Source of the DNA: a virus | Taxonomy: Duplodnaviria > Caudoviricetes | DNA length: 62,291 nt | Reading direction: 5' to 3' (one strand) | IMG/VR virus record: IMGVR_UViG_3300031718_000010 | Coordinates: 1 to 62,291 of that record | Part shown: positions 1-62,291 of the stretch, in pieces | How the letters are laid out: each line of letters opens with the position of its first letter | How positions within the stretch are numbered: position 1 is the stretch's first letter | Made by a program: the position numbers and the translations under genes | The notes under the pieces: generated by a model | Told to the model about the DNA's origin: nothing | Databases searched by the model: none | The model's input: the letters and a program-made list of their open reading frames with translations, nothing else

Positions 1-127
1 CTCTCTCATCCCCTATAGCATCAATTATCCGTCTATAAGCCTTATGTTGGCTCCATTTTCTACTCTCAGGAGTCAATAATACGATAAACAAGCTATCAGG
101 CCTATCCTCAGGACAATACCCCTGCCC
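1..127. repeat. Terminal direct repeat, left copy (circular-assembly overlap)
   Basis: Bases 1-127 are identical to 62165-62291; 127 nt is a common assembler k-mer and an ORF runs through the junction. Confidence 0.95.
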
Positions 128-220
128 TTGGCATCTCTCACCTAACGCTAATATAGCTTTAATCCTTATTTCCCTTGCCCATTTATCCTTAGCAGCCTTT
201 ACACTAGCTGGATTCCTCAT
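1..220 (-). CDS. 5' part of a junction-spanning gene (ATG at 220, continues to 61998); degenerate HNH-like endonuclease
   Basis: MRNPASVKAAKDKWAREIRIKAILALGERCQGQGYC... reads in frame into the 61998..62255 ORF (LLCRNC); layout resembles the 11164 and 15746 ORFs. Confidence 0.6.
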   Translation of the reverse strand, partial: MRNPASVKAAKDKWAREIRIKAILALGERCQGQGYCPEDRPDSLFIVLLTPESRKWSQHKAYRRIIDAIGDER

Positions 221-275
221 TTTAATTCCTTTATTATCATAATAATATGGTATCTAATTTTACCCTCTAATATCC

Positions 276-304
276 ATACTATTAGATACGCTTAAATTTG
301 TCAA
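276..304 (-). promoter_or_regulatory. Sigma70-type promoter
   Basis: TTGACA-17-TAGTAT upstream of ATG 220. Confidence 0.6.
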
Positions 305-595
305 TAATAATTTATAAGTCCCTTATTATCAGTATTTCCATAATGCTAAACATCATCAATAAGGCCTCACAAGGGAGTTGTCTCCATATATCACTCCCTC
401 GCCTACGGCTCGGTCGCTGATATGCGATTTCCAACTCGCATTAGATACGGTAATATCTATATAGCTCTCGTATCTAATAGGCTTTTTGAAAACAGCCAAT
501 CGATAATAAAGGACTTAATCAATAAGCATAAGTGGTTATTGTCTCGCTCGTATAGCTCGTATTATACAGATATATAAGGAGATATAAAATAACAC

Positions 596-625
596 TTGAC
601 AAGTAATAAATCAATATGTTACACT
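596..625 (+). promoter_or_regulatory. Sigma70-type promoter
   Basis: TTGACA-18-TACACT. Confidence 0.55.
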
Positions 626-715
626 CGCACCCGGAATAATCTAATAATAGAAATTATGTATTATATTATGGTCTCCCCCTAGAACCTTGGGGGTGGCTTA
701 TTGTTTCAACTTTAT

Positions 716-886
716 TTAGGGTGTAACTGGCTTAGGGGAGAACTTATCAGTCATATTGCATGCTTGCTCATGTCTATCGCATAGTAGGCAGTAGATAGAT
801 TCGGGGGTTGCAAAGTTACGAGGAGAATCAAGCAAGTCCCTATTACAAGAGGGACACTTCTTAATCGTCTTGGTGGGATTATCCAC
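716..886 (-). CDS. Small Zn-finger protein, probable leaderless GTG start at 886
   Basis: CPSC...CLLC; TTGACT-17-TATCAT (921-893) lies 6 nt before the GTG. Confidence 0.55.
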   Translation of the reverse strand: MDNPTKTIKKCPSCNRDLLDSPRNFATPESIYCLLCDRHEQACNMTDKFSPKPVTP

Positions 887-972
887 ATTTGGATGATAGC
901 TCATTTTAATCAAAAAGTCAACTAAAAAAAATAATCCTTGACGAAACAAAGGGCTTACTGTATACAATAAGC

Positions 973-1164
973 ATGGTTGCTTCTTTAACCGAACAGCAAT
1001 TAGCTGCTATCACTTATCCTGACTGTCCAACGTGTGGGTATAGGATGCAGCTATTAATGGCTAATCAAGTTGTTACCCAATTCGTCTGTTATAGACATGA
1101 CCAGCCTTATTATATCAATAAGCACTCTGGCATTTGTCTAGGGCCTAATGGGAGGATAGCATAA
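973..1164 (+). CDS. Small Zn-ribbon protein
   Basis: CPTCG...CYRH; TTGACG promoter at 938 directly upstream. Confidence 0.6.
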   Translation: MVASLTEQQLAAITYPDCPTCGYRMQLLMANQVVTQFVCYRHDQPYYINKHSGICLGPNGRIA

Positions 1165-1165
1165 T

Positions 1166-1390
1166 ATGTCATACGGACCAGTTAGTTCATCGGATATCTC
1201 CCAGGCTATCTCTAACCATCTAGCTAAACTAAGGATGGATAATATGAAAAGAGAACGTAAATGTCCATCCTGTGGCTTCCCAAACAGGGTATGGATGGAC
1301 TCTAGGTGGCGTTGTTATAGTAACTTTTGCACAGTTATAACTAGTATTATTAATATTAAGTATGCTGAAATGGGGTATAATAATGGCTAA
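1166..1390 (+). CDS. Small Zn-ribbon protein
   Basis: CPSCG...CYSNFC; SD GGAGG. Confidence 0.6.
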   Translation: MSYGPVSSSDISQAISNHLAKLRMDNMKRERKCPSCGFPNRVWMDSRWRCYSNFCTVITSIINIKYAEMGYNNG

Positions 1391-1613
1391 ACTAGGTCAA
1401 CTTGGATGTAGTGGCCCTGAAGCCAGGGCTAGATTAGTCAGGATATTAGATATGGGCCTAGCTGATTTAGTATCCAACAATAGCGCCCCTTTAACTAGTA
1501 GAGAGGCTAAATTTATCAAAGATATGCAGGAGGCCGTTGAAAATAACCCTAACTTTGAGCCATCTTATGGCCAAGTTACATGGCTTGAGGACCTAAAGGA
1601 GAAGTACCTGTGA
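1383..1613 (+). CDS. Hypothetical protein
   Basis: Coupled ORF; ATG 1383 preferred over 1362. Confidence 0.6.
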   Translation: MAKLGQLGCSGPEARARLVRILDMGLADLVSNNSAPLTSREAKFIKDMQEAVENNPNFEPSYGQVTWLEDLKEKYL

Positions 1614-1614
1614 T

Positions 1615-1968
1615 ATGGACAATAACCCTCAAATGGATGACCAAACTAACAGGTTGGATACAACAGAAGGCAGCAATAGAGCAAATGGCCAAGACCAAAC
1701 AGAAGCACAAAGTAGTAATAACAATGCTAGCCCCTTCCCAACCGCTGACGAACTCCTTGCCACCCTCCATAAACGTCAGCAAGCAGCTGGGAGGGCAGGT
1801 GGGCTATCCCGCTCATTCGCAAAAAGGGAAGCCACTAAGCGAAACATCGCCAAAGCTAGACAAAGCAGATGGCCAGGAAGAGAACAAGCTAATAGAGCAC
1901 GGGCTGAGGGAAATCAACCAAATAGTAGCCAAGGTGAACGAGAGACAGAGGAGCCTAACAACAGCTGA
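1615..1968 (+). CDS. Basic protein with a GRAGG...AKARQSRW motif (possible DNA-binding or small-terminase-like)
   Basis: SD AAGGAG; overlaps alternative-frame ORF 1610..2068. Confidence 0.5.
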   Translation: MDNNPQMDDQTNRLDTTEGSNRANGQDQTEAQSSNNNASPFPTADELLATLHKRQQAAGRAGGLSRSFAKREATKRNIAKARQSRWPGREQANRARAEGNQPNSSQGERETEEPNNS

Positions 1969-2052
1969 TATACAAAATGAGGCTAATTGGCAGCTTGATA
2001 ATTATCTAGCGAATTATGATAATATTAGCCCTAGTCTAAGGGAGATTGAAAA

Positions 2053-2523
2053 ATGCCCCGAGGAGTAATAGCCCCACCTAAAACTATAGCTGAACAGGCT
2101 ATAATTAAGGCTAAATTAGACGCTATAGGTGCTCCTAGATTGGATAAGATAACTGGCCTTAATCAAATTAAGTATAAAGAGAAAAAGGGCCATCCACAAA
2201 AGCTGTTTCGTCATCAACCACCTGAGGTAGCTAAGCTGGCTGCTATCCATTTAGCCAAACTATTAGATAAGCATAAACGTAAAATGGAGATGAAATCTCC
2301 TAAGGGTAGAAATGGTTATTATGGTATCCTAGTTGGGGTGGCGACAGGTATGGCTAGGAAGGAATTAGGCTTATCTAAAAGCTGGGAAGCGATGAGGAGG
2401 TCAGGTATCCCCTCTAAGACCATGAAAAAGAAATATAAAAAGTCCCTTGGTATCATCGTCCCTTATCAACCTGAACCTGGACCTGTAGGACAAGTTAAGC
2501 AAGGTGATTTAACTGGAATATAA
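2053..2523 (+). CDS. Basic hypothetical protein
   Basis: 156 aa, SD GGGAG. Confidence 0.7.
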   Translation: MPRGVIAPPKTIAEQAIIKAKLDAIGAPRLDKITGLNQIKYKEKKGHPQKLFRHQPPEVAKLAAIHLAKLLDKHKRKMEMKSPKGRNGYYGILVGVATGMARKELGLSKSWEAMRRSGIPSKTMKKKYKKSLGIIVPYQPEPGPVGQVKQGDLTGI

Positions 2524-2524
2524 T

Positions 2525-2779
2525 ATGTCTAAACCCCTTCCTCCATGCTTGAATAGAAGCTGTCCTAAATATAAGTCTAATGAGATGATGGCTGTTATTA
2601 AATATGACGATACATCTGTCACCTTCTATTGTAAATCATGCCAAGGTATCCATGTTCGCACCATAGACTGGCGTAGGGCTACTCAGGAAAATAAATATAG
2701 AACATATGGCAGGCCTGAGTATGCTAGGAATAAAGCATTCTTTTTTCAAGGTAGAAATAAAATAGATAGGAGCCATTAA
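2525..2779 (+). CDS. Zn-finger protein
   Basis: CLNRSC...CKSC. Confidence 0.65.
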   Translation: MSKPLPPCLNRSCPKYKSNEMMAVIKYDDTSVTFYCKSCQGIHVRTIDWRRATQENKYRTYGRPEYARNKAFFFQGRNKIDRSH

Positions 2780-3393
2780 TGCCCTCAGTTCAAGTTAAAG
2801 GTCAGCCAGTTCCAGCAGCTAATCAAGTTCAAGCTAAATTAATAGTCCCTGAACCTATTAAGGATGAACCAACTCCTTTACCAGCTACATTAGCTAAAGT
2901 TGAACCTGAACCAGCTATCCCCGTTGACCAGCTGCCAGTTAAATCACAAGATGAACTAGCAGCTATATCTATAGCCACCCAAACTATATCTCAACGTAAA
3001 AATATGACCCCATCAACCGAACCAGCTAAACCTGAACTAACCCATGAGGATAGGGTTAAACAGGCTAAGTTAGCTGCTGAAACTAGATGGAGTAAACGCT
3101 ATAACTGGGAAGATAGCCCTATTGAGGATGCCCTTGAATATCTAGCTGAGATTAGATTAGAAGTTGAACGTGGGGGGCTAGTGTTACAGCGTAGGGTAAG
3201 TGATATGAGAGTTGAAAAGGTTAAATGCTTCGGTTGTGATAATATTATAAACGTAAGCGAAGGTAGGTGGGCTACATATCGTACTCGTAATAATTATAAC
3301 ACTGGTATCCCTGAGACTCAATATGCCTGTTCAGCTGCTTGTGCGTTAAAGCTAAATAAGGAATTTGTCCATCCAACTAATAATAGAGGATAA
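2779..3393 (+). CDS. Hypothetical protein with C-terminal treble-clef-like Zn finger
   Basis: CFGC...CSAAC; TAATG coupling. Confidence 0.7.
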   Translation: MPSVQVKGQPVPAANQVQAKLIVPEPIKDEPTPLPATLAKVEPEPAIPVDQLPVKSQDELAAISIATQTISQRKNMTPSTEPAKPELTHEDRVKQAKLAAETRWSKRYNWEDSPIEDALEYLAEIRLEVERGGLVLQRRVSDMRVEKVKCFGCDNIINVSEGRWATYRTRNNYNTGIPETQYACSAACALKLNKEFVHPTNNRG

Positions 3394-3408
3394 AAGGGGG
3401 ATAAGGTT

Positions 3409-3963
3409 ATGAAAGGTCATTTCGCGTATATATCAGGTTATCTAATCTGTGGAGGGTGTGGCTCATCCTTATGTCCATATAACCCTCAAACACCAATAGA
3501 TAATGAATATACCTATAGGGTATATTGTACCAACCCAAGTTGTGCTTGTTATCTTGAAGTATATGAGCCGACTGATAAAATCAAAGTAGGCCTAATCCCA
3601 ACTAAGTTAAGGGCACCTGACCCTAATGCTGTTGCTCAACAACAGCAACAGGCACAAGTTAGGTTAGCAGGTGAGATAGCCAATCAACGGACTGGGATAG
3701 GTGCAACTGGACATGATGACCGTATTGTGGCTGTTAATGTCCCAGGTACATTTCAAGTGACGGACCCAAGGGAATGGACACAGTTAACTAATATTGAGGC
3801 TCCTCCGCTCCCTAGGAATATAGCTGAACGGGAAGCACAAGTTATTAGGAATGCTCAACTCGTTACCGAGACTCCACGTTTATTAACTCGTGAGGAAGTT
3901 GAACAAAGGTATCCAACAAACCCTAACCAAGCTGAAACTCCTGGAGGCCTAATACGTCGCTAG
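3409..3963 (+). CDS. Zn-ribbon protein with low-complexity tail
   Basis: CGGCG...CTNPSC. Confidence 0.65.
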   Translation: MKGHFAYISGYLICGGCGSSLCPYNPQTPIDNEYTYRVYCTNPSCACYLEVYEPTDKIKVGLIPTKLRAPDPNAVAQQQQQAQVRLAGEIANQRTGIGATGHDDRIVAVNVPGTFQVTDPREWTQLTNIEAPPLPRNIAEREAQVIRNAQLVTETPRLLTREEVEQRYPTNPNQAETPGGLIRR

Positions 3964-5828
3964 ACCTTGATAGGGCTACTCTATTACTTAGCAAATTGCC
4001 CATAATAGACAGAGAAAGTGGAGCTAAGTGTAACTTTCGCTTTCGTTATAATCAATGGCTATTAAAGGAACAGTTAAAGGTTCATCAAAAAAAGATAGGT
4101 GGTAAAATTAGAGGAGTCAGCGTTAAAGCTAGACGTGTAGGTGTTAGCAGCGAGATAGATGGTTTCGCTACTTGTCATATCGCAGGTTCCCCAAATGCCA
4201 GGGCTAAGATAGTAGCCTGCTTAGCTGATACCTCTAAGGAATTATTTGATGTCCCAGTTAACCTAATCAGAGCATGGCCCTTCCCCTTACCTGAACCCCT
4301 CGCAACCAAAATCACCTATCCCCATAAAGCAGGTGACTCAACACTAGTCATAATGACCGCCCAAACCGCCATAGCTGGCCGTGGTGGACGTTGTACATTT
4401 CTCCATTTATCTGAAGCAGCCTTCTTCCCAGTGGGTGGGGGTTCATTTACCTCACTATTTCCAAGCGTCCCAGACGACCCAGATACAGGTATATTCGTTG
4501 AGTCCACCGCCTACGGTAAAGTAGGAATAGGCCAAGCCTTCTGGGAGTTTTGGGAAGCCGCTGTTAATGGTGATACTGAATTCTTCCCCTCATTCCTCAC
4601 ATGGTTAGATGACCCTATTTGTTTTCGTGTTCCTGAAGATATTGATATAACTAAACTAAACACAGATGAGAAGGATATCCTAGCAATAGCCGCTATCCAT
4701 TGCTCATCTAAGTGTGGTAGGTGTGAACATTGTTATGATGCTTTAGGTCGTATTGCTTGGAGACGATGGGCTATCCCTAACCTCTGTCAAGGTAAAGTAG
4801 ACAAATTCAGACAGGAATATCCAATAACCGCAGAGGAGGCCTTCTATGCTTCAACCGCCCAAGCCTTTGAACCAGACGAGCGTAGATACGCTAGAGAATG
4901 TGTTAACGCTGGACCTACCCCTCAATACGGACGCCTTACCCAACTCCTCGACGCTTATGGAAATCCAGTCAAAGATAGAGCAGTCTTTAGCCCTGACGAG
5001 CGTTCCAGTCTTGTTATATGGCGTCATCCTAACCCTCTTTACAACTATTATCTCGGCGTTGACTGTGCAAGAGGTGTTGAAAGTACAGATGACTATAGAA
5101 TTAGAGAAGGGAAAGACTACGCTGCTATTGCAGGGTATTGTGGCCAAACAGGGGAACAAGTCTGTAGGTATACATCTAAAATTGGCTCCGAAGCCTTAGC
5201 CTCTCTATTATTCGTAATGGGGAAATATTATAATAACGCAATGGTGGCTATTGAGCTAACTGGTAATTTAGGCTTATGGGTTCAATCAGTATTAAGGACC
5301 AGATATAAGTATACCAATTTCTATCGTTGGAAGGGCAGGGATGATAGGATGCCTAATGGTTATTCTATCTCTGCTTCTATTGGCTTTGAGATGAACGCTA
5401 GAACTAGGCCAATGATACTTGAATCCTTTAGAGGTGGATTATATACTAAACGCTGCATCCCGCGTGACCCATTATTATTACAACAAATGGAAGCTGCTGA
5501 GATGATAGCTGGGGCTTGGGAGGTTCCTGCTAGAATACATGATGATGCTTTAGTATCAAATATGGTAGCCTGGATTTGTAAAGAACAATGGTTTCATAAT
5601 CTCCCTATCAGTACAGGTAATAAATATCTATTAGGTGAGGAAACTCAATTAGAAAAAGGTGAGATGGAATCAGCTAAAGTAGCTATCTCATCAGCCAAAT
5701 CAGACGTTGAAATGCAAGTTAAACAACATTGGAATATGATGTTAAAAAAGATAAAAGCAGCTGGGCAATATAATGAGTTAACTAGTCCTAATAGCGGTGA
5801 GAACCCAGATAGATTAGCTGGAATTTAG
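3954..5828 (+). CDS. terL: Terminase large subunit (track start TTG 3996; ACG 3954 proposed)
   Basis: KARRVGVSS Walker A, LHLSEAAF Walker B, VESTAYG coupling motif, RNase H-like LGVDCARG...DYAA...HDD. Confidence 0.93.
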   Translation, partial: TSLDLDRATLLLSKLPIIDRESGAKCNFRFRYNQWLLKEQLKVHQKKIGGKIRGVSVKARRVGVSSEIDGFATCHIAGSPNARAKIVACLADTSKELFDVPVNLIRAWPFPLPEPLATKITYPHKAGDSTLVIMTAQTAIAGRGGRCTFLHLSEAAFFPVGGGSFTSLFPSVPDDPDTGIFVESTAYGKVGIGQAFWEFWEAAVNGDTEFFPSFLTWLDDPICFRVPEDIDITKLNTDEKDILAIAAIHCSSKCGRCEHCYDALGRIAWRRWAIPNLCQGKVDKFRQEYPITAEEAFYASTAQAFEPDERRYARECVNAGPTPQYGRLTQLLDAYGNPVKDRAVFSPDERSSLVIWRHPNPLYNYYLGVDCARGVESTDDYRIREGKDYAAIAGYCGQTGEQVCRYTSKIGSEALASLLFVMGKYYNNAMVAIELTGNLGLWVQSVLRTRYKYTNFYRWKGRDDRMPNGYSISASIGFEMNARTRPMILESFRGGLYTKRCIPRDPLLLQQMEAAEMIAGAWEVPARIHDDALVSNMVAWICKEQWFHNLPISTGNKYLLGEETQLEKGEMESAKVAISSAKSDVEMQVKQHWNMMLKKIKAAGQYNELTSPNSGENPDRLAGI

Positions 5829-5838
5829 AGGGGATATA

Positions 5839-6345
5839 ATGAATCAACCTTATATAGTTAAACTACTAACTTTATTCGTTAAGCGTAATAAAGGTCCTAT
5901 TCGTATATCCTGTAACGAGCTAATGGACTCAGATGTAGGCCAAGGTATTAGAGTTTGGTGGGATAGTGAAACTAGAGAGCTAGTAGTAGACTTTATGCCC
6001 TCAGGTTCAAAAGTCTATGTAATAGAGGAAAATAAATCATGGCTACAGAACCAATTAATCCCTCAGGAGTCATTGAACAATCCCAAATTACCCCAATCGA
6101 GAGAGGAGCTAATATCCAAGGCGTGGACGGACTCAGCAGCAACTCCCTCGAATCAGGAGTTGTTAAACGCACGCGTGGAAAGGGCAGGCAAAAACAGGAA
6201 CCTGAAACTAGAGGACCAGGACCTAGCCCTAGCGGAAGCGGAACGGGAGAAACGCAGAATAATGAAGTCAATCGAGTCGTTCAGCAGCCCGTCGCCAGCG
6301 GTAGAAACCCTTTCAAGGATTCCGCCAACATTCTTCAAGCAATAG
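5839..6345 (+). CDS. Hypothetical protein
   Basis: SD GAGGGG; overlaps the next ORF by 307 nt. Confidence 0.65.
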   Translation: MNQPYIVKLLTLFVKRNKGPIRISCNELMDSDVGQGIRVWWDSETRELVVDFMPSGSKVYVIEENKSWLQNQLIPQESLNNPKLPQSREELISKAWTDSAATPSNQELLNARVERAGKNRNLKLEDQDLALAEAEREKRRIMKSIESFSSPSPAVETLSRIPPTFFKQ

Positions 6346-6731
6346 CAGACCGTTTCGTAGATGCTCGTAAACATCAGAAAGCAGCCGCATGGCGTCAACT
6401 CCAAGTTGACCTAATGCACGCTTCTCCTTTCATTTGCCCAGTTATCATCCCGTATAAGGACCTAATTAGCATTGTAAGTGATATAGAAAAAGAGATAAAA
6501 GGAGCAACCGAGCAAGTAGGTAAGTCAAATGAAGAGATAATGGCCTCGTTCCTAAGTGGTGAAGGAAGCCTAGTTGTGGCTGAAATGAACATAGCCCCTG
6601 ACATGACTCATGGTAAATCTATTGACAGCCATGATATTATCAAATCAGATGGAGGAGAAGATGGTCCCGTCAAGGATATACCCCTGTCCGTTGACCCTTC
6701 TATCCCGCCAATCTCTCCTCCATCTAGTTGA
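6039..6731 (+). CDS. Hypothetical protein
   Basis: SD GAGGA; 230 aa; abuts the portal gene. Confidence 0.7.
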   Translation: MATEPINPSGVIEQSQITPIERGANIQGVDGLSSNSLESGVVKRTRGKGRQKQEPETRGPGPSPSGSGTGETQNNEVNRVVQQPVASGRNPFKDSANILQAIADRFVDARKHQKAAAWRQLQVDLMHASPFICPVIIPYKDLISIVSDIEKEIKGATEQVGKSNEEIMASFLSGEGSLVVAEMNIAPDMTHGKSIDSHDIIKSDGGEDGPVKDIPLSVDPSIPPISPPSS

Positions 6732-6748
6732 TTCTATTATGGATAACT

Positions 6749-8494
6749 ATGGCTTGGACAGTTAGGACCGAACGTAAGTCATCTGAGAACTATGATATGG
6801 ACCCTAGAGCTAGGGCCATTGATGAGTTACAACGGTTAAGTCGTGATATTAGAGATGATTTCCTAGGTGATGATTGGGCTGAGAATGCTCGTAAGTTCTA
6901 TCATTGTGAAGGAGTTATAGGTAAGGTTCCATCCTTTCGTCCTCAAGTTCAAATCCCTCAATTACAAGTTTTATCTATTAGTGAAGCTACTGAATTATCA
7001 GACCTAAGTCCTAAAGTCTATATATACGATAAAACTAATGGTTCAGTGGATAAGGATAGGTCTAAATCATTCCAAGAAGAGTGGAATAGCCTCTGGATAA
7101 ACTATCATACCCTGTTTAGTAGCCTCTGGGCACAATTAACAGGCATTGGCTTCATCCAACTAGGGTATGACCCATTTGCTGACCTTGGTTTTGGTAAGAT
7201 ATGGTGCCGTCATTTACCGGCTGATGCTTTAGATTGGGATTATAACGCTAATTGTGCTTCTGATGCTACATATGTCATCAAGGAAGATAGACTCTACCCA
7301 GACCAAGTAGCCTATTATTGGCCCGAAACAGGTGCAGGTATCAAGGCTGAAGCCGCTGCCCCTGGCCTTGGAGCTAGGTCAAGTCCAGCCTCAGTTGGCA
7401 CACTCCCGCCTAAGATGAGGTTCCCAGATGGGCCAATGCGTCAGTTTGATGGCCCAGTTGAAGGTGAATCAGTTGAGGCTGATGGTAGACTACGTGTCCG
7501 CTATTTATTTATAGATGATAGAACAGTTGAGATGGTCAAACAGGAAGCAGGGGGGGATGCGGCTAAAATTATCAGCATCGCCCAGCAAACTGGCTCAAGG
7601 GGAGAGCGTGTCCGCCGTCTCAAATACCCTAATAAAAGGCTTATTGTCTGTGTATCTGGGCGTACTAGTCGTTGTGTAGCTGATGGGGATAATCCAACTC
7701 CAGCTGGAAAGTATCCGTTTATCCCTATCTATGGCCTCCCTCCGCTTAAGGGATTTTACCCTCCGCCACCAACTCGTTATACCCGAGATTTACAAGCCTT
7801 AGCTGAGCGTATCCTAACCCAAGTGTTTGAAAATGTGGTTAGAACTAATAACGCTGTATGGTTTATTGATAAAAATAGTGAAATAGACCTTAATGAGTTT
7901 CGCGGCCTCCCAGCTGAGGTTGTTGAATATAATGGCCAGACTGGTAAACCTCCAACAGCTGAATATCCCAACGCTATCCAGGATAGTGTTATCAAGCTAG
8001 TAGACTGGATGCTCAACACCCAAAAGGACTTACAAGGATTCAACGAAAGTAGGCAAGGTCAACCTAGTCAAGGTAATATATCAGCTGACTTATATGAGGC
8101 ATCTATATTTCAATCTAAGGCCCTAACTAGGTGTAGGGCTAGGTTACTTGCTCATTCAATGTATGAAACAGCTTCTCTTCTATATGATATGATGTCTACT
8201 TATTATAGAAAAGAGAGAGCTTACGCCTCAACTGAAGGGGGATTCAGCACTGTAACATGGAAACCTTATATGGGTGCCGCTCAACAAAATAATAGATTAC
8301 ACATAGACCCAGCTAGCTTATTACCAATTAGTCAAGCTGCAATGAGGCAGATAGCTCCAATGCTCGCGGAGCAAGGGAAGATTGATACTGAGACACTATT
8401 AGAGAGCTTAGGTATACCTGATGCCGCTGGTATCGCTCAACGCGCTACCCGTGAATTATCACTTGCCGCGCTCCAAAAGATGAAGAGGAGATAA
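6749..8494 (+). CDS. Portal protein (ATG 6749 preferred)
   Basis: ~580 aa after terL; TGIGFIQLGYDP, KYPFIPIY, RDLQ and GFNESRQG pattern typical of podophage portals. Confidence 0.85.
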   Translation: MAWTVRTERKSSENYDMDPRARAIDELQRLSRDIRDDFLGDDWAENARKFYHCEGVIGKVPSFRPQVQIPQLQVLSISEATELSDLSPKVYIYDKTNGSVDKDRSKSFQEEWNSLWINYHTLFSSLWAQLTGIGFIQLGYDPFADLGFGKIWCRHLPADALDWDYNANCASDATYVIKEDRLYPDQVAYYWPETGAGIKAEAAAPGLGARSSPASVGTLPPKMRFPDGPMRQFDGPVEGESVEADGRLRVRYLFIDDRTVEMVKQEAGGDAAKIISIAQQTGSRGERVRRLKYPNKRLIVCVSGRTSRCVADGDNPTPAGKYPFIPIYGLPPLKGFYPPPPTRYTRDLQALAERILTQVFENVVRTNNAVWFIDKNSEIDLNEFRGLPAEVVEYNGQTGKPPTAEYPNAIQDSVIKLVDWMLNTQKDLQGFNESRQGQPSQGNISADLYEASIFQSKALTRCRARLLAHSMYETASLLYDMMSTYYRKERAYASTEGGFSTVTWKPYMGAAQQNNRLHIDPASLLPISQAAMRQIAPMLAEQGKIDTETLLESLGIPDAAGIAQRATRELSLAALQKMKRR

Positions 8495-8764
8495 ATGGCC
8501 ACCCTACCCATAACCTTTGCCTTCTCAAATTGGTATACCCTTAAGTTTATAGCCTCTCGTTTAGGTAAATCATTAAGGACAGTCCAATATTGGAACGAAC
8601 GTGGCTTATTTCATCGTATGGGGCTTAAAGTGATAACTGTTCATATTAAACCTAGTCCTGCTAGAGGGATAACTTGGATTCAAATACCCATAACCAGCAA
8701 ACACGCAATGTTTAGTAAAGTCCATCTTGACATCCCTCCTATCAACCATTCACAATCCAAATGA
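8495..8764 (+). CDS. Helix-turn-helix DNA-binding protein (MerR/Xis-like)
   Basis: YTLKFIASRLGKSLRTVQYW. Confidence 0.65.
   Translation: MATLPITFAFSNWYTLKFIASRLGKSLRTVQYWNERGLFHRMGLKVITVHIKPSPARGITWIQIPITSKHAMFSKVHLDIPPINHSQSK
8727..8756 (+). promoter_or_regulatory. Sigma70-type promoter, leaderless arrangement
   Basis: TTGACA-18-CACAAT, 4-7 nt before ATGATG. Confidence 0.55.
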
Positions 8765-9030
8765 TGAAAGGTCTAAGCAAGGGAGTTGAGTTACTCCATT
8801 TCGATAAAGACCCGGCGGATAGCGAATGGTACGTCGCTCAACTAGCTTGTAATGGGACCTTAGGGATAGCGTTTAGTATTCCAACTCCCTCTGTTATAGA
8901 CTTACTAAAACAAGGTGAGGAATATCTAGGCAGCTATTTAGAGAGACAAGCAGTAGAGATGATAAATAGATATGGGGATGCCCGTGACACTCGCCCGGAC
9001 CCAGTATTAACTGGTGAAGCAAGGATATAA
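8761..9030 (+). CDS. Hypothetical protein
   Basis: 89 aa ORF. Confidence 0.65.
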   Translation: MMKGLSKGVELLHFDKDPADSEWYVAQLACNGTLGIAFSIPTPSVIDLLKQGEEYLGSYLERQAVEMINRYGDARDTRPDPVLTGEARI

Positions 9031-9041
9031 GGGAGATTAAA

Positions 9042-9149
9042 ATGGCTAAAAAGGAACATGAATCCAAGGCCGAAATGAAGCGCGAGGAGATGAAGAAGGA
9101 ACATAAAAAGGCAGGGCGGCATCATTCCCGTCATGGTGGAAAAAAGTAA
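9042..9149 (+). CDS. 35-aa Lys/His/Glu-rich peptide (not in ORF track)
   Basis: SD GGGAG; MAKKEHESKAEMKREEMKKEHKKAGRHHSRHGGKK. Confidence 0.65.
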   Translation: MAKKEHESKAEMKREEMKKEHKKAGRHHSRHGGKK

Positions 9150-9256
9150 TGGCCAAGGGTGGGGATAGACAAGCTAAACAAGCAGCTAAGAATGGTATGC
9201 CCTTAGCTCCTAAAGGTTCAGGTAAAAGGATTAGCAGTAGAAAGGGAGGGAAATAA
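9149..9256 (+). CDS. 35-aa basic peptide (not in ORF track)
   Basis: TAATG coupling; MAKGGDRQAKQAAKNGMPLAPKGSGKRISSRKGGK. Confidence 0.6.
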   Translation: MAKGGDRQAKQAAKNGMPLAPKGSGKRISSRKGGK

Positions 9257-9258
9257 AA

Positions 9259-9522
9259 ATGGGTAAGCCGACTGAAAATACAAAGGTATCTGAGAACACA
9301 GCCGAAGAGGGATTTGAGCACGGTGGGGGTATGGAGATTTTAAGCCCATTAACCTATGAAGGCCGTGGTGGTGGGAATCCCGATAGTCCGCACATCACAG
9401 GTGTTAACCCCAACCCGCATAGTGAGGAACCTATTGAGCCTAAAGACCCTATGGGTATCTTATCCACCATCACTGGTGGAGCTACAGGTCGTGGCAAGCG
9501 TGGTGGAGCATACGGTAAGTAA
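9259..9522 (+). CDS. Small head-region protein
   Basis: SD GGAGG. Confidence 0.7.
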   Translation: MGKPTENTKVSENTAEEGFEHGGGMEILSPLTYEGRGGGNPDSPHITGVNPNPHSEEPIEPKDPMGILSTITGGATGRGKRGGAYGK

Positions 9523-9756
9523 ATGGCTAAATCAGTTAAAATAGCGGGTGAAGGATTCGGGGACCCTGGTATCACCGGAAATGAGGGTGCTGAGCAGGTT
9601 ATTAGCCCTCTCAGTTTTCAAAATAACAGTGGTCAAACTGTAACTGAACGCAACACCCCCGAATGGCCCTGTCAACTTGAGGATGAAGGTGAACCATACC
9701 CAATCCCTCAAGATACCCTTGGATTCATCCCTAAGGTTCACGGTGGGAAAAAGTAA
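9523..9756 (+). CDS. Small head-region protein, possible paralog of 9259
   Basis: Shared EGF / SPL / EP..P.D..G pattern. Confidence 0.65.
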   Translation: MAKSVKIAGEGFGDPGITGNEGAEQVISPLSFQNNSGQTVTERNTPEWPCQLEDEGEPYPIPQDTLGFIPKVHGGKK

Positions 9757-10196
9757 TGGGAGCAAACCCCTTAATGGCCGCTTTAGCCCCTATGCTTATG
9801 GCAAGGTTATCAGGGGGTGGTTCGGGTGGAGGTCCCCCAGGTGGTCCGGGTACAGGACCCGCTTCATCCCCCGCAGACATGGCTCAGTCCGCTAGTTATG
9901 GTAGGGAGCTATCATCTGCTAGACAAGCCGACCCTGCTGCATTAGGCCAAAAGATAATGCAGATTAAAAGTATGATAGGTGAGATTATCACTCAAACTTT
10001 ACATAGCAGCCCAGGTGTAGCTAGGGCTATGTCTAAGACATTACAAGGTTTAGATGCAGCTATGAAGGAAGCCGCTGAGAATGCCGCTACCCTTCAGATG
10101 GCTCAACCATTACAGGCATCAGCAGCACAAGGTGCCCCAGGTTCAGGAGGCCCAATGCCTTCACCAGTTGGAACGCCTGGAATGGGGCAGATGTAA
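9756..10196 (+). CDS. Gly/Pro/Met-rich head-region protein
   Basis: Coupled ORF before the scaffold gene. Confidence 0.7.
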   Translation: MGANPLMAALAPMLMARLSGGGSGGGPPGGPGTGPASSPADMAQSASYGRELSSARQADPAALGQKIMQIKSMIGEIITQTLHSSPGVARAMSKTLQGLDAAMKEAAENAATLQMAQPLQASAAQGAPGSGGPMPSPVGTPGMGQM

Positions 10197-10221
10197 TTAA
10201 CTAAGTCAAAGGGATAATCAT

Positions 10222-11112
10222 ATGCCTACACTTAAAGAAGTATTAGCTGACAAAGCCAAATATCAAGACAGCCTATTATGGAAATTTGATGATACAACTT
10301 CAGTCACATTAGGTCAACTTAGACAATTATCTGATGAAAAGCAAGCTCAACTCAGTAAGCAGGAAACTGATATGCTTAAGCGTCAAACTGAGCTAGATGC
10401 CGCTGATAGAAAACTTAAAGATAGCCAAATCCAAACAGCTAATGTATTCACCTCCTTAAATAGCGCAATGGAAGCTATCAAGGCTGGCAGGTTAAACGAC
10501 CCTGCTGTTACCAGTTTATTTGGGAATAATGGCGTCCCTGGTGTAGGTCCAACTGGACCAGCTGACCCCTTTGCTGAATTATCTCGGCTTGAATCTGATA
10601 GCTTAATGGGGCCATTGGTTAAAGTATTAAAGGTAGTCAATGACCGTGCCCAAAAAGCCGAGCAAGCCGTAGCTAATAACATAAAAGTCCAGCAAACTAT
10701 GGCTACCCACTATCTAAATGGCACCTTAGAAGATAGATACGATAGACTCGTCCCGGCTGATAAGCAGGATAAAATCACCCTAGAAGCCCTAATTAGGGAC
10801 GCGGTAGCCCATAACGAGCTTAGAACAGATAGCACCCCTGATATTCGTAAGGCTTATATTCGTGCAACCGCAGCTGATACTCAGGCTGAGCATGATAAAC
10901 AGGTAGCTGAAGCAGCTATCAAAAAATACCAAGAGGAACATCCAGACAGCAATAACGCAATCAACGTACCCCCTACCTCTAGCTTTTTCGGCTTAGACGT
11001 GCATAATAGGGGTGGTGACGCAGCCAAACCATTTAAGAACCTAGATGAGGCATTTGCCGCTGCTGCGAAGGACAAAGATATCTGGTCATCTGTTGACCAA
11101 ATGAAGAATTAG
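10222..11112 (+). CDS. Putative scaffolding protein
   Basis: Helical/coiled-coil ORF upstream of the capsid gene; C-terminal FKNLDEAFAAA helix. Confidence 0.65.
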   Translation: MPTLKEVLADKAKYQDSLLWKFDDTTSVTLGQLRQLSDEKQAQLSKQETDMLKRQTELDAADRKLKDSQIQTANVFTSLNSAMEAIKAGRLNDPAVTSLFGNNGVPGVGPTGPADPFAELSRLESDSLMGPLVKVLKVVNDRAQKAEQAVANNIKVQQTMATHYLNGTLEDRYDRLVPADKQDKITLEALIRDAVAHNELRTDSTPDIRKAYIRATAADTQAEHDKQVAEAAIKKYQEEHPDSNNAINVPPTSSFFGLDVHNRGGDAAKPFKNLDEAFAAAAKDKDIWSSVDQMKN

Positions 11113-11163
11113 TTCGTTGACTTAAATAGCAAAGTATGTCATCCTTCTTAACTGAAGGGTGAT

Positions 11164-11745
11164 ATGCCTAAAAAGTTTGATAGTTTAGAGGAAAAGCGTG
11201 AGTATCAGCGCAATATACAAGCTAACTGGAGAGCAGCCAATCCAGATAAAGTGGAGGCTGCTAAATCTGCTGCTGCGGAAAGAACAGCTAAATGGCGTGA
11301 GGAGCGTACTCCAGAAGAACGTGAAGCTGGGAGGCTTCAAGTTGCCAAATGGCGGGCTGATTTTAAGAAACGTGACCCCGAAGGTTATAGAAAATACGAA
11401 AACGAACGTAATAAGCGGGAAAGGGACAAACTTAAGGCTGAAGTCATTGCTGAATATGGGGGAAAATGTACCTGTTGTGGCGTTACAGGACCAGAATTTC
11501 TTACTATCCACCACATCGCAGGGGATGGAGCAGCACATAGAGCCTTATTATTCCCTAGTCAAGCCTCAAATCGTGGAGGCGGGGGATATAGATTTTGGCT
11601 CTGGCTCAAACGTAATAAATGGCCTAAAGACAATTTTGCGCTTCATTGTTATAACTGTAACTGTTCTAAGGGATTCTATGGCTACTGTCCGCATGAGCGT
11701 GCTGGGGATGATATACCAGCACCTCTCGGCGTAGCAGGAGGGTAG
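11164..11745 (+). CDS. Free-standing HNH-type homing endonuclease
   Basis: YGGKCTCCG..FLTIHHI...LHCYNCN...CPHE. Confidence 0.8.
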   Translation: MPKKFDSLEEKREYQRNIQANWRAANPDKVEAAKSAAAERTAKWREERTPEEREAGRLQVAKWRADFKKRDPEGYRKYENERNKRERDKLKAEVIAEYGGKCTCCGVTGPEFLTIHHIAGDGAAHRALLFPSQASNRGGGGYRFWLWLKRNKWPKDNFALHCYNCNCSKGFYGYCPHERAGDDIPAPLGVAGG

Positions 11746-11749
11746 CTAT

Positions 11750-12748
11750 ATCGCTGGCGTCATAGGAATGGGACTCCAAAATCCGCCGTTGGTTTTGGTG
11801 AACACAATGAATAGTATTTCAGCTAAGTACGTTATACCCACGTTAGGGGACACAATATTTATCCCTTCCCCTACATGGTGGGCAATGACCCGTAATGGGA
11901 AGAAGTTTGGTATGGGTGAAATTGTCTACCCTGAAATCTTCCAGGAAGAACAGACTGGTGGGGCTTATTTTGGTGACCAGCTTCTTGACACGGCAGTAGT
12001 GGATAGCGTCACCCCAGCTAACCAAGTATGGCGCTTCTACCGCCAATCTATGGCCATCCCCATCACTGATATTATCCTCAACCGTGGGGGTTATCTCAAC
12101 CTAGTTAAGACTAAGTATGAGATAGCATCAGCCTCATTCCTTCAAAAGTTAAGCCGTGCAATCTGGGGTACTAGCCCTCAGAATACAGCATTAGACGTTG
12201 ATAGCATCCCTACTTGGTTAAATAGCCAAACCAACACTGTTGCCGGGATTAATAGAACCACAGCTGCAAATGCTTTCTGGCGTCCACAGGCTGCTGTTGC
12301 TCTTGCTGGCACCGTGTTACCTAGCCAACTTGAAACTGGTTATCAGAACACTGTATTTGGTTATGATGAACCTGATGTCCTTACTTTAACCAATGCCTGC
12401 TACGCCTCTTTTAAGTCTAACTATATCCCAACCTCAGCAGCTAACGTAGGCGTAATCCGTTTCGGTAGGGATAGCCAGCAGGAACAAGTCCCCCAGGGTT
12501 CCATCCGTAATCACTTCATGTTTAATAATGCCTTAGTGCTCCCTGACCGCTTTAATCCAGCTAACACTCTTAGCTTGATTAACACTAAGTATATGTATCC
12601 TGTGTTCCATGAGTCTGATTACTTTACCGTGGACCCATTTATTAAGCCTAGTAACCAGCGTGTTGTTGTCTCGACAATGTATGTGACTTGGCAATTAATT
12701 AATCGTAGTCCTAGGATGGGAGTTACGTTCACGGGCGCGCCAGCTTAA
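11750..12748 (+). CDS. Major capsid protein (track ATG 11768; ATC 11750 proposed)
   Basis: ~330 aa after the scaffold; DTIFIPSPTW, AGINRT..AFWR, PDVLT and C-terminal NRSPRMG pattern typical of HK97-fold podophage capsids. Confidence 0.85.
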   Translation: MAGVIGMGLQNPPLVLVNTMNSISAKYVIPTLGDTIFIPSPTWWAMTRNGKKFGMGEIVYPEIFQEEQTGGAYFGDQLLDTAVVDSVTPANQVWRFYRQSMAIPITDIILNRGGYLNLVKTKYEIASASFLQKLSRAIWGTSPQNTALDVDSIPTWLNSQTNTVAGINRTTAANAFWRPQAAVALAGTVLPSQLETGYQNTVFGYDEPDVLTLTNACYASFKSNYIPTSAANVGVIRFGRDSQQEQVPQGSIRNHFMFNNALVLPDRFNPANTLSLINTKYMYPVFHESDYFTVDPFIKPSNQRVVVSTMYVTWQLINRSPRMGVTFTGAPA

Positions 12749-12791
12749 ACAAAATAAAGGACTTATACGGTTTGAGGTAAAGAAAAAGCGA

Positions 12792-13310
12792 ATGGAAATA
12801 ACAGCCCAATACCTAGCAGGTTTCGTAGATGGAGAAGGCTGCATCTATGTAAGAACCTGTAATTATAGGACTAAAGGACTTGCTAAACTTGCTAATAAAA
12901 TAGTTAGAAGCAAACGGGTTAAGGCGAGATTAACTATAGTTAATGTTCATCTTCCTACCTTACAGCTAATTGCTGAACAGTGGGGAGGAAAGATATACGC
13001 CAGGATTCATGGTAAGTATTATGAGGGACGCAAGATTAGGCAAAGTTGGCAGCTAAATTGGGACAAGCAAGAGGAGCTACTTAAAGTTTTAGTAGCTATT
13101 CAGCCTTACCTTATCCAGAAGCGTCCACAGGTAGATTATTTCTTGTCTGAATGGGTACCTACAATGCGTGATATACGTGGTGGAGGGTATCACCTTACAG
13201 ATGAGGAGTATAATAAGCGCCTTGAGGTTGGAACTAAACTCAAGGAACTTAAACATGAAGAGTTTGTGGCTACACGCCCTAATATGAGGGCAGAAAGCCT
13301 AGGAGGGTAG
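12792..13310 (+). CDS. Free-standing LAGLIDADG homing endonuclease
   Basis: YLAGFVDGEGCI; IQPYLIQKRPQ. Confidence 0.88.
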   Translation: MEITAQYLAGFVDGEGCIYVRTCNYRTKGLAKLANKIVRSKRVKARLTIVNVHLPTLQLIAEQWGGKIYARIHGKYYEGRKIRQSWQLNWDKQEELLKVLVAIQPYLIQKRPQVDYFLSEWVPTMRDIRGGGYHLTDEEYNKRLEVGTKLKELKHEEFVATRPNMRAESLGG

Positions 13311-13314
13311 CTAT

Positions 13315-13713
13315 ATCGCCATTGTAAACAAATTGACTACGCTTATGCCTGCGTTTGGTGCGCCAACTGAATATATAACCCTATTAGGCCAAGCTGTGGT
13401 TAACACAGCCACCACTACCAATTATGTCCTGACTGGATTTATCAACTATGTCCGGTCAGGTAGGGTTAGATTTAAGATTATCCCCCCTGCTGGTGCGGCT
13501 GGTCAAATCACAGCCATTGTCATCACTGGTACTGATGGCACTACCACCGTTACCCTTTACCAAGACGCCGTTGCTAGAACCGCTGGCACTAACCTTGATT
13601 TCCTATATAGCTTCATTAGCGAACTTAACCTTACCACTGTAACTGTAGCTGTAACCACAGCCGCCGCTGGTGCGGCCTCAACCGCTGACCTTGAAATTAC
13701 AGGTAACCCGTAA
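13315..13713 (+). CDS. Putative capsid decoration/cement protein (ATC 13315 proposed)
   Basis: Thr/Ala-rich beta protein right after the capsid gene. Confidence 0.6.
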   Translation: MAIVNKLTTLMPAFGAPTEYITLLGQAVVNTATTTNYVLTGFINYVRSGRVRFKIIPPAGAAGQITAIVITGTDGTTTVTLYQDAVARTAGTNLDFLYSFISELNLTTVTVAVTTAAAGAASTADLEITGNP

Positions 13714-13740
13714 TCAGATTATAATCAGGAGGCTTAGGAG

Positions 13741-13950
13741 ATGGCGGTGCCCCTATCCACTACTGGAGTAGCTGTTAAGGCTGCTATTACTTTACGTCTA
13801 GTTGAATTGGGCCACGCGTTATCCCCTAGTCATATTGCTGCTTTAACTGCTGATATCATGACTACTATCAACGCTAATTCTGGAACGGTAGTAGCTGATG
13901 CTGCCATGGATACACTAGGCTATCAGCCTCCAGCACATGGGAAATTTTGA
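13741..13950 (+). CDS. Small virion-region protein, paralog A
   Basis: RL...GH.L...TINANSGTV shared with 13999. Confidence 0.7.
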   Translation: MAVPLSTTGVAVKAAITLRLVELGHALSPSHIAALTADIMTTINANSGTVVADAAMDTLGYQPPAHGKF

Positions 13951-13998
13951 TATGTTATATAGCGTGATAAATAGTATGCTAAATAGGGTAGGTGTAAC

Positions 13999-14205
13999 AT
14001 GCCTGTCGCTTCAGCCACTAGGGTAGCATTGTTAGCTATCTGTCAGACAAGATTAGCTAACCAAGGACATTTATTAGATAGTAGCCAGCTAGGTGCTTTA
14101 GTAGATGACATCGAGTTTACGATTAACGCTAATAGTGGCACGGTATTAAGTGATGTAGGGGTAGACCTAGGCTTATGGCCGGACCCGACCCAAGGGGGAA
14201 ATTAA
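13999..14205 (+). CDS. Small virion-region protein, paralog B
   Basis: See 13741. Confidence 0.7.
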   Translation: MPVASATRVALLAICQTRLANQGHLLDSSQLGALVDDIEFTINANSGTVLSDVGVDLGLWPDPTQGGN

Positions 14206-14206
14206 G

Positions 14207-14455
14207 ATGGCTACTATTGATACATCTAAGGTATTTGAAACCGTTAAACAAATAGCCTTAGACGAACTTAGAGCTAAGGGTTATGCACCTAACTCCGCTG
14301 ATGTCGTTGGTATAGCTAAGTTATCAGCTGCGTTAGTTATAGCAGAAGTGGAGAAGGCTATGGCTGAAGTTTCAACAGCTAGTCAGCCTAAGACGTTTCC
14401 TTCAACGTCTAGCTCAGTTGTTCCACCTACAGAGCTAACAAAGCCTCCCGTCTAA
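14207..14455 (+). CDS. Hypothetical protein
   Basis: SD GGGGG. Confidence 0.65.
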   Translation: MATIDTSKVFETVKQIALDELRAKGYAPNSADVVGIAKLSAALVIAEVEKAMAEVSTASQPKTFPSTSSSVVPPTELTKPPV

Positions 14456-14466
14456 AGGAGGCTCCC

Positions 14467-15735
14467 ATTCTAGTCGGTGATATAATCATTGAATCCCGTG
14501 AGTTAATCCCTGACCTACCTCAGGTCATGGGTCCTCCCTTCCTTAATCCAACCTCAGCTGGGACTAACATAGCCGGGGGTAACATAGCTCCAGGAAGCTA
14601 TATTATCGTAATCACTAATACTAACGCTTGGGGGGAATCCCTTCCATCAGCCCAAGTAACTGTAGTAGTTGCCCCAGGCCAAAATGCCATAAATCTATTA
14701 TATAATGGTGCTCCTGGAAATACAGGGAACGGTAAGGTATATGTATTAAATGGAGCCTTGGGAGTCCCTAATAATCAAGCTATAGTTATCCCATTCTCTG
14801 ACCCTACGTTCTCTGGTGTTATTCCTATCCTTAATGTAACATCTAGCCCTAATAGTGCAGGATTACCCCCATCTCGTTCATCTGCCTTTCTCCCTGATAC
14901 AGATGGTAGGTTTGCATCAGTTGGGACATTATATCGTTGGCTTAATTCAGCCTTAAACACAGCAGCCTATATCTGTAAAGGTATCCCTGACACAAGCGGT
15001 ATCCAAATGGTCCAGCAACAAGGCATGTATACCATGCCGGGAATATGGGAAAAGATTGAGAATATGTGGTTTGACGGTTATCCCCTTGCTGCTGACTCAA
15101 GGGGTGGGGGATTCTATCGTAACGTCCTAACTGGTATCAGTTTTATAATCATATTACAAACAAATAGTGATAGACAGATAATCGAACTCCAACCTCAACC
15201 AGATAGAACAGGTGGCTCAACAACCTTAAGTGTAGAGGCTGGGATAAATGATACCCAATTTAGCCTTGCATCCAGCGCGTCAATAGGCTTATCCCTAGGA
15301 ATGGCTCAAGTAGGCACAGAGGTAATCAGCTATGGGACATTAGCTGGTCCTGGGTTTATAGGCTGTGCCAGGGGATTAGGGGGGACACAACAGCAGGCAT
15401 GGCCTGTTGGTACGCCTGTCACTGAGCTTAATTTTAGGTTTGGCGGCTTGCGTCTAAATCAACAAGTCCAATATCTCCCTGGGCAATCTAACATCAGCTT
15501 ACAAGTCCCTCCAGGCTGGCGTCCAGCCTTAGTTGATTATATCATAGGTAAGGCCCGTGAAGGAGAAAGAAAGGGGCCTGAGGCTAAGGAATATTTACAA
15601 AAATTCACTAGTTTTCTTAAAGACTATATGAGAGGGACTAGACAAACAGCTGGCCCTAGACAACTTGGAAGCGTAACTCCTGCGGGTGACGGATATCCTA
15701 GTGCGAGTTCCGGGGGCCGAATAATAGTTCCTTAG
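14467..15735 (+). CDS. Head-tail adaptor-like protein with inserted beta domains (ATT 14467 proposed)
   Basis: LVGDIIIESRELIPD / LYRWLNSAL / IELQPQPD / VPPGWRPALVDY adaptor-type segments. Confidence 0.65.
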   Translation: MLVGDIIIESRELIPDLPQVMGPPFLNPTSAGTNIAGGNIAPGSYIIVITNTNAWGESLPSAQVTVVVAPGQNAINLLYNGAPGNTGNGKVYVLNGALGVPNNQAIVIPFSDPTFSGVIPILNVTSSPNSAGLPPSRSSAFLPDTDGRFASVGTLYRWLNSALNTAAYICKGIPDTSGIQMVQQQGMYTMPGIWEKIENMWFDGYPLAADSRGGGFYRNVLTGISFIIILQTNSDRQIIELQPQPDRTGGSTTLSVEAGINDTQFSLASSASIGLSLGMAQVGTEVISYGTLAGPGFIGCARGLGGTQQQAWPVGTPVTELNFRFGGLRLNQQVQYLPGQSNISLQVPPGWRPALVDYIIGKAREGERKGPEAKEYLQKFTSFLKDYMRGTRQTAGPRQLGSVTPAGDGYPSASSGGRIIVP

Positions 15736-15745
15736 GAGCTAAGTT

Positions 15746-16228
15746 GTGTCGAATCAATACTTTAGTAGCTTATATTGTAAGAATGGCCATCTTTTACTTG
15801 GGGATAATATAAGGCGTACCGCATTTACTATTGCTAGAAATATGAGACAATGTAAGCTGTGTTGGTCTGCCTATATGAAGAAGCTGAGGAATAATAACCT
15901 CGAAAAATTTAGAGCTAAAGAAAAGAGGATAACTACTAATCGCTGTCAGCGTTATAAGCAGATGATATTTGAGGCTTACGGTAGAGTGTGTGAATGCTGC
16001 GGAGAGACACACGAAGCGTTTCTTACTCTTCACCATAAAAAGGATAATGGAGCAGAACATAGAAGATTACGCAGAGGAGCTAAACTATGGTACCTAGATG
16101 TAATTCGTGCTGGGTTCCCTAAAGACGAATATGGTTTACTTTGTATGAATTGTAATTACGCTCGTCGTTGGGGTAAACAGTGTCCTCACGAACTCGAACG
16201 TAGACAATCTCAAATAGCTGCTGACTAA
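15746..16228 (+). CDS. Free-standing HNH-type endonuclease
   Basis: CKNGH..CKLC N-domain; YGRVCECCG..FLTLHH...LLCMNCN...CPHE; related to 11164. Confidence 0.8.
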   Translation: MSNQYFSSLYCKNGHLLLGDNIRRTAFTIARNMRQCKLCWSAYMKKLRNNNLEKFRAKEKRITTNRCQRYKQMIFEAYGRVCECCGETHEAFLTLHHKKDNGAEHRRLRRGAKLWYLDVIRAGFPKDEYGLLCMNCNYARRWGKQCPHELERRQSQIAAD

Positions 16229-16229
16229 T

Positions 16230-19022
16230 ATGCCTCTCAAATCCATCCCATTTACCTCCTTCCTTAAAGGACTTAACTCCTCAACCACTCGTACTAACCA
16301 ACCTCAAGGGACAGTTCCTAGGTTAAATAACATGGTCCTAACCCGTAGAGGAGGGCTAGTAACCTGTGATGGAAGCCAAATAGTTAACGCATTCAATGAT
16401 ATCCCAATCGCTAATCGCGGTAGGGCTATGTGTGAGGTTTTATTCTCCCCAACTAGTGTCCTTCCATATTATATGAGAATAATGAAGGCTCTTGATATCC
16501 CTCTAGGCCCTCCATTAAATCTAACCTTAACCACAGCAGGTGGAGGTAGCCTAGCTGCTGGTAACTATTTCTATAAAGTAACAGCAATAGATAACGTAGG
16601 AGGAGAGACAATAGCCTCTAATGAGGCTAATATCGCAACTGGAGCTAATGGCTCTAACACCCTAACTTGGAATATCGTCCCCAATGCCCAAGGATATAAC
16701 ATATATAGGGGAACAGCAAGTGGAGGAGAGACATTATTAAGTGGGGCTGGATTACCTGTTCCTCAGGTTGGAGTAGGCAATTTAACAGCCTCATTTATAG
16801 ATACTGGGGCATCAACCTCAGGGGCTATGAATATAGTTGATGCTATACATGGGGTGGCATCACCTAATGTAATTTGGCTCATGCCTAATCCTATAAATGT
16901 TAATATAGGAACCCAAATATTAGTCGCTGGAACAGGTATCGTCCTTCCTCCAACAGGAACATTAGATGGGTTACATATAGTAACAGCTGTCTATTCCCCT
17001 ACATCGTTTGCTACAGCTAATTTATTAGGTGTTAATAGTTATGGCTCTATAGTTGGGACGGTAACTGTAGTATCCCCTCCTCCAGCTGTTGATACAACTC
17101 AACAAACTGGCTTATATAAAATGCCATCATCTATTGGAGGGATAGCGTATAATAATAGTAATTTAGTGGCCTTATTCCCGGCTGATGTCAGGCCAGCCCC
17201 AGGTGTTGGTGGTGGAGGAGGTGGTGGTGGGGGAACAGGTAGTGGAACAGGAGGAGCAGGTGGTCCTCAAAACTCTACTCCATCTGGAGGTGTCCCAGGT
17301 AATGTGTCCCTTATCCCTCAGATGGTTCAGTTTAATAATCAAATAGCTATAGCTTTAGGTAATACATTACCCCCTCAAGTCTATAGAGATGCAACCGGAA
17401 CTGTAACCAACCCAGCTAATATCTCAGGCATAACAGCTATATCCGTTGATGCTAATGGTGTTGTGACTATAACTGCTGCCCATAACCTTGTAGCTAGTCA
17501 AACAGGTGGGTCAATTATAGTGTCTGGTGTCCCTCTTGGTCCATATAACGGGACATTTGTTACCATATCAGTTAGCCCTGGGACTATTAAAGTTTATAAC
17601 CATTTAGCCATTGGTCAAGCTGCCTCAGCAGGTGGATTTGTGACCATTACCACAACGCCTATTATATCCACTTTCACAACTGCTTATCCAACATGGGCTA
17701 CAGGTATAACCTATTTAGTTGGAGATATCGTAACCCCTACCGTATCTAATGGCCATTATTATAAATGTATCCAAGGTGGGATATCAGGTGCTACCCAACC
17801 TACATTTCCAACTGTAACTGGTCAACAGGTAACAGATGCCACCGTTATCTGGCAAGAAGCTGGCCTAACCAACACAACCGCTCCTCCACCCCCCGGCTGT
17901 GGCCATTTCACAGTTTATTCAGGCTCACTATGGGCATGGAATACATGGTATACTAATACAACTAACGGCTTAGATGGTCCAACAGCCCTTAGGATGTGTG
18001 ATAGTGGTAATATAAACAGCTGGAACCCAGTTAATCAAGCCTTCATTGATAAAGATGATGGGTCTGAAGGGATGGGGCTTGGAGCGTTTACCATAACTGG
18101 ATTTGGTATCCCACCTGAAGGCTCATTAATTGCCTTCAAAAATTATAGTGGATATCAAATCGTTGGAGTATTTGGCTCATCTAATTTCCTTATTCAACGT
18201 ATTAAATCTGATTTAGGCTGCACGGCTCCTCGTACTATTCAATTCCTAACTGGTTATGGTTTGATTAGATTTAGTCATCTAGGCTTTACCTTATTTGATG
18301 GGATAAATGATAAGGTAATGAGTGAGGATATTAAGGATTTTATCTTCCCGACTAATGATACTGATACATTAGATATCACATCTATAGACTTCAACTGGGT
18401 ATCAATAAGCTGGGCTAGCCAAACCGTCTACCCTCCTATGTATGTATGTGCTGTTCCAGTTGGTAACAGTAATGGTAAGCTAACTGAGATAGTATGCTTT
18501 GACCTTGTTCTTAAATGCTGGGCTGGGATAGTCACCCCACCATTTGCTATCTCAACCTTATATCAAGCTAGGTCAACCACAACAACAGCTGTTACATTAA
18601 TGGGTACATTTGACGATGGCTGCTTACATCGCTGTTTCGCAGGTGATTCAACGTGGGATAATAGCATTGACACTCCCGGCCCATCTCCCGTTAATTGGTC
18701 TGTTGAAACCCCTGAGGTAATTAATAAAGAAGCCCCTGAGTCTAGGTTCTATTGTAAACAGCTATCTATTAGGGGTAAATTCTATAACCCAACTAGTCAA
18801 CTAGGGGACATTGGTATAGTAATCCAAGATGAGATATCATATGATGATAATCCTAATGTCTATCCAATAGGCTCAACTGGATTATTTGTAGCTATATTAG
18901 CTATCAATCAATCAGGGATAAGTATCCATTGTGATATAGAAGGTAGTGGGCCAGTTGAGATTGATAGTTTCGATTATGGGATTGACCCAACTGATTCAGT
19001 TGTTCCACCAAGGTTGACTTGA
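16230..19022 (+). CDS. Tail nozzle/stabilisation protein (P22 gp10/T7 gp12-like) with accessory insertions
   Basis: N-terminal KGLN...NNMVL..RGGL; LIAFKN, LGCTAPRTI propeller-type repeats; CBM-like WATGITYLVGD..GHYYKC insert. Confidence 0.7.
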   Translation: MPLKSIPFTSFLKGLNSSTTRTNQPQGTVPRLNNMVLTRRGGLVTCDGSQIVNAFNDIPIANRGRAMCEVLFSPTSVLPYYMRIMKALDIPLGPPLNLTLTTAGGGSLAAGNYFYKVTAIDNVGGETIASNEANIATGANGSNTLTWNIVPNAQGYNIYRGTASGGETLLSGAGLPVPQVGVGNLTASFIDTGASTSGAMNIVDAIHGVASPNVIWLMPNPINVNIGTQILVAGTGIVLPPTGTLDGLHIVTAVYSPTSFATANLLGVNSYGSIVGTVTVVSPPPAVDTTQQTGLYKMPSSIGGIAYNNSNLVALFPADVRPAPGVGGGGGGGGGTGSGTGGAGGPQNSTPSGGVPGNVSLIPQMVQFNNQIAIALGNTLPPQVYRDATGTVTNPANISGITAISVDANGVVTITAAHNLVASQTGGSIIVSGVPLGPYNGTFVTISVSPGTIKVYNHLAIGQAASAGGFVTITTTPIISTFTTAYPTWATGITYLVGDIVTPTVSNGHYYKCIQGGISGATQPTFPTVTGQQVTDATVIWQEAGLTNTTAPPPPGCGHFTVYSGSLWAWNTWYTNTTNGLDGPTALRMCDSGNINSWNPVNQAFIDKDDGSEGMGLGAFTITGFGIPPEGSLIAFKNYSGYQIVGVFGSSNFLIQRIKSDLGCTAPRTIQFLTGYGLIRFSHLGFTLFDGINDKVMSEDIKDFIFPTNDTDTLDITSIDFNWVSISWASQTVYPPMYVCAVPVGNSNGKLTEIVCFDLVLKCWAGIVTPPFAISTLYQARSTTTTAVTLMGTFDDGCLHRCFAGDSTWDNSIDTPGPSPVNWSVETPEVINKEAPESRFYCKQLSIRGKFYNPTSQLGDIGIVIQDEISYDDNPNVYPIGSTGLFVAILAINQSGISIHCDIEGSGPVEIDSFDYGIDPTDSVVPPRLT

Positions 19023-19026
19023 TATT

Positions 19027-19482
19027 ATGTTAGAAGTATTACAGCTATTACATCAACAGTCTGAGTCAATCCCAGCTTATTGTGGGTCATATTATATTAG
19101 AACATTAATCAAAGGTGAGGCATTACCAGACCTAGGACAACAAATCCCAGACAGCCATTTAATCCAACATGACTGGATATGGTTAGCCTATAATAGATAT
19201 AATGATAAGCCGGTAGCTATGTTTGTCACAGCCCCCGCTCATGGGATAGTCATCCTACTTAGGATATACGCAATTAAATCAGCTCCCAAGACAGTTTTAG
19301 TAGGTCTATTTAGGAAAAGCCTTGCAGCTATGTCTAGTCGTGGTTATACTAGATACGCCAGCTTCCTAGATGAGTCACGTCCAGCTGAGGCTAGCCTTAT
19401 TGATATATTAAAAAAAGCTGGGGGAATATCAGCTGGAGGGTGTCATATTATGGTAACTGGGCCTACAGCTATTAAATGGTAA
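19027..19482 (+). CDS. GNAT-like protein at the T7 gp13-equivalent position
   Basis: Position and ILLRIYA...LFRKSL...RGY pattern. Confidence 0.45.
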   Translation: MLEVLQLLHQQSESIPAYCGSYYIRTLIKGEALPDLGQQIPDSHLIQHDWIWLAYNRYNDKPVAMFVTAPAHGIVILLRIYAIKSAPKTVLVGLFRKSLAAMSSRGYTRYASFLDESRPAEASLIDILKKAGGISAGGCHIMVTGPTAIKW

Positions 19483-19498
19483 GGTGGATAGATAAGAG

Positions 19499-19885
19499 AT
19501 GCCATTTATAGTTCCATTTATCCCTTTAATCGCTGCTGGCGTAACGGCAGGGACATCTATTGGCCTTGATTTATCTAATCAGCCATCTAGCCCTCAACAA
19601 CAGACACCTGCTCAGATTAGTCAAAACGCCGTTCAACAAGCCACCCAACAACGCCAACAACAAGCACAAGGGGCCGCTCAATTATTACCTAACCTACAAT
19701 ATGATACAGGAGGAGGGTTAAGCCCAGATGCCTATTCAACTTTATCATCTACATTTAGCGGCAATCCAGGTATAGGTAATAGTCAACAACTACAGCAACT
19801 AGTCCAACAGTTCTTAGGACAAGGTAATAACACCTTTGGTGGGACAAGTGGATTTGGTTCCCCTAGTCCAGGCTTGACAGGATAA
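19499..19885 (+). CDS. Putative ejection/internal virion protein
   Basis: Hydrophobic N-terminus, Gln/Gly-rich. Confidence 0.6.
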   Translation: MPFIVPFIPLIAAGVTAGTSIGLDLSNQPSSPQQQTPAQISQNAVQQATQQRQQQAQGAAQLLPNLQYDTGGGLSPDAYSTLSSTFSGNPGIGNSQQLQQLVQQFLGQGNNTFGGTSGFGSPSPGLTG

Positions 19886-19887
19886 AT

Positions 19888-20580
19888 ATGGATGCTATAA
19901 CATCAGCTTTCTCTAACTTAGCTAATAGTGGGGATAATGGCGGTGGACTAGCTGGCTTCCTTAAAGGGATAGCTCCATACGCTGGCCTTGGGACCGCTGG
20001 CGCTGGTTTAATTGGTAATATCCAAGCTAATAACGCTAGGAATAGTGTATTAAGTGCTGAAGTAAATAGGATGAATGCCTATAATAACCTAACCCCTGGA
20101 CAGGTAGCTAGCCAGATAACCCAGCTTGAACAACCCTTATCATCTAATTTAATTAATAGCGTTGGAAATGTAGTCCAAGGGAATCTAGCTCAACGTGGGT
20201 TATCCCAAGCCCCTGGCATCCAAGCTGAAGCCTTAGCTCAAGGGTTAGCTCCTTACCAATTACAAGAACAACAAATGGCTCAACAGGCTTTATTCCAAAA
20301 ATTAGGGCTACCTATCCAAGCTCAGCCTAGTCCATTTGGCCCATATCCACAGACGACTAATATGAATCAGTTGTTTCAAGCCTTATCCAGAACATTTATG
20401 AACCCTACTAACCCTAATTCAAGTGGGCAGCCATTTATTAACTATGGCCCATTCCAGCCAACTGGGGATACCAGCACTCAGGCTCCTATCTCAGGTGGTT
20501 CAGGCTCAGATATAAATGGTATAATGGGTAATCTAATGCAGCAATTCACAGGCAGCGGGTTAACTGGAGGAGGGCAATAG
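19888..20580 (+). CDS. Putative ejection/internal virion protein
   Basis: Gly-rich N-terminus, LAQRGLSQ, Gln-rich. Confidence 0.6.
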   Translation: MDAITSAFSNLANSGDNGGGLAGFLKGIAPYAGLGTAGAGLIGNIQANNARNSVLSAEVNRMNAYNNLTPGQVASQITQLEQPLSSNLINSVGNVVQGNLAQRGLSQAPGIQAEALAQGLAPYQLQEQQMAQQALFQKLGLPIQAQPSPFGPYPQTTNMNQLFQALSRTFMNPTNPNSSGQPFINYGPFQPTGDTSTQAPISGGSGSDINGIMGNLMQQFTGSGLTGGGQ

Positions 20581-20582
20581 AT

Positions 20583-21590
20583 ATGGGAGCCTTCCAAGCT
20601 ATCGCATCTGGACTAGGTGAAACTGGCGAACAAGCAGGTCAGGGGATTAATCAAGCCCTTAACGAGGCCTTAAAAGTCAGACAACAGAACTTTGTCGAAC
20701 AAAACGCCGCTAGGGAGATGGAATTTCGTTATAATCAACTTCAACAGCAAGGGTCATTAGAAGGCCAACGTAATGATATCTATCGTCAGCAGATATTACA
20801 ATCTGGCTGGAAGGACCTTGGCTTAACTATAGACCCTAAGACTAATCTATATAGTCGTACTTTCTATAATGACCAACTCCCTGAAGGGCAGAATAAACGT
20901 GTTGTCCCTATAACTGGTACACCCCCTGATAGTTTAGAAGCACAGATGGCTCGTTATCAAACTTTAATTAATGAGAAAAAAGATGACGGTAGCCCTATGT
21001 TTACCTCTACCCAAGCCAAGCAGATAGTATTCAAAATGACCAAGGACTATCAAGGTGGGGCTGACCAGATGCGTGGCTTTCTTGACCTAGCCCATGATGA
21101 ATATGGATTAGAGGGACAAGCAGCTATTAAGAAGGCTGAACAGTTATATGGGGAGACAGTTGGACGTGGGGGATATTTTAGATATGCAAGTGGACTAGGT
21201 AATCCAAAAGACCTAACTGGTCTAACCCCAGGGGAGATGAGGGATTATAACGCTCAGGTTGGTCCATTAAAGGCTCAATATAATGGATTATTAGGCTTAA
21301 TGAAAGCGGAGATGGCTAACGCCCTTACCCCAGAGCAGCAGCAAGCTATATCTCAACGCTATATGCCTAATATAATGGATATCCAATCCCAGGAACAAGC
21401 TATATTAGCTCAGATTAGACAACGGCGTAATCCTAATTCCATAACCCCTGTTAGCCCAACTAAGCCATCGGCTAATATTAATCAAGGGGATATGGTCCCT
21501 GTTATCTCCCCTCAAGGTGTTATGGGCATGGTGCCTAAGGCTAATTTACCAGCAGCTTTATCTCAAGGGTATAAGCAAGCTCCACAGTAA
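20583..21590 (+). CDS. Putative ejection protein
   Basis: Helical Gln-rich ORF in the ejection-gene position. Confidence 0.6.
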   Translation: MGAFQAIASGLGETGEQAGQGINQALNEALKVRQQNFVEQNAAREMEFRYNQLQQQGSLEGQRNDIYRQQILQSGWKDLGLTIDPKTNLYSRTFYNDQLPEGQNKRVVPITGTPPDSLEAQMARYQTLINEKKDDGSPMFTSTQAKQIVFKMTKDYQGGADQMRGFLDLAHDEYGLEGQAAIKKAEQLYGETVGRGGYFRYASGLGNPKDLTGLTPGEMRDYNAQVGPLKAQYNGLLGLMKAEMANALTPEQQQAISQRYMPNIMDIQSQEQAILAQIRQRRNPNSITPVSPTKPSANINQGDMVPVISPQGVMGMVPKANLPAALSQGYKQAPQ

Positions 21591-21598
21591 GGTAAATT

Positions 21599-24500
21599 AT
21601 GGCCGATGATATCGGATTTGTCCCATCTAAGCCTGATGTTGGGTTTGTCCCTGGGATACAGGCTCAAGGGGCTGATATTGGATTTGTCCCTTCTAAACCG
21701 GATAGTTTAGCTGATAAATCTAAAGATATTATCCACGAATATTATAACCCTCCACAGGATACTAAACCTTATCCACAATGGTTTGAGTCAGCCCTTGAGA
21801 ATACATACCACTATGCCATAGCTCCATTTAATAAAGCAGGGGCAAAGGGAACTGAATTAGCTAGGGATTACTTTGAAGCAATGTATGGGATGGGTGATAA
21901 GCCAGTGGGTGGCCCATCTCAACTTACACCTGAAGGTAGAATACCAGAACAAGAAAGGTCAGTTGTTAGCGGTGTAATGAGTGGTATAGGAGGGACATTA
22001 GGTGGAGCGGTAGCCGACCCGCGTAACTGGCCATTCTTTGGTAAAGCAGCCCTTAGTCCTATATTTGAGAAGCTAATGAGTGCTGGTTTTGCTACCCAAA
22101 TGGGTGCTGGGACTATTCAAAACTTATCTAACCTAATAAATAACTGGGATAACCTAACTCCACCTGATAGGGCTGAAGGCCTAACATCAACTGGCCTTGG
22201 AGCCTTAATGACAACAATAGCCGCTCATGGGGCTATGGCTGGGCATCCAGATAATCTATCTATCCAAGATAGGGCTGATTTACATGATATAGTTAATAAT
22301 CACCTTGAACAATCTGTTAAAACAGGTGACCTACAAGGGGTGCAGGATGCCCATGATGTATCCAGGGAGCTAATTAAAACTCCAGGAGATAGACTATTAG
22401 CTAATATATCAGCTATAGCTGATAAACTAGAGGAGAGAAAGAATGATAGGACCAACATCCGGCCTTCAGCTACCGAAGCTGAGACGAATCCTATTACACA
22501 GCAAGGGGCTAATACTACAGGACCAATCCCAACCTCCCCAAGCCAGATTGAGCAACCTACTCAAACACCGCTCATTGCAGAAGAAAATCTTCGGGACAAT
22601 AGCGGAAATACCGGGGGAGAAGGAACAACTGGAGCAGCTGCAAGCACAGGTCCCGTCAACACGGGAGATGAGGGGCCTGCCAGCCAAGGAATCCTCGACG
22701 CCTCTCTAGACCAGCTTAAGGCTATCTACCCTCAATATGCCCATATTATAGGAGGTGGTGAAGGGACGGCACCTGCAAGTCTGGAGCAACCTTCCAGGGA
22801 AGTTACACTTGGCGCAACGGAAGAACCGGAAGGCGCAGGTGCCCCAGCCCCGCCTGTTATATCTAGAGTTATTGATAATGATATGGCTGAGACAGGTGGG
22901 ATACATATAGTAGAAAAGGGTAAGGATATATCATTATTAAGCAGATGGCTAGGTGGGTTAGCTGAAACAGCTAGACAGCTGAATAATAGCGGTCATCCAC
23001 TTGGGCCTATTCTAACTAGTATAGCAGCTAAGATGAGTGATGTATCCAAGGCTATTGTCCAAAATCAGATGGATACAATGGCTGATTATGTATCAGGGGC
23101 TAAGAAATATGTAAGTAGGGATGAATGGTCTAATAAAGTTGTCCCATTACTTGATAATCCTGAAATAACCCCTGATAATATCCCTGCTGATACCCCTTCT
23201 AATATTAAACAAGCCTACCTTAAATCAAGGGAAATATTAGATAGACAGAGAATGGGGATAATCCAAGCTAAGCGTCAGGAGTTATTAAATAGAGGTATAA
23301 GCCCTGAAAAGGCAGCTGAATGGGTCCCGGATGATTGGGGTAAGCAAACAGGTTATTATCATCATGCTTTCCCTGGTACATGGGTTATATCTAAGTTAGT
23401 TGATGTAGATGAACGTGGAAATGAGACATATGAGCTTATTGAAACAGGCTGGCGTGCAGAGTCTAGAAATGAGGCTAACGATAAGGCTATCCAATATCTA
23501 AAAGATAATCCATCTGCTCAAATTAGAATCCAGCAGGACACCGTCACCCTCCCTGGTAAAAACCTAGCTGATAGACAAAGATTAATGGACCTAACAAAGG
23601 AGATTAAGGAAGCAGGTGAGACGGTTGTTAGAGGTGGTGACCCTGAGGATATACTTAAACAATTATATGCTGACGCTGGAGCTAAGGCATTTGGGCCTAG
23701 ACAAATTGCAAGTAGACAATTAGCCGCAGCCTTACCTAGAAAGAGCAATCTAGCTGGCTTTGCAACTGATAGGGATAACTTTGAAGCTAGCCTATTAGCT
23801 ACTGAAAGATATATCCAACTAGCCCCCGCTCGTCAACTATTAATGAAAGCCAGGAATGCAATAGCCAACCTAGCAGGTATGCCAGCTGCTCAACGTATGT
23901 CTGAGTTTCCATCTCTAGTTGACTATTGGAGTGCTAAGCAATATGGGAACATACTAGCCCGTGTTGATAGCGCAATAGAAGGGTTAGAAGGCAAACCCGG
24001 AGCAACTGACGCCGCTATACGTTATACCCTTAACCAATTAGGCTGGGACCCTAATACTATTAATAATATCTATAAGCCTATACAATCTATAATGGCCCTT
24101 GTTAAACTTGGATTTAACCCAGCTAGGGTATTAAGTCATGGACTACAATCATTATGGGGGGTTTATCCCGTATTAGGTGAAGTAGACACATTAAGGGGAA
24201 TGGCCCATAGTTATGATAGTCATTATGATAGCCTAATCAAGGACCTAGGCATAACCCACGGGGTCAACGCAACTGAGATAGAAGGTATCCGTAGTTATGC
24301 TGGTAACTATTTTGGTCATGGTTCAACTCCAATAGATTGGGCTAAAGGGACTGGTTCTATATTACGTGATGTAGGCCTATTCCCATTCACAACAGGGATT
24401 GAGTTCACTCGTAGGACAGCCGCTATTGGTGCCTTCCTTCAAGGGATAGATAGAGGTTATACGCCTGAAGGCGCACGTAACTATGCTAGGGATGTAATGG

Positions 24501-25465
24501 ATAGGACAACAGGTAATTATACCCCATCTGATAACGCATCATTCCTTCGCCAGTTACCAGGACCAGTATCTCAATTTAAGAACTTCATGCTTAAGACTAT
24601 GCAATTTACCACTGGCTTGCGCGGACCTGAAATCGCTCGTTTCATGGCTGCTATTGGCGTAATAGGCTTCACTGGCTTTCCAATGTTAAGGTCATTATTA
24701 AACCTAGCTTATAATATAACAGGTGAGGATGTAGAAACTGATATCAAACGTAAATTTCCAATAGCATCTAGGGGAGTATTTGGCTTACTGGGAATGGATG
24801 TCCCATCAGGCGTTGGATTAGGTGACCTATCAATAAGCAGGGATAAAACCCCATTAGGTGGCTTAGGTGGGCCTGCGTTATCAGATGCAATAGCAATGGG
24901 GAATGCGTTAGCTCAAAAGGTAATTAAGGGTCCATCTCGTGAAGCACAGGATACCTTAGATACAGCTATTCGTAATATATCCCCTGAGGCCCGTAGAGTA
25001 TATGACGAGGCAACTAGGCTATCTACAGGTAGACCATATCTAATTGACCCCCGCACAGGTGCGGTTATACTATCAGACCTATCAACTCAAGAACGGGCTG
25101 AGTTATTAGCTGGTATCACCCCATTAAGGGTAGCTAGGGAACGTGACGCTCATGAGTATATACGAAATCAGGTAGAACAAGCCAAAGATAAAAGAGGTTT
25201 CTTTGTGGACAGGCTGGCTGAACTACAAGTAAACTTAACTCAACCTAATCTGTCAGAAGCAGACAGAATGGAGATATTACGTCAAACATCAGCTTATATC
25301 CAGCAAGCTCAGGATTATGGCTTATCTCATCAATTAACTAGGGCTGTGTTACAAAGGGCAAAGGAGATGCAGTTAGAACGCCTGTCACGAGATATCAAGC
25401 TAGCTCCTAAACCACAAAGATTAGGAGCATATCAAGAGCAGCAAAGGTTTAAGGGTGAGCAATAA
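21599..25465 (+). CDS. Large internal virion/DNA-ejection protein
   Basis: 1288 aa helical; three D(I/V)GFVP repeats at the N-terminus; TTGNY...QFKNF and hydrophobic C-terminal segments. Confidence 0.7.
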   Translation: MADDIGFVPSKPDVGFVPGIQAQGADIGFVPSKPDSLADKSKDIIHEYYNPPQDTKPYPQWFESALENTYHYAIAPFNKAGAKGTELARDYFEAMYGMGDKPVGGPSQLTPEGRIPEQERSVVSGVMSGIGGTLGGAVADPRNWPFFGKAALSPIFEKLMSAGFATQMGAGTIQNLSNLINNWDNLTPPDRAEGLTSTGLGALMTTIAAHGAMAGHPDNLSIQDRADLHDIVNNHLEQSVKTGDLQGVQDAHDVSRELIKTPGDRLLANISAIADKLEERKNDRTNIRPSATEAETNPITQQGANTTGPIPTSPSQIEQPTQTPLIAEENLRDNSGNTGGEGTTGAAASTGPVNTGDEGPASQGILDASLDQLKAIYPQYAHIIGGGEGTAPASLEQPSREVTLGATEEPEGAGAPAPPVISRVIDNDMAETGGIHIVEKGKDISLLSRWLGGLAETARQLNNSGHPLGPILTSIAAKMSDVSKAIVQNQMDTMADYVSGAKKYVSRDEWSNKVVPLLDNPEITPDNIPADTPSNIKQAYLKSREILDRQRMGIIQAKRQELLNRGISPEKAAEWVPDDWGKQTGYYHHAFPGTWVISKLVDVDERGNETYELIETGWRAESRNEANDKAIQYLKDNPSAQIRIQQDTVTLPGKNLADRQRLMDLTKEIKEAGETVVRGGDPEDILKQLYADAGAKAFGPRQIASRQLAAALPRKSNLAGFATDRDNFEASLLATERYIQLAPARQLLMKARNAIANLAGMPAAQRMSEFPSLVDYWSAKQYGNILARVDSAIEGLEGKPGATDAAIRYTLNQLGWDPNTINNIYKPIQSIMALVKLGFNPARVLSHGLQSLWGVYPVLGEVDTLRGMAHSYDSHYDSLIKDLGITHGVNATEIEGIRSYAGNYFGHGSTPIDWAKGTGSILRDVGLFPFTTGIEFTRRTAAIGAFLQGIDRGYTPEGARNYARDVMDRTTGNYTPSDNASFLRQLPGPVSQFKNFMLKTMQFTTGLRGPEIARFMAAIGVIGFTGFPMLRSLLNLAYNITGEDVETDIKRKFPIASRGVFGLLGMDVPSGVGLGDLSISRDKTPLGGLGGPALSDAIAMGNALAQKVIKGPSREAQDTLDTAIRNISPEARRVYDEATRLSTGRPYLIDPRTGAVILSDLSTQERAELLAGITPLRVARERDAHEYIRNQVEQAKDKRGFFVDRLAELQVNLTQPNLSEADRMEILRQTSAYIQQAQDYGLSHQLTRAVLQRAKEMQLERLSRDIKLAPKPQRLGAYQEQQRFKGEQ

Positions 25466-25644
25466 TGCCAGCTACATCACAAGCCCAACAAACAGCTATG
25501 GCAATAGCTGAACATAATCCAAGTAAGCTAAATAGTAAGAACAAAGGCTTATTAAAGATGAGCCACAAGCAGTTACATGAGTTTGCAAGTACCCCTCGTA
25601 AGGGGTTACCGAAGAGAGCAAAAAGTAGAAAGGCAGGTAGATAA
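25465..25644 (+). CDS. DUF3008-like small basic protein (not in ORF track)
   Basis: MPATSQAQQ...MSHKQLHEFASTPRKGLP. Confidence 0.7.
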   Translation: MPATSQAQQTAMAIAEHNPSKLNSKNKGLLKMSHKQLHEFASTPRKGLPKRAKSRKAGR

Positions 25645-25645
25645 T

Positions 25646-26005
25646 ATGGGATTTGGCCCTCCAGACTGGTCAATCAATAGCACCCCAGCCGCATCAGCCC
25701 AAGCCACTTGTACTAAGGCTGCCAATGCTGCCTTTGCTCACGTTTGCACATCTATTTCAGCTACCTTATCAGCTGTTACTGGACAGACCTTAATCCAGCT
25801 TAACTTAAGGGATGGAGCAAGTGGAGCAGGGACTATATTATGGTCTAAGCAAGTTGTCCTGCCAGCGGGTGCAATATGGGAAGTTAACCTAACTAATCTA
25901 TTAATTAGAGGAACAAACGGTAATGCTATGACGCTTGAGTTTAGTGGAGCACCTGTAGCAACTAACGTGGAAGCTGTATCAATGACTGGATATGACGCTG
26001 CCTAA
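25646..26005 (+). CDS. Small beta-rich virion protein (ATG 25646)
   Basis: MGFGPPDW...; SD GCAGGT. Confidence 0.65.
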   Translation: MGFGPPDWSINSTPAASAQATCTKAANAAFAHVCTSISATLSAVTGQTLIQLNLRDGASGAGTILWSKQVVLPAGAIWEVNLTNLLIRGTNGNAMTLEFSGAPVATNVEAVSMTGYDAA

Positions 26006-26013
26006 TTATAAAT

Positions 26014-29000
26014 ATGAAAAAGCTAATCTATCTAGCTATCCTATTACTAAGCCTATCTGATATAACCAAGGCTCAAAACGGCTATGTTACAATCGTAGCC
26101 ACAGTTAAAGACCCTACTGGAGCCTTATATGTCAATAGCCAAGTAGGTGCAACATTTCAGGACCCAGGTACAAGTGGTAAATTACCCTTATTATATGGTT
26201 CAACCTTTCAAACTAACCTAACTGGATATGGGACCGATAGCTTTGCTCATTTCTCATTAAGTGTAGCTGATAACCAACAAATTGGGGCTAGCAGCGGAGC
26301 TACTGGGACTAGTTGGCGTTTTACTATATTATATCAAGATAGAGCTACTTCATTCACATATCAATCTCCAATAGACTGTATTGATAACATACCCGTAACC
26401 TGTAATAGCGGGGTAATGGATATCTCAGCCCCGTTGCAAGCCGCAGCAGCCTTGTTACCTAATCAATCTGGGGGTGGGGCGTTTGTCCCTATAACAGTAT
26501 CAGGCTCAGCCACTCCAGTATTTAACTCTAATTCCAATACCACCTTTACCTATACCCTAAATCAACCAGTTACAGCCTCCACTTTTATAACAGTCCCTAA
26601 GCCTAATACCACTAATATATTTCAATTTAACATATGTCAAAATTCAACTGGCAACTACCCAATGGTATGGCCAGCTAATGTTACTCTCCCGTCTAATTAT
26701 TCCTTTAACCTTAACCCTAATGCTTGTTCACCTGTTGCATTTGTCTATAGTCCAGCATTAAACTTATGGACCCCTTGGGAAGGCGCAGGCTCAGCATCAG
26801 GTGGGATAGTTAACGTTGCCGTACCCCCAACTGGAGTTTGTGTAGCTGGCTCAACTCCTCAACAAGTTATTAGCACTGGGACATTATATACCTGTCAAGC
26901 TGGGGTATGGGGTGCCGTTGCCAGCCCCTCAGGTTGCACCACATCAGGTAATCAAGGGACAGTACAAGCCTCAGGAGCTAGTGCTGGGACCTGTCAGCCT
27001 ACAAATATAGTTGAGTTATCTAATGGCCTAACCATAAATGAGGATATCCCAGCCTCAAAGGGACCAAACCCATATGTAGATATAACTAGCTTTGGTGCTG
27101 TAGCCTTGAATACATCATTTACACCTTATCTCCCTGGAATAACCGCTACAGCTACAGCAGGGAATCCAGCCTTATCTATTTCCGCTGCTTCTACCTTTGT
27201 AAAAGGGCAAGGAGTCCAAGTTATAGGTGCTGGTCCAACGAACACAATGGCAACTCCCAGCGCCCCAGTTGTTACTTGTGTGCTTGCTGCTGGCCCGACA
27301 GGAACAGGGATTGTCGTCCCGTGTCCTGCTGGAGGCTCTGAGACTACCTGTTATACTCTCACAGGCATAGACAAAGGCTATGGAATCACAGCAGCTAGCC
27401 CTGAAACTTGTGTAACTGGACAAACAAGGGGACCTCAATCTAACACCTTAAATAACTGTGTTCGTAGCCTTAATACTCTTATTACTTGCCAAACAACAGC
27501 AGCCCATACATTGGCTCCTGGGGCTGAGATTGATATCCGTAATACCACACTTGACTCTGAATATGGGGGTTCACACGTTGTAGTTTCAACTCCTGATAAT
27601 ACTCATTTCACTTACCAGTTTCAACGAGATACTAGAACAGGTGCTTCATCTGTAACAGCTACAGGTGGGACAGTCAGCTACAAGCAAGGGAATCACATCG
27701 TAATAGCAGGCCAATCTCCTCCAGCTGGAGTTTGGCAATATGCAATCCATAGAGGCTCCTCTGGCGCTGAGACTTATGTAGACCTATCTGGGATGGTGGT
27801 TTCAGGCAATCTAGATGTCTGGTACATGACATGGGATGATTGGGGGACTAGTTATACTACAGCCTCTAATAGACCGTTTTATATCCCTAATACTCCTCCT
27901 AATGCTGCTGTAAATGATTCATTAATCACAACCATCTGTGCTGGTGCTGGGACAACTTCCCTTACCCTTTGCCTTGCACCAAGTAACTCTACAACATCTA
28001 GCACTATCGTAGCTGATAACACAGCTAATTATCTCGCCGCCTTCACCTTTGCTGCTGCTAATCACGGGAAGGTTCATGTCCCTGCTGTAGCCTCTAGTAA
28101 TTTCGCCACTAACTCTATACTTGATATCTCTCCATTTAACGGGACAGGCTTATTGATATCCTCAGACCCATACTTTGGAGGCACAGTTCTAACCAATGGG
28201 AATGTTATAGATGGGGATACAACATTTGTATCTTGTACATCATTCTCCCTTGAATGCCTAATAAATATTACCTTTAATAGCGCAAAGCCTGGAATATGGG
28301 GGCGTAACCCTGTATTTCGTAAACTTTCCCTCAATCCATTAGGGACTAATACCCAAGCCTTATTTATCACTGGAGGCGTCCCAACTGGGATATTAGAGGA
28401 TATCGCACTCCTTGGAGCCTCGGCAGGGAATGATTTTACCTCTACTCCATTAAGGTTATTAACACAAGCCCAAGCTGGCGCATCAGCCGCCGGGATAGTA
28501 ATGAATAGAATCTTCACTAAAGGAGTCTCTCAAGGAACAACTCCCTTAATTATTAGTAATAATTATGGTGAAGTTAATATTGACACTTTAATGGGAGCAG
28601 GGCGAGGATTCGCATTCCTTAATTGTCCTACATGTACTATAACGGGTGTATCTGTCACCCAGAAACTAGAGAACCAAGCTGCGTCTATGTCCCTTTTTAC
28701 TACAAGAGGGACAGTAGGATTAAATGTAATTGGGATTATCGAGGACACTGGTGCTCAGCCAATAGTAACCCACCTTGGGCAAGGGTTCTTACAGTTAGGT
28801 ATTAGTGCAAGTACCCCCTCAAGCGGAATACCTCAAATTACAGGAACAAGCATTCTTGTAACTAATGGCCTTAATCCTGGCCCTCAACAGGGTGTCAATA
28901 CAAGTTATGTCGCCCAGGGAAATGGCCTTATTAATGATGGGACATATAACTCTAATCAGGGCCTTCAACAGTTTTACATGCAGACAGATTTAGGTCCTGG

Positions 29001-31137
29001 GTATTCATTCTTTACTGACCCTAGTATTGGTGGGCCTATTGCCGCTCCTACCTGCGCGGTTATAACTGCTGGCCCACCCTTCCCTTCTGCTGGAGCACAT
29101 AGCTTCTCTTACTCGGCTATTTATCCTAATGGAGGGCAGAGTTTAGTATCACCTATTTCTAATTCCTGTACGGTAGATGGCGCAACACAGCAAATTAATA
29201 TTAGTATTCCTGCGTTAGTTTCTGACGCTAGTTATAATTGGTATTTTGATGGCAACAACCTTCCAGAAGTAAATGGCGTAAGCTGTGTCCATACCACTCC
29301 TGCTGGGACTCTAACCTGGACGTGGCAAGGACAAACTTGCGGGTTTAATAGTCAACCTAACCTAGCTGGGGGTGGGTTAGCTGGAGTTAAAAATAACTTC
29401 TTGTGGAGTGATATATATCTTCTAGGGAAATATGCTGATATCTTCGAAACCCCTACTCCAGCTAATCCAACCTCAGGGTTTGAGCGTTGGTTTGCTAATT
29501 CTGCTACTCATCAATTATCCTGTATATTACCTTCAGGAGCATCATGCGTTAACACTGGCATTGGAACAGGGACGCAAAACTGCTTAACTGATTGGCCTAC
29601 GACTAGCTCACTAGGCTCAGTATGTAGCTCTATAGCTGGTCAAGTGCCCGTTGCTAATAATGGCTCCGCTCCATCATTCCTATCTCCATCAATGGTTGAT
29701 AGCCCTAATTCTCCTGTATCCACTACTCCTTATCTAATAGCTTGTGATACATCCTCATCTATAATAGATAGAACTAAGACTATTAGATTCCAATCTGGTG
29801 CATCAGCTATAACTATCCCATTATCCTCCGCTACCGGATGTAATGGATTAGTCACAACAATATTTGATGATGGAGCAGGGACGTTAACTTTAACTAGGTC
29901 AGGTAGTGATACTATAACCATAGTTAATGGGTCAACTAACCTGGACGCTCAGACATCATTTACCTTAACCAATGGGCAATACGTTACTTTATCCCAAAAT
30001 GCAACGGGTCTATGGTTAGCTAGAATAGCTATTGGAGCATCAGCAGGTGTTTCATCTTTTTCAGGTGACGGGGCTTTATTATGTAATAGTGCATCAGCTG
30101 GGGCCGTTACAGCTTCTATATGTGGTTCTACTGGGGCACATAAGTATTGGGGAAATCCATCAGGTGTGGCGGGAGCAGCTGGGTTTAATAGTTTAGTAGT
30201 AGCTGACCTTCCCACAAATATCCCTAATGCCAATCTAGCTAATCCATCTACGACGGTTAACACTCAAACTTGTACATTAGGCTCATCTTGCACCATAACA
30301 TATGCTAATATCCCAGCTGGGGCTATAGCTAACACTACAACAGCTACTACTCAATCTGCTGGAGATAGCACAACTGATGTAGCCACTGATGCCTTTGTGA
30401 CAACAGCAGTTAATAACGCTATAGCAGCTGTCAACCCAGCTGTAGCTGTATTAGCTGCAACAACAGGCTCTAACCTAACTGGAACATACAGTAATGGGGC
30501 ATCAGGTATAGGGGCTACATTCACAATAACTACAACCGGAGCCTTTACCTTAGATGGGATAGCAATTAACACGGTTGGGCAGAGAGTCCTATTAAAAGAC
30601 CAGACATCAGCCTTTCAAAACGGTGTATATACAGCTACAGTAGTAGGAGCAACTGGCATATCCCCTGTATTCACTCGCGCCCTTGATTATGACCAACCAT
30701 CAGATATCAACACAACAGGGGCAATCCCAGTACAAAGCGGGACAGTTAATGCCTCAACCTCATGGCTATTAACCTCAACAGTTAATACAATAGGAACAGA
30801 TGCATTAACATATGTTCAATTTACTATCGCTCCGTCTAATATAGCAACTAAGATAGCTAGCGGCACAGCAGCAATGGGGACTTCAGCCATAACCTCGGGC
30901 TCTTGTGCTACAGTTGTAACTGTATCCGCTACAGGAGTGTTAACGACTGATATTCTAACAACTAGCTTTAACGGTGACCCGACAGCTATAACAGGCTATG
31001 GGGCCAGTGCAACTGGAGCGGTGTTAACAATATACCCCTATCCGACAGCTAATAATGTCAACTTTAAGGTTTGTAATTCAACCGCTAGCTCTATAACTCC
31101 TAGCCCCTTAACCCTAAACTGGAAGGTTGTAAGATGA
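26014..31137 (+). CDS. Large modular tail fibre/spike-like protein with signal peptide
   Basis: MKKLIYLAILLLSLSDITKA|Q; YVDITSFGA beta-helix start; TTQSAGDSTTDVATDAFV fibre repeat; RVLLKDQT..QNGVY..TRALDYD module. Confidence 0.8.
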   Translation: MKKLIYLAILLLSLSDITKAQNGYVTIVATVKDPTGALYVNSQVGATFQDPGTSGKLPLLYGSTFQTNLTGYGTDSFAHFSLSVADNQQIGASSGATGTSWRFTILYQDRATSFTYQSPIDCIDNIPVTCNSGVMDISAPLQAAAALLPNQSGGGAFVPITVSGSATPVFNSNSNTTFTYTLNQPVTASTFITVPKPNTTNIFQFNICQNSTGNYPMVWPANVTLPSNYSFNLNPNACSPVAFVYSPALNLWTPWEGAGSASGGIVNVAVPPTGVCVAGSTPQQVISTGTLYTCQAGVWGAVASPSGCTTSGNQGTVQASGASAGTCQPTNIVELSNGLTINEDIPASKGPNPYVDITSFGAVALNTSFTPYLPGITATATAGNPALSISAASTFVKGQGVQVIGAGPTNTMATPSAPVVTCVLAAGPTGTGIVVPCPAGGSETTCYTLTGIDKGYGITAASPETCVTGQTRGPQSNTLNNCVRSLNTLITCQTTAAHTLAPGAEIDIRNTTLDSEYGGSHVVVSTPDNTHFTYQFQRDTRTGASSVTATGGTVSYKQGNHIVIAGQSPPAGVWQYAIHRGSSGAETYVDLSGMVVSGNLDVWYMTWDDWGTSYTTASNRPFYIPNTPPNAAVNDSLITTICAGAGTTSLTLCLAPSNSTTSSTIVADNTANYLAAFTFAAANHGKVHVPAVASSNFATNSILDISPFNGTGLLISSDPYFGGTVLTNGNVIDGDTTFVSCTSFSLECLINITFNSAKPGIWGRNPVFRKLSLNPLGTNTQALFITGGVPTGILEDIALLGASAGNDFTSTPLRLLTQAQAGASAAGIVMNRIFTKGVSQGTTPLIISNNYGEVNIDTLMGAGRGFAFLNCPTCTITGVSVTQKLENQAASMSLFTTRGTVGLNVIGIIEDTGAQPIVTHLGQGFLQLGISASTPSSGIPQITGTSILVTNGLNPGPQQGVNTSYVAQGNGLINDGTYNSNQGLQQFYMQTDLGPGYSFFTDPSIGGPIAAPTCAVITAGPPFPSAGAHSFSYSAIYPNGGQSLVSPISNSCTVDGATQQINISIPALVSDASYNWYFDGNNLPEVNGVSCVHTTPAGTLTWTWQGQTCGFNSQPNLAGGGLAGVKNNFLWSDIYLLGKYADIFETPTPANPTSGFERWFANSATHQLSCILPSGASCVNTGIGTGTQNCLTDWPTTSSLGSVCSSIAGQVPVANNGSAPSFLSPSMVDSPNSPVSTTPYLIACDTSSSIIDRTKTIRFQSGASAITIPLSSATGCNGLVTTIFDDGAGTLTLTRSGSDTITIVNGSTNLDAQTSFTLTNGQYVTLSQNATGLWLARIAIGASAGVSSFSGDGALLCNSASAGAVTASICGSTGAHKYWGNPSGVAGAAGFNSLVVADLPTNIPNANLANPSTTVNTQTCTLGSSCTITYANIPAGAIANTTTATTQSAGDSTTDVATDAFVTTAVNNAIAAVNPAVAVLAATTGSNLTGTYSNGASGIGATFTITTTGAFTLDGIAINTVGQRVLLKDQTSAFQNGVYTATVVGATGISPVFTRALDYDQPSDINTTGAIPVQSGTVNASTSWLLTSTVNTIGTDALTYVQFTIAPSNIATKIASGTAAMGTSAITSGSCATVVTVSATGVLTTDILTTSFNGDPTAITGYGASATGAVLTIYPYPTANNVNFKVCNSTASSITPSPLTLNWKVVR

Positions 31138-31895
31138 TTAGATTTATTATCTTATCTATTATCTTATTAACTCAAGGGCCGTCCCTCCCTGGACCTGGGC
31201 CTGTGCGTTCGAGCGGTGGAGGAGGGACAATATCTGTTATTGGTACAAAGTCATTTGATAGCGGAACAGCTAGCCCCATCGGGCCACTTGATTTCGGTTC
31301 AGCTATCAGTTCAACCAGCCTCATCGTCCTTAGTGTAACAACAGGAGGCGACGGGGGCACTATTGTATCAAGTATTTGTGATAGTACAACCAATGCGACA
31401 TGTAGTAGTTCCGCGAGCACATGGTCATCATTGACGAAGCTAGCATCAGGGGGGTCACCTAACACACAGTTTTGGTATACCTGCAATGCTGCGGCGAGTA
31501 CACGTTTCTTCACAGTAACTCTAAATGGGGCAGAAGATGAAACGGTCACAATCAGCGCGTTCAATCATTCAGTCACATCAAGCTGTGCTGATGCCCATCC
31601 AACGGGGATTACAGGAACGGCTGGTGCAACGCTTACCTCTAATACATATTCAACCGCAGTTGCGAATGAAGTAGCTTTATCCTCGATGGCAGATGATACA
31701 AATTGTGGTCCTTCATGGACAGGTTCAGCAGGTAGTGGATTCACTCTAGCTAACATCGCTAGTGCGTGTAGTTCAATGCTTGGGGCCACAGAGTATAAGA
31801 TATACACAACAACGCAATCCTCGGTGACTTCAACTCTAACGACAGGCAACAGCAGCGGGAATACAGTTGCCTTCGACACGGCGACATTCAAATGA
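31134..31895 (+). CDS. Ser/Thr/Cys-rich fibre-associated protein with signal peptide
   Basis: MIRFIILSIILLTQG; beta-rich. Confidence 0.7.
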   Translation: MIRFIILSIILLTQGPSLPGPGPVRSSGGGGTISVIGTKSFDSGTASPIGPLDFGSAISSTSLIVLSVTTGGDGGTIVSSICDSTTNATCSSSASTWSSLTKLASGGSPNTQFWYTCNAAASTRFFTVTLNGAEDETVTISAFNHSVTSSCADAHPTGITGTAGATLTSNTYSTAVANEVALSSMADDTNCGPSWTGSAGSGFTLANIASACSSMLGATEYKIYTTTQSSVTSTLTTGNSSGNTVAFDTATFK

Positions 31896-34800
31896 GACGA
31901 CTACTCTTATTATTCCTATTCCCTATTAGCCTAATGGCACAAGTTATCAACTTTGAGAACTTTTCACATGGTACAGTCGGCTCTGCTCCTACACCTACTG
32001 ATATGGGCAACGCCCTATATGGGACACTAGGGACCTGTTGCTTCTCAGGTCAGACGCCATTTACAGCTATATCCAATAGCAACTCCACATTAACCTATTC
32101 AAACGCTACAGTAGCAACTGATGGAGGCCCTCCAGCCTCTATGCACTCCGGCTTATTGCTTGATTATTCTACAACACAGGGTAATGGTCAAGGTAATCAG
32201 ATTATCTTCCTGCGTAGTCCAAACGAGGTAGGCACGCTTACGATGGGGTCATTTTGGTTTACATCTAATATCCCTGTTACTGATGCATTTGGGACATCAA
32301 ATGACTTCCTTCAAGTAATAGGAGGTAATTCACGTCTAGCTAATTATAACTCAAATAATGGGACGACACAGAATTTCGGTATTGAGGCCTGTACTGGCCC
32401 CTGCCAGGGAACAATCCCATATACCCCAGGGCATACAGTCCTAATAGCATGGCAGCATTTAGTTGGGGCAGCTTGTGTTAATTCTAATCACACTGATTGT
32501 GTTCGTCTAGCTGTCTATGACCGTAATCTTAATCTAATTGGTGAAGAGGATTCCAGTGTCCCTGCTGGGGCATCCATCGCTTACGAAACTTTAGGTAACG
32601 GCAATGCAGCAGCCCTCTCATCTGGTCACCATATGCAATTCTCAGACATATGGACATGCTGGATTGGATGTACCGCGAGTATGTTTCCATTACTACCAAA
32701 TAGCCCAGAACTCGGGCTTATCACCTCTGGGCGTTATACCGACTGGACGAAGGCAGGATTCACTATCCCTTCAGCTTCATGGACTCAATGCGGGTCAACT
32801 ATTGCTGCTTATACCGGGACAGCAGCTACTATTAATAATGCTCTAGCTGCTTGTGGAGCTAATCAGTATGTGCTCCTAGGTCCGGGGACATTTTCATTAA
32901 GCACTGGTATTTCATATCCAACTGGCTTAAATAAATTAGCTCTTAGGGGGAGCGGAGCAAACAGCACCTTCCTAACCTTCACCGGAAGTCCGGGTGTGTC
33001 CTGTGGTAATTTTGGACCATCACTAGTTTGTATGAAGGGAGGCACTCCATCAGGGAATGCTGGGACACAGACAACAACATGGACAAGTGGCTTCCCCCAA
33101 GGCTCAACAACTATTGGTGTTGGTAGCTCAACTGGAATTACAACCACTACAGCCCTTCTATTAAACGTGGCTGATACTGGATACTCCGGTGACCCTGCTA
33201 GCGGCTGTGCTATAGACAACAGTCAATGGTTCAATACAGGTGACGCATATTCAACATCAGGTTGTAATAACCCAAATGGCTTATCACAAGACGGAGGAAA
33301 TGGATTCAACACAGGTAGGCAGCAGGTTCAACTCGTTGCTGTAACTAATATCTCAGGGACAAACTTAACCATTACCCCTCCTATTATTCCAACCAATATC
33401 CCTGTATCTAATACTCCTGATGTCTATGCTTATACACCAGCTGTACAGCTAGGATTAGAGAATCTATCTATAGATGGAACAGGTGTTACCACACCAGTCG
33501 GGGTTGCAGCAGTTGGTGTCTATCAAGGTTGGACAAGTGGAGTTAAGATAGCTAATACATTTACTTATGGCTTTAATGGGGCTTATCTCCTTAATTATGA
33601 CGTTCAGGATAGCTATGTTTATCATATTGGAGGAAGTGCTAATCCTTATGGGATACGTTGCTTTGTATGCTCATCAGCTAAGATTCAAAATAATATCATC
33701 CAACAGGTATTGACACCATTTAGCTTTGATGGTCCAGCAGTTGGGAGTGTCGTTGGCTATAATACCTGTCTACAGGCTACGCCTACATCAAATCTATTTC
33801 AAGAGTGCTATAACGAGCATGGCCCATCTGACCATAATATATTTGATGGAAATTATGGTAATTCAATAGCCGCTGCTGATGGGATTCATAACTCATCCTT
33901 CGCGCCTACGCTATTTAGAAATTTCCTAACCTCCACAGTATCCGCTCCACCTACGCTTGCTGAATCTCCAACACAGATGGCTATTTTACATTCTTATGGT
34001 TCGCGTGGAGCTAATGACATTGCTAACATAACAGGCACGCCAGCGTTCCCAACTAACACTTATCAATATACAACATCCTGCTCTCCTGCATCGAACCACA
34101 TTTATATCTTTCAAATCGGCGTTAGCTGTCAAGGTAACGTAGGCTCAATACCTAATGACACCCTCTCTGGCACATCCCTTGTCCGCTATGGTAATTGGGA
34201 CTCTATAACCAATGCAACTCGCTGGTGCGGTAATAGTCTAAATACTAACTTCACTAGCGCAGGGAATTGTAACTCAATATCTGAGGCCGCGCCTTCGTTC
34301 TCAACCTATCCTGGATTTGTCCCAGTAGTAGGAGACACAACAGCAGGTCAGCCACCACTTCCTCCCTCTCTATATTTAGGTAACACAAGGCCTGCGTGGT
34401 GGAATGTATCCATTCCTTATCCGGCAGTCGGCCCTGATGTGTCTAGTGGTAACGTAGGCTATTGCACAGGAACGTGGAATACCACAGGACAAATGGCAGG
34501 AGTTCCCGTTACAGCAGGCTCACAATGCCCAGTCAGTGGAACTATGACAACAGGATGGGCGGGACATGTAGCTGCTATCCCATCTCTTGCTTATTATCTA
34601 TCAAAGGGAGGAGCAGCAGACGGTAGTGGCCCTAGCATATCGTTTAATGCTGCGGATTACTACGGAACTCCAAGCTCTCCAATCGCTACATTCACTCCTC
34701 CATCTCCTATTAACTTTGGCCAAGTTCAAGTAGGAAATAATAAGGTAATAGGTGTCACCCTTCAAAACACAGGGACAGCTAATCTAGTTGTATTAACAGT

Positions 34801-35110
34801 TAGTCTAGGTAGTGTTGTATTCTCGCTTATAAATAATACTTGTGGCTCACCATCTACAATTACAAATGGCATCCCTGGCACAGGTTTCACGTTAACTCCT
34901 GGGCAATCTTGTACTTTTAACGCTAGTTATACACCAGCAGTTGTTGGTAGTAATGACTCAGTATCAGTTTTCTTCTCACCTGGGGCTAATAATCCCGACC
35001 AATTACAGCTTAGCGGACAAGCCATAGCACGTATATCCCCTACAGGTCCAGCATTAACCATATTCTCAGGAATTATAGTTACAAATGGAGTATCAAATGA
35101 AGCTCATTAA
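31892..35110 (+). CDS. Secreted-type beta-helix (pectate-lyase-like) protein with C-terminal ASH/choice-of-anchor-D-like Ig domain
   Basis: MRRLLLLFLFPISLMA|Q; INNALAAC..YVLLGPGTF..LRGSG; INFGQVQVG..TLQNTG..NTC..LTPGQSCTF..YTP. Confidence 0.75.
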   Translation: MRRLLLLFLFPISLMAQVINFENFSHGTVGSAPTPTDMGNALYGTLGTCCFSGQTPFTAISNSNSTLTYSNATVATDGGPPASMHSGLLLDYSTTQGNGQGNQIIFLRSPNEVGTLTMGSFWFTSNIPVTDAFGTSNDFLQVIGGNSRLANYNSNNGTTQNFGIEACTGPCQGTIPYTPGHTVLIAWQHLVGAACVNSNHTDCVRLAVYDRNLNLIGEEDSSVPAGASIAYETLGNGNAAALSSGHHMQFSDIWTCWIGCTASMFPLLPNSPELGLITSGRYTDWTKAGFTIPSASWTQCGSTIAAYTGTAATINNALAACGANQYVLLGPGTFSLSTGISYPTGLNKLALRGSGANSTFLTFTGSPGVSCGNFGPSLVCMKGGTPSGNAGTQTTTWTSGFPQGSTTIGVGSSTGITTTTALLLNVADTGYSGDPASGCAIDNSQWFNTGDAYSTSGCNNPNGLSQDGGNGFNTGRQQVQLVAVTNISGTNLTITPPIIPTNIPVSNTPDVYAYTPAVQLGLENLSIDGTGVTTPVGVAAVGVYQGWTSGVKIANTFTYGFNGAYLLNYDVQDSYVYHIGGSANPYGIRCFVCSSAKIQNNIIQQVLTPFSFDGPAVGSVVGYNTCLQATPTSNLFQECYNEHGPSDHNIFDGNYGNSIAAADGIHNSSFAPTLFRNFLTSTVSAPPTLAESPTQMAILHSYGSRGANDIANITGTPAFPTNTYQYTTSCSPASNHIYIFQIGVSCQGNVGSIPNDTLSGTSLVRYGNWDSITNATRWCGNSLNTNFTSAGNCNSISEAAPSFSTYPGFVPVVGDTTAGQPPLPPSLYLGNTRPAWWNVSIPYPAVGPDVSSGNVGYCTGTWNTTGQMAGVPVTAGSQCPVSGTMTTGWAGHVAAIPSLAYYLSKGGAADGSGPSISFNAADYYGTPSSPIATFTPPSPINFGQVQVGNNKVIGVTLQNTGTANLVVLTVSLGSVVFSLINNTCGSPSTITNGIPGTGFTLTPGQSCTFNASYTPAVVGSNDSVSVFFSPGANNPDQLQLSGQAIARISPTGPALTIFSGIIVTNGVSNEAH

Positions 35111-35456
35111 ATATGTCCTTATATCTATAGCCTTATTATTAGTATATAATATAGGGAAGACTAAGGCTCAGGTATCTCCATCTACGGTTAGCTTTCTAGC
35201 TGTACCATCTACAGCTTTAGCAGTTAATTGTCCAACCCCAACAACTGGTTATACAATCTATTGTGAGGCTTATGATAAATATCAAGTGTCAACTAATGGG
35301 GCTGCTTATGTAGTCATATGGCCTGTTTCACCTACTATAACAGGAGTCACATCCATCACAGTTAATGGTGGAACAGCCCAAACAGGGCCAGTAGCCTTAA
35401 CTATCCCATCTAAGGTTATATTAAATCCAATCACCCCGACAGGAGTCATTCAATGA
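35097..35456 (+). CDS. Small signal-peptide protein with VTSITVNG..GPV fibre-type motif
   Basis: SD GGAG; MKLIKYVLISIALLLVYNIGKTKA|Q. Confidence 0.65.
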   Translation: MKLIKYVLISIALLLVYNIGKTKAQVSPSTVSFLAVPSTALAVNCPTPTTGYTIYCEAYDKYQVSTNGAAYVVIWPVSPTITGVTSITVNGGTAQTGPVALTIPSKVILNPITPTGVIQ

Positions 35457-35701
35457 CTTGGTTTACTAACTTCATCCATTGGCATCCATACCTAGCTGGG
35501 GCACTAGCTATGTGGTTGTTCTCCAACTTTGTAGCCACAATGCCCACTCCAAGGGCTAATGCTAGTCAGTTTTACGAATGGATGTTTGGATTTCTCCATG
35601 CCCTTGGCGCTGGATTACCTAGGATAATAGCAACATTCGCACCTCAATACGCTAAATTTGTAGGAGCAGGACAAGTTAACGAGACTAAATCTACCACTTA
35701 A
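35453..35701 (+). CDS. Small membrane protein, holin candidate
   Basis: Two hydrophobic segments. Confidence 0.5.
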   Translation: MTWFTNFIHWHPYLAGALAMWLFSNFVATMPTPRANASQFYEWMFGFLHALGAGLPRIIATFAPQYAKFVGAGQVNETKSTT

Positions 35702-35730
35702 TATATGCCACATCTAATAGGAGCGACATA

Positions 35731-36234
35731 ATGAGTGGTGATGCTATCCTTGGGGCTGTAGTTGGGGCTGTAGCAGCTGTGGCGGCCAGTTGGTTATTGA
35801 TAAGGCAATCTAACTTTGAACGCGAACTAGCTGATGAGAGATGGAAGGGGAAGATAGAGCAACAGGTAAACATGATATGGCAGTTCCTTATGAGAAAGGG
35901 CGTAAATGAAGCTCTCATTACAGGTCTAGTAGAAAGAGGCTCACCGTTGCACGTTAACGTAGCTAAACTTGAGAGGCATAATGACTTCATCCAAGATGTC
36001 AAAAAGTGGTATAATACAACTGGCTCTAAGTTAGATGATATCCAGTTATTTATAGCTATAGAAAATCAGTTTCATCTTGAACTACAACATATGTGTGAAA
36101 CTGAAGGGTTGATGGCTGGAGGGGCGGTTGCGGCTGTTCTATTTATAATCAGGCCAGATGCACAAATGTTTAGGCAATATGATACAGCTGATTGGCATAA
36201 ACCGCTTACTGAGGATAATCAACAACAAGGTTAA
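35731..36234 (+). CDS. Membrane-anchored protein (lysis-related?)
   Basis: N-terminal TM helix followed by coiled coil. Confidence 0.6.
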   Translation: MSGDAILGAVVGAVAAVAASWLLIRQSNFERELADERWKGKIEQQVNMIWQFLMRKGVNEALITGLVERGSPLHVNVAKLERHNDFIQDVKKWYNTTGSKLDDIQLFIAIENQFHLELQHMCETEGLMAGGAVAAVLFIIRPDAQMFRQYDTADWHKPLTEDNQQQG

Positions 36235-36679
36235 CCATATCCCAAACAGCCTGTAATCCAGAGCTAGCCATTATATCCCTCATATTATCATCCGGGTCAG
36301 CAGGGCACTCAACTGGGTATAGATGAGGTTCATCAGGGAAGGTACGCCACTTAGCTCCTTCAGCTAAGCCACAGCTAGGGGCTTTAGCTAATATCTCAGC
36401 CCACTTACTATCCTTCCCATCCCAATCTATCTTAAAGCCATCTGTAGGAGCTACATCAACAGCAAGGCCGAAATTATGCATTGAATATCCAGCATCGGCA
36501 TCAGTTACCTTTGGCCCAGGGAGTGAACGTCCTTGCATATATAAGCTATGCTGTTGAGGCCATGTCCTTAATCCTTGAGTTACAATAATAGGAAAGGATA
36601 ACATATCAACTAGTTGATGGATTCTAGCTGCTAGAATAGGATGGACAGCAGCTAATCTAGCCTCACTATTGGCGTCCAT
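36206..36679 (-). CDS. Endolysin, M15-family (L-Ala-D-Glu) peptidase
   Basis: GLRT..QQ..LY.QGR, SMHNFGLAVD, DEPH Zn ligands. Confidence 0.9.
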   Translation of the reverse strand: MDANSEARLAAVHPILAARIHQLVDMLSFPIIVTQGLRTWPQQHSLYMQGRSLPGPKVTDADAGYSMHNFGLAVDVAPTDGFKIDWDGKDSKWAEILAKAPSCGLAEGAKWRTFPDEPHLYPVECPADPDDNMRDIMASSGLQAVWDMVNLVVDYPQ

Positions 36680-36680
36680 T

Positions 36681-36923
36681 TTAGTTAGAACCTGTCTTTA
36701 GCCAGTTGATATAATGAGGATTATGATACCTAACAAGGAAATGAATCCATAGCCAAGTTAGAAAGGGCATGGTTATATACCAAGGGATATATCTAACTGT
36801 AGCCTGAGTCAACATAGGGATATCCTTAGCCCCCATGTTTTCAAACCCAGCATATGTCTCCCATAGGACAAAGGCAAATACCCATATTATCCAATAGGCT
36901 ATGGGCCAAAATTCCCATTTCAT
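36681..36923 (-). CDS. Two-TM membrane protein
   Basis: Trp-rich hydrophobic helices. Confidence 0.6.
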   Translation of the reverse strand: MKWEFWPIAYWIIWVFAFVLWETYAGFENMGAKDIPMLTQATVRYIPWYITMPFLTWLWIHFLVRYHNPHYINWLKTGSN

Positions 36924-36925
36924 AG

Positions 36926-37147
36926 TTAACTTTGCTCCCCTGGTAGCTTAGGTGTTATCCCTGGAACCTCTAATACAGGTAAGGTATTAATCTTCCTAGC
37001 GTGTAATATAGCCATAGATGCAGCAGCAGACCCTCCAACTATAATATTAAATGGCGGGGGGAGCCAAGGTCCAGCTGAGGCCCCTACAGCTACTACACCT
37101 AAGCCTATATGTCCAGCTATGTGGCCTACCTTATGCCAGAATTTCAT
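36926..37147 (-). CDS. Small membrane protein, holin candidate
   Basis: Two hydrophobic segments separated by WLPPPF. Confidence 0.55.
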   Translation of the reverse strand: MKFWHKVGHIAGHIGLGVVAVGASAGPWLPPPFNIIVGGSAAASMAILHARKINTLPVLEVPGITPKLPGEQS

Positions 37148-37149
37148 AT

Positions 37150-37734
37150 TTAATATCCATTAGCTACAGCTATATGCCTAAGGTTAACTGGGAGATTATC
37201 AATAACCTTAGCTTGGAATTGATTAATATCAACTTGGATATCAGCCGTAACAGGAGCAACAGTAGGCACAGCCACCTGTCCAGCCTTAAATGCAGCTAAT
37301 CCAATATTAACAGCAGCCACAATAGCTGCTACATATGCTTGAGCCTTAGATTGCCCCTTAGCACTAACAACGTGTAATAAGGCTAATGTCTGAGGGCTAG
37401 ATAAGCTAGTAGCAAATACCCCTAAGCAGTCAACGAACTTACTACTAGTAGTTAGCATTGTATTCTGAGCGTTATTAATGCAACTCTCATAATTGCCATT
37501 AAATGTAATAGCTAGCCCGACAAAGTTAGATAACGCAGTCTCATCAGCTTGACTAATAGCCCCTACACTTACTAATAAGGGTAATTCCCCTTGAGCAAGG
37601 TTAAGGGCTATGTTAGCTACCGTGTAAACATTTTGAGCAGTTTGGAAATTAGAAGTTGTACATCCAGATAAGGTAATTGAGCTAGATGTGATTAGAACTA
37701 ATGAGAGTAAAAGTGAGGTTATAGAACGCTTCAT
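37150..37734 (-). CDS. Lipoprotein (spanin-like or exclusion protein candidate)
   Basis: Signal peptide with lipobox LSGC. Confidence 0.7.
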   Translation of the reverse strand: MKRSITSLLLSLVLITSSSITLSGCTTSNFQTAQNVYTVANIALNLAQGELPLLVSVGAISQADETALSNFVGLAITFNGNYESCINNAQNTMLTTSSKFVDCLGVFATSLSSPQTLALLHVVSAKGQSKAQAYVAAIVAAVNIGLAAFKAGQVAVPTVAPVTADIQVDINQFQAKVIDNLPVNLRHIAVANGY

Positions 37735-37781
37735 AACACCCCTTTAGATAGAGTTAAGGATTGCTAAACAAAGCTAATAGG

Positions 37782-37810
37782 ATGATAGCATGGTTACGGA
37801 TAAGTGTCAA
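37782..37810 (-). promoter_or_regulatory. Sigma70-type promoter for the - strand lysis genes
   Basis: TTGACA-17-TATCAT. Confidence 0.7.
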
Positions 37811-37811
37811 G

Positions 37812-38474
37812 TTATTTCGCGTTCTCCCCCTTCAGCGGCGCGGCGGGCGCAAATCCCAGTATTTCACTGTCGAATGGCGTGTAGTCGGGTGCTCCCGAGG
37901 CTGCGGGTGTGGCGGGCGCAAGCACTTTCCCGCACGTGCAGGTGAACATGATTTTCCTGTTAGGGTCCATTGCTGCTGCGGTGCACATCGGAAGCGTTGC
38001 TTGGCGCAATTCGCAATCGTCCGCATGACCTTCAAGAGACTGCTGAAATTCGTTGGAACTCATGGCCGTTACGGTCAGTGGTGGCGGCACCTTCTCCGCT
38101 TCTCCGGTGAGCAGGGCGTCGGCATTCAATTCCTGCCAGCGTTTCTTTATCCACGCCATCAGGTCAGCAGAAGTTCCCGTGAAGATGGCCTCTCGCCACA
38201 ACACGGCTTCACTTACCCGCACCTGCTCCGCCGATAGCTGTGGCCGCTCGGCTGGCTTCTCCGCGGCACATAACTCCAAAAGCCTGTCCACGGTCGCTTC
38301 CAAATCGGGGACGCCGGGTTGCTTTAGGTGCTCCATCATTTGCCGCTGCAACGCTTCCAACCCGCCCGCTGCTGGTGAGGTCGCGACTGCCTTTTCATTC
38401 TTTGGGTGACGTGAACACTCTTCACCATGCCCACCTCGCGCATCACGCCCACATTCTCCGCATTCGATGCTCAT
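37812..38474 (-). CDS. Mosaic hypothetical protein in GC-rich island (ATG 38474)
   Basis: SD GGAGG; CGEC..H..C and H..DC...CTCG motifs. Confidence 0.6.
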   Translation of the reverse strand: MSIECGECGRDARGGHGEECSRHPKNEKAVATSPAAGGLEALQRQMMEHLKQPGVPDLEATVDRLLELCAAEKPAERPQLSAEQVRVSEAVLWREAIFTGTSADLMAWIKKRWQELNADALLTGEAEKVPPPLTVTAMSSNEFQQSLEGHADDCELRQATLPMCTAAAMDPNRKIMFTCTCGKVLAPATPAASGAPDYTPFDSEILGFAPAAPLKGENAK

Positions 38475-38698
38475 TTGCTGGCCTCCAGGGCGGCATAGAT
38501 ACCGCAATACTTCCCATACGGCTTTAGCCCATTGACCGTGGAATAGCTGCAAGTCTCGCACTCGCTAAGGTGTTGCGCCAGTCGCACGGCCCGAAACTCT
38601 GCGGCAAGCGTCCGCAACTCCTCTTCGTTGAAACTCGGGTCCCACTCCATCAGCCACGCCCGCGCCCTCTCCAAGTCCACGTCCGGCTTGTCAGCCAC
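38471..38698 (-). CDS. Hypothetical protein in GC-rich island
   Basis: GTG start coupled to upstream stop. Confidence 0.5.
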   Translation of the reverse strand: MADKPDVDLERARAWLMEWDPSFNEEELRTLAAEFRAVRLAQHLSECETCSYSTVNGLKPYGKYCGIYAALEASK

Positions 38699-38897
38699 CA
38701 CACACCGCCTTTCCCCACCCATCATAGGTTCCATCGTCTTTGTTGAAATAGTGGTCTGTTCCATTAGCATCGTGCAGGTGAAACATCCCAAATTTGTTGT
38801 CGCTGGCCGAATCGGAAACCGTGAAGGGTAGGGCAATCTCTAGTAGCCACTGCTCGCCATCACGCATCGTCGCCAGAATCTTAATCTCGCTTGCCAT
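38691..38897 (-). CDS. Hypothetical protein in GC-rich island
   Basis: SD GAGGAGG before MASEIK. Confidence 0.6.
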   Translation of the reverse strand: MASEIKILATMRDGEQWLLEIALPFTVSDSASDNKFGMFHLHDANGTDHYFNKDDGTYDGWGKAVCGG

Positions 38898-38991
38898 CCT
38901 TTTTCCTCCTCGCACAAAGTTGCGCGTGATTCGCCCAGCGATTCACGTTTTTATACAGCCTTCCACATGTCGGACACTTAAGTACGGCCAT
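38881..38991 (-). CDS. 36-aa Zn-finger peptide (not in ORF track)
   Basis: SD GAGGTG; MAVLKCPTCG...H...C. Confidence 0.5.
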   Translation of the reverse strand: MAVLKCPTCGRLYKNVNRWANHAQLCARRKKDGKRD

Positions 38992-39083
38992 CGCTCACCT
39001 CGCTCCCGCCCGAAAAATTCCTGTTTAGCTCAACCCTTAAGCCCTTTTCCACTTGGCGCGCGCCAGCATTCATTTTGGAATTT

Positions 39084-39293
39084 TCAGGAGCTAATCTTAT
39101 CCTCAACCACAACAGGCAACATCCCAATATGATTAAACACCTGTTCATGTATATGTCCCGGTCCATATTCCCTTCCTGCCCCACAATTCCAACAATTAAA
39201 CGCTTGTGGAGCGGATTCCCCTGGGAATAGTTTAACTGTATCCTTGTTATCACACTTCTGACATTGATATTCAATATAGATAACAGCACTCAT
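39084..39293 (-). CDS. Zn-ribbon protein
   Basis: CQKC...CWNCG; SD GGAG. Confidence 0.65.
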   Translation of the reverse strand: MSAVIYIEYQCQKCDNKDTVKLFPGESAPQAFNCWNCGAGREYGPGHIHEQVFNHIGMLPVVVEDKISS

Positions 39294-39449
39294 TTTAGTT
39301 CTCCCTTTAATTTAATATACTATAGTAATTATAATGATTATAAATAACGTGTTATTTACTCGGATGCGATATCCCCCGAGGCTAAACCATTGCCATAAAT
39401 AGGAACGACAATGCTATCCGGTTCTTGGCTGCCATTAGCACCTCCTTAT

Positions 39450-40829
39450 CTATAGCCATTTGCTTACTGAAGGGTCTATCTTTACTCTACTACCCAGTAA
39501 AGCAGGGCTACCTACTATTCTCAAACCTTGTGGAGACTTACATCTAGATAGCGCAACATAACACATAGACGGGGCGGACATAAAATTCTGGTTTAGGTCA
39601 ACTTGTATCCTGTCAAGGGTAAGTCCTTGGGTTTTATGAACAGTAGATGCATAAGCCAACCTAAGAGGCATAAACGTCACACATCCAGTCACCCAAGCCC
39701 CTTCCCTTCCATGACTACTATCCCATCTAGGTTGACCAGCTTGATAGTCACCATATTTCTCCCTTAGGTCATCCTCACTTACGTCTGGATTAGCCATTAA
39801 TATCTCGTCAGGGGGTTCCTTTTGGGTTTCCTTACGTTGGATACGACCTATCTCAACCTCCTCTAGATTTCTAATTAATCTAATAGTCGCAACCTGCCTA
39901 ACGCTATCAAACTTAACAATATGCCCACAATCCCCATTACAATAACTAAACTCCCCTGTTGGACTGGTATCATTAGCTAATATCATAACTAATGCATTAT
40001 CCTTCAATTTCAATTCACCTGGGATATTATCCCAATCCTTAGGCATCCTCCTACCATTCATCATCCATCTATCAGATTTAATAATGTATGGAACTCCAGG
40101 AACCTTACTAAGGCATAGCCAGTTAAAATTGTCCACAGCATCATTTTTAGCAATAATAGTCGTACCGTTAAATCGTTGGTCGGTGACCTTGGTAAACTCA
40201 ACGCCAAGCTGCGCCAACAATGTAGCGCCCACCATGCCTCTGCCAGCCCTAATATGGTTAATAGCATCCAGAAATTTGGCGTCACTCTGCCTCCAGACTT
40301 TTGTTAGTTTCTCTGTGGCAGCGTCGAACAGACTCCAGCATTCGGCTTCAAAGGCCCACTTTGCCCGGATAGGAGGTAATTGCGCGAAGTCACCCGTGAG
40401 ATATAATCCAATAGGAGGCTTACCCATCTCAGCTAGGGATTCGTTAACTTGCTTAGTAGACTGATATATGATATCTAATTGTTCAGCAGCCATCATGGAG
40501 ACTTCATCTACGACAAGCCACTTATAACCATCCTTAGCTAGCTTTAATAGTCTCTGCTGCACCCATCCGTTCATAAATGCTTCAGAGAGACTAGCTGTAT
40601 CGAAATATTTAAGTAGGCTATTAATAGTGATAGCTCCTAGATTAATCGCGGCGATGCCTGTCGTGGCACAGAGTAAACCGTACTTAGAGTCATTAGCTAT
40701 AGCCTGTTTAACATTAAATGTTTTACCTGTTCCGGCGGCCCCACAGACATATTTAAGTGGGGTGACAATATCCCCTTTACCTCGTTCATAGAACTCCATA
40801 GCTTCTAGTTTATTCGTCATATATTTCAA
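39450..40829 (-). CDS. PIF1/RecD/Dda-like SF1B helicase
   Basis: GAAGTGKT, VVDEVSM, GDFAQLPP, LAYASTVHKTQG, YVALSR. Confidence 0.93.
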   Translation of the reverse strand: MKYMTNKLEAMEFYERGKGDIVTPLKYVCGAAGTGKTFNVKQAIANDSKYGLLCATTGIAAINLGAITINSLLKYFDTASLSEAFMNGWVQQRLLKLAKDGYKWLVVDEVSMMAAEQLDIIYQSTKQVNESLAEMGKPPIGLYLTGDFAQLPPIRAKWAFEAECWSLFDAATEKLTKVWRQSDAKFLDAINHIRAGRGMVGATLLAQLGVEFTKVTDQRFNGTTIIAKNDAVDNFNWLCLSKVPGVPYIIKSDRWMMNGRRMPKDWDNIPGELKLKDNALVMILANDTSPTGEFSYCNGDCGHIVKFDSVRQVATIRLIRNLEEVEIGRIQRKETQKEPPDEILMANPDVSEDDLREKYGDYQAGQPRWDSSHGREGAWVTGCVTFMPLRLAYASTVHKTQGLTLDRIQVDLNQNFMSAPSMCYVALSRCKSPQGLRIVGSPALLGSRVKIDPSVSKWL

Positions 40830-41013
40830 CTATCCTCATTATCGTTACTCTAACCTTTGGGGCTTTGGGACCCTTACTTTTATTAAGTGATGTTGCTGTT
40901 ATTTTAGCAGAAATACAAGCGCCTGTCAACTTGTTTATTGTTGGACCTAATAGATAGTGGCGTCCCTCACCATGAGAGATAACTTTTATATATTTCCCTT
41001 TCTCTAATATCAT
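40810..41013 (-). CDS. Small basic protein
   Basis: ATGA-coupled to the polymerase gene. Confidence 0.5.
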   Translation of the reverse strand: MILEKGKYIKVISHGEGRHYLLGPTINKLTGACISAKITATSLNKSKGPKAPKVRVTIMRIVEIYDE

Positions 41014-43667
41014 ATATTAACCTCATTCATCCCATTCTTATTATCATCATCCATAGGAGCTAGATTACTCCCAACCTTAATCTCAAATCCAATATCTAAT
41101 CCCCCAAGCTCAGCAATAGGCTTATTAAACTGCCTAGCCATACACTCAATAGCACTATCCACAAGATGATTGGGCGTCTCGAATACGAGTGAGTCGTAAG
41201 TTGGTAGACGCATAAGGTTGCCAATATTAGGGATAACAGACAAGGCAAGGATGTCCTCACGTTGAATAGCCGCTCCATCACTCTGCGGCCTAAACGCAAT
41301 AGCCCGTTTCGCATCCCCTTCATGGTCTACCTCCCATTTATTAGCTCGTTTATTCATCTTATATATAGGGCCATAGAAATAATGTCTATATTGAAAGCTA
41401 TTATCTAGATATTTCTTACCCCAGACTTCTTCTAATGTAGCTTTGTGATAACTTCTAATAGCCTGTCCAGCTGGGCTACCGAACAGGATATCCTGAACCT
41501 TCTGAGCACTATACTCAGTAGGGAAATACTCTTCATATTCGTCATGCATACCATAGGGTGACAATAGATATGACGAACCATGTACACACCGTTTCCATCC
41601 TTCATAGTCATCACCTCCTCTTTTCTTAAACTGTTTAAGTAACTTTTTAAGTTCAGGTAATGGGGTATCTCTAATAACAGCCCAAGGGACTTCATCCCCT
41701 AATACAATCGAACCAAGATAACTATGAACCCCAGCCTTAGCTAGTTTGATATATTCAGGACTCTTAGCCCAATAACCAACTAATACAGCCTCTAATCCAC
41801 TTCTATCTATCTCAATTAGCTTACATCCTTCTTCTGCGATGATAGTCCTACGAAATAAACGAGCTAAATCATTTCGTTTGGGGATATTACCAAGATTTAC
41901 ATTTCTACTTGAGCTTCTCCACGTTGAGGGATGGAACCCATACTGGCTGTGTGCTCTGTCATTCTCATCTAAAGGCCAATTATATGTTGATAAGAACTTT
42001 AATTTCTGCTTGTAAGAAACGCAATGACGAAATATGGGATGCTTAGTTAACCTTTTGAGATACTTAGCTTCAGTTGATTCTCTATCATCACCCCTCGCTT
42101 TTGGGATTTTAACCTTTAACTCCCTCATTAGGTCTAATAAGTCAGGCCTGCTATTAGGATTAAACGGTTTAGTCCTAATCCAAATAGGCCTCATTACTTG
42201 TCCACCAGCTATAACTAATGACCCATCCTTAGTCTTAGCAGGGGCCTCACCAGATACTGTCTTAGTAGCTTCAATATATATACGTTTGGATATAGGGGTA
42301 TTAGGGCCAGCTATGGACTTTTTAAGTGGCTTGAATGATTGCTCTATTTTAATTAATTTAGCTGGCAATAACTCTTGAACCTTATTAAACTCAACCTTAG
42401 CATCAGTTTCCATTGCAGCCATAAATGGAACCCTAGCTTCCTTATCAACCTTTACACCCGCAACACCCATATTTACATAAATAGGGTCAACCTTAACGCA
42501 ATGACTCCAAAACCTATCCCATCTACCATCCTTAATTAACTGTGCCTTGGTCCCTTCATATACTCCCATCTGTACGGCGTTATCCATTCCATTATAAAAC
42601 GCAGGACGTTGGCTATGTAGATGCTTCCACGGTTTACCAGAATAGAAGAACGGGGCTGCGAAGTTGAGGGCTTTTGGTAGGTCTGAGTATAACCAGTGCC
42701 ACGCCCACATAGCGTCAACAATCTGAACATCCGGGTGTAACTCGAACCCATTACTCTTGAGCCTAGGTAAGTCGTAGTTTTTATTCCAGAAGGAGATAAC
42801 TCTAGCTTTACGGATAAGCTCTTTAGCTCGTCGGATGTAATCCCCATCAAACGGGAAAGATACGCCTTCCCACTGTCTGATAGAGAATCCCATACGTAGT
42901 ATTTGATAAGATGGGTCATCCTCACTTTCCTCCTCGTTCTTCCCTTGTAATGACCTAGGAGTTTCAATATCACACATTAGAAAGGGGATATCCCCTCTAC
43001 CTGGGAAGTTGATATAAGCTGGAGGGGGGTCCTCTATTATCTTAGTCTCAGTTGGCTTATATGAGCCATTAGCTATCTCAACAGCCCTAGCTAGAGAGAG
43101 GATGAAAGCAATAGTATACTTCCAATTCCCTTGTATTATAGATGACGGATGGAAGGTAGGGACCGCAGGTATTCCCTCGTAAACCGATGGGATGACATAG
43201 GCGTGATTGCCTTCAATTCCCTCGAAACCTGTGAGCCTCCGTAGGGCCACGTTTCCAAGCGCAATAAACACCTTAGGCACACGTTTGGCGACAAGGTTAT
43301 CCAGGTACGGCTTACACTGTTTCTGTGCATATTCGGCTTCTGGATATTTCCAAGGCTCATCATTCATCCCTAGTGCTGGAGGAGAGCACCAATAGCTATT
43401 AGTAACAGTAAACTCCTCCCTTGTCAATCCTCTTTTAGATAATATAGTATCAAGCCATCTGCCACTAGCACCACTAAAATTGCGATTAGCCAATATCTCC
43501 TCTTTCCAAGGAGAATCCCCAACGATACATATACCATTAGAGCCGCTACCATCAGGCTCAATCCTACGCCCACCAGTATGTTGGTAATGGCATTTATCAC
43601 AATAAGGCCCTTGGACTAGGGGATTACCTTGATTAAAGATAGGTAATTCAACTTTAACTTTAGCCAT
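41010..43667 (-). CDS. polA: Family A DNA polymerase with N-terminal family-4 UDG-like domain and 3'-5' exonuclease
   Basis: IVGDSP..FSGASG..FHPS (UDG); DIET, NKNYD, YNGMD (exo); NLGNIP, IDRSGLE, KRCVHGSSY, PQSDGA, TYDSL (pol). Confidence 0.93.
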   Translation of the reverse strand: MAKVKVELPIFNQGNPLVQGPYCDKCHYQHTGGRRIEPDGSGSNGICIVGDSPWKEEILANRNFSGASGRWLDTILSKRGLTREEFTVTNSYWCSPPALGMNDEPWKYPEAEYAQKQCKPYLDNLVAKRVPKVFIALGNVALRRLTGFEGIEGNHAYVIPSVYEGIPAVPTFHPSSIIQGNWKYTIAFILSLARAVEIANGSYKPTETKIIEDPPPAYINFPGRGDIPFLMCDIETPRSLQGKNEEESEDDPSYQILRMGFSIRQWEGVSFPFDGDYIRRAKELIRKARVISFWNKNYDLPRLKSNGFELHPDVQIVDAMWAWHWLYSDLPKALNFAAPFFYSGKPWKHLHSQRPAFYNGMDNAVQMGVYEGTKAQLIKDGRWDRFWSHCVKVDPIYVNMGVAGVKVDKEARVPFMAAMETDAKVEFNKVQELLPAKLIKIEQSFKPLKKSIAGPNTPISKRIYIEATKTVSGEAPAKTKDGSLVIAGGQVMRPIWIRTKPFNPNSRPDLLDLMRELKVKIPKARGDDRESTEAKYLKRLTKHPIFRHCVSYKQKLKFLSTYNWPLDENDRAHSQYGFHPSTWRSSSRNVNLGNIPKRNDLARLFRRTIIAEEGCKLIEIDRSGLEAVLVGYWAKSPEYIKLAKAGVHSYLGSIVLGDEVPWAVIRDTPLPELKKLLKQFKKRGGDDYEGWKRCVHGSSYLLSPYGMHDEYEEYFPTEYSAQKVQDILFGSPAGQAIRSYHKATLEEVWGKKYLDNSFQYRHYFYGPIYKMNKRANKWEVDHEGDAKRAIAFRPQSDGAAIQREDILALSVIPNIGNLMRLPTYDSLVFETPNHLVDSAIECMARQFNKPIAELGGLDIGFEIKVGSNLAPMDDDNKNGMNEVNI

Positions 43668-43690
43668 TAGTTATCCTAATAGATAAAATA

Positions 43691-43719
43691 AAAGGGGCTG
43701 GCATGAGCGACCAACCCCT
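43691..43719 (-). terminator. Rho-independent terminator
   Basis: AGGGGTTGG/CCAGCCCCT stem followed by a T run on the - strand. Confidence 0.6.
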
Positions 43720-43757
43720 CTCCTACAACCTAATCATTCCCCCAACCTGCAAAATGA

Positions 43758-44057
43758 TTAAGCCGAGATTGCTCTAGGTCTACCTGGACCACGATGCTCA
43801 GTAGCCTCAGTAGGCTGAGAAACAGGCTCATTGGCTACAGCTGTTGCTACAGCTTCACCTGCTTGGGTACCCTCAGTCTTAGGCTTCCTAGCTTTACGTG
43901 CCTTAGATAACCGTTCACCAATTTCCTGTCGCTTTTCGATTCGTGCGTTCAACCTACTAGTCACAAGCTGATGAGTGAGATTAGCAAGGTCAATATCCGC
44001 ATCCTCGAAAAACTCAATTACATCTTCATAATTTACTTTTGTCTTAGCCACTTTCAT
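43758..44057 (-). CDS. Small basic protein with an AT-hook-like RGPGRP tail; has its own promoter and terminator
   Basis: TTGACA-17-TAAGAT at 44114-44086; SD AAGGAG. Confidence 0.7.
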   Translation of the reverse strand: MKVAKTKVNYEDVIEFFEDADIDLANLTHQLVTSRLNARIEKRQEIGERLSKARKARKPKTEGTQAGEAVATAVANEPVSQPTEATEHRGPGRPRAISA

Positions 44058-44175
44058 TCTCCTTATCCCATGTTGGGATTGTTATATCTTAGCCCCTTAT
44101 TGATGACGTGTCAAATGGGAAAGGGATGGCCGGGTTACGAACCCGTTGCTCCCATGTCAGCACCATCCCATAGAA

Positions 44176-44829
44176 CTATCCCGCAGCTGCTTCCGTAGCC
44201 TGAGCAGGCATATGTACCCTAACCACCTCAGCATATCCATATGCCTTCTCCCCTGTTTGAGGGTTAACAGCCATTAGTTCAGGATTCCCTTGTGCATCCC
44301 GAGGCCAAGGTAATTCACCCTTTTTCTTCTTAGGGGCTGTTGATACCGTTGTGCTAGTTGACTTGAAAAAGGCCCTCCAGACAACCTCAGCTTCATCAAT
44401 TATCCCCTTACCATCTAGTTGAACTAAGGTTGACTCTAGCTGAGTCCTAAGGTCAATCCCACTAACCCCCATAGCTCTAAGTAATTCACCTAAGCTATGT
44501 AATTGCATACTAGGGTGTAGATAGGTGCTAACCTTCTGTGGTCCTAGCTGAATCTGCTCCCCTGATTCAGGTACAGCAATAGGCCTACCTTGAGCATCAG
44601 CGATAACCTTAGGCTGATAGTGAACCTCTAGAATCTTACGCTTAGGTTGACCTTTAACTACTTCACGTTCCTCAACACTAAACCAACTGTCTTTGTCCTC
44701 AACCATGCAGAAAAGAAGTTTGTAGGTTCCGGGGTATATTGGAGGAGGCGTCTTTCCAGACTCCGGGGCATCCCAGTCAATTTGGGGAAACGCATCCTCT
44801 GTTAATCCTAAACTTGCCAAGTCGGGCAT
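44176..44829 (-). CDS. Putative single-stranded DNA-binding protein
   Basis: PPIYPGTY start of an OB-type fold; lies beside the Sak4-like ATPase and nuclease. Confidence 0.55.
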   Translation of the reverse strand: MPDLASLGLTEDAFPQIDWDAPESGKTPPPIYPGTYKLLFCMVEDKDSWFSVEEREVVKGQPKRKILEVHYQPKVIADAQGRPIAVPESGEQIQLGPQKVSTYLHPSMQLHSLGELLRAMGVSGIDLRTQLESTLVQLDGKGIIDEAEVVWRAFFKSTSTTVSTAPKKKKGELPWPRDAQGNPELMAVNPQTGEKAYGYAEVVRVHMPAQATEAAAG

Positions 44830-44842
44830 AATCTGTTCTCCT

Positions 44843-45310
44843 TTATAAGTTATCAAAAGTCTTAACTATCTTTCTACAGCGTTCTACAAACTCATCTAAT
44901 GACATATCTGACTTCATATAGTTACAGTCTCCACAACAAGATAGCAGGTTGTCTACCGTGTAACCCTTAGAGCTATCTATCCTATCCAGGCCTATAGTTT
45001 TTATGGATTCTCCGCAATAGGCACATGGCCAGCCCCAAAAAGACTTAAACTGCTCTAAAGTTAAGTCAAAGTAAATATGACGTGCCTTAGCTTGAGCCTT
45101 TAATGTAGAAAATCTATAGCCTTCTGTTCCGTAGCGAACTTTCTCCAGTTTAGAAACACATAATTTGCACCATCCATTGTATCCACCTTTGATACTCTTA
45201 TTCTTCGCAAATTCACTAAAGGACTTAGGAGTTTGGCATTTAGGGCACCACTTTAATCCCTTACTTCTAATATCCTTATTACTATAATTAAATCTTTTTA
45301 GTCGTGTCAT
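44843..45310 (-). CDS. HNH endonuclease
   Basis: KWCPKC..CKLC; CAYCG..GLDRIDSSKGY..DN...CC..CN.MK. Confidence 0.85.
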   Translation of the reverse strand: MTRLKRFNYSNKDIRSKGLKWCPKCQTPKSFSEFAKNKSIKGGYNGWCKLCVSKLEKVRYGTEGYRFSTLKAQAKARHIYFDLTLEQFKSFWGWPCAYCGESIKTIGLDRIDSSKGYTVDNLLSCCGDCNYMKSDMSLDEFVERCRKIVKTFDNL

Positions 45311-45518
45311 GCTTTGGTTCACTAATAACAGCTTCTATCGTCACAACATGTAATCCATGTACCCTAGTTGCATACATAGCTGCATTTATAACTTGTTCCC
45401 TAGTTAGATATGTTTGTCTGTCCCCAGGGGTATCAGTCATAATAGTTGTTACTTTCCATGTTCTAGGTGGAGCTATAGACTTAGCTATAGGGTCCATATC
45501 TTTAGTTAGCACTTTCAT
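45288..45518 (-). CDS. Hypothetical protein
   Basis: SD AAGGA. Confidence 0.55.
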   Translation of the reverse strand: MKVLTKDMDPIAKSIAPPRTWKVTTIMTDTPGDRQTYLTREQVINAAMYATRVHGLHVVTIEAVISEPKHDTTKKI

Positions 45519-45777
45519 AGTCCTTAATTACCCTATTGAAACAGGATATATAATCCGCTATATCTGGATTACGTTTAACCCTATCCTGCATACCATAGGT
45601 TAGTTGTTTAGCTGCCTTGGCTAATAGGATAATTAACTCCTCCCTAGTTAACTTATGATTATCCATCCTATTTTTTCCTTCTCCAAGCCTCTATTATACC
45701 TTGAATAGGAGAGAAGAAGCCTTCAATTAATAAGACCATAATCAATCCACCTACTATAGCCTCAACTATATCCTTAT

Positions 45778-47292
45778 TCATTTTTTACCTACTGGCTGGA
45801 TAGATACAGGTCCAACTGGCTTTTTAGGTAAACTAAGGCTAGAAGGTAATGAAGAGGCTGCTCCCTTCCCAGTTACAGCCCCTCCTTCTATACCTGCGCC
45901 ATTAGGGAGTTGAGTCGCTCCATTAGTTCCAGGTTGACCAGGAACCTTGGTAGTATTAACAACTCCCGTTGTAGCAGGGACGGAAATTATTGGCTTAAGT
46001 AACTTAGCTGCTTTGGCTCGCTTCTCCATATTCTCAACTTCAGCCTTCTTAGCAGCTATGGCTCGTTCCATTAATCTTTCCTTAAGGCCTGATATCTCAT
46101 TTAGCTTACTAACTGATTGAGTCTCCTGCTTAGCATATAAACTATCCAATAATCTATAAGCATCAGCTACCGAACCTGACTGTAGATAATTAGGGACTTC
46201 AGATACATAAGCCTTAGGTGCCCTAATCTTACAGGGAAAGGGAATCATAGTTAACGGGTCAATATGGGTCTTGATAAATAGAACGTGCTTAGCTTCAGTT
46301 AATAATTGACCTGTAGCAACATCCTTCTTACTTTCCCCTGCTATAATATCCATATGAAATACATTAAGGAACCATCCTCCAGCCTTACCTGTTGCCTTCT
46401 TCCCACCAATCATAGGGCCATATACCTTAGACCCACCTTGGTCGTCACCTTTTGATTCCTGTCCAGTCCATAAGACTTTCTCATATTTCAATAGGTGAGA
46501 TATAGCTACCTCACGTTGGAGGTTATCTTGCATAAAGCCATAATAGGACATATTACCACCGCTGAAATCAACTCCATCTTGGGTCCAAGTATAGCTAGGG
46601 TCTTGGCTAAGGCTAGCCTTCTCCTCCTTAAGATTAGCTAACATCATATCACCAAAGCTAGTTAATCCTTCAAACGCCCCAAATCCGTAGACCTCCCATG
46701 TTCCTGCATCTGGAGGAACCAAGGGGGATTCGGGGTCATCCAATCGTAGAGGCCAGTAGCCTCTGACAGCTTTATGTAAAGCAGCAACAGGATACTTCCA
46801 AGCACCGATAGCCCAGTATTCGATTTGTCCGGCTTTAACCAATCCTCCAAGGGGGCCGAATCCTCCTCCGTCAGCCGACACCATACGTGTAAGTTTACCC
46901 CAACGCTGAAGGACATAATCACTAACCTCACCTATGTTAACTGTCTTACCCGAACCAGTGGCCCCATAGATTAAATCAGCCTTAGGTTCAATAAAGCTAG
47001 CAGGCTCTAATTCCCCTATAACCTTAACAATAGAAGGGGATGGACTACCTACCAAGGCTGCCGTCGCATCCCCCTTGGCTTCCACAGCCGCGCTATCCTG
47101 CCCCACAGCCTCCTGAGCAGGAATATCAATAGGCTTATCAATAGCATCAAACATATTAGGTTCGCTCATTTTAATTTTCCAATAACCCCTTTTATATGCT
47201 TCCTTGGCTTGTTTGCTATGACTACGAACATGATAAGCAAGTATAGTAAGACTAGAACTAGAATTATCTCCACAAAGAAGGCATCTATACAT
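45778..47292 (-). CDS. Sak4/RecA-like ATPase (second start possible at 47169)
   Basis: LIYGATGSGKT; in-frame N-terminal C2H2-like finger. Confidence 0.75.
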   Translation of the reverse strand: MYRCLLCGDNSSSSLTILAYHVRSHSKQAKEAYKRGYWKIKMSEPNMFDAIDKPIDIPAQEAVGQDSAAVEAKGDATAALVGSPSPSIVKVIGELEPASFIEPKADLIYGATGSGKTVNIGEVSDYVLQRWGKLTRMVSADGGGFGPLGGLVKAGQIEYWAIGAWKYPVAALHKAVRGYWPLRLDDPESPLVPPDAGTWEVYGFGAFEGLTSFGDMMLANLKEEKASLSQDPSYTWTQDGVDFSGGNMSYYGFMQDNLQREVAISHLLKYEKVLWTGQESKGDDQGGSKVYGPMIGGKKATGKAGGWFLNVFHMDIIAGESKKDVATGQLLTEAKHVLFIKTHIDPLTMIPFPCKIRAPKAYVSEVPNYLQSGSVADAYRLLDSLYAKQETQSVSKLNEISGLKERLMERAIAAKKAEVENMEKRAKAAKLLKPIISVPATTGVVNTTKVPGQPGTNGATQLPNGAGIEGGAVTGKGAASSLPSSLSLPKKPVGPVSIQPVGKK

Positions 47293-47299
47293 CCCAAGA

Positions 47300-47545
47300 T
47301 TAATTAGCCCCCGGCCCAGGTGGAATAGGTATAGGTTGCCTACTAGCTGGCCTAGTCTCGTTTTCTTCCTCCCATTGAATCACTCCACTTCTAATACTAC
47401 AACCATCCCCTATATCCTTTAACCCTTGAATTGGAATACGAGATGCTTCCATTGTCCTACGAATCCAAGTTTCAGTCCCATGATACTCAAGGACGCGGAC
47501 AACCGACACTAGGGCCTCACCCTTAGAATTAACTTTATCAGCCAT
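47300..47545 (-). CDS. Hypothetical protein
   Basis: SD GGGG; promoter TTGCAT-17-TATAGT at 47593-47565. Confidence 0.65.
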   Translation of the reverse strand: MADKVNSKGEALVSVVRVLEYHGTETWIRRTMEASRIPIQGLKDIGDGCSIRSGVIQWEEENETRPASRQPIPIPPGPGAN

Positions 47546-47603
47546 TTAATCCCCTGTCATTTTCACTATAACAAATTTTATAACGAAATGCAAGTGTTTT
47601 CTA

Positions 47604-47975
47604 TCAATCCTTAACATCCCGTTGCATATTATCCGCGAATCCAGCCGCCTCAGCCGCCAGCATAGCTGACCTTTCATCTAATAATCTATCCCTAAAGTTA
47701 GACAATAAGGCCCAATGGGTTTCACTTAATAGTTTAATTGTTGCCCTTTCACTTTCTACTATTCCTCTTGTTATAGCACTATTAGCAGCCGCCCCAGGGC
47801 TAGTACCCTTACATATCACAACCCCTATGAAATTATCCTCAGGGTCTCTGAAGCTGCACCAGAACGGAAAGGTTTCTTTCGGCTTTATATCTTTCCTTTC
47901 TGGCAACATAACAGGCTTTACAGATTCTTTTTCCGGTTGAGGGAATAGTAATGATGTTACCTTCTTCCAAAGCAT
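47604..47975 (-). CDS. Hypothetical protein (ATG 47975)
   Basis: SD GGAGG; overlaps the end of the HNH gene. Confidence 0.55.
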   Translation of the reverse strand: MLWKKVTSLLFPQPEKESVKPVMLPERKDIKPKETFPFWCSFRDPEDNFIGVVICKGTSPGAAANSAITRGIVESERATIKLLSETHWALLSNFRDRLLDERSAMLAAEAAGFADNMQRDVKD

Positions 47976-48321
47976 GACCCCTCCAACAATGAGATTGCAA
48001 TCTTCTAGGCCTTCTATTATTAGCCTGTTCCTTAGGTGTAGCCCATTTACAATTATTAGGTTCGTAATTACCATTATTATCGTTGCGTTCTAATCTCGTT
48101 CCTTCAGGACGTTCTCCCATATCAGCCAAGAAGTTACGAAAACTATTCCAACGTTCACATATAGTTATCCCTCGTCCCCCGTAATAGTTATATGTTTCGT
48201 GTTTAGCATACCTAACTCTACGATGCATAGCTCTCCAAGAGTTAAATGTTGGAGTTCCTTTACGCCTCCCGCAAGGAAGAAATATCTCAAGGTACTTGTC
48301 AGGCTTTCTTATCCTGCTCAT
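47839..48321 (-). CDS. HNH homing endonuclease
   Basis: SWRAM..R..YGGRGITICERW..F..FLADMG.RP...NGNYEP.NC.WAT..EQANN; C-terminal HC.RGH..CKAC. Confidence 0.9.
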   Translation of the reverse strand: MSRIRKPDKYLEIFLPCGRRKGTPTFNSWRAMHRRVRYAKHETYNYYGGRGITICERWNSFRNFLADMGERPEGTRLERNDNNGNYEPNNCKWATPKEQANNRRPRRLQSHCWRGHALEEGNIITIPSTGKRICKACYVARKERYKAERNLSVLVQLQRP

Positions 48322-48329
48322 TTTTCCTC

Positions 48330-48935
48330 TTAACTTGGCTTGATTGGTAACTTCCTAATTGGCTTTGATTCTTGGGCAACTTGCCTAACTGGTCCACCTG
48401 CTGGGACTCTAACCCTATTGGGATTTGGTCTAGAGACAAGTTTGAATGAGCCTTGGGTCCCTGCTGGCTGTTCCACCACTGTTTGATTCTCTCTTGGACC
48501 TTGTTCAGTTTGAACACCTAACTCCTCCTGTAGTTTAGCTAATACAGTCCTACCATAATCTACCTCAGGTTCAATAGAAGGGACATTTATAACCTTAGGT
48601 AATTCAACTGGCTTATCAGTAGGCTTAGCGTCAGCTGGAGCACCACAACTAAAACAAAATCTATCGGTAGGCTCTCTTCCAATCCCACAAATGTTACATG
48701 CCAAACTTGAGAGCCTTGCTCCGTCTATACGACAGAAAGTTTCTATAAAGGGACGTTTGGCTCCACAAACAGGGCAACTTTTTTCAGGTCCAGCTTCTAT
48801 CTGTTCTTGTTGTACTACTTGAGGCTTATGGCAAGAGCAGTTACAGCGTGGATTATGGCAATCTGGGTGGTCGTTCATTAAGCAGGTTTCGCTTACCCCG
48901 CCTGGAACTCCAGGTTTATCAAGCGATGGAGGCAT
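48330..48935 (-). CDS. Double-zinc-ribbon protein
   Basis: CPVCG..FCRIDG..CNICG..FCFSCG. Confidence 0.75.
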   Translation of the reverse strand: MPPSLDKPGVPGGVSETCLMNDHPDCHNPRCNCSCHKPQVVQQEQIEAGPEKSCPVCGAKRPFIETFCRIDGARLSSLACNICGIGREPTDRFCFSCGAPADAKPTDKPVELPKVINVPSIEPEVDYGRTVLAKLQEELGVQTEQGPRENQTVVEQPAGTQGSFKLVSRPNPNRVRVPAGGPVRQVAQESKPIRKLPIKPS

Positions 48936-48990
48936 TTCGCATCCCTATTGTTCTTCCTTTAGAATCTCTAATTACCTTTATATCATACAT

Positions 48991-50367
48991 CTACTTAACC
49001 TCAGTTAAATTGGTGGGCTGGCTAGGATTTGAACCTAGGACCGTCGGCTTATGAGGCCGCTCCTCTGACCTCTGAGGTACCAGCCCTTCTAGTTCAGCTG
49101 GATGGTTGGGAACCCTTGCACGCCACTTAGATTCATCTGTAGGGTCGCTACTGCCCCAGCATATATCTGAATAGGTACAATTATAACAATCCCATCCAGT
49201 TGTCATTGGAAAACTATAATCCAAAGCCTCAAACGCCCCTTGTTTATTATTATCAAGGAAATAGCCATCAACATAAGCAGCCATATCTTGTCTAACCTTC
49301 TCAGTTATTAATGTTTGCCTTTTCCATCTCTCAACCTGATAGGCATCCCTAGTTATAGGTGGGAGCGAGAGGAAATAACTTTCCAGCGTTGATATATCAT
49401 TCCTGACAAGATAATCAATCCAGCCATAAACTCCACCAGGATAACAATCTCTAACGGCCCTTTTACGGAACCCTTTACCAAGTGTATGATTTCTATTACC
49501 AGGGCACTTAGCGCCATTACCCATAACGTGAGGAGCAGTACAAGTGTAATCCCACGATGTAGCATACTCTAATCCTCCCTGTTCACCTGGAAGGCTAACA
49601 TCAGTATTATCCTTGACCCAAGCATAGATAAGCATATTATTATACTGATAGTATCCAGACCCCTTAGGCCATTCGGTCTTATTCCCTTTAACTAGCCCTT
49701 CAATTATAACACCATCTACTTTCATGCCCAGACGGGATTCAACAGCAATAGCCTCAGTTAAGGTTTGCATATCCACTTGGAATGACTGTCTCCATTGCTC
49801 GTTTGGATTAGAGGTAGACTTGAAGTTAATAACCATAGCCATTCCACTAGCCTTGGACCTAGCTAATAGGTCTGTTCGGGTTAATAATCTAACCTCAGCC
49901 TTATCATTATCATCCCCAATCAACCATCCAATAGATTCCTCTTGCTCAATCCCTCCCTCGACAGGGATATAATTAGCTAATAACCTAGGATAACCAACAA
50001 GACTCCAGCCATATACCAGCCCTTTAACAAGGTCAATCTCTTGTAATAACTCGAATTGTAACCTCGCCATTAATTCAGGTTGGATATTAGAGTCAGATAC
50101 AATAGGGAAATATTCCTCATAATATTGTTTCGCTGCCAAATCAGCTGATTCCTTTGCTGATTTACCTAATATAATCCCCTCTATCCCTTCATGGATGAAT
50201 CTACCTGTTATGAATGGCCAATATGGATTGATATCCCTTACTTTAACTATCCCTATCCCTAGGAATCCATAGTTCCAATAGTATTTACGGGCACACTCTC
50301 CTGCACACTCAAGCCTTGAACGGTCAAAATGATACAATGGAAGGCCACCACTATTTTTGCTTATCAT
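48991..50367 (-). CDS. PD-(D/E)xK nuclease, Cas4/AddB-like
   Basis: SRLE..ECARKYY, GRFIH, TDLL..INFKS, C-terminal CYNC....IC. Confidence 0.8.
   Translation of the reverse strand: MISKNSGGLPLYHFDRSRLECAGECARKYYWNYGFLGIGIVKVRDINPYWPFITGRFIHEGIEGIILGKSAKESADLAAKQYYEEYFPIVSDSNIQPELMARLQFELLQEIDLVKGLVYGWSLVGYPRLLANYIPVEGGIEQEESIGWLIGDDNDKAEVRLLTRTDLLARSKASGMAMVINFKSTSNPNEQWRQSFQVDMQTLTEAIAVESRLGMKVDGVIIEGLVKGNKTEWPKGSGYYQYNNMLIYAWVKDNTDVSLPGEQGGLEYATSWDYTCTAPHVMGNGAKCPGNRNHTLGKGFRKRAVRDCYPGGVYGWIDYLVRNDISTLESYFLSLPPITRDAYQVERWKRQTLITEKVRQDMAAYVDGYFLDNNKQGAFEALDYSFPMTTGWDCYNCTYSDICWGSSDPTDESKWRARVPNHPAELEGLVPQRSEERPHKPTVLGSNPSQPTNLTEVK
49011..49086 (-). tRNA. tRNA with CAU anticodon, probably Ile2 (lysidine type); elongator Met not excluded
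   Basis: GGGCTGG/CCAGCCC-A-CCA, CCTC/GAGG D stem, CTCATAA loop, TTCAAAT T loop; paired 1-72, so not fMet. Confidence 0.9.
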
Positions 50368-50542
50368 TGTAATCCTTCAATATTTGCTCAAACCTATCAA
50401 GCCAGTTATTCATCTCTAGTCTATGCCTAGATAATGATTCCTCTATCCAAGTTGCAGCTTGTTTCATCTCAGCGGCAGCGGAACACATATTATGTCCTGC
50501 TCCGCTAACCGCTTCAGAACCCATTAATGTCATGTATTCCAT
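50351..50542 (-). CDS. Hypothetical protein
   Basis: Coupled ORF. Confidence 0.55.
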   Translation of the reverse strand: MEYMTLMGSEAVSGAGHNMCSAAAEMKQAATWIEESLSRHRLEMNNWLDRFEQILKDYNDKQK

Positions 50543-50544
50543 AA

Positions 50545-50736
50545 CTATTGTTGATTATCCCCCCTCTCCGCTCTAGATAATAACTCTAATCCCCTTTTTA
50601 TACGGTCACGCTGCCTAACCTTCCTAGCCTTATCCGCATGTTTAGGACAACAATAGATATTCCAATATACCTTAGGGTCAAATATATTATTACATCCATC
50701 TAATGCACATTTACGTGGTTCAAGTGTAGTTTCCAT
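50545..50736 (-). CDS. CGNR-like Zn-finger protein
   Basis: CALDGC..F...YCC..H...R.R. Confidence 0.6.
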   Translation of the reverse strand: METTLEPRKCALDGCNNIFDPKVYWNIYCCPKHADKARKVRQRDRIKRGLELLSRAERGDNQQ

Positions 50737-50746
50737 AAGATTAAAA

Positions 50747-50835
50747 TGGTGCGGGAGGTGAGAGTCGAACTCACAAGGGGATTGCTCCCAACTGATTTTA
50801 AGTCAGTCTCCTCCGTCCAATCGGGATGCTCCCGC
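50747..50835 (-). tRNA. tRNA-Leu(UAA)
   Basis: GCGGGAG/CTCCCGC-A-CCA, ACTGA-CTTAAAA-TCAGT anticodon arm, long variable arm, TTCGACT T loop. Confidence 0.92.
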
Positions 50836-50838
50836 AAT

Positions 50839-51037
50839 CTCGGACGCTGCTATTCCACGCTCTTAAAGGCGGTCGCCGGGTAACTCAGCAGCCGCTTAGG
50901 GCGGTAGAGAGTATGTACCCCGCTGTGCGCCAATAGGCGGCAGTACACCCCGCGTGTTCTCAAAGCAGCACAGTAGGCAGCCTAGCCAGATGCAGCAGAC
51001 TGTGAAGGCGGTTCCCGGTGAAACCCCAGCGTCCGAG
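50839..51037 (-). ncRNA. Unidentified ~200-nt structured RNA
   Basis: 11-bp closing stem CTCGGACGCTG/CAGCGTCCGAG; GC-rich; between a promoter and tRNA-Leu. Confidence 0.65.
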
Positions 51038-51043
51038 TTCGGT

Positions 51044-51072
51044 ATAATACCACCGTCACGGATGCGTGTCAA
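51044..51072 (-). promoter_or_regulatory. Sigma70-type promoter for the ncRNA-tRNA-recombination operon
   Basis: TTGACA-17-TATTAT. Confidence 0.8.
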
Positions 51073-51225
51073 CCCTCATTTTTCATCAAAAATCCCTTGC
51101 ATTTTCAATCAAATATGATATCATCCAAAATCACCACCAATGCACCATACCTAATAGAGAGAGCGGACAGGGGGGCTTGATTGCTGCAATCAATCAACCC
51201 TCCTTAATCCCATTGCAGGGGATAA

Positions 51226-52521
51226 ATGGCTACTTTACCAATTAATTCAATTAGGAGAGATAATGAACAAGCCGTTACGGATGCACAAGCCGGAACGAGT
51301 CAACAAACCTCTTCCCAAAATAGACCAATCTCTATTCAAAATGAAATCACCAACGCTTGGAACGATTACACTAGACACCTTAACGACTATTTCTACAACC
51401 CAGACACAGAAGCAGTTGAAATAGTTCTATCAGTTATCGCTAGTCATTTTCATAAGGATTGTGACCCTATTTGGCTTTTCATTAATGGTCCAAGTGGTGG
51501 AGATAAATCAAGCATATGTATCAACTCAACCTTAGATATCCCTAATGTTCACATGCAAGGGATAATAACAGCTAAGACATTTCTATCAGGTTATACAGGG
51601 ACAGCTAATGCCTCTCTATTACACAAAATTGGTTCGGGTATATTAGCCTTTAAGGATTTCACAACCTTCCTATCCCAAAGTAAAGAGGAACAAGCCCAAA
51701 TCCAATCGCAATTAAGGGAAATATATGATGGCTCATTCGTAAAAGAAACAGGTAAAGGGCTACCATTAAAATGGAAAGGGAAGATAACAGTTATAGCAGC
51801 TGTTACCCCAGCATTAGAGAGAGAGTGGGGAACTAGACGAGATTTAGGTGAGAGATTTATTCAAATTAGAATTAGCCGTAAAAAAGGGATAGAACAGGCT
51901 GAGTCAGCCCAGCGTCAAAGGGGATTAGAGACATTTATAAGTGATAGGATGAAGCAACTAGCCCTTAAATTCTTTCAACTCAACCCCCCTATAACCAACC
52001 CTCCACCTAAATTATCTATAAATCAAATGACAAGGGTTGCTGCAATGGCTGAGTTAGTCGCCCATGCTAGAGGGCATGTTCCAGTCAACCCATTAACAGG
52101 AGCAATAACAGGATTAGCTGAGATTGAAAATAGTGGAAGAATGGCTAAGTGTATAGCTGGTATTATAAGCAATCATGCGGCTTTATTTCGTAGAACAGCT
52201 ATAGATGAATCAGATATGGAGATAGGTAAACGAGTAGCCCTTAACTCAATCCCATCTAATAGGGCATTAATAATAGACATAATCCCATTAGATGGATTCC
52301 TAACAACTAGCCAATTAGTAGCTCAGGTTGGATTACCTAAATCAACTATAACATTCCTTACCGACCATTTGGAGTCATTAGGAGTGTTACGGATACAGCG
52401 TAACGAGCAGATTGATAATAATTACGCTTTAACAGGATTAGCTAAGGGGCTGTGGAATAAGGCATTTAGCCCCCTAGCTGAGACTACGGTAAACGGAACA
52501 GATAGGGGTTTGGCTCACTAA
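51226..52521 (+). CDS. MCM-like AAA+ ATPase with C-terminal winged helix (putative replicative helicase)
   Basis: NGPSGGDKS, AFKDFTT, LREIYDG, VIAAVTP, LGERF; divergent promoter TTGCAT-16-TATCAT at 51097. Confidence 0.75.
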   Translation: MATLPINSIRRDNEQAVTDAQAGTSQQTSSQNRPISIQNEITNAWNDYTRHLNDYFYNPDTEAVEIVLSVIASHFHKDCDPIWLFINGPSGGDKSSICINSTLDIPNVHMQGIITAKTFLSGYTGTANASLLHKIGSGILAFKDFTTFLSQSKEEQAQIQSQLREIYDGSFVKETGKGLPLKWKGKITVIAAVTPALEREWGTRRDLGERFIQIRISRKKGIEQAESAQRQRGLETFISDRMKQLALKFFQLNPPITNPPPKLSINQMTRVAAMAELVAHARGHVPVNPLTGAITGLAEIENSGRMAKCIAGIISNHAALFRRTAIDESDMEIGKRVALNSIPSNRALIIDIIPLDGFLTTSQLVAQVGLPKSTITFLTDHLESLGVLRIQRNEQIDNNYALTGLAKGLWNKAFSPLAETTVNGTDRGLAH

Positions 52522-52717
52522 CTGGGTCAGTTCCATTATACCTAACCCAGCTTTCATTACCACAATTAGGGCATGTATGTTCACTAGTCACCCCAGCACA
52601 GTTATCAGAGTGCTGCCATACATGCCCACAGTTGTTACATTTATGCTTATGGATATCCTCCTCCTTAATTGGTATTCCCAGTAGGTTCCTGAGATGCTTG
52701 GCTACCATCCACGGCAT
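52484..52717 (-). CDS. Zn-ribbon protein (ATG 52717)
   Basis: SD AGGAGG; CNNCGH..H..C...H.CPNCG. Confidence 0.6.
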   Translation of the reverse strand: MPWMVAKHLRNLLGIPIKEEDIHKHKCNNCGHVWQHSDNCAGVTSEHTCPNCGNESWVRYNGTDPVSEPNPYLFRLP

Positions 52718-53087
52718 TAGGTTCCTCCTGAGATTCCACCGGAGCATTATCACACATACCCTCATGGGCAAAGGATTGATTACAGTGAGGGTTACTACAT
52801 TTCCGTTCTACAACCTGACCTAATGCCTCAGTTACTGGGTCACTTGTCATAGTAACTGTAGAAGGCAAGCTAGTCTGTTCACCTGAGATAACCTCAACAA
52901 CCTCATTTTGAACCTGTAATGTAAATATCCCATTCGCCAACCGTCTACCCTTTAACTCCCCACTCCGCTTAATAGCCAAAGCCCCCTTTCTAAGGGCAGA
53001 TTGCCAGTTAGGGGCTATGACTAAAACAGCCACCTCACCTTCAACCCTTGGAAATGTCCCAGCTACACGCCATTGTCTATTTGCCAT
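52665..53087 (-). CDS. Hypothetical protein with small Zn knuckle
   Basis: SD GGAGG; CSNPHC...HEGMC. Confidence 0.7.
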   Translation of the reverse strand: MANRQWRVAGTFPRVEGEVAVLVIAPNWQSALRKGALAIKRSGELKGRRLANGIFTLQVQNEVVEVISGEQTSLPSTVTMTSDPVTEALGQVVERKCSNPHCNQSFAHEGMCDNAPVESQEEPNAVDGSQASQEPTGNTN

Positions 53088-53090
53088 TTT

Positions 53091-54506
53091 CTAATTACCT
53101 CCATTAGTATGCATACTATCAGCCATCTCAGCTAGTCTAACCTTTCCTAGCTGACTTAATCCATCTCCTCCACAAGCGGGACATATCCTTGTAACTGATA
53201 CCTTAGCTCCCGTTCTATACATAAGCTCAGTAACATACTTATCCCCTTCACATACCTCACATGTCTCCTCAGACAAGGTATCATCAGGGTCATCAGATAC
53301 TTGACTAGTTATAATCCCCTCACCTGAAGGAAATGTAAGTTGTTTAGGTTCATTACCCTTAGCTGACTCAGCTATCCTTTCCAACTCAGTTAATACTCTA
53401 GCCTCTGTACTGGTTATCCCTGGAGCCTCCCAAAACGATTGACACTGGCAGTTATCATCTAAGCACATCCCTGCTAGATTGCCCTTAGGGAAATTAGACT
53501 TTTGATAATCAGTCCTATAATGGTCCCCAAAGGTATGGCCACATTTACACATCTTACTATTCCTACCATCCTCCCCAGTTGAGCCAGTCGTCTGGGTCGT
53601 AGTCGTCGGTTGGCTTGTATCCGTTTGAGTAGGTTGAATACCCTTTGTATTGTCCTGGGGCGGGGTAGATACATTTAGATTGGGAGTATGAGCCTTCACC
53701 CTGCCCTGTTCTAACATACTCCCTTGCTGGAAAGCAAGTTCAAGCGCCTCAGTTGCCTTAGACTTAGGCATGACTCCATCAGTATAAACTGTAGCGTCAT
53801 ACTTAGCATACTCCCCACACTTTAGCTTAAGTCTGGAGACAGCTTTATACTCAGCCCTATTATTAATCACAATCTCAACAGGCCAGTTGCTATGTGCGAT
53901 ATCTGTCCCTGAGAAGAAAACACCCATTCCAACATGAGAATGAATAGCCCCGATAGTCCCAGCCTTAGGCGTCACACCTGTTGGGATATCAACATGCGCC
54001 CCACCTGCTGTCTGAGGGGGATGATAATAGCTTTCAATAAGATAAACTGGCTCATTTTTATCATCAACCGTCAGCTTACCCTTTAATAGAGCAATCCATT
54101 CAGTGTTAATATCCTTAGCTAGTTTAAGGAATGTCTGCCACATCAATACAGGAACAAGGACATAAGGAACCTTAGGATTAAGGGGACACTTATCAGTTAT
54201 TTCCTTATTCTCAGCACAGACGAATACATGCTCATCCTTAGGATTAACTACCCTAAAGCTATAGGGGTTACTGTTATCCTTATGACTATGGCCATTAGGT
54301 CTAGCTGTAACAGTTACACCTAATGTATGATTAGATGAGCGAGACTCACCTGTATAGCCATTAGCCCCATTAGCCTCCCTTCTCATCCTTTCAATCATAT
54401 CCATATCCCTAACGGTAGCCTTACCATTAGCGAATCTAAGTAAAGCAGCGTTATATTGATTATTAGCTTTACGTAACTTACGCTCACTAGACTTGCTCAT
54501 CTTCAT
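53091..54506 (-). CDS. JAB/MPN+ metalloprotease with C-terminal Zn fingers
   Basis: TEWIALL; IGAIHSHVGMGVFFSGTD (JAMM HxH...S..D). Confidence 0.9.
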   Translation of the reverse strand: MKMSKSSERKLRKANNQYNAALLRFANGKATVRDMDMIERMRREANGANGYTGESRSSNHTLGVTVTARPNGHSHKDNSNPYSFRVVNPKDEHVFVCAENKEITDKCPLNPKVPYVLVPVLMWQTFLKLAKDINTEWIALLKGKLTVDDKNEPVYLIESYYHPPQTAGGAHVDIPTGVTPKAGTIGAIHSHVGMGVFFSGTDIAHSNWPVEIVINNRAEYKAVSRLKLKCGEYAKYDATVYTDGVMPKSKATEALELAFQQGSMLEQGRVKAHTPNLNVSTPPQDNTKGIQPTQTDTSQPTTTTQTTGSTGEDGRNSKMCKCGHTFGDHYRTDYQKSNFPKGNLAGMCLDDNCQCQSFWEAPGITSTEARVLTELERIAESAKGNEPKQLTFPSGEGIITSQVSDDPDDTLSEETCEVCEGDKYVTELMYRTGAKVSVTRICPACGGDGLSQLGKVRLAEMADSMHTNGGN

Positions 54507-55560
54507 TTACCTCCTCTGTTTCTATATAATCATTCTCAGGAAGATTAAGGCTTCTCTCAAACTCAGGGTCAGTCTCGGCAATCTGGTCATGTAAGGTATT
54601 AGCATCTGAACTTAGATAAGACATATGCTCCTCTAATACCTTCTCTTCTTCCTCATTTAACGGTAATGGAGTAGCCTTAGCAATTAACTCCTCCGCTATA
54701 GGTTTAGCCTCAGCTAATCCTAGATTAGGGTAGCAATGCCTTAAATGTCTAATTAGATTAATCAAATTACCCTCAACTAATCTATGACACTTAGGATTAG
54801 GACAGCTAATCATAGGATATCTAGGCTTAACTTGATTGCCTTCAGCCATACTAGCTATCTTAAGGAAGCCGAATACCTCAGCTATATTATTATAAACTGG
54901 CCCCTTATCCCAGTCTACTAGATGGCTAACAGATGGAACGGTATTATGTAATATATAATAGCTAGCTACTGAACCCGCCATCATACAAGGGCCAACATGA
55001 ACAGGAACAGTTTGATAACCTGGATTATCCTCTAGCTCAGTTGAGAACTCAGGTGGGGCTGGGGATAATGTCCACCTCTCCCCATCTGCCCCTACTTCTA
55101 GATATTTAATCCCCCCATCCTTAGCCCACTGATAGCACATCTTCCTAGACTTAAGGCTATCAGTACAACAAACAAGCCACTCAACCCTATTTTCATTAGC
55201 TGAGCCAATAGATGGGTCAAACATCCCCCTAGCATTGATATTATCAGCCTTTGGCCTTAGTAATCTAAGCCATTTAGCTAATGCAACAGACTTTAACTCT
55301 CCAACACTAGACTCAGGTAAGGGAAAACGATTAAGATTATGAATAGATATAGTATCCCCATCATATATAGTTAAATCCTCAACCCCACCTAATGTAAGGG
55401 CTAAGGCTACCCAACATCCTACTCCACCTGCTCCTATTAACATGACAGATGGCTTAGATAATCCTAAACTAGATTGCCTCTCATATAATGGGTCTATCCC
55501 TTGTTCAACCTCAGCTATATTAGCTGTGTCAACATCAGGTAATACAAACTCATCAGGCAT
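54487..55560 (-). CDS. ThiF/E1-like Ubl-activating enzyme
   Basis: YERQ, IGAGGVG, YDGD....HNLNR, K, CCTDSLKSR. Confidence 0.92.
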   Translation of the reverse strand: MPDEFVLPDVDTANIAEVEQGIDPLYERQSSLGLSKPSVMLIGAGGVGCWVALALTLGGVEDLTIYDGDTISIHNLNRFPLPESSVGELKSVALAKWLRLLRPKADNINARGMFDPSIGSANENRVEWLVCCTDSLKSRKMCYQWAKDGGIKYLEVGADGERWTLSPAPPEFSTELEDNPGYQTVPVHVGPCMMAGSVASYYILHNTVPSVSHLVDWDKGPVYNNIAEVFGFLKIASMAEGNQVKPRYPMISCPNPKCHRLVEGNLINLIRHLRHCYPNLGLAEAKPIAEELIAKATPLPLNEEEEKVLEEHMSYLSSDANTLHDQIAETDPEFERSLNLPENDYIETEEVNEDEQV

Positions 55561-55573
55561 GTTATCCCCTTAT

Positions 55574-57118
55574 CTATCCCCTAGCTGTAGCTGGGACATT
55601 AAACGTATAATTCAACTCCTCCGCATCACTTTCAATCCTATCCCAACTAATCCTAGGATTATTCGCAGGCCTACCCTCATTAGACCTAATTAGATATTGT
55701 TCAGGTGTGGTAGTAGCATCTGGATTAGGATAGCTAGCATTCCCAGTTATTAGGTTCTTAACCATATCTGGTAATTGTTCAGCATATAATGGATAGAAGA
55801 CATTAAGAGCATGAGATAACGGGCTATTAAAATTAATAACCCTCATCCCCCTGGATATCCCTCTTTCCACAGCTACTAGATTATCCATATTAATAACCCT
55901 AGCTGGCATACCTTGTAATTCCATGCATGTTCCAGTTGTAGTATTATGAACAGTATGCCAGATATCCCCTCTAACCTCATTAACAGCATATCTCCCATCA
56001 GTGGATAACCTAAGCCACATCTGCATTGGCCTACTACTATAATAAGCCTCATCCCTACCTGGGATACGAATAGGATTCCAATGAACCGTCCCCCTCCACC
56101 TATCAACCCTATATCTAATATCCTCTAGATATGTGCTAACCCTTAAGCCAATCCACCATCTCTCATCCATTAGCTTAATAGGCCTACCAGATTGTCTAGC
56201 CCACTCAGGCGCTTGATTAACCATGCTAGCCCTAAGTTGCTCAACTTCCCTTCTAATTGTCTCAACCCTCCCCTGTGCCTCACTAACCATAATCCTAGCA
56301 TCCGTTTGGGCCTTATCCAATTTAGCCTGTACCTCAATCTGAGCTATCCCTTTAGCCTTATCCCTAATATGCCTATAGATATTAGTATTATCCCTCTCAC
56401 CTGTTGGGACTAGCTTAAATGACTTCCCACCTACAAATATAGTAGCTGGTTGTGCCCTTAATAGAAAGCTATCATCCTGTGATTGAGGAACAGGTGCCTC
56501 ACTACTCGCTTCAGCTGTAGCCCTAACCCAGGTGAATGCCCATGCTTGGAGGGTGTCGTGTAATACCTGTGTTGGTAGCCCTTGCTCTAATGCTTGTTGG
56601 AGATAATAATCCGTCCTACGCCTACGGCTATGCCTACCACCTAATATCCTTTTCCACTCAGGAGGTAATAGGGATTTAATTACATTAATCTCAGGTAGGG
56701 CCATATTAGAGTTATTACGAGTAACCCTAATATACCATAAGCCATAATTATCCCTACGAACTATGACTTGGATAACATCAGTTGGTGGCTCAGGCTGCCT
56801 AAGCTCATTAGCTAATTGATTCGTATCAAGAGTAGCCATATTTCCTCTCCATTCCCCATTAATAAACTGATAAGCTGCAACCTGTCTATTAGCAGTTCCT
56901 TCTCTTATTATAACCCTATCTATATCATCTAGCCTTGTGACTTCCTCTATCCCTCTAGTCTCAGGGTTATACCTAAATTGTCTACGATTAGTCACTATAT
57001 TAAACTCTCTTGTATTAGGTAATGCAAATACCTGTAATGTATCTAACTCCTCAGGTAGCATCCCTCTAGAGATTAACATCTGCCTAATATTATCTACTGT
57101 AGTCATTCTCTCAAGCAT
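55574..57118 (-). CDS. Coiled-coil protein with putative C-terminal E2-like domain
   Basis: Lies between Ubl and E1; its only Cys is in HTVHNTTTGTCM, followed by VINFNSP. Confidence 0.5.
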   Translation of the reverse strand: MLERMTTVDNIRQMLISRGMLPEELDTLQVFALPNTREFNIVTNRRQFRYNPETRGIEEVTRLDDIDRVIIREGTANRQVAAYQFINGEWRGNMATLDTNQLANELRQPEPPTDVIQVIVRRDNYGLWYIRVTRNNSNMALPEINVIKSLLPPEWKRILGGRHSRRRRTDYYLQQALEQGLPTQVLHDTLQAWAFTWVRATAEASSEAPVPQSQDDSFLLRAQPATIFVGGKSFKLVPTGERDNTNIYRHIRDKAKGIAQIEVQAKLDKAQTDARIMVSEAQGRVETIRREVEQLRASMVNQAPEWARQSGRPIKLMDERWWIGLRVSTYLEDIRYRVDRWRGTVHWNPIRIPGRDEAYYSSRPMQMWLRLSTDGRYAVNEVRGDIWHTVHNTTTGTCMELQGMPARVINMDNLVAVERGISRGMRVINFNSPLSHALNVFYPLYAEQLPDMVKNLITGNASYPNPDATTTPEQYLIRSNEGRPANNPRISWDRIESDAEELNYTFNVPATARG

Positions 57119-57445
57119 GATTATCTAACTCTCAAGGATTCTAGTTTAATTTTCGACCTTAGGGGCTACTACCACAGTGAAGTCCTAAGCCCTCACCGTT
57201 GTTAAACTAGAATCCATGACAATTAAATAATAAGGGGATACTTAGCCCATCTATCCGTACTGTTTCAGACTACAGACAGGTTACGAGATAAACAGTAATC
57301 ACCACTAATGCATCCCCTTACCTAATACTCTCTACTCTCTAATATTGATACCTGTCTTATATGACTAAGACGAGATAGCCCATAATAAAAGAGAGTAGAG
57401 TATCATCAAAGGAACCGTTGTAAACTCCCGTAAGTTATTGATAAC

Positions 57446-57733
57446 TCAGGAGTTGCCGCGGGTGTCCTTTGCGAACACTTCAAGGCTATGTGCCCCTGCC
57501 AACGAACCCGCAGCCTCAGTAGCCGTAACCGGGACACCGTTGACGCGAACAGAATATGACTTCAACCCAGCATCCCGCGCCAAAGCCATAGCCGCGTCAC
57601 CAATGGTTCCAGTTGCAGCAATCTGGCCAGTAACCTGACCATTGACGATTGTCTTAACCTGTGCCGGAGCCGCAGCCTGTCTAGGAGTAGCTGTCCGCCC
57701 AGCTGCCTTGCTAACTTTCTTCTTAGTTGCCAT
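57446..57733 (-). CDS. Ubiquitin-like (beta-grasp) protein with basic N-terminal tail
   Basis: beta-beta-alpha-beta pattern, VRVNG, C-terminal LEVFAKDTRG-NS; heads the E2/E1/JAB operon. Confidence 0.75.
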   Translation of the reverse strand: MATKKKVSKAAGRTATPRQAAAPAQVKTIVNGQVTGQIAATGTIGDAAMALARDAGLKSYSVRVNGVPVTATEAAGSLAGAHSLEVFAKDTRGNS

Positions 57734-57774
57734 TATATCATCCCCTTTACCCTTATCCCCTTTGGCTAGGCTGA

Positions 57775-58017
57775 TTAGTGTATATCCCCATTGGAATGAG
57801 GAAACTTATTATCCTTAAACTTATATTTAGCAGATAGCCGATGCAATGAGTTATAGATTAACGTGAAGGCTACTATAACCATAAAGCAAAATAGGAATAG
57901 AATAGCTAATGCCACGGCTAGAGCAATAGCCTCTTGTTTGGATGGTGTGAATAGCGTTACTAGAATAGTATAAAAGGCCCATAAGCATAGGCCCTCTATA
58001 GCTCTCTTTGCTATCAT
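57775..58017 (-). CDS. Small membrane protein
   Basis: Two TM segments. Confidence 0.55.
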   Translation of the reverse strand: MIAKRAIEGLCLWAFYTILVTLFTPSKQEAIALAVALAILFLFCFMVIVAFTLIYNSLHRLSAKYKFKDNKFPHSNGDIH

Positions 58018-58233
58018 GTAACCCCTGTCTTTGATTGAGCTAACTGGTGGGATACTACAATTACAGGTTAAATGTCAAGCTATAAATGAAATTAAATTTA
58101 TAAACTGAACCATTTAACCCATAAAACCCTGTCAAATAGCCACTTAAGCAAGTTAACCATAATCCAGCCAACTCCATAAGCAATTAAACAGATAGCTATA
58201 ATGGATAGCCAAATAGCTAGTACTAATAGGAAG

Positions 58234-58446
58234 TTAACTAGAATGACCATTAGGCACGCAAGCCTTTCTAAACCCATTCGCATCAAAGCTAAAGTTATCC
58301 CTACTATATGTATCCACTAATTCCTCTATGAAATTATCCCATATAGCCTTTTGTTTAGGATAATCCATAGCTAGCTTATCAACAGGATAGTGTTTACGAA
58401 TAGCGTTACTGACTTGTGTATATTGACGCCTAGAACTAATAGCCAT
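58234..58446 (-). CDS. Hypothetical early protein (MAISSRR start)
   Basis: SD GGAGG; DNFSFDANGFRKAC end. Confidence 0.65.
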   Translation of the reverse strand: MAISSRRQYTQVSNAIRKHYPVDKLAMDYPKQKAIWDNFIEELVDTYSRDNFSFDANGFRKACVPNGHSS

Positions 58447-58555
58447 GATAATTAAACCTCCATTGAGCTTAATTAACTCCCAGCTTAGGTTATTGAGGAG
58501 GGGCACTGATTATGTAGTTGTATTATCCCCTTTTAACTGATAGCTAGCTAAATAA

Positions 58556-59002
58556 TTATTCAGCAGCCGCCTTAGAGCCAAGGCTGATTCTAATCCCTCC
58601 TGTTTTATGTCTAAACTTCCGCTCTGGTCTAGTCCGCTTGTCACTATTTCCATGCGGTCTAGGCGTTCCAATCTTATGGCTAGGCTTAGATAGCTCATAT
58701 TCCCCTGGCTCGAATCCTCCCCCTCTATCAAAGCTAACAACCTCACTCCTTACAGATGGAGGCAATTCAAACCGCCTAGCTTGGGTTCCTTTAATCAAAT
58801 AACCCATATTAGCTGATATAATAACTCCATCTAGATGAAACTTACGCTTACACGCCACAGCCATAGCACAGGTCTTATGGCTTTTCTTCTTACTATTAGC
58901 CTCATCAGCCTTCGTAACCTCAATCCTAGCGTTACTTGTAGCATCCTTCACACTCTTAACATTAGGGAAAAACTTCCTAACAACCTGTAATGCTGTAGCC
59001 AT
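58556..59002 (-). CDS. Hypothetical early protein (MATALQ start)
   Basis: SD GGAGG; CAMAVAC. Confidence 0.7.
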   Translation of the reverse strand: MATALQVVRKFFPNVKSVKDATSNARIEVTKADEANSKKKSHKTCAMAVACKRKFHLDGVIISANMGYLIKGTQARRFELPPSVRSEVVSFDRGGGFEPGEYELSKPSHKIGTPRPHGNSDKRTRPERKFRHKTGGIRISLGSKAAAE

Positions 59003-59115
59003 TATATCCTCCATTGGAATCGTACATCCCCCTTATTATTTAGATTATACAACAAAGAAAGGTTACGAATCCATATTTAAAATAAGAATAGGCTAGGTTA
59101 TCCCTAGCCCATATC

Positions 59116-59361
59116 CTAATCCCCTTTACGCTGTAACTCAGCATCAACCTTACTAACTAACTCCTTCCCCATATCAGTTAGCGTAAGGATATTATTAACC
59201 TGCTTAAGCAATCTAGCCTTAATCAAGCCTTCAATTATCCCACTATAGCTGGAATGGCTAACTCCCTTACTCATCAATCCAGCATATACCACGCCGGATG
59301 GAGCAGAGCCAATATCCTTAACTGTAGCTAGGATAGCATAAACAACATTAGCTGATGTCAT
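59116..59361 (-). CDS. Winged-helix-like protein
   Basis: SD GGAGG; LIKARLL...LTLTDMGK. Confidence 0.6.
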   Translation of the reverse strand: MTSANVVYAILATVKDIGSAPSGVVYAGLMSKGVSHSSYSGIIEGLIKARLLKQVNNILTLTDMGKELVSKVDAELQRKGD

Positions 59362-59363
59362 AT

Positions 59364-59783
59364 TCAATTACCTCCATTGGGTATTGGTATCACCTCAATT
59401 ACCCTATCAGCAGGGATAGAGCAATAGCAATTATAGGCTGCCTTAGAGCCTATATAATCTGGGTCAGGCTTTAACTCAGCCATCTTATCCTCTGGTATAT
59501 CCACCTTAACTAGGACAGGGGTTATATCCCCATCTAACCTAGGCTGGCCATCCCTACGTTTCCATGAGAAATCAAATAGGTCATATACCTCACCTGGGTT
59601 AACTTGTGAATAGGCTGACCTAATCCAAGCAAAGCTAGTGGCCATATCTTTATCAGGGGTTAGGTATATCCCATGAGGAATAGGGATATCCTTAACACGG
59701 AATGACCTATCAGGCATAGGCTTAATACCCTCAACTAGGATATTATCAGCATAAGCCTTAATCGTCCCATGATACATAATCAT
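59364..59783 (-). CDS. ADP-ribosyltransferase-fold protein (Tpt1/PARP-like)
   Basis: YHGT...IL.EGI.P; GIYLT...A..FA; IPADRV. Confidence 0.65.
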   Translation of the reverse strand: MIMYHGTIKAYADNILVEGIKPMPDRSFRVKDIPIPHGIYLTPDKDMATSFAWIRSAYSQVNPGEVYDLFDFSWKRRDGQPRLDGDITPVLVKVDIPEDKMAELKPDPDYIGSKAAYNCYCSIPADRVIEVIPIPNGGN

Positions 59784-59972
59784 AATCTACCCTCCATTGG
59801 GGTTAGGTTATTTAGGTTGCCATCACAATGCAGCAATAAAAGCGAATAGCAGCCCATTAGAGCAACAATCGGCCAGCGGTCACGTCATTGTGCCACCTAA
59901 CGCGATATAATTGCTCTAACGCGCTGCTATTAGCGCGTGATGCCATCTGACATGGCATCCGTGAATCAAATA

Positions 59973-60242
59973 TCACCAAATAGTGACAACGCCCGGCCAG
60001 ACATAAAGGCTATCAGCATTAGCCTCAGCCTCTAGTTTGGTAGCAGCCTCAGCTATCCAGCTAGGGCCATGATTGTAAATATGAGAATAATCAGTGGGAT
60101 AAGGTTGACTATCTCCTCTTTCCTCTGGCATTAGGAATGGTATCTCAATTGGCTTTAATGCAGGTGAGATAACCTTAGGCCACGGTTCATATTGCTTCAA
60201 ATTGCGAGTAATACCACAGCTATTATCCATAGTTGTCTCCAT
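59973..60242 (-). CDS. Hypothetical early protein
   Basis: Open frame; start uncertain. Confidence 0.4.
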   Translation of the reverse strand: METTMDNSCGITRNLKQYEPWPKVISPALKPIEIPFLMPEERGDSQPYPTDYSHIYNHGPSWIAEAATKLEAEANADSLYVWPGVVTIW

Positions 60243-60392
60243 TGGACTAACTTGTTTGGGATAAGGGTTTATTCCCCCACTTAGGTAGCTTACTGCTATG
60301 CAGGCTATTCGTGCTGCACTCACGATATCTCTAAATGAGAGAATAAACCCATTGAATAGGCCCTTTAGTATCCTCAGGGCCTATCTATTGGC

Positions 60393-60611
60393 TTACTCCT
60401 TGACTGACAGTTTAGACCTGTTAGCCTCAATAAAGGCTTTCAGTTCAGGAACATGGGGGAGAAATGCATCCCACTGGCTGACATACAACGTGATTGGGAA
60501 ACGTCCCATCCCATACACACTTACTCCGCCCTTCTCGCTGACCTTAAAGCTAATCTTGCTGCTGTTCTTAGCAGCCAGTTTAGCGTCTAGTTCAGCAATT
60601 CTCGCCTGCAA
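60393..60611 (-). CDS. Small conserved-looking protein; start uncertain
   Basis: Coiled coil followed by FKVSEKGGVSVYGMGRFPITLY..QW. Confidence 0.7.
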   Translation of the reverse strand: MQARIAELDAKLAAKNSSKISFKVSEKGGVSVYGMGRFPITLYVSQWDAFLPHVPELKAFIEANRSKLSVKE

Positions 60612-61106
60612 TTCAGCGATAGTCGGCTCATGCTTGCCATTGGCTGGGCTAGCCTTAGTGGTATCAACAGCCTTAAGCTAGACAAGTTTAACCTATCAGC
60701 AATCTATGTTAGGATGTAACATAGAACATTAATGCGATATAATTACACACTCACTATGACGGTGACATGCGATAGATGTTGCATAAACAACATCTGTTGG
60801 TTATCTCTATCCAAAGGCCCAACGTGACTGACGCTAGGATATGCCGCGTTATAACTGTTATAAACTCAACGCTCACCTTGCTAGCTACCGTCAGCGCCCA
60901 CTCATAGAGGCTAACTAACATTCAATCGCTCATTGCCCTCATCGGCACCTAATCCCCCGGTCGCTGTTCTATCCATTCCCACCGTATGCAGACTATCTTC
61001 GCGGTCACAATGGCGTCTATCAGGGGAGAACATCACGATTGCTGTTGGCTTCCAGCGAGTGACTGACTCGCCGCTGCCGTGCTACTGAACTGCGATTGTG
61101 CCATGT

Positions 61107-61122
61107 AGCAAACCGCATGCCA
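61107..61122 (-). promoter_or_regulatory. Sigma-54 (-24/-12) promoter
   Basis: TGGCATG-CGGT-TTGCT; GG-N10-GC spacing is exact. Confidence 0.7.
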
Positions 61123-61175
61123 TGTGTCCCGGCGACATAACTCGTTTGTTATCAATCGTACTAGTAATACCACAT

Positions 61176-61254
61176 GACAATAAATGTCTGGTACTAGCGA
61201 CACAATCGGTCATATTCGTTGCAAACAAATGGTCCTGGTACGACAAAAATTGTC
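61176..61254. promoter_or_regulatory. Phased GACA-N5-(T/G)GTC sites, candidate enhancer
   Basis: Copies at 61176, 61199 and 61242, degenerate copy at 61222. Confidence 0.55.
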
Positions 61255-61655
61255 AGCGAACGAAAAACGAATATCCATTCCTTAGCTGGAAACCCTCCTT
61301 AGTCAGGACCCAGTTACGAAGGTCAAGCCACCCCTGGCCCATCTAACCCTCCAGGGAGGGGTCCCACGCACTGACTAGTATATAGAATCCTTACCAAAAC
61401 ACAGTAAGCACCCTTATTGAATGGGTCCTCTTATTATCTAACTATAGTTATAATGATGGTTACGGATAAATACCTAAGTATAATAATAAAGAGAGTATGA
61501 TAAATAATATATTTGTTATAGTACCATTACTAGTAATCATGCTAAGTTTATCAAGGTTTATCAAGCATAGCGGATATATATTCACTATATCGGATATTAT
61601 TTATAGCATATAAAATAGTATTGACATCTAACCTGCTTATTGATATTATATATCA

Positions 61656-61997
61656 ATGCCTCCATCATTAAAATTATTAGAGCAAACATATCTATCCTGT
61701 ACTTATGGCTATCAGGAGCCTGATGAACTCTATTGCTCCATAGATATATATGAATGGCTAGCTATGCAAGTAGGCCATAGTCCAGATAATGGATATTGTA
61801 TTAAATTTAATAACTCTAAAGCTATCCCTCGTCTCTCATTACCAACTGGAACATGGATATTTATAAACACCGACCATCCTAGGGAGCCTAGATATCATGG
61901 ATTATTTAGCCTTGATAATTTAGAATGGCAACCTGCCCCGGCTGAGTTGATGCATAAGAAAGTTAAGACTAGATTCCCTGAAGGGGCTGAGTTATAA
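61656..61997 (+). CDS. Hypothetical protein, leaderless
   Basis: TTGACA-17-TATTAT (61621-61649) lies 6 nt before the ATG. Confidence 0.65.
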   Translation: MPPSLKLLEQTYLSCTYGYQEPDELYCSIDIYEWLAMQVGHSPDNGYCIKFNNSKAIPRLSLPTGTWIFINTDHPREPRYHGLFSLDNLEWQPAPAELMHKKVKTRFPEGAEL

Positions 61998-62291
61998 CTA
62001 ACCATCATATTCGTCATTATACCCTCTAGGCTTATCCACATATTCCCCAGCTATCCAGACTTTTCTACCCTTCTTAACTCTTTTAACCTTATTAGCCTTA
62101 ATCCATTCCTCATTAAACCTAAGCATCTCCCTACAGTTTCGACATAATAGCTTAGCTATTTTAACTCTCTCATCCCCTATAGCATCAATTATCCGTCTAT
62201 AAGCCTTATGTTGGCTCCATTTTCTACTCTCAGGAGTCAATAATACGATAAACAAGCTATCAGGCCTATCCTCAGGACAATACCCCTGCCC
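61998..62291 (-). CDS. 3' part of the junction-spanning HNH-like gene
   Basis: Continuous with 1..220. Confidence 0.6.
   Translation of the reverse strand, partial: GQGYCPEDRPDSLFIVLLTPESRKWSQHKAYRRIIDAIGDERVKIAKLLCRNCREMLRFNEEWIKANKVKRVKKGRKVWIAGEYVDKPRGYNDEYDG
62165..62291. repeat. Terminal direct repeat, right copy
   Basis: Identical to 1-127. Confidence 0.95.

Follow-up and report, generated by a model that had tools for sequence, protein, structure and literature searches.

Near-cognate start codons proposed for four virion genes of a soil phage, two of them within an identical sequence at the ends of homing-endonuclease insertions

Where translation of four virion genes begins in a soil phage is the question raised by the window examined here (the whole stretch of DNA analysed, 62,291 nucleotides). 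The large terminase gene, the major capsid gene, the gene that follows it and an adaptor-like gene each have a GGAGG-type Shine-Dalgarno (SD) sequence, and the codons suitably placed behind it are ACG, ATC, ATC and ATT respectively. The original prediction had proposed these four combinations of SD and codon as the true starts, and all four readings match the letters of the window; the SD-to-codon distance is 5-8 nt at every site and the codons are in frame with the listed open reading frames (ORFs). The first ATG, GTG or TTG codons downstream are TTG 3996 (terminase, 14 codons away), ATG 11768 (capsid, 6 codons), TTG 13333 (next gene, 6 codons) and ATG 14527 (adaptor, 20 codons), and none of these four has an SD at usable spacing. 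From the comparisons set out below, we consider it likely that the four genes are translated from the near-cognate codons (ATC, ATC and ATT, with the ACG less certain), and that they do not represent one designed switch.

The N-termini of homologous proteins point to the proposed positions. Relatives start there, or one codon later in the case of the terminase, using ATG for the terminase, capsid and next gene and TTG for the adaptor, and the stretch from the proposed start to the first canonical one has kept its residues in spite of synonymous change. Because the homologous N-termini map to these positions and the upstream N-terminal residues are conserved, the four genes most likely begin at ACG, ATC, ATC and ATT; judged in this way, the three ATH codons (ATC, ATT or ATA) appear the most secure and the ACG less so. 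The window was also scanned for GGAGG followed after 4-9 nt by a non-canonical codon, with an ORF of at least 80 codons and an in-frame stop before any canonical start. Seven near-cognate candidates were returned: the four reported sites, ACG 47361(-), and two that directly adjoin a well-placed ATG. Of these, ACG 47361(-) was rejected as a start as 0 of 11 homologs cover that extension, and the scan method therefore has false positives; among its candidates, the four reported sites are those that homolog N-termini back.

At the capsid gene, the proposed start lies at the end of an inserted gene. A free-standing HNH homing-endonuclease gene, 11164-11745(+), separates the capsid gene from a scaffold-like gene (10222-11112); the endonuclease ORF (11164-11742) produced PHROG HNH matches (E 3.1e-6 and 1.8e-5) and no Pfam match. 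The TAG stop of the HNH gene lies inside a leader, AGGAGGGTAGCTAT followed by ATH (17 nt), within which both the capsid gene and the next gene start, and which contains a perfect SD, an Ile-type start codon and, 4 nt ahead of that codon, a built-in TAG at which the upstream ORF ends. Here it is part of the first copy of a 19-mer, AGGAGGGTAGCTATATCGC, at 11736-11754(+), with AGGAGGG at 11736-11742, the HNH stop, and ATC 11750 following the SD after 7 nt. Read from this ATC, the major capsid gene is 11750-12748(+) (332 aa; PHROG major head protein); its homologs begin MAGVIG at 11750, and ATG is found exactly at the ATC position in six of six IMG/VR loci. The HNH gene is present in the window, L001 and L110 and absent in L002-L006, and its similarity is discordant with that of the capsid among relatives, as HNH identity to the window is 64% for L110 and 48% for L001 whereas capsid identity is 78% and 95%. 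Relative L110 (GC 0.53 vs 0.43) carries the homologous HNH, the exact leader and an ATC start at its capsid gene. The capsid gene call in the window is 6 residues short.

A similar arrangement is found at the gene after the capsid gene. A free-standing LAGLIDADG homing-endonuclease gene, 12792-13310(+), lies between the two; its ORF (12792-13307) matched Pfam LAGLIDADG_1 (24.0 bits against a cut-off of 23.1) and PHROG phrog_5046 (E 2.3e-17), and its TAG stop is again inside the leader. The second copy of the 19-mer is at 13301-13319(+), with AGGAGGG at 13301-13307 and, after 7 nt, ATC 13315, from which the gene reads as 13315-13713(+) (132 aa, no family). Homologs in L001, L002/L003, L004 and L110 begin MA(I/V)VNKL with ATG at the ATC position. 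A LAGLIDADG homolog is located at the same place in L004 and is absent in L001, L002 and L110. The two endonucleases, HNH and LAGLIDADG, are not related, and both genes show presence/absence polymorphism at the same intergenic sites in relatives, with a history discordant with that of their flanks. The 19-mer occurs twice in the window, where 0 copies are expected, and no further copy was found there at up to 3 mismatches; both copies form the 3' ends of the inserted genes, and the native SD and ATG are replaced. This sharing of one 19-mer by the two ATC sites, at the ends of endonuclease insertions, is new here. The insertions displaced a native SD and ATG that endonuclease-free relatives still carry.

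The terminase start is in a different context. GGAGG (3943-3947) is followed after a 6-nt spacer by ACG 3954-3956 (start region 3943-3956(+)), and from the ACG the large terminase reads as 3954-5828(+) (624 aa; PHROG phrog_2, E 8.2e-14). The ATG of the homologs is aligned with TCG 3957 of the window, one codon after the ACG, in three of three loci, and the 14 N-terminal residues are conserved in them. An upstream ORF, 3409-3963(+) (184 aa, no family), has a weak homolog that is also upstream of the terminase in L009, and ends in TAG (3961-3963), 7 nt beyond the proposed start. In E. coli, ACG is placed in a weaker start class, the 0.1-1% group, in one preprint (bioRxiv 10.1101/063800). An ACG start overlapping the end of the upstream ORF would fit low, coupled expression of the terminase.

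For the adaptor-like gene, AAGGAGG (14455-14461) is followed after a 5-nt spacer by ATT 14467-14469 (start region 14455-14469(+)), and the gene reads from the ATT as 14467-15735(+) (422 aa), with a weak SU10_adaptor match that is below the cut-off. TTG is found at the ATT position in both homologous loci, L001 and L002, where the 20 N-terminal residues are conserved. A predicted hairpin at 14442-14463(+), in which 14442-14448 pairs with 14457-14463, would bury the SD (-19.6 kcal/mol, z -2.33, with 6 of 200 shuffles folding as well), and its loop contains the TAA of the upstream ORF (14453-14455). CCTCC-like and GGAGG-like pairs are also present in L001 and L002, where the consensus fold is weak. 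The weak start together with the predicted SD-sequestering hairpin suggests translational coupling. The adaptor start is weak throughout this lineage (TTG in the relatives, ATT here), and the predicted hairpin pairs the adaptor SD with the final part of the upstream ORF; the gene is probably translated at a low level and in coupling with that ORF. The gene call P0089 ('MNS...') is 20 residues short.

Native starts could instead simply have been lost, two of them through endonuclease insertion, leaving N-terminally shortened proteins made from 11768, 13333, 14527 and 3996, perhaps by terminating ribosomes that scan on. The canonical codons are only 6, 6, 20 and 14 codons downstream, the upstream ORFs stop 0-11 nt from the proposed starts, so scanning reinitiation is conceivable, and gene callers picked these starts (P0003-type calls and the 'MNS...' call of P0089). 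The capsid might tolerate the loss of 6 residues, and its downstream ATG could serve as an alternative start. However, that Met is not conserved, since L004 has CTA where the window has ATG 11768, and L110 keeps the leader and the ATC while ATT (Ile) replaces the downstream ATG, so that its next ATG is codon 20 and a start there would remove 19 residues. The missing SDs before all four downstream codons, the conservation in relatives of the residues that would be skipped (including the 20 of the adaptor and 14 of the terminase) and the presence of the ATH codon at the first position of the family in other leader-carrying loci also argue against shortened proteins, which we regard as unlikely.

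A further concern is that the codons are a sequencing or assembly artefact and that the true bases are ATG or TTG. The window comes from a low-depth metagenome assembly, and second-run contigs may not span the exact bases. Independent (Logan) contigs of one run nevertheless hold 1.00 of 413 sampled 31-mers from 11000-15000; those of a second study hold 0.50 of 413, and at contig level, among the pieces listed, which may not span the exact bases, no other letter was found at the four places. The same 19-mer is present twice in the window and again in contigs of many other data sets and submitters, including the diverged relative L110 at the same gene. The ATC sites differ from the ATG sites of relatives by two extra bases and not by a single miscalled base, and the third base is constant within leader-carrying families. 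Such an error is very improbable.

The leader recurs well beyond this phage. A 16-mer, AGGAGGGTAGCTATAT, was found in 18 IMG/VR contigs, always at a translation start with an ORF of 53-745 aa in frame (18/18), and the codon that follows is ATC in nine, ATT in five, ATA in one and ATG in three. Prokaryote genomes (596 Gb) contained 69 matches, 16 of them start-like (ATG 13, ATC 2, ATA 1), and the use of ATH against ATG differs between these and the viral set (Fisher p = 3.9e-4). A metagenome scan gave at least 120 matches, and among the 120 listed 47 were start-like (ATG 26, ATC 12, ATT 6, ATA 3). The start-like matches listed cluster into 28 ATH and 28 ATG gene families; judged by their products, the former are phage-like and the latter mostly cellular. 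The leader appears to be a recurrent element confined to viral and virus-like contigs, which would have been retained with ATC in a diverged relative.

Other carriers place the ATH codon where the protein begins. In L012 the P22 coat profile begins at the ATC, with residue 2 aligned to profile position 2; in L013 an adjacent paralog begins ATG-MAGFGFTTV, compared with (ATC)AGPGFTTV. In the GATase_6 enzymes of loci L034, L036 and L222 the ATC is immediately followed by Cys, which in this class must be exposed after the initiator. The third base of the codon is constant within gene families (L034/L036/L222 and L031/L151/L180). The non-canonical codon is kept in these two families and at the capsid gene of L110, a sample that is biased as it was found via the leader itself; relatives retrieved through protein similarity have ATG or TTG at the start. 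The leader recurs as a single copy at different genes in different phages, downstream of endonucleases of various families and also of genes that do not encode endonucleases. The leader loci have no common flanking sequence that could be found and no neighbouring gene common to more than 3 of 29, and a search for near-variants of the leader found none. The closest gene upstream has the opposite orientation in L011 and L030/L035; therefore coupling cannot be general for the leader.

The codons might also be read unconventionally, either by an elongator Ile-tRNA at ATH, for example where initiator tRNA or fidelity is compromised, or by joining to the upstream ORF through frameshifting, hopping, stop read-through or RNA splicing. 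All three Ile codons are found behind the leader (ATC > ATT > ATA), with ATG rare in viral contigs, and initiation at elongator codons upon cleavage of the initiator tRNA has precedent (Winther and Gerdes 2011, as cited in a review, PMC3905216). In addition, relative to the capsid frame, GGA GGG TAG of the endonuclease frame is at +1, and L110, L012 and L013 have an upstream ORF that shares the frame of the downstream gene, with a single TAG between. Against joining, Rfam gave no intron family: at the gathering threshold the whole window contains only a tRNA and no group I or II intron, and at E up to 5 the region 3000-16000 gave two chance-level matches, neither of them to an intron family. 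No room for an intron is left in L013, where the leader directly adjoins the upstream stop. The upstream ORFs end in different frames and at different distances or lie on the other strand, no frameshift or bypass site is common to all instances, and no slippery heptamer was seen in the overlap of the terminase with its upstream ORF. Against an elongator tRNA, the tRNAs of the window include none with an Ile anticodon, and its tRNA(CAT) is of the elongator type because the 1:72 end is paired. E. coli makes N-terminal Met from AUC and from ACG starts according to bioRxiv 10.1101/063800. We hold unconventional decoding to be quite improbable, and infer initiation on these codons behind a strong SD, most likely by the initiator tRNA; it may depend on coupling or on relaxed IF3 proofreading.

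The original prediction went further, interpreting the four sites as a concerted late switch in which virion assembly depends on relaxed IF3 discrimination, possibly through Ubl (ThiF/JAB) or ART enzymes. Near-cognate starts are supported by the homolog N-termini and conserved residues, but the concerted switch is not, and the sequence neither supports nor refutes a dependence on IF3 or a tie to those enzymes. No translation-factor-like Pfam family was found among the 70 window proteins scanned, where most small ORFs have no family, and no ART family among the window proteins scanned. The four sites do not look like one regulon, because two came with endonuclease insertions, the adaptor combines a weak start with a hairpin, and the context of the terminase is different.

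A bolder reading, which we put forward only tentatively, is that AGGAGGGTAGCTAT-AUH is a self-contained, phage-specific start module of a new kind: an exact, mobile 17-nt cassette that moves between genes and between phages, often travels with endonucleases or accessory genes, takes the place of the native SD and AUG in an essential late gene, and directs initiation at an Ile-type codon. If so, the downstream gene would be expressed conditionally, whether the condition is that translation of the inserted gene terminates (a form of addiction), that IF3 proofreads less strictly or that starts occur without initiator tRNA; and if the leader is mobile, the unit of phage mosaicism would be much smaller than the usual gene-sized modules. 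In E. coli, AUA, AUC, AUU and CUG initiate at 1-2% of AUG in the same preprint (bioRxiv 10.1101/063800), a level difficult to square with the number of copies required of a major capsid protein. If the capsid is truly made from AUC, then some hosts or infected cells initiate on AUH far better than E. coli, or the leader compensates, and either would be new for bacterial translation. As gene callers accept only ATG, GTG and TTG, such genes are mis-started in databases. The leader is a directly testable object and a possible handle on how homing endonucleases keep disrupted genes alive.

Several known systems share parts of this arrangement. The gene for IF3, infC, and other bacterial genes with AUU, AUC or AUA starts likewise have a near-cognate codon behind a functional SD; such genes are subject to IF3 discrimination, and their expression should increase under relaxed initiation proofreading. 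The phage genes differ from infC in that they are structural, including the major capsid protein, in that two of them use a fixed 14-nt leader common to other phages, and in that no autoregulatory logic is evident. Free-standing homing-endonuclease genes are known from T4 as seg and mob, and in the T4 gene 60 cassette an endonuclease travels together with an unusual translation signal. The HNH and LAGLIDADG ORFs resemble the former, as they lie between conserved genes, are present or absent among relatives and have a phylogeny discordant with their flanks, and resemble the latter in the unusual signal at the junction with a downstream essential gene. Unlike in gene 60, the junction is a restart leader with a non-ATG codon and not a coding gap, and the same leader follows endonucleases of different families as well as non-endonuclease genes. 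Termination-reinitiation coupling offers a further parallel, as the upstream stop precedes the start by 4 nt at the capsid gene and the next gene and by 11 nt at the adaptor, and just follows it at the terminase, and the predicted pairing of the adaptor SD with the end of the upstream ORF is akin to known SD-sequestering hairpins. Coupled genes normally keep ATG, GTG or TTG, whereas the starts proposed here are near-cognate and some carriers of the leader have their nearest upstream gene in the opposite orientation.

Four genes on the plus strand of the window appear to begin at near-cognate codons behind a Shine-Dalgarno (SD) sequence; the terminase gene at ACG 3954, the major capsid gene at ATC 11750, the gene that follows it (the next gene) at ATC 13315 and the adaptor gene at ATT 14467. 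The sequence matches the codons and SDs of the original prediction exactly at all four places and, as it also stated, the canonical starts downstream have no usable SD, the first ATG, GTG or TTG lying 14, 6, 6 and 20 codons on in the terminase, capsid, next gene and adaptor respectively. Nearly all other genes in the window have an ATG behind an SD. A near-cognate start is well supported at the three ATH codons (ATH being ATC, ATT or ATA) and moderately supported at the ACG of the terminase.

The genome is a complete IMG/VR virus record (62,291 bp, direct terminal repeats, GC 0.43). Its podovirus-like structural block on the plus strand encodes a large terminase, a P22/SU10-like portal, a scaffold-like gene, the major capsid, an adaptor-like gene and very large tail/ejection proteins. 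The portal ORF as listed (6728, plus strand) opens with a TTG that has no SD, stands right behind an in-frame TAG and overlaps the stop of the preceding ORF (TTGA). The replication block on the minus strand encodes a PIF1-like helicase, a PD-(D/E)XK nuclease and a PolA fused to a UDG-like domain, an 885-aa protein (41013-43667, minus strand) with an N-terminal uracil-DNA-glycosylase-superfamily domain (residues 45-180) and a family A DNA polymerase domain. Also on the minus strand are tRNA-Leu(TAA) (50747-50835) and tRNA(CAT) (49011-49086); the latter has an encoded CCA end and its first acceptor base pair is paired, so it is of the elongator Met or Ile2-like type and not a bacterial initiator.

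The window was scanned for GGAGG followed after 4-9 nt by a long ORF that begins with a non-canonical codon, which yielded seven near-cognate candidates; the four sites, two trivial cases that each directly adjoin a well-placed ATG, and ACG 47361 on the minus strand, 6 nt behind GGGAGG. The 23-codon extension opened by this last ACG is covered by none of 11 homologs. Homologs that possess the Cys-rich N-terminal part begin at ATG 47292 of the window, so the SD plus near-cognate logic gave a false positive here. The ORF concerned (45778-47379, minus strand) encodes a 504-aa protein without a Pfam family, many relatives of which are found on ~62-kb contigs.

Homologous N-termini place the starts at the three ATH codons (L and P numbers denote related or leader-carrying loci and homologous capsid-family proteins, respectively). 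At the position of the capsid ATC all six IMG/VR relatives (matched parts 81-98% identical) have ATG, with proteins beginning MAGVIG(M/L)G, and L004 encodes Leu (CTA) at the position of the window's downstream ATG. With an E limit of 1e-20 the wider capsid family numbers 311 proteins. Among 21 inspected, 13 begin at the homologous position, seven (P0090-P0093, P0095, P0096, P0098) are extended at the N-terminus by 40 conserved residues (...STRVVIDMESMQV...), and the gene call of one, P0089, opens at 'MNS...' and misses 20 residues. The extended subfamily (~70% identical) has Cys or Ala at the initiator Met position of the other members. The ATC of the next gene likewise corresponds to ATG in L001, L002/L003, L004 and L110, where the proteins begin MA(I/V)VNKL or -NS.

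The adaptor ATT corresponds to TTG in L001 and L002 (ML(I/V)GD(V/I)I...), in both of which the 20 residues preceding the window's ATG 14527 are conserved; the start is thus weak already in these relatives. A pattern search of IMG/VR returned no further relatives of the adaptor, nor of the LAGLIDADG protein described below. In the start region, AAGGAGGCTCCC-ATT, a stem of 14442-14448 with 14457-14463 is predicted between the closing codons of the upstream ORF and the SD, with the upstream TAA in the loop (-19.6 kcal/mol, z -2.33; 6 of 200 shuffles as stable). A CCTCC-like stretch also lies opposite the SD in L001 and L002, but the three-sequence consensus fold is weak. The predicted hairpin, together with the TTG of the relatives, points to low, coupled expression of the adaptor. 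Such expression would suit the adaptor as a portal-proximal protein of low copy number.

In the terminase the homologs' ATG aligns with TCG 3957, one codon after the ACG, in all three loci (68-74% identity), where the proteins begin ATG-L(N/D)LDRAT. The 13 residues past the start are conserved in these loci despite many synonymous differences. The upstream ORF runs past the ACG to its stop (TAG 3961-3963), with no slippery site visible in the overlap and an ordinary local fold (z -1.06).

Both ATC codons lie inside an identical 19-mer, AGGAGGGTAGCTATATCGC, which occurs at 11736 and 13301 only (expected 0); a third copy was not detected in the window at up to 3 mismatches. Its first 14 nt contain the SD and, with the ATH codon, are here termed the leader; the spacer between SD and start codon is GTAGCTAT. 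Each copy also contains the TAG stop of, and so closes, an endonuclease ORF; an HNH protein (11164-11745, plus strand; PHROG matches, no Pfam match) before the capsid gene and a LAGLIDADG protein (12792-13310, plus strand; Pfam match just above the cut-off) before the next gene. The two proteins are mutually unrelated, and Rfam scans of the window returned no intron families. An ordinary gene start on the minus strand (59783-59800), GGAGGGTAGATT-ATG, has in common with the leader the first 9 bases of the SD part, yet begins with ATG.

Gene order in the relatives shows both endonuclease genes to be insertions. In L002, L003, L005 and L006 the scaffold gene is followed by a short spacer with AGGAGG and an ATG-started capsid gene, without the HNH gene. 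L001 has a diverged HNH gene before the capsid, then ...GGAGATAGCT-ATG, and L110 a closer HNH gene followed by the exact leader and ATC. For the HNH protein, L110 is 64% and L001 48% identical to the window, versus 78% and 95% for the capsid, and by this discordance the endonuclease and its junction have a separate history. At the next gene, L004 has a LAGLIDADG homolog (40% identical) in the same place, then TAGGAGCTAAATT-ATG, while L001, L002 and L110 lack an endonuclease at this place and begin the gene with ATG. On the simplest reading the capsid-gene leader is the older copy, because it is shared with L110; the next-gene copy would have been made from it within the window's lineage.

A third endonuclease gene of the structural block, a 160-aa ORF with a GTG start just past the adaptor gene (15746-16228, plus strand), resembles the HNH at 11164 and that of L110, and in L002 the adaptor gene is likewise followed by an HNH relative. 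The start region of this ORF, TAGGAGCTAAGTT-GTG, is nearly a repeat of the L004 junction behind LAGLIDADG. The 5' untranslated parts of the HNH genes in the window (11113-11163) and L110 (reverse strand, ~3080-3137) have in common a promoter-like TTGAC...GTATGT.ATCCT.

The near-cognate codons could in principle be sequencing or assembly artefacts. In one run, possibly the source sample, 413 of 413 sampled 31-mers of 11000-15000 were recovered by independent assembly, and half of the sampled 31-mers were present in a run of another study; contigs from the runs gave no deviating base at any of the four sites, cover of the exact bases being unconfirmed. The sequencing runs listed as containing this DNA include no RNA run. 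The recurrence of the leader in the data of many submitters, and its presence at the same gene in L110, argue strongly against an artefact. The codons and SDs observed at the four sites are confirmed.

The exact 19-mer was found in four further IMG/VR contigs. When any start codon was allowed (AGGAGGGTAGCTATNNNGC) there were 16 loci, seven with ATC, ATT or ATA opening long ORFs and none with ATG; the other nine, with different codons and 5-108 aa ORFs, appear to be chance matches. Eighteen IMG/VR contigs (GC 0.38-0.65) contain the 16-mer AGGAGGGTAGCTATAT, all 18 with an in-frame ORF of 53-745 aa from an AT-N codon (ATC 9, ATT 5, ATA 1, ATG 3) and an unconstrained second codon. In prokaryotes (one genome for each of 185,579 species) the 16-mer occurs 69 times, 16 of them start-like (ATG 13, ATC 2, ATA 1); one ATC is on a soil MAG contig of 22.9 kb, the other is doubtful, and the ATA is internal to a translation-factor gene. 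The ATH:ATG ratio differs between IMG/VR (15:3) and prokaryote genomes (3:13; Fisher p = 3.9e-4). Metagenomes gave at least 120 matches, and among those listed 47 were start-like (ATG 26, ATC 12, ATT 6, ATA 3). Clustering of all start-like matches listed, not those of metagenomes alone, gave 28 ATH and 28 ATG gene families; three ATH families (L039/L144, L077, L154) were judged false. Among these matches the ATH families are phage-like by product (coat, tail and fibre-like proteins, dUTPase, amidotransferase) and the ATG families mostly cellular, the two viral ATG-type starts being the clustered family L029/L033/L150 and L026, which is outside the clustering filter. The recurrent AGGAGGGTAGCTAT-ATH leader is restricted, among the matches listed, to viral and virus-like contigs. 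Other GGAGG-led starts in 36 loci and the window are dominated by canonical codons (ATG 41, GTG 4, TTG 7, with a handful of non-leader ATH candidates), which ties ATH to this particular leader. GenBank phages gave no blastn match to 32 nt around the 19-mer, a search that detects an estimated 18 nt or more, so that the 16-mer could remain among them. The literature, as far as it was accessible, yielded no account of a recurrent leader lacking ATG, or of capsid genes started at ATC or ATT.

That ATH is position 1 can also be seen in other carriers. The L012 protein matches the P22 coat profile from its residue 2, at profile position 2, L013 has an adjacent paralog beginning ATG-MAGFGFTTV against (ATC)AGPGFTTV, and the GATase_6 proteins of L034, L036 and L222 have Cys immediately behind ATC. 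The GATase_6 class requires a Cys exposed behind the initiator. A search for relatives of these amidotransferases returned the query's own contig only.

Carriers form a few loose groups (window/L110/L013/L025/L152, L011/L012/L032 and L034/L036/L222), and within the first two the leader stands at different genes. A homing endonuclease lies directly upstream in at least eight carrier families, namely the window (twice), L110, L010, L012, L023, L011 and L030/L035; those of L010 and L012 were recognised by eye, and those of L011 and L030/L035 are on the opposite strand. In the remaining carriers the upstream gene is a glycosyltransferase, GNAT, COOH-NH2 ligase, DUF1599 or tail gene. About half of the upstream ORFs stop at the leader's own TAG and therefore end in Gly-Gly. 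A partner sequence or second conserved end was not apparent, any k-mer of at least 11 in the 2.5-kb flanks being common to at most 3 of 18 loci, nor was a common trans-acting gene, each family being present in at most 3 of 29 carrier loci. Near-variants of the leader were absent from the window and loci, and five complete or near-complete carrier genomes each had one exact copy, with four three-mismatch matches versus three in the reversed control. Single exact copies without a cloud of near-variants make a general late-gene signal unlikely.

The original prediction had proposed an IF3-related late switch, in which virion assembly would turn on only when initiation fidelity is relaxed, speculatively through a phage enzyme such as the Ubl system or ART. 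The 'Ubl system' is presumably the pair at 53094-55560 (minus strand), where a ThiF/E1-like gene (E 2e-22) adjoins a weakly JAB-like gene (E 9e-4, below the cut-off). Dependence of these starts on IF3 is possible. A translation-factor-like family was not found among 70 window proteins scanned, nor an ADP-ribosyltransferase family in the window proteins scanned, and the switch through Ubl or ART is unsupported speculation.

A minority view is that an elongator Ile-tRNA begins the chain at ATH. It is kept alive by the reported initiation at elongator codons upon cleavage of the initiator tRNA, as described in a review (PMC3905216); in E. coli, proteins begun at AUC or ACG carry an N-terminal Met (bioRxiv 10.1101/063800). 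The latter study gives AUA, AUC, AUU and CUG starts 1-2% of the strength of AUG and places ACG in the 0.1-1% group. By these E. coli values, ATT and ACG are plausible for low-copy proteins, while ATC would be hard to understand for a major capsid protein if initiation at AUH is not raised by the leader, the host or the infected state.
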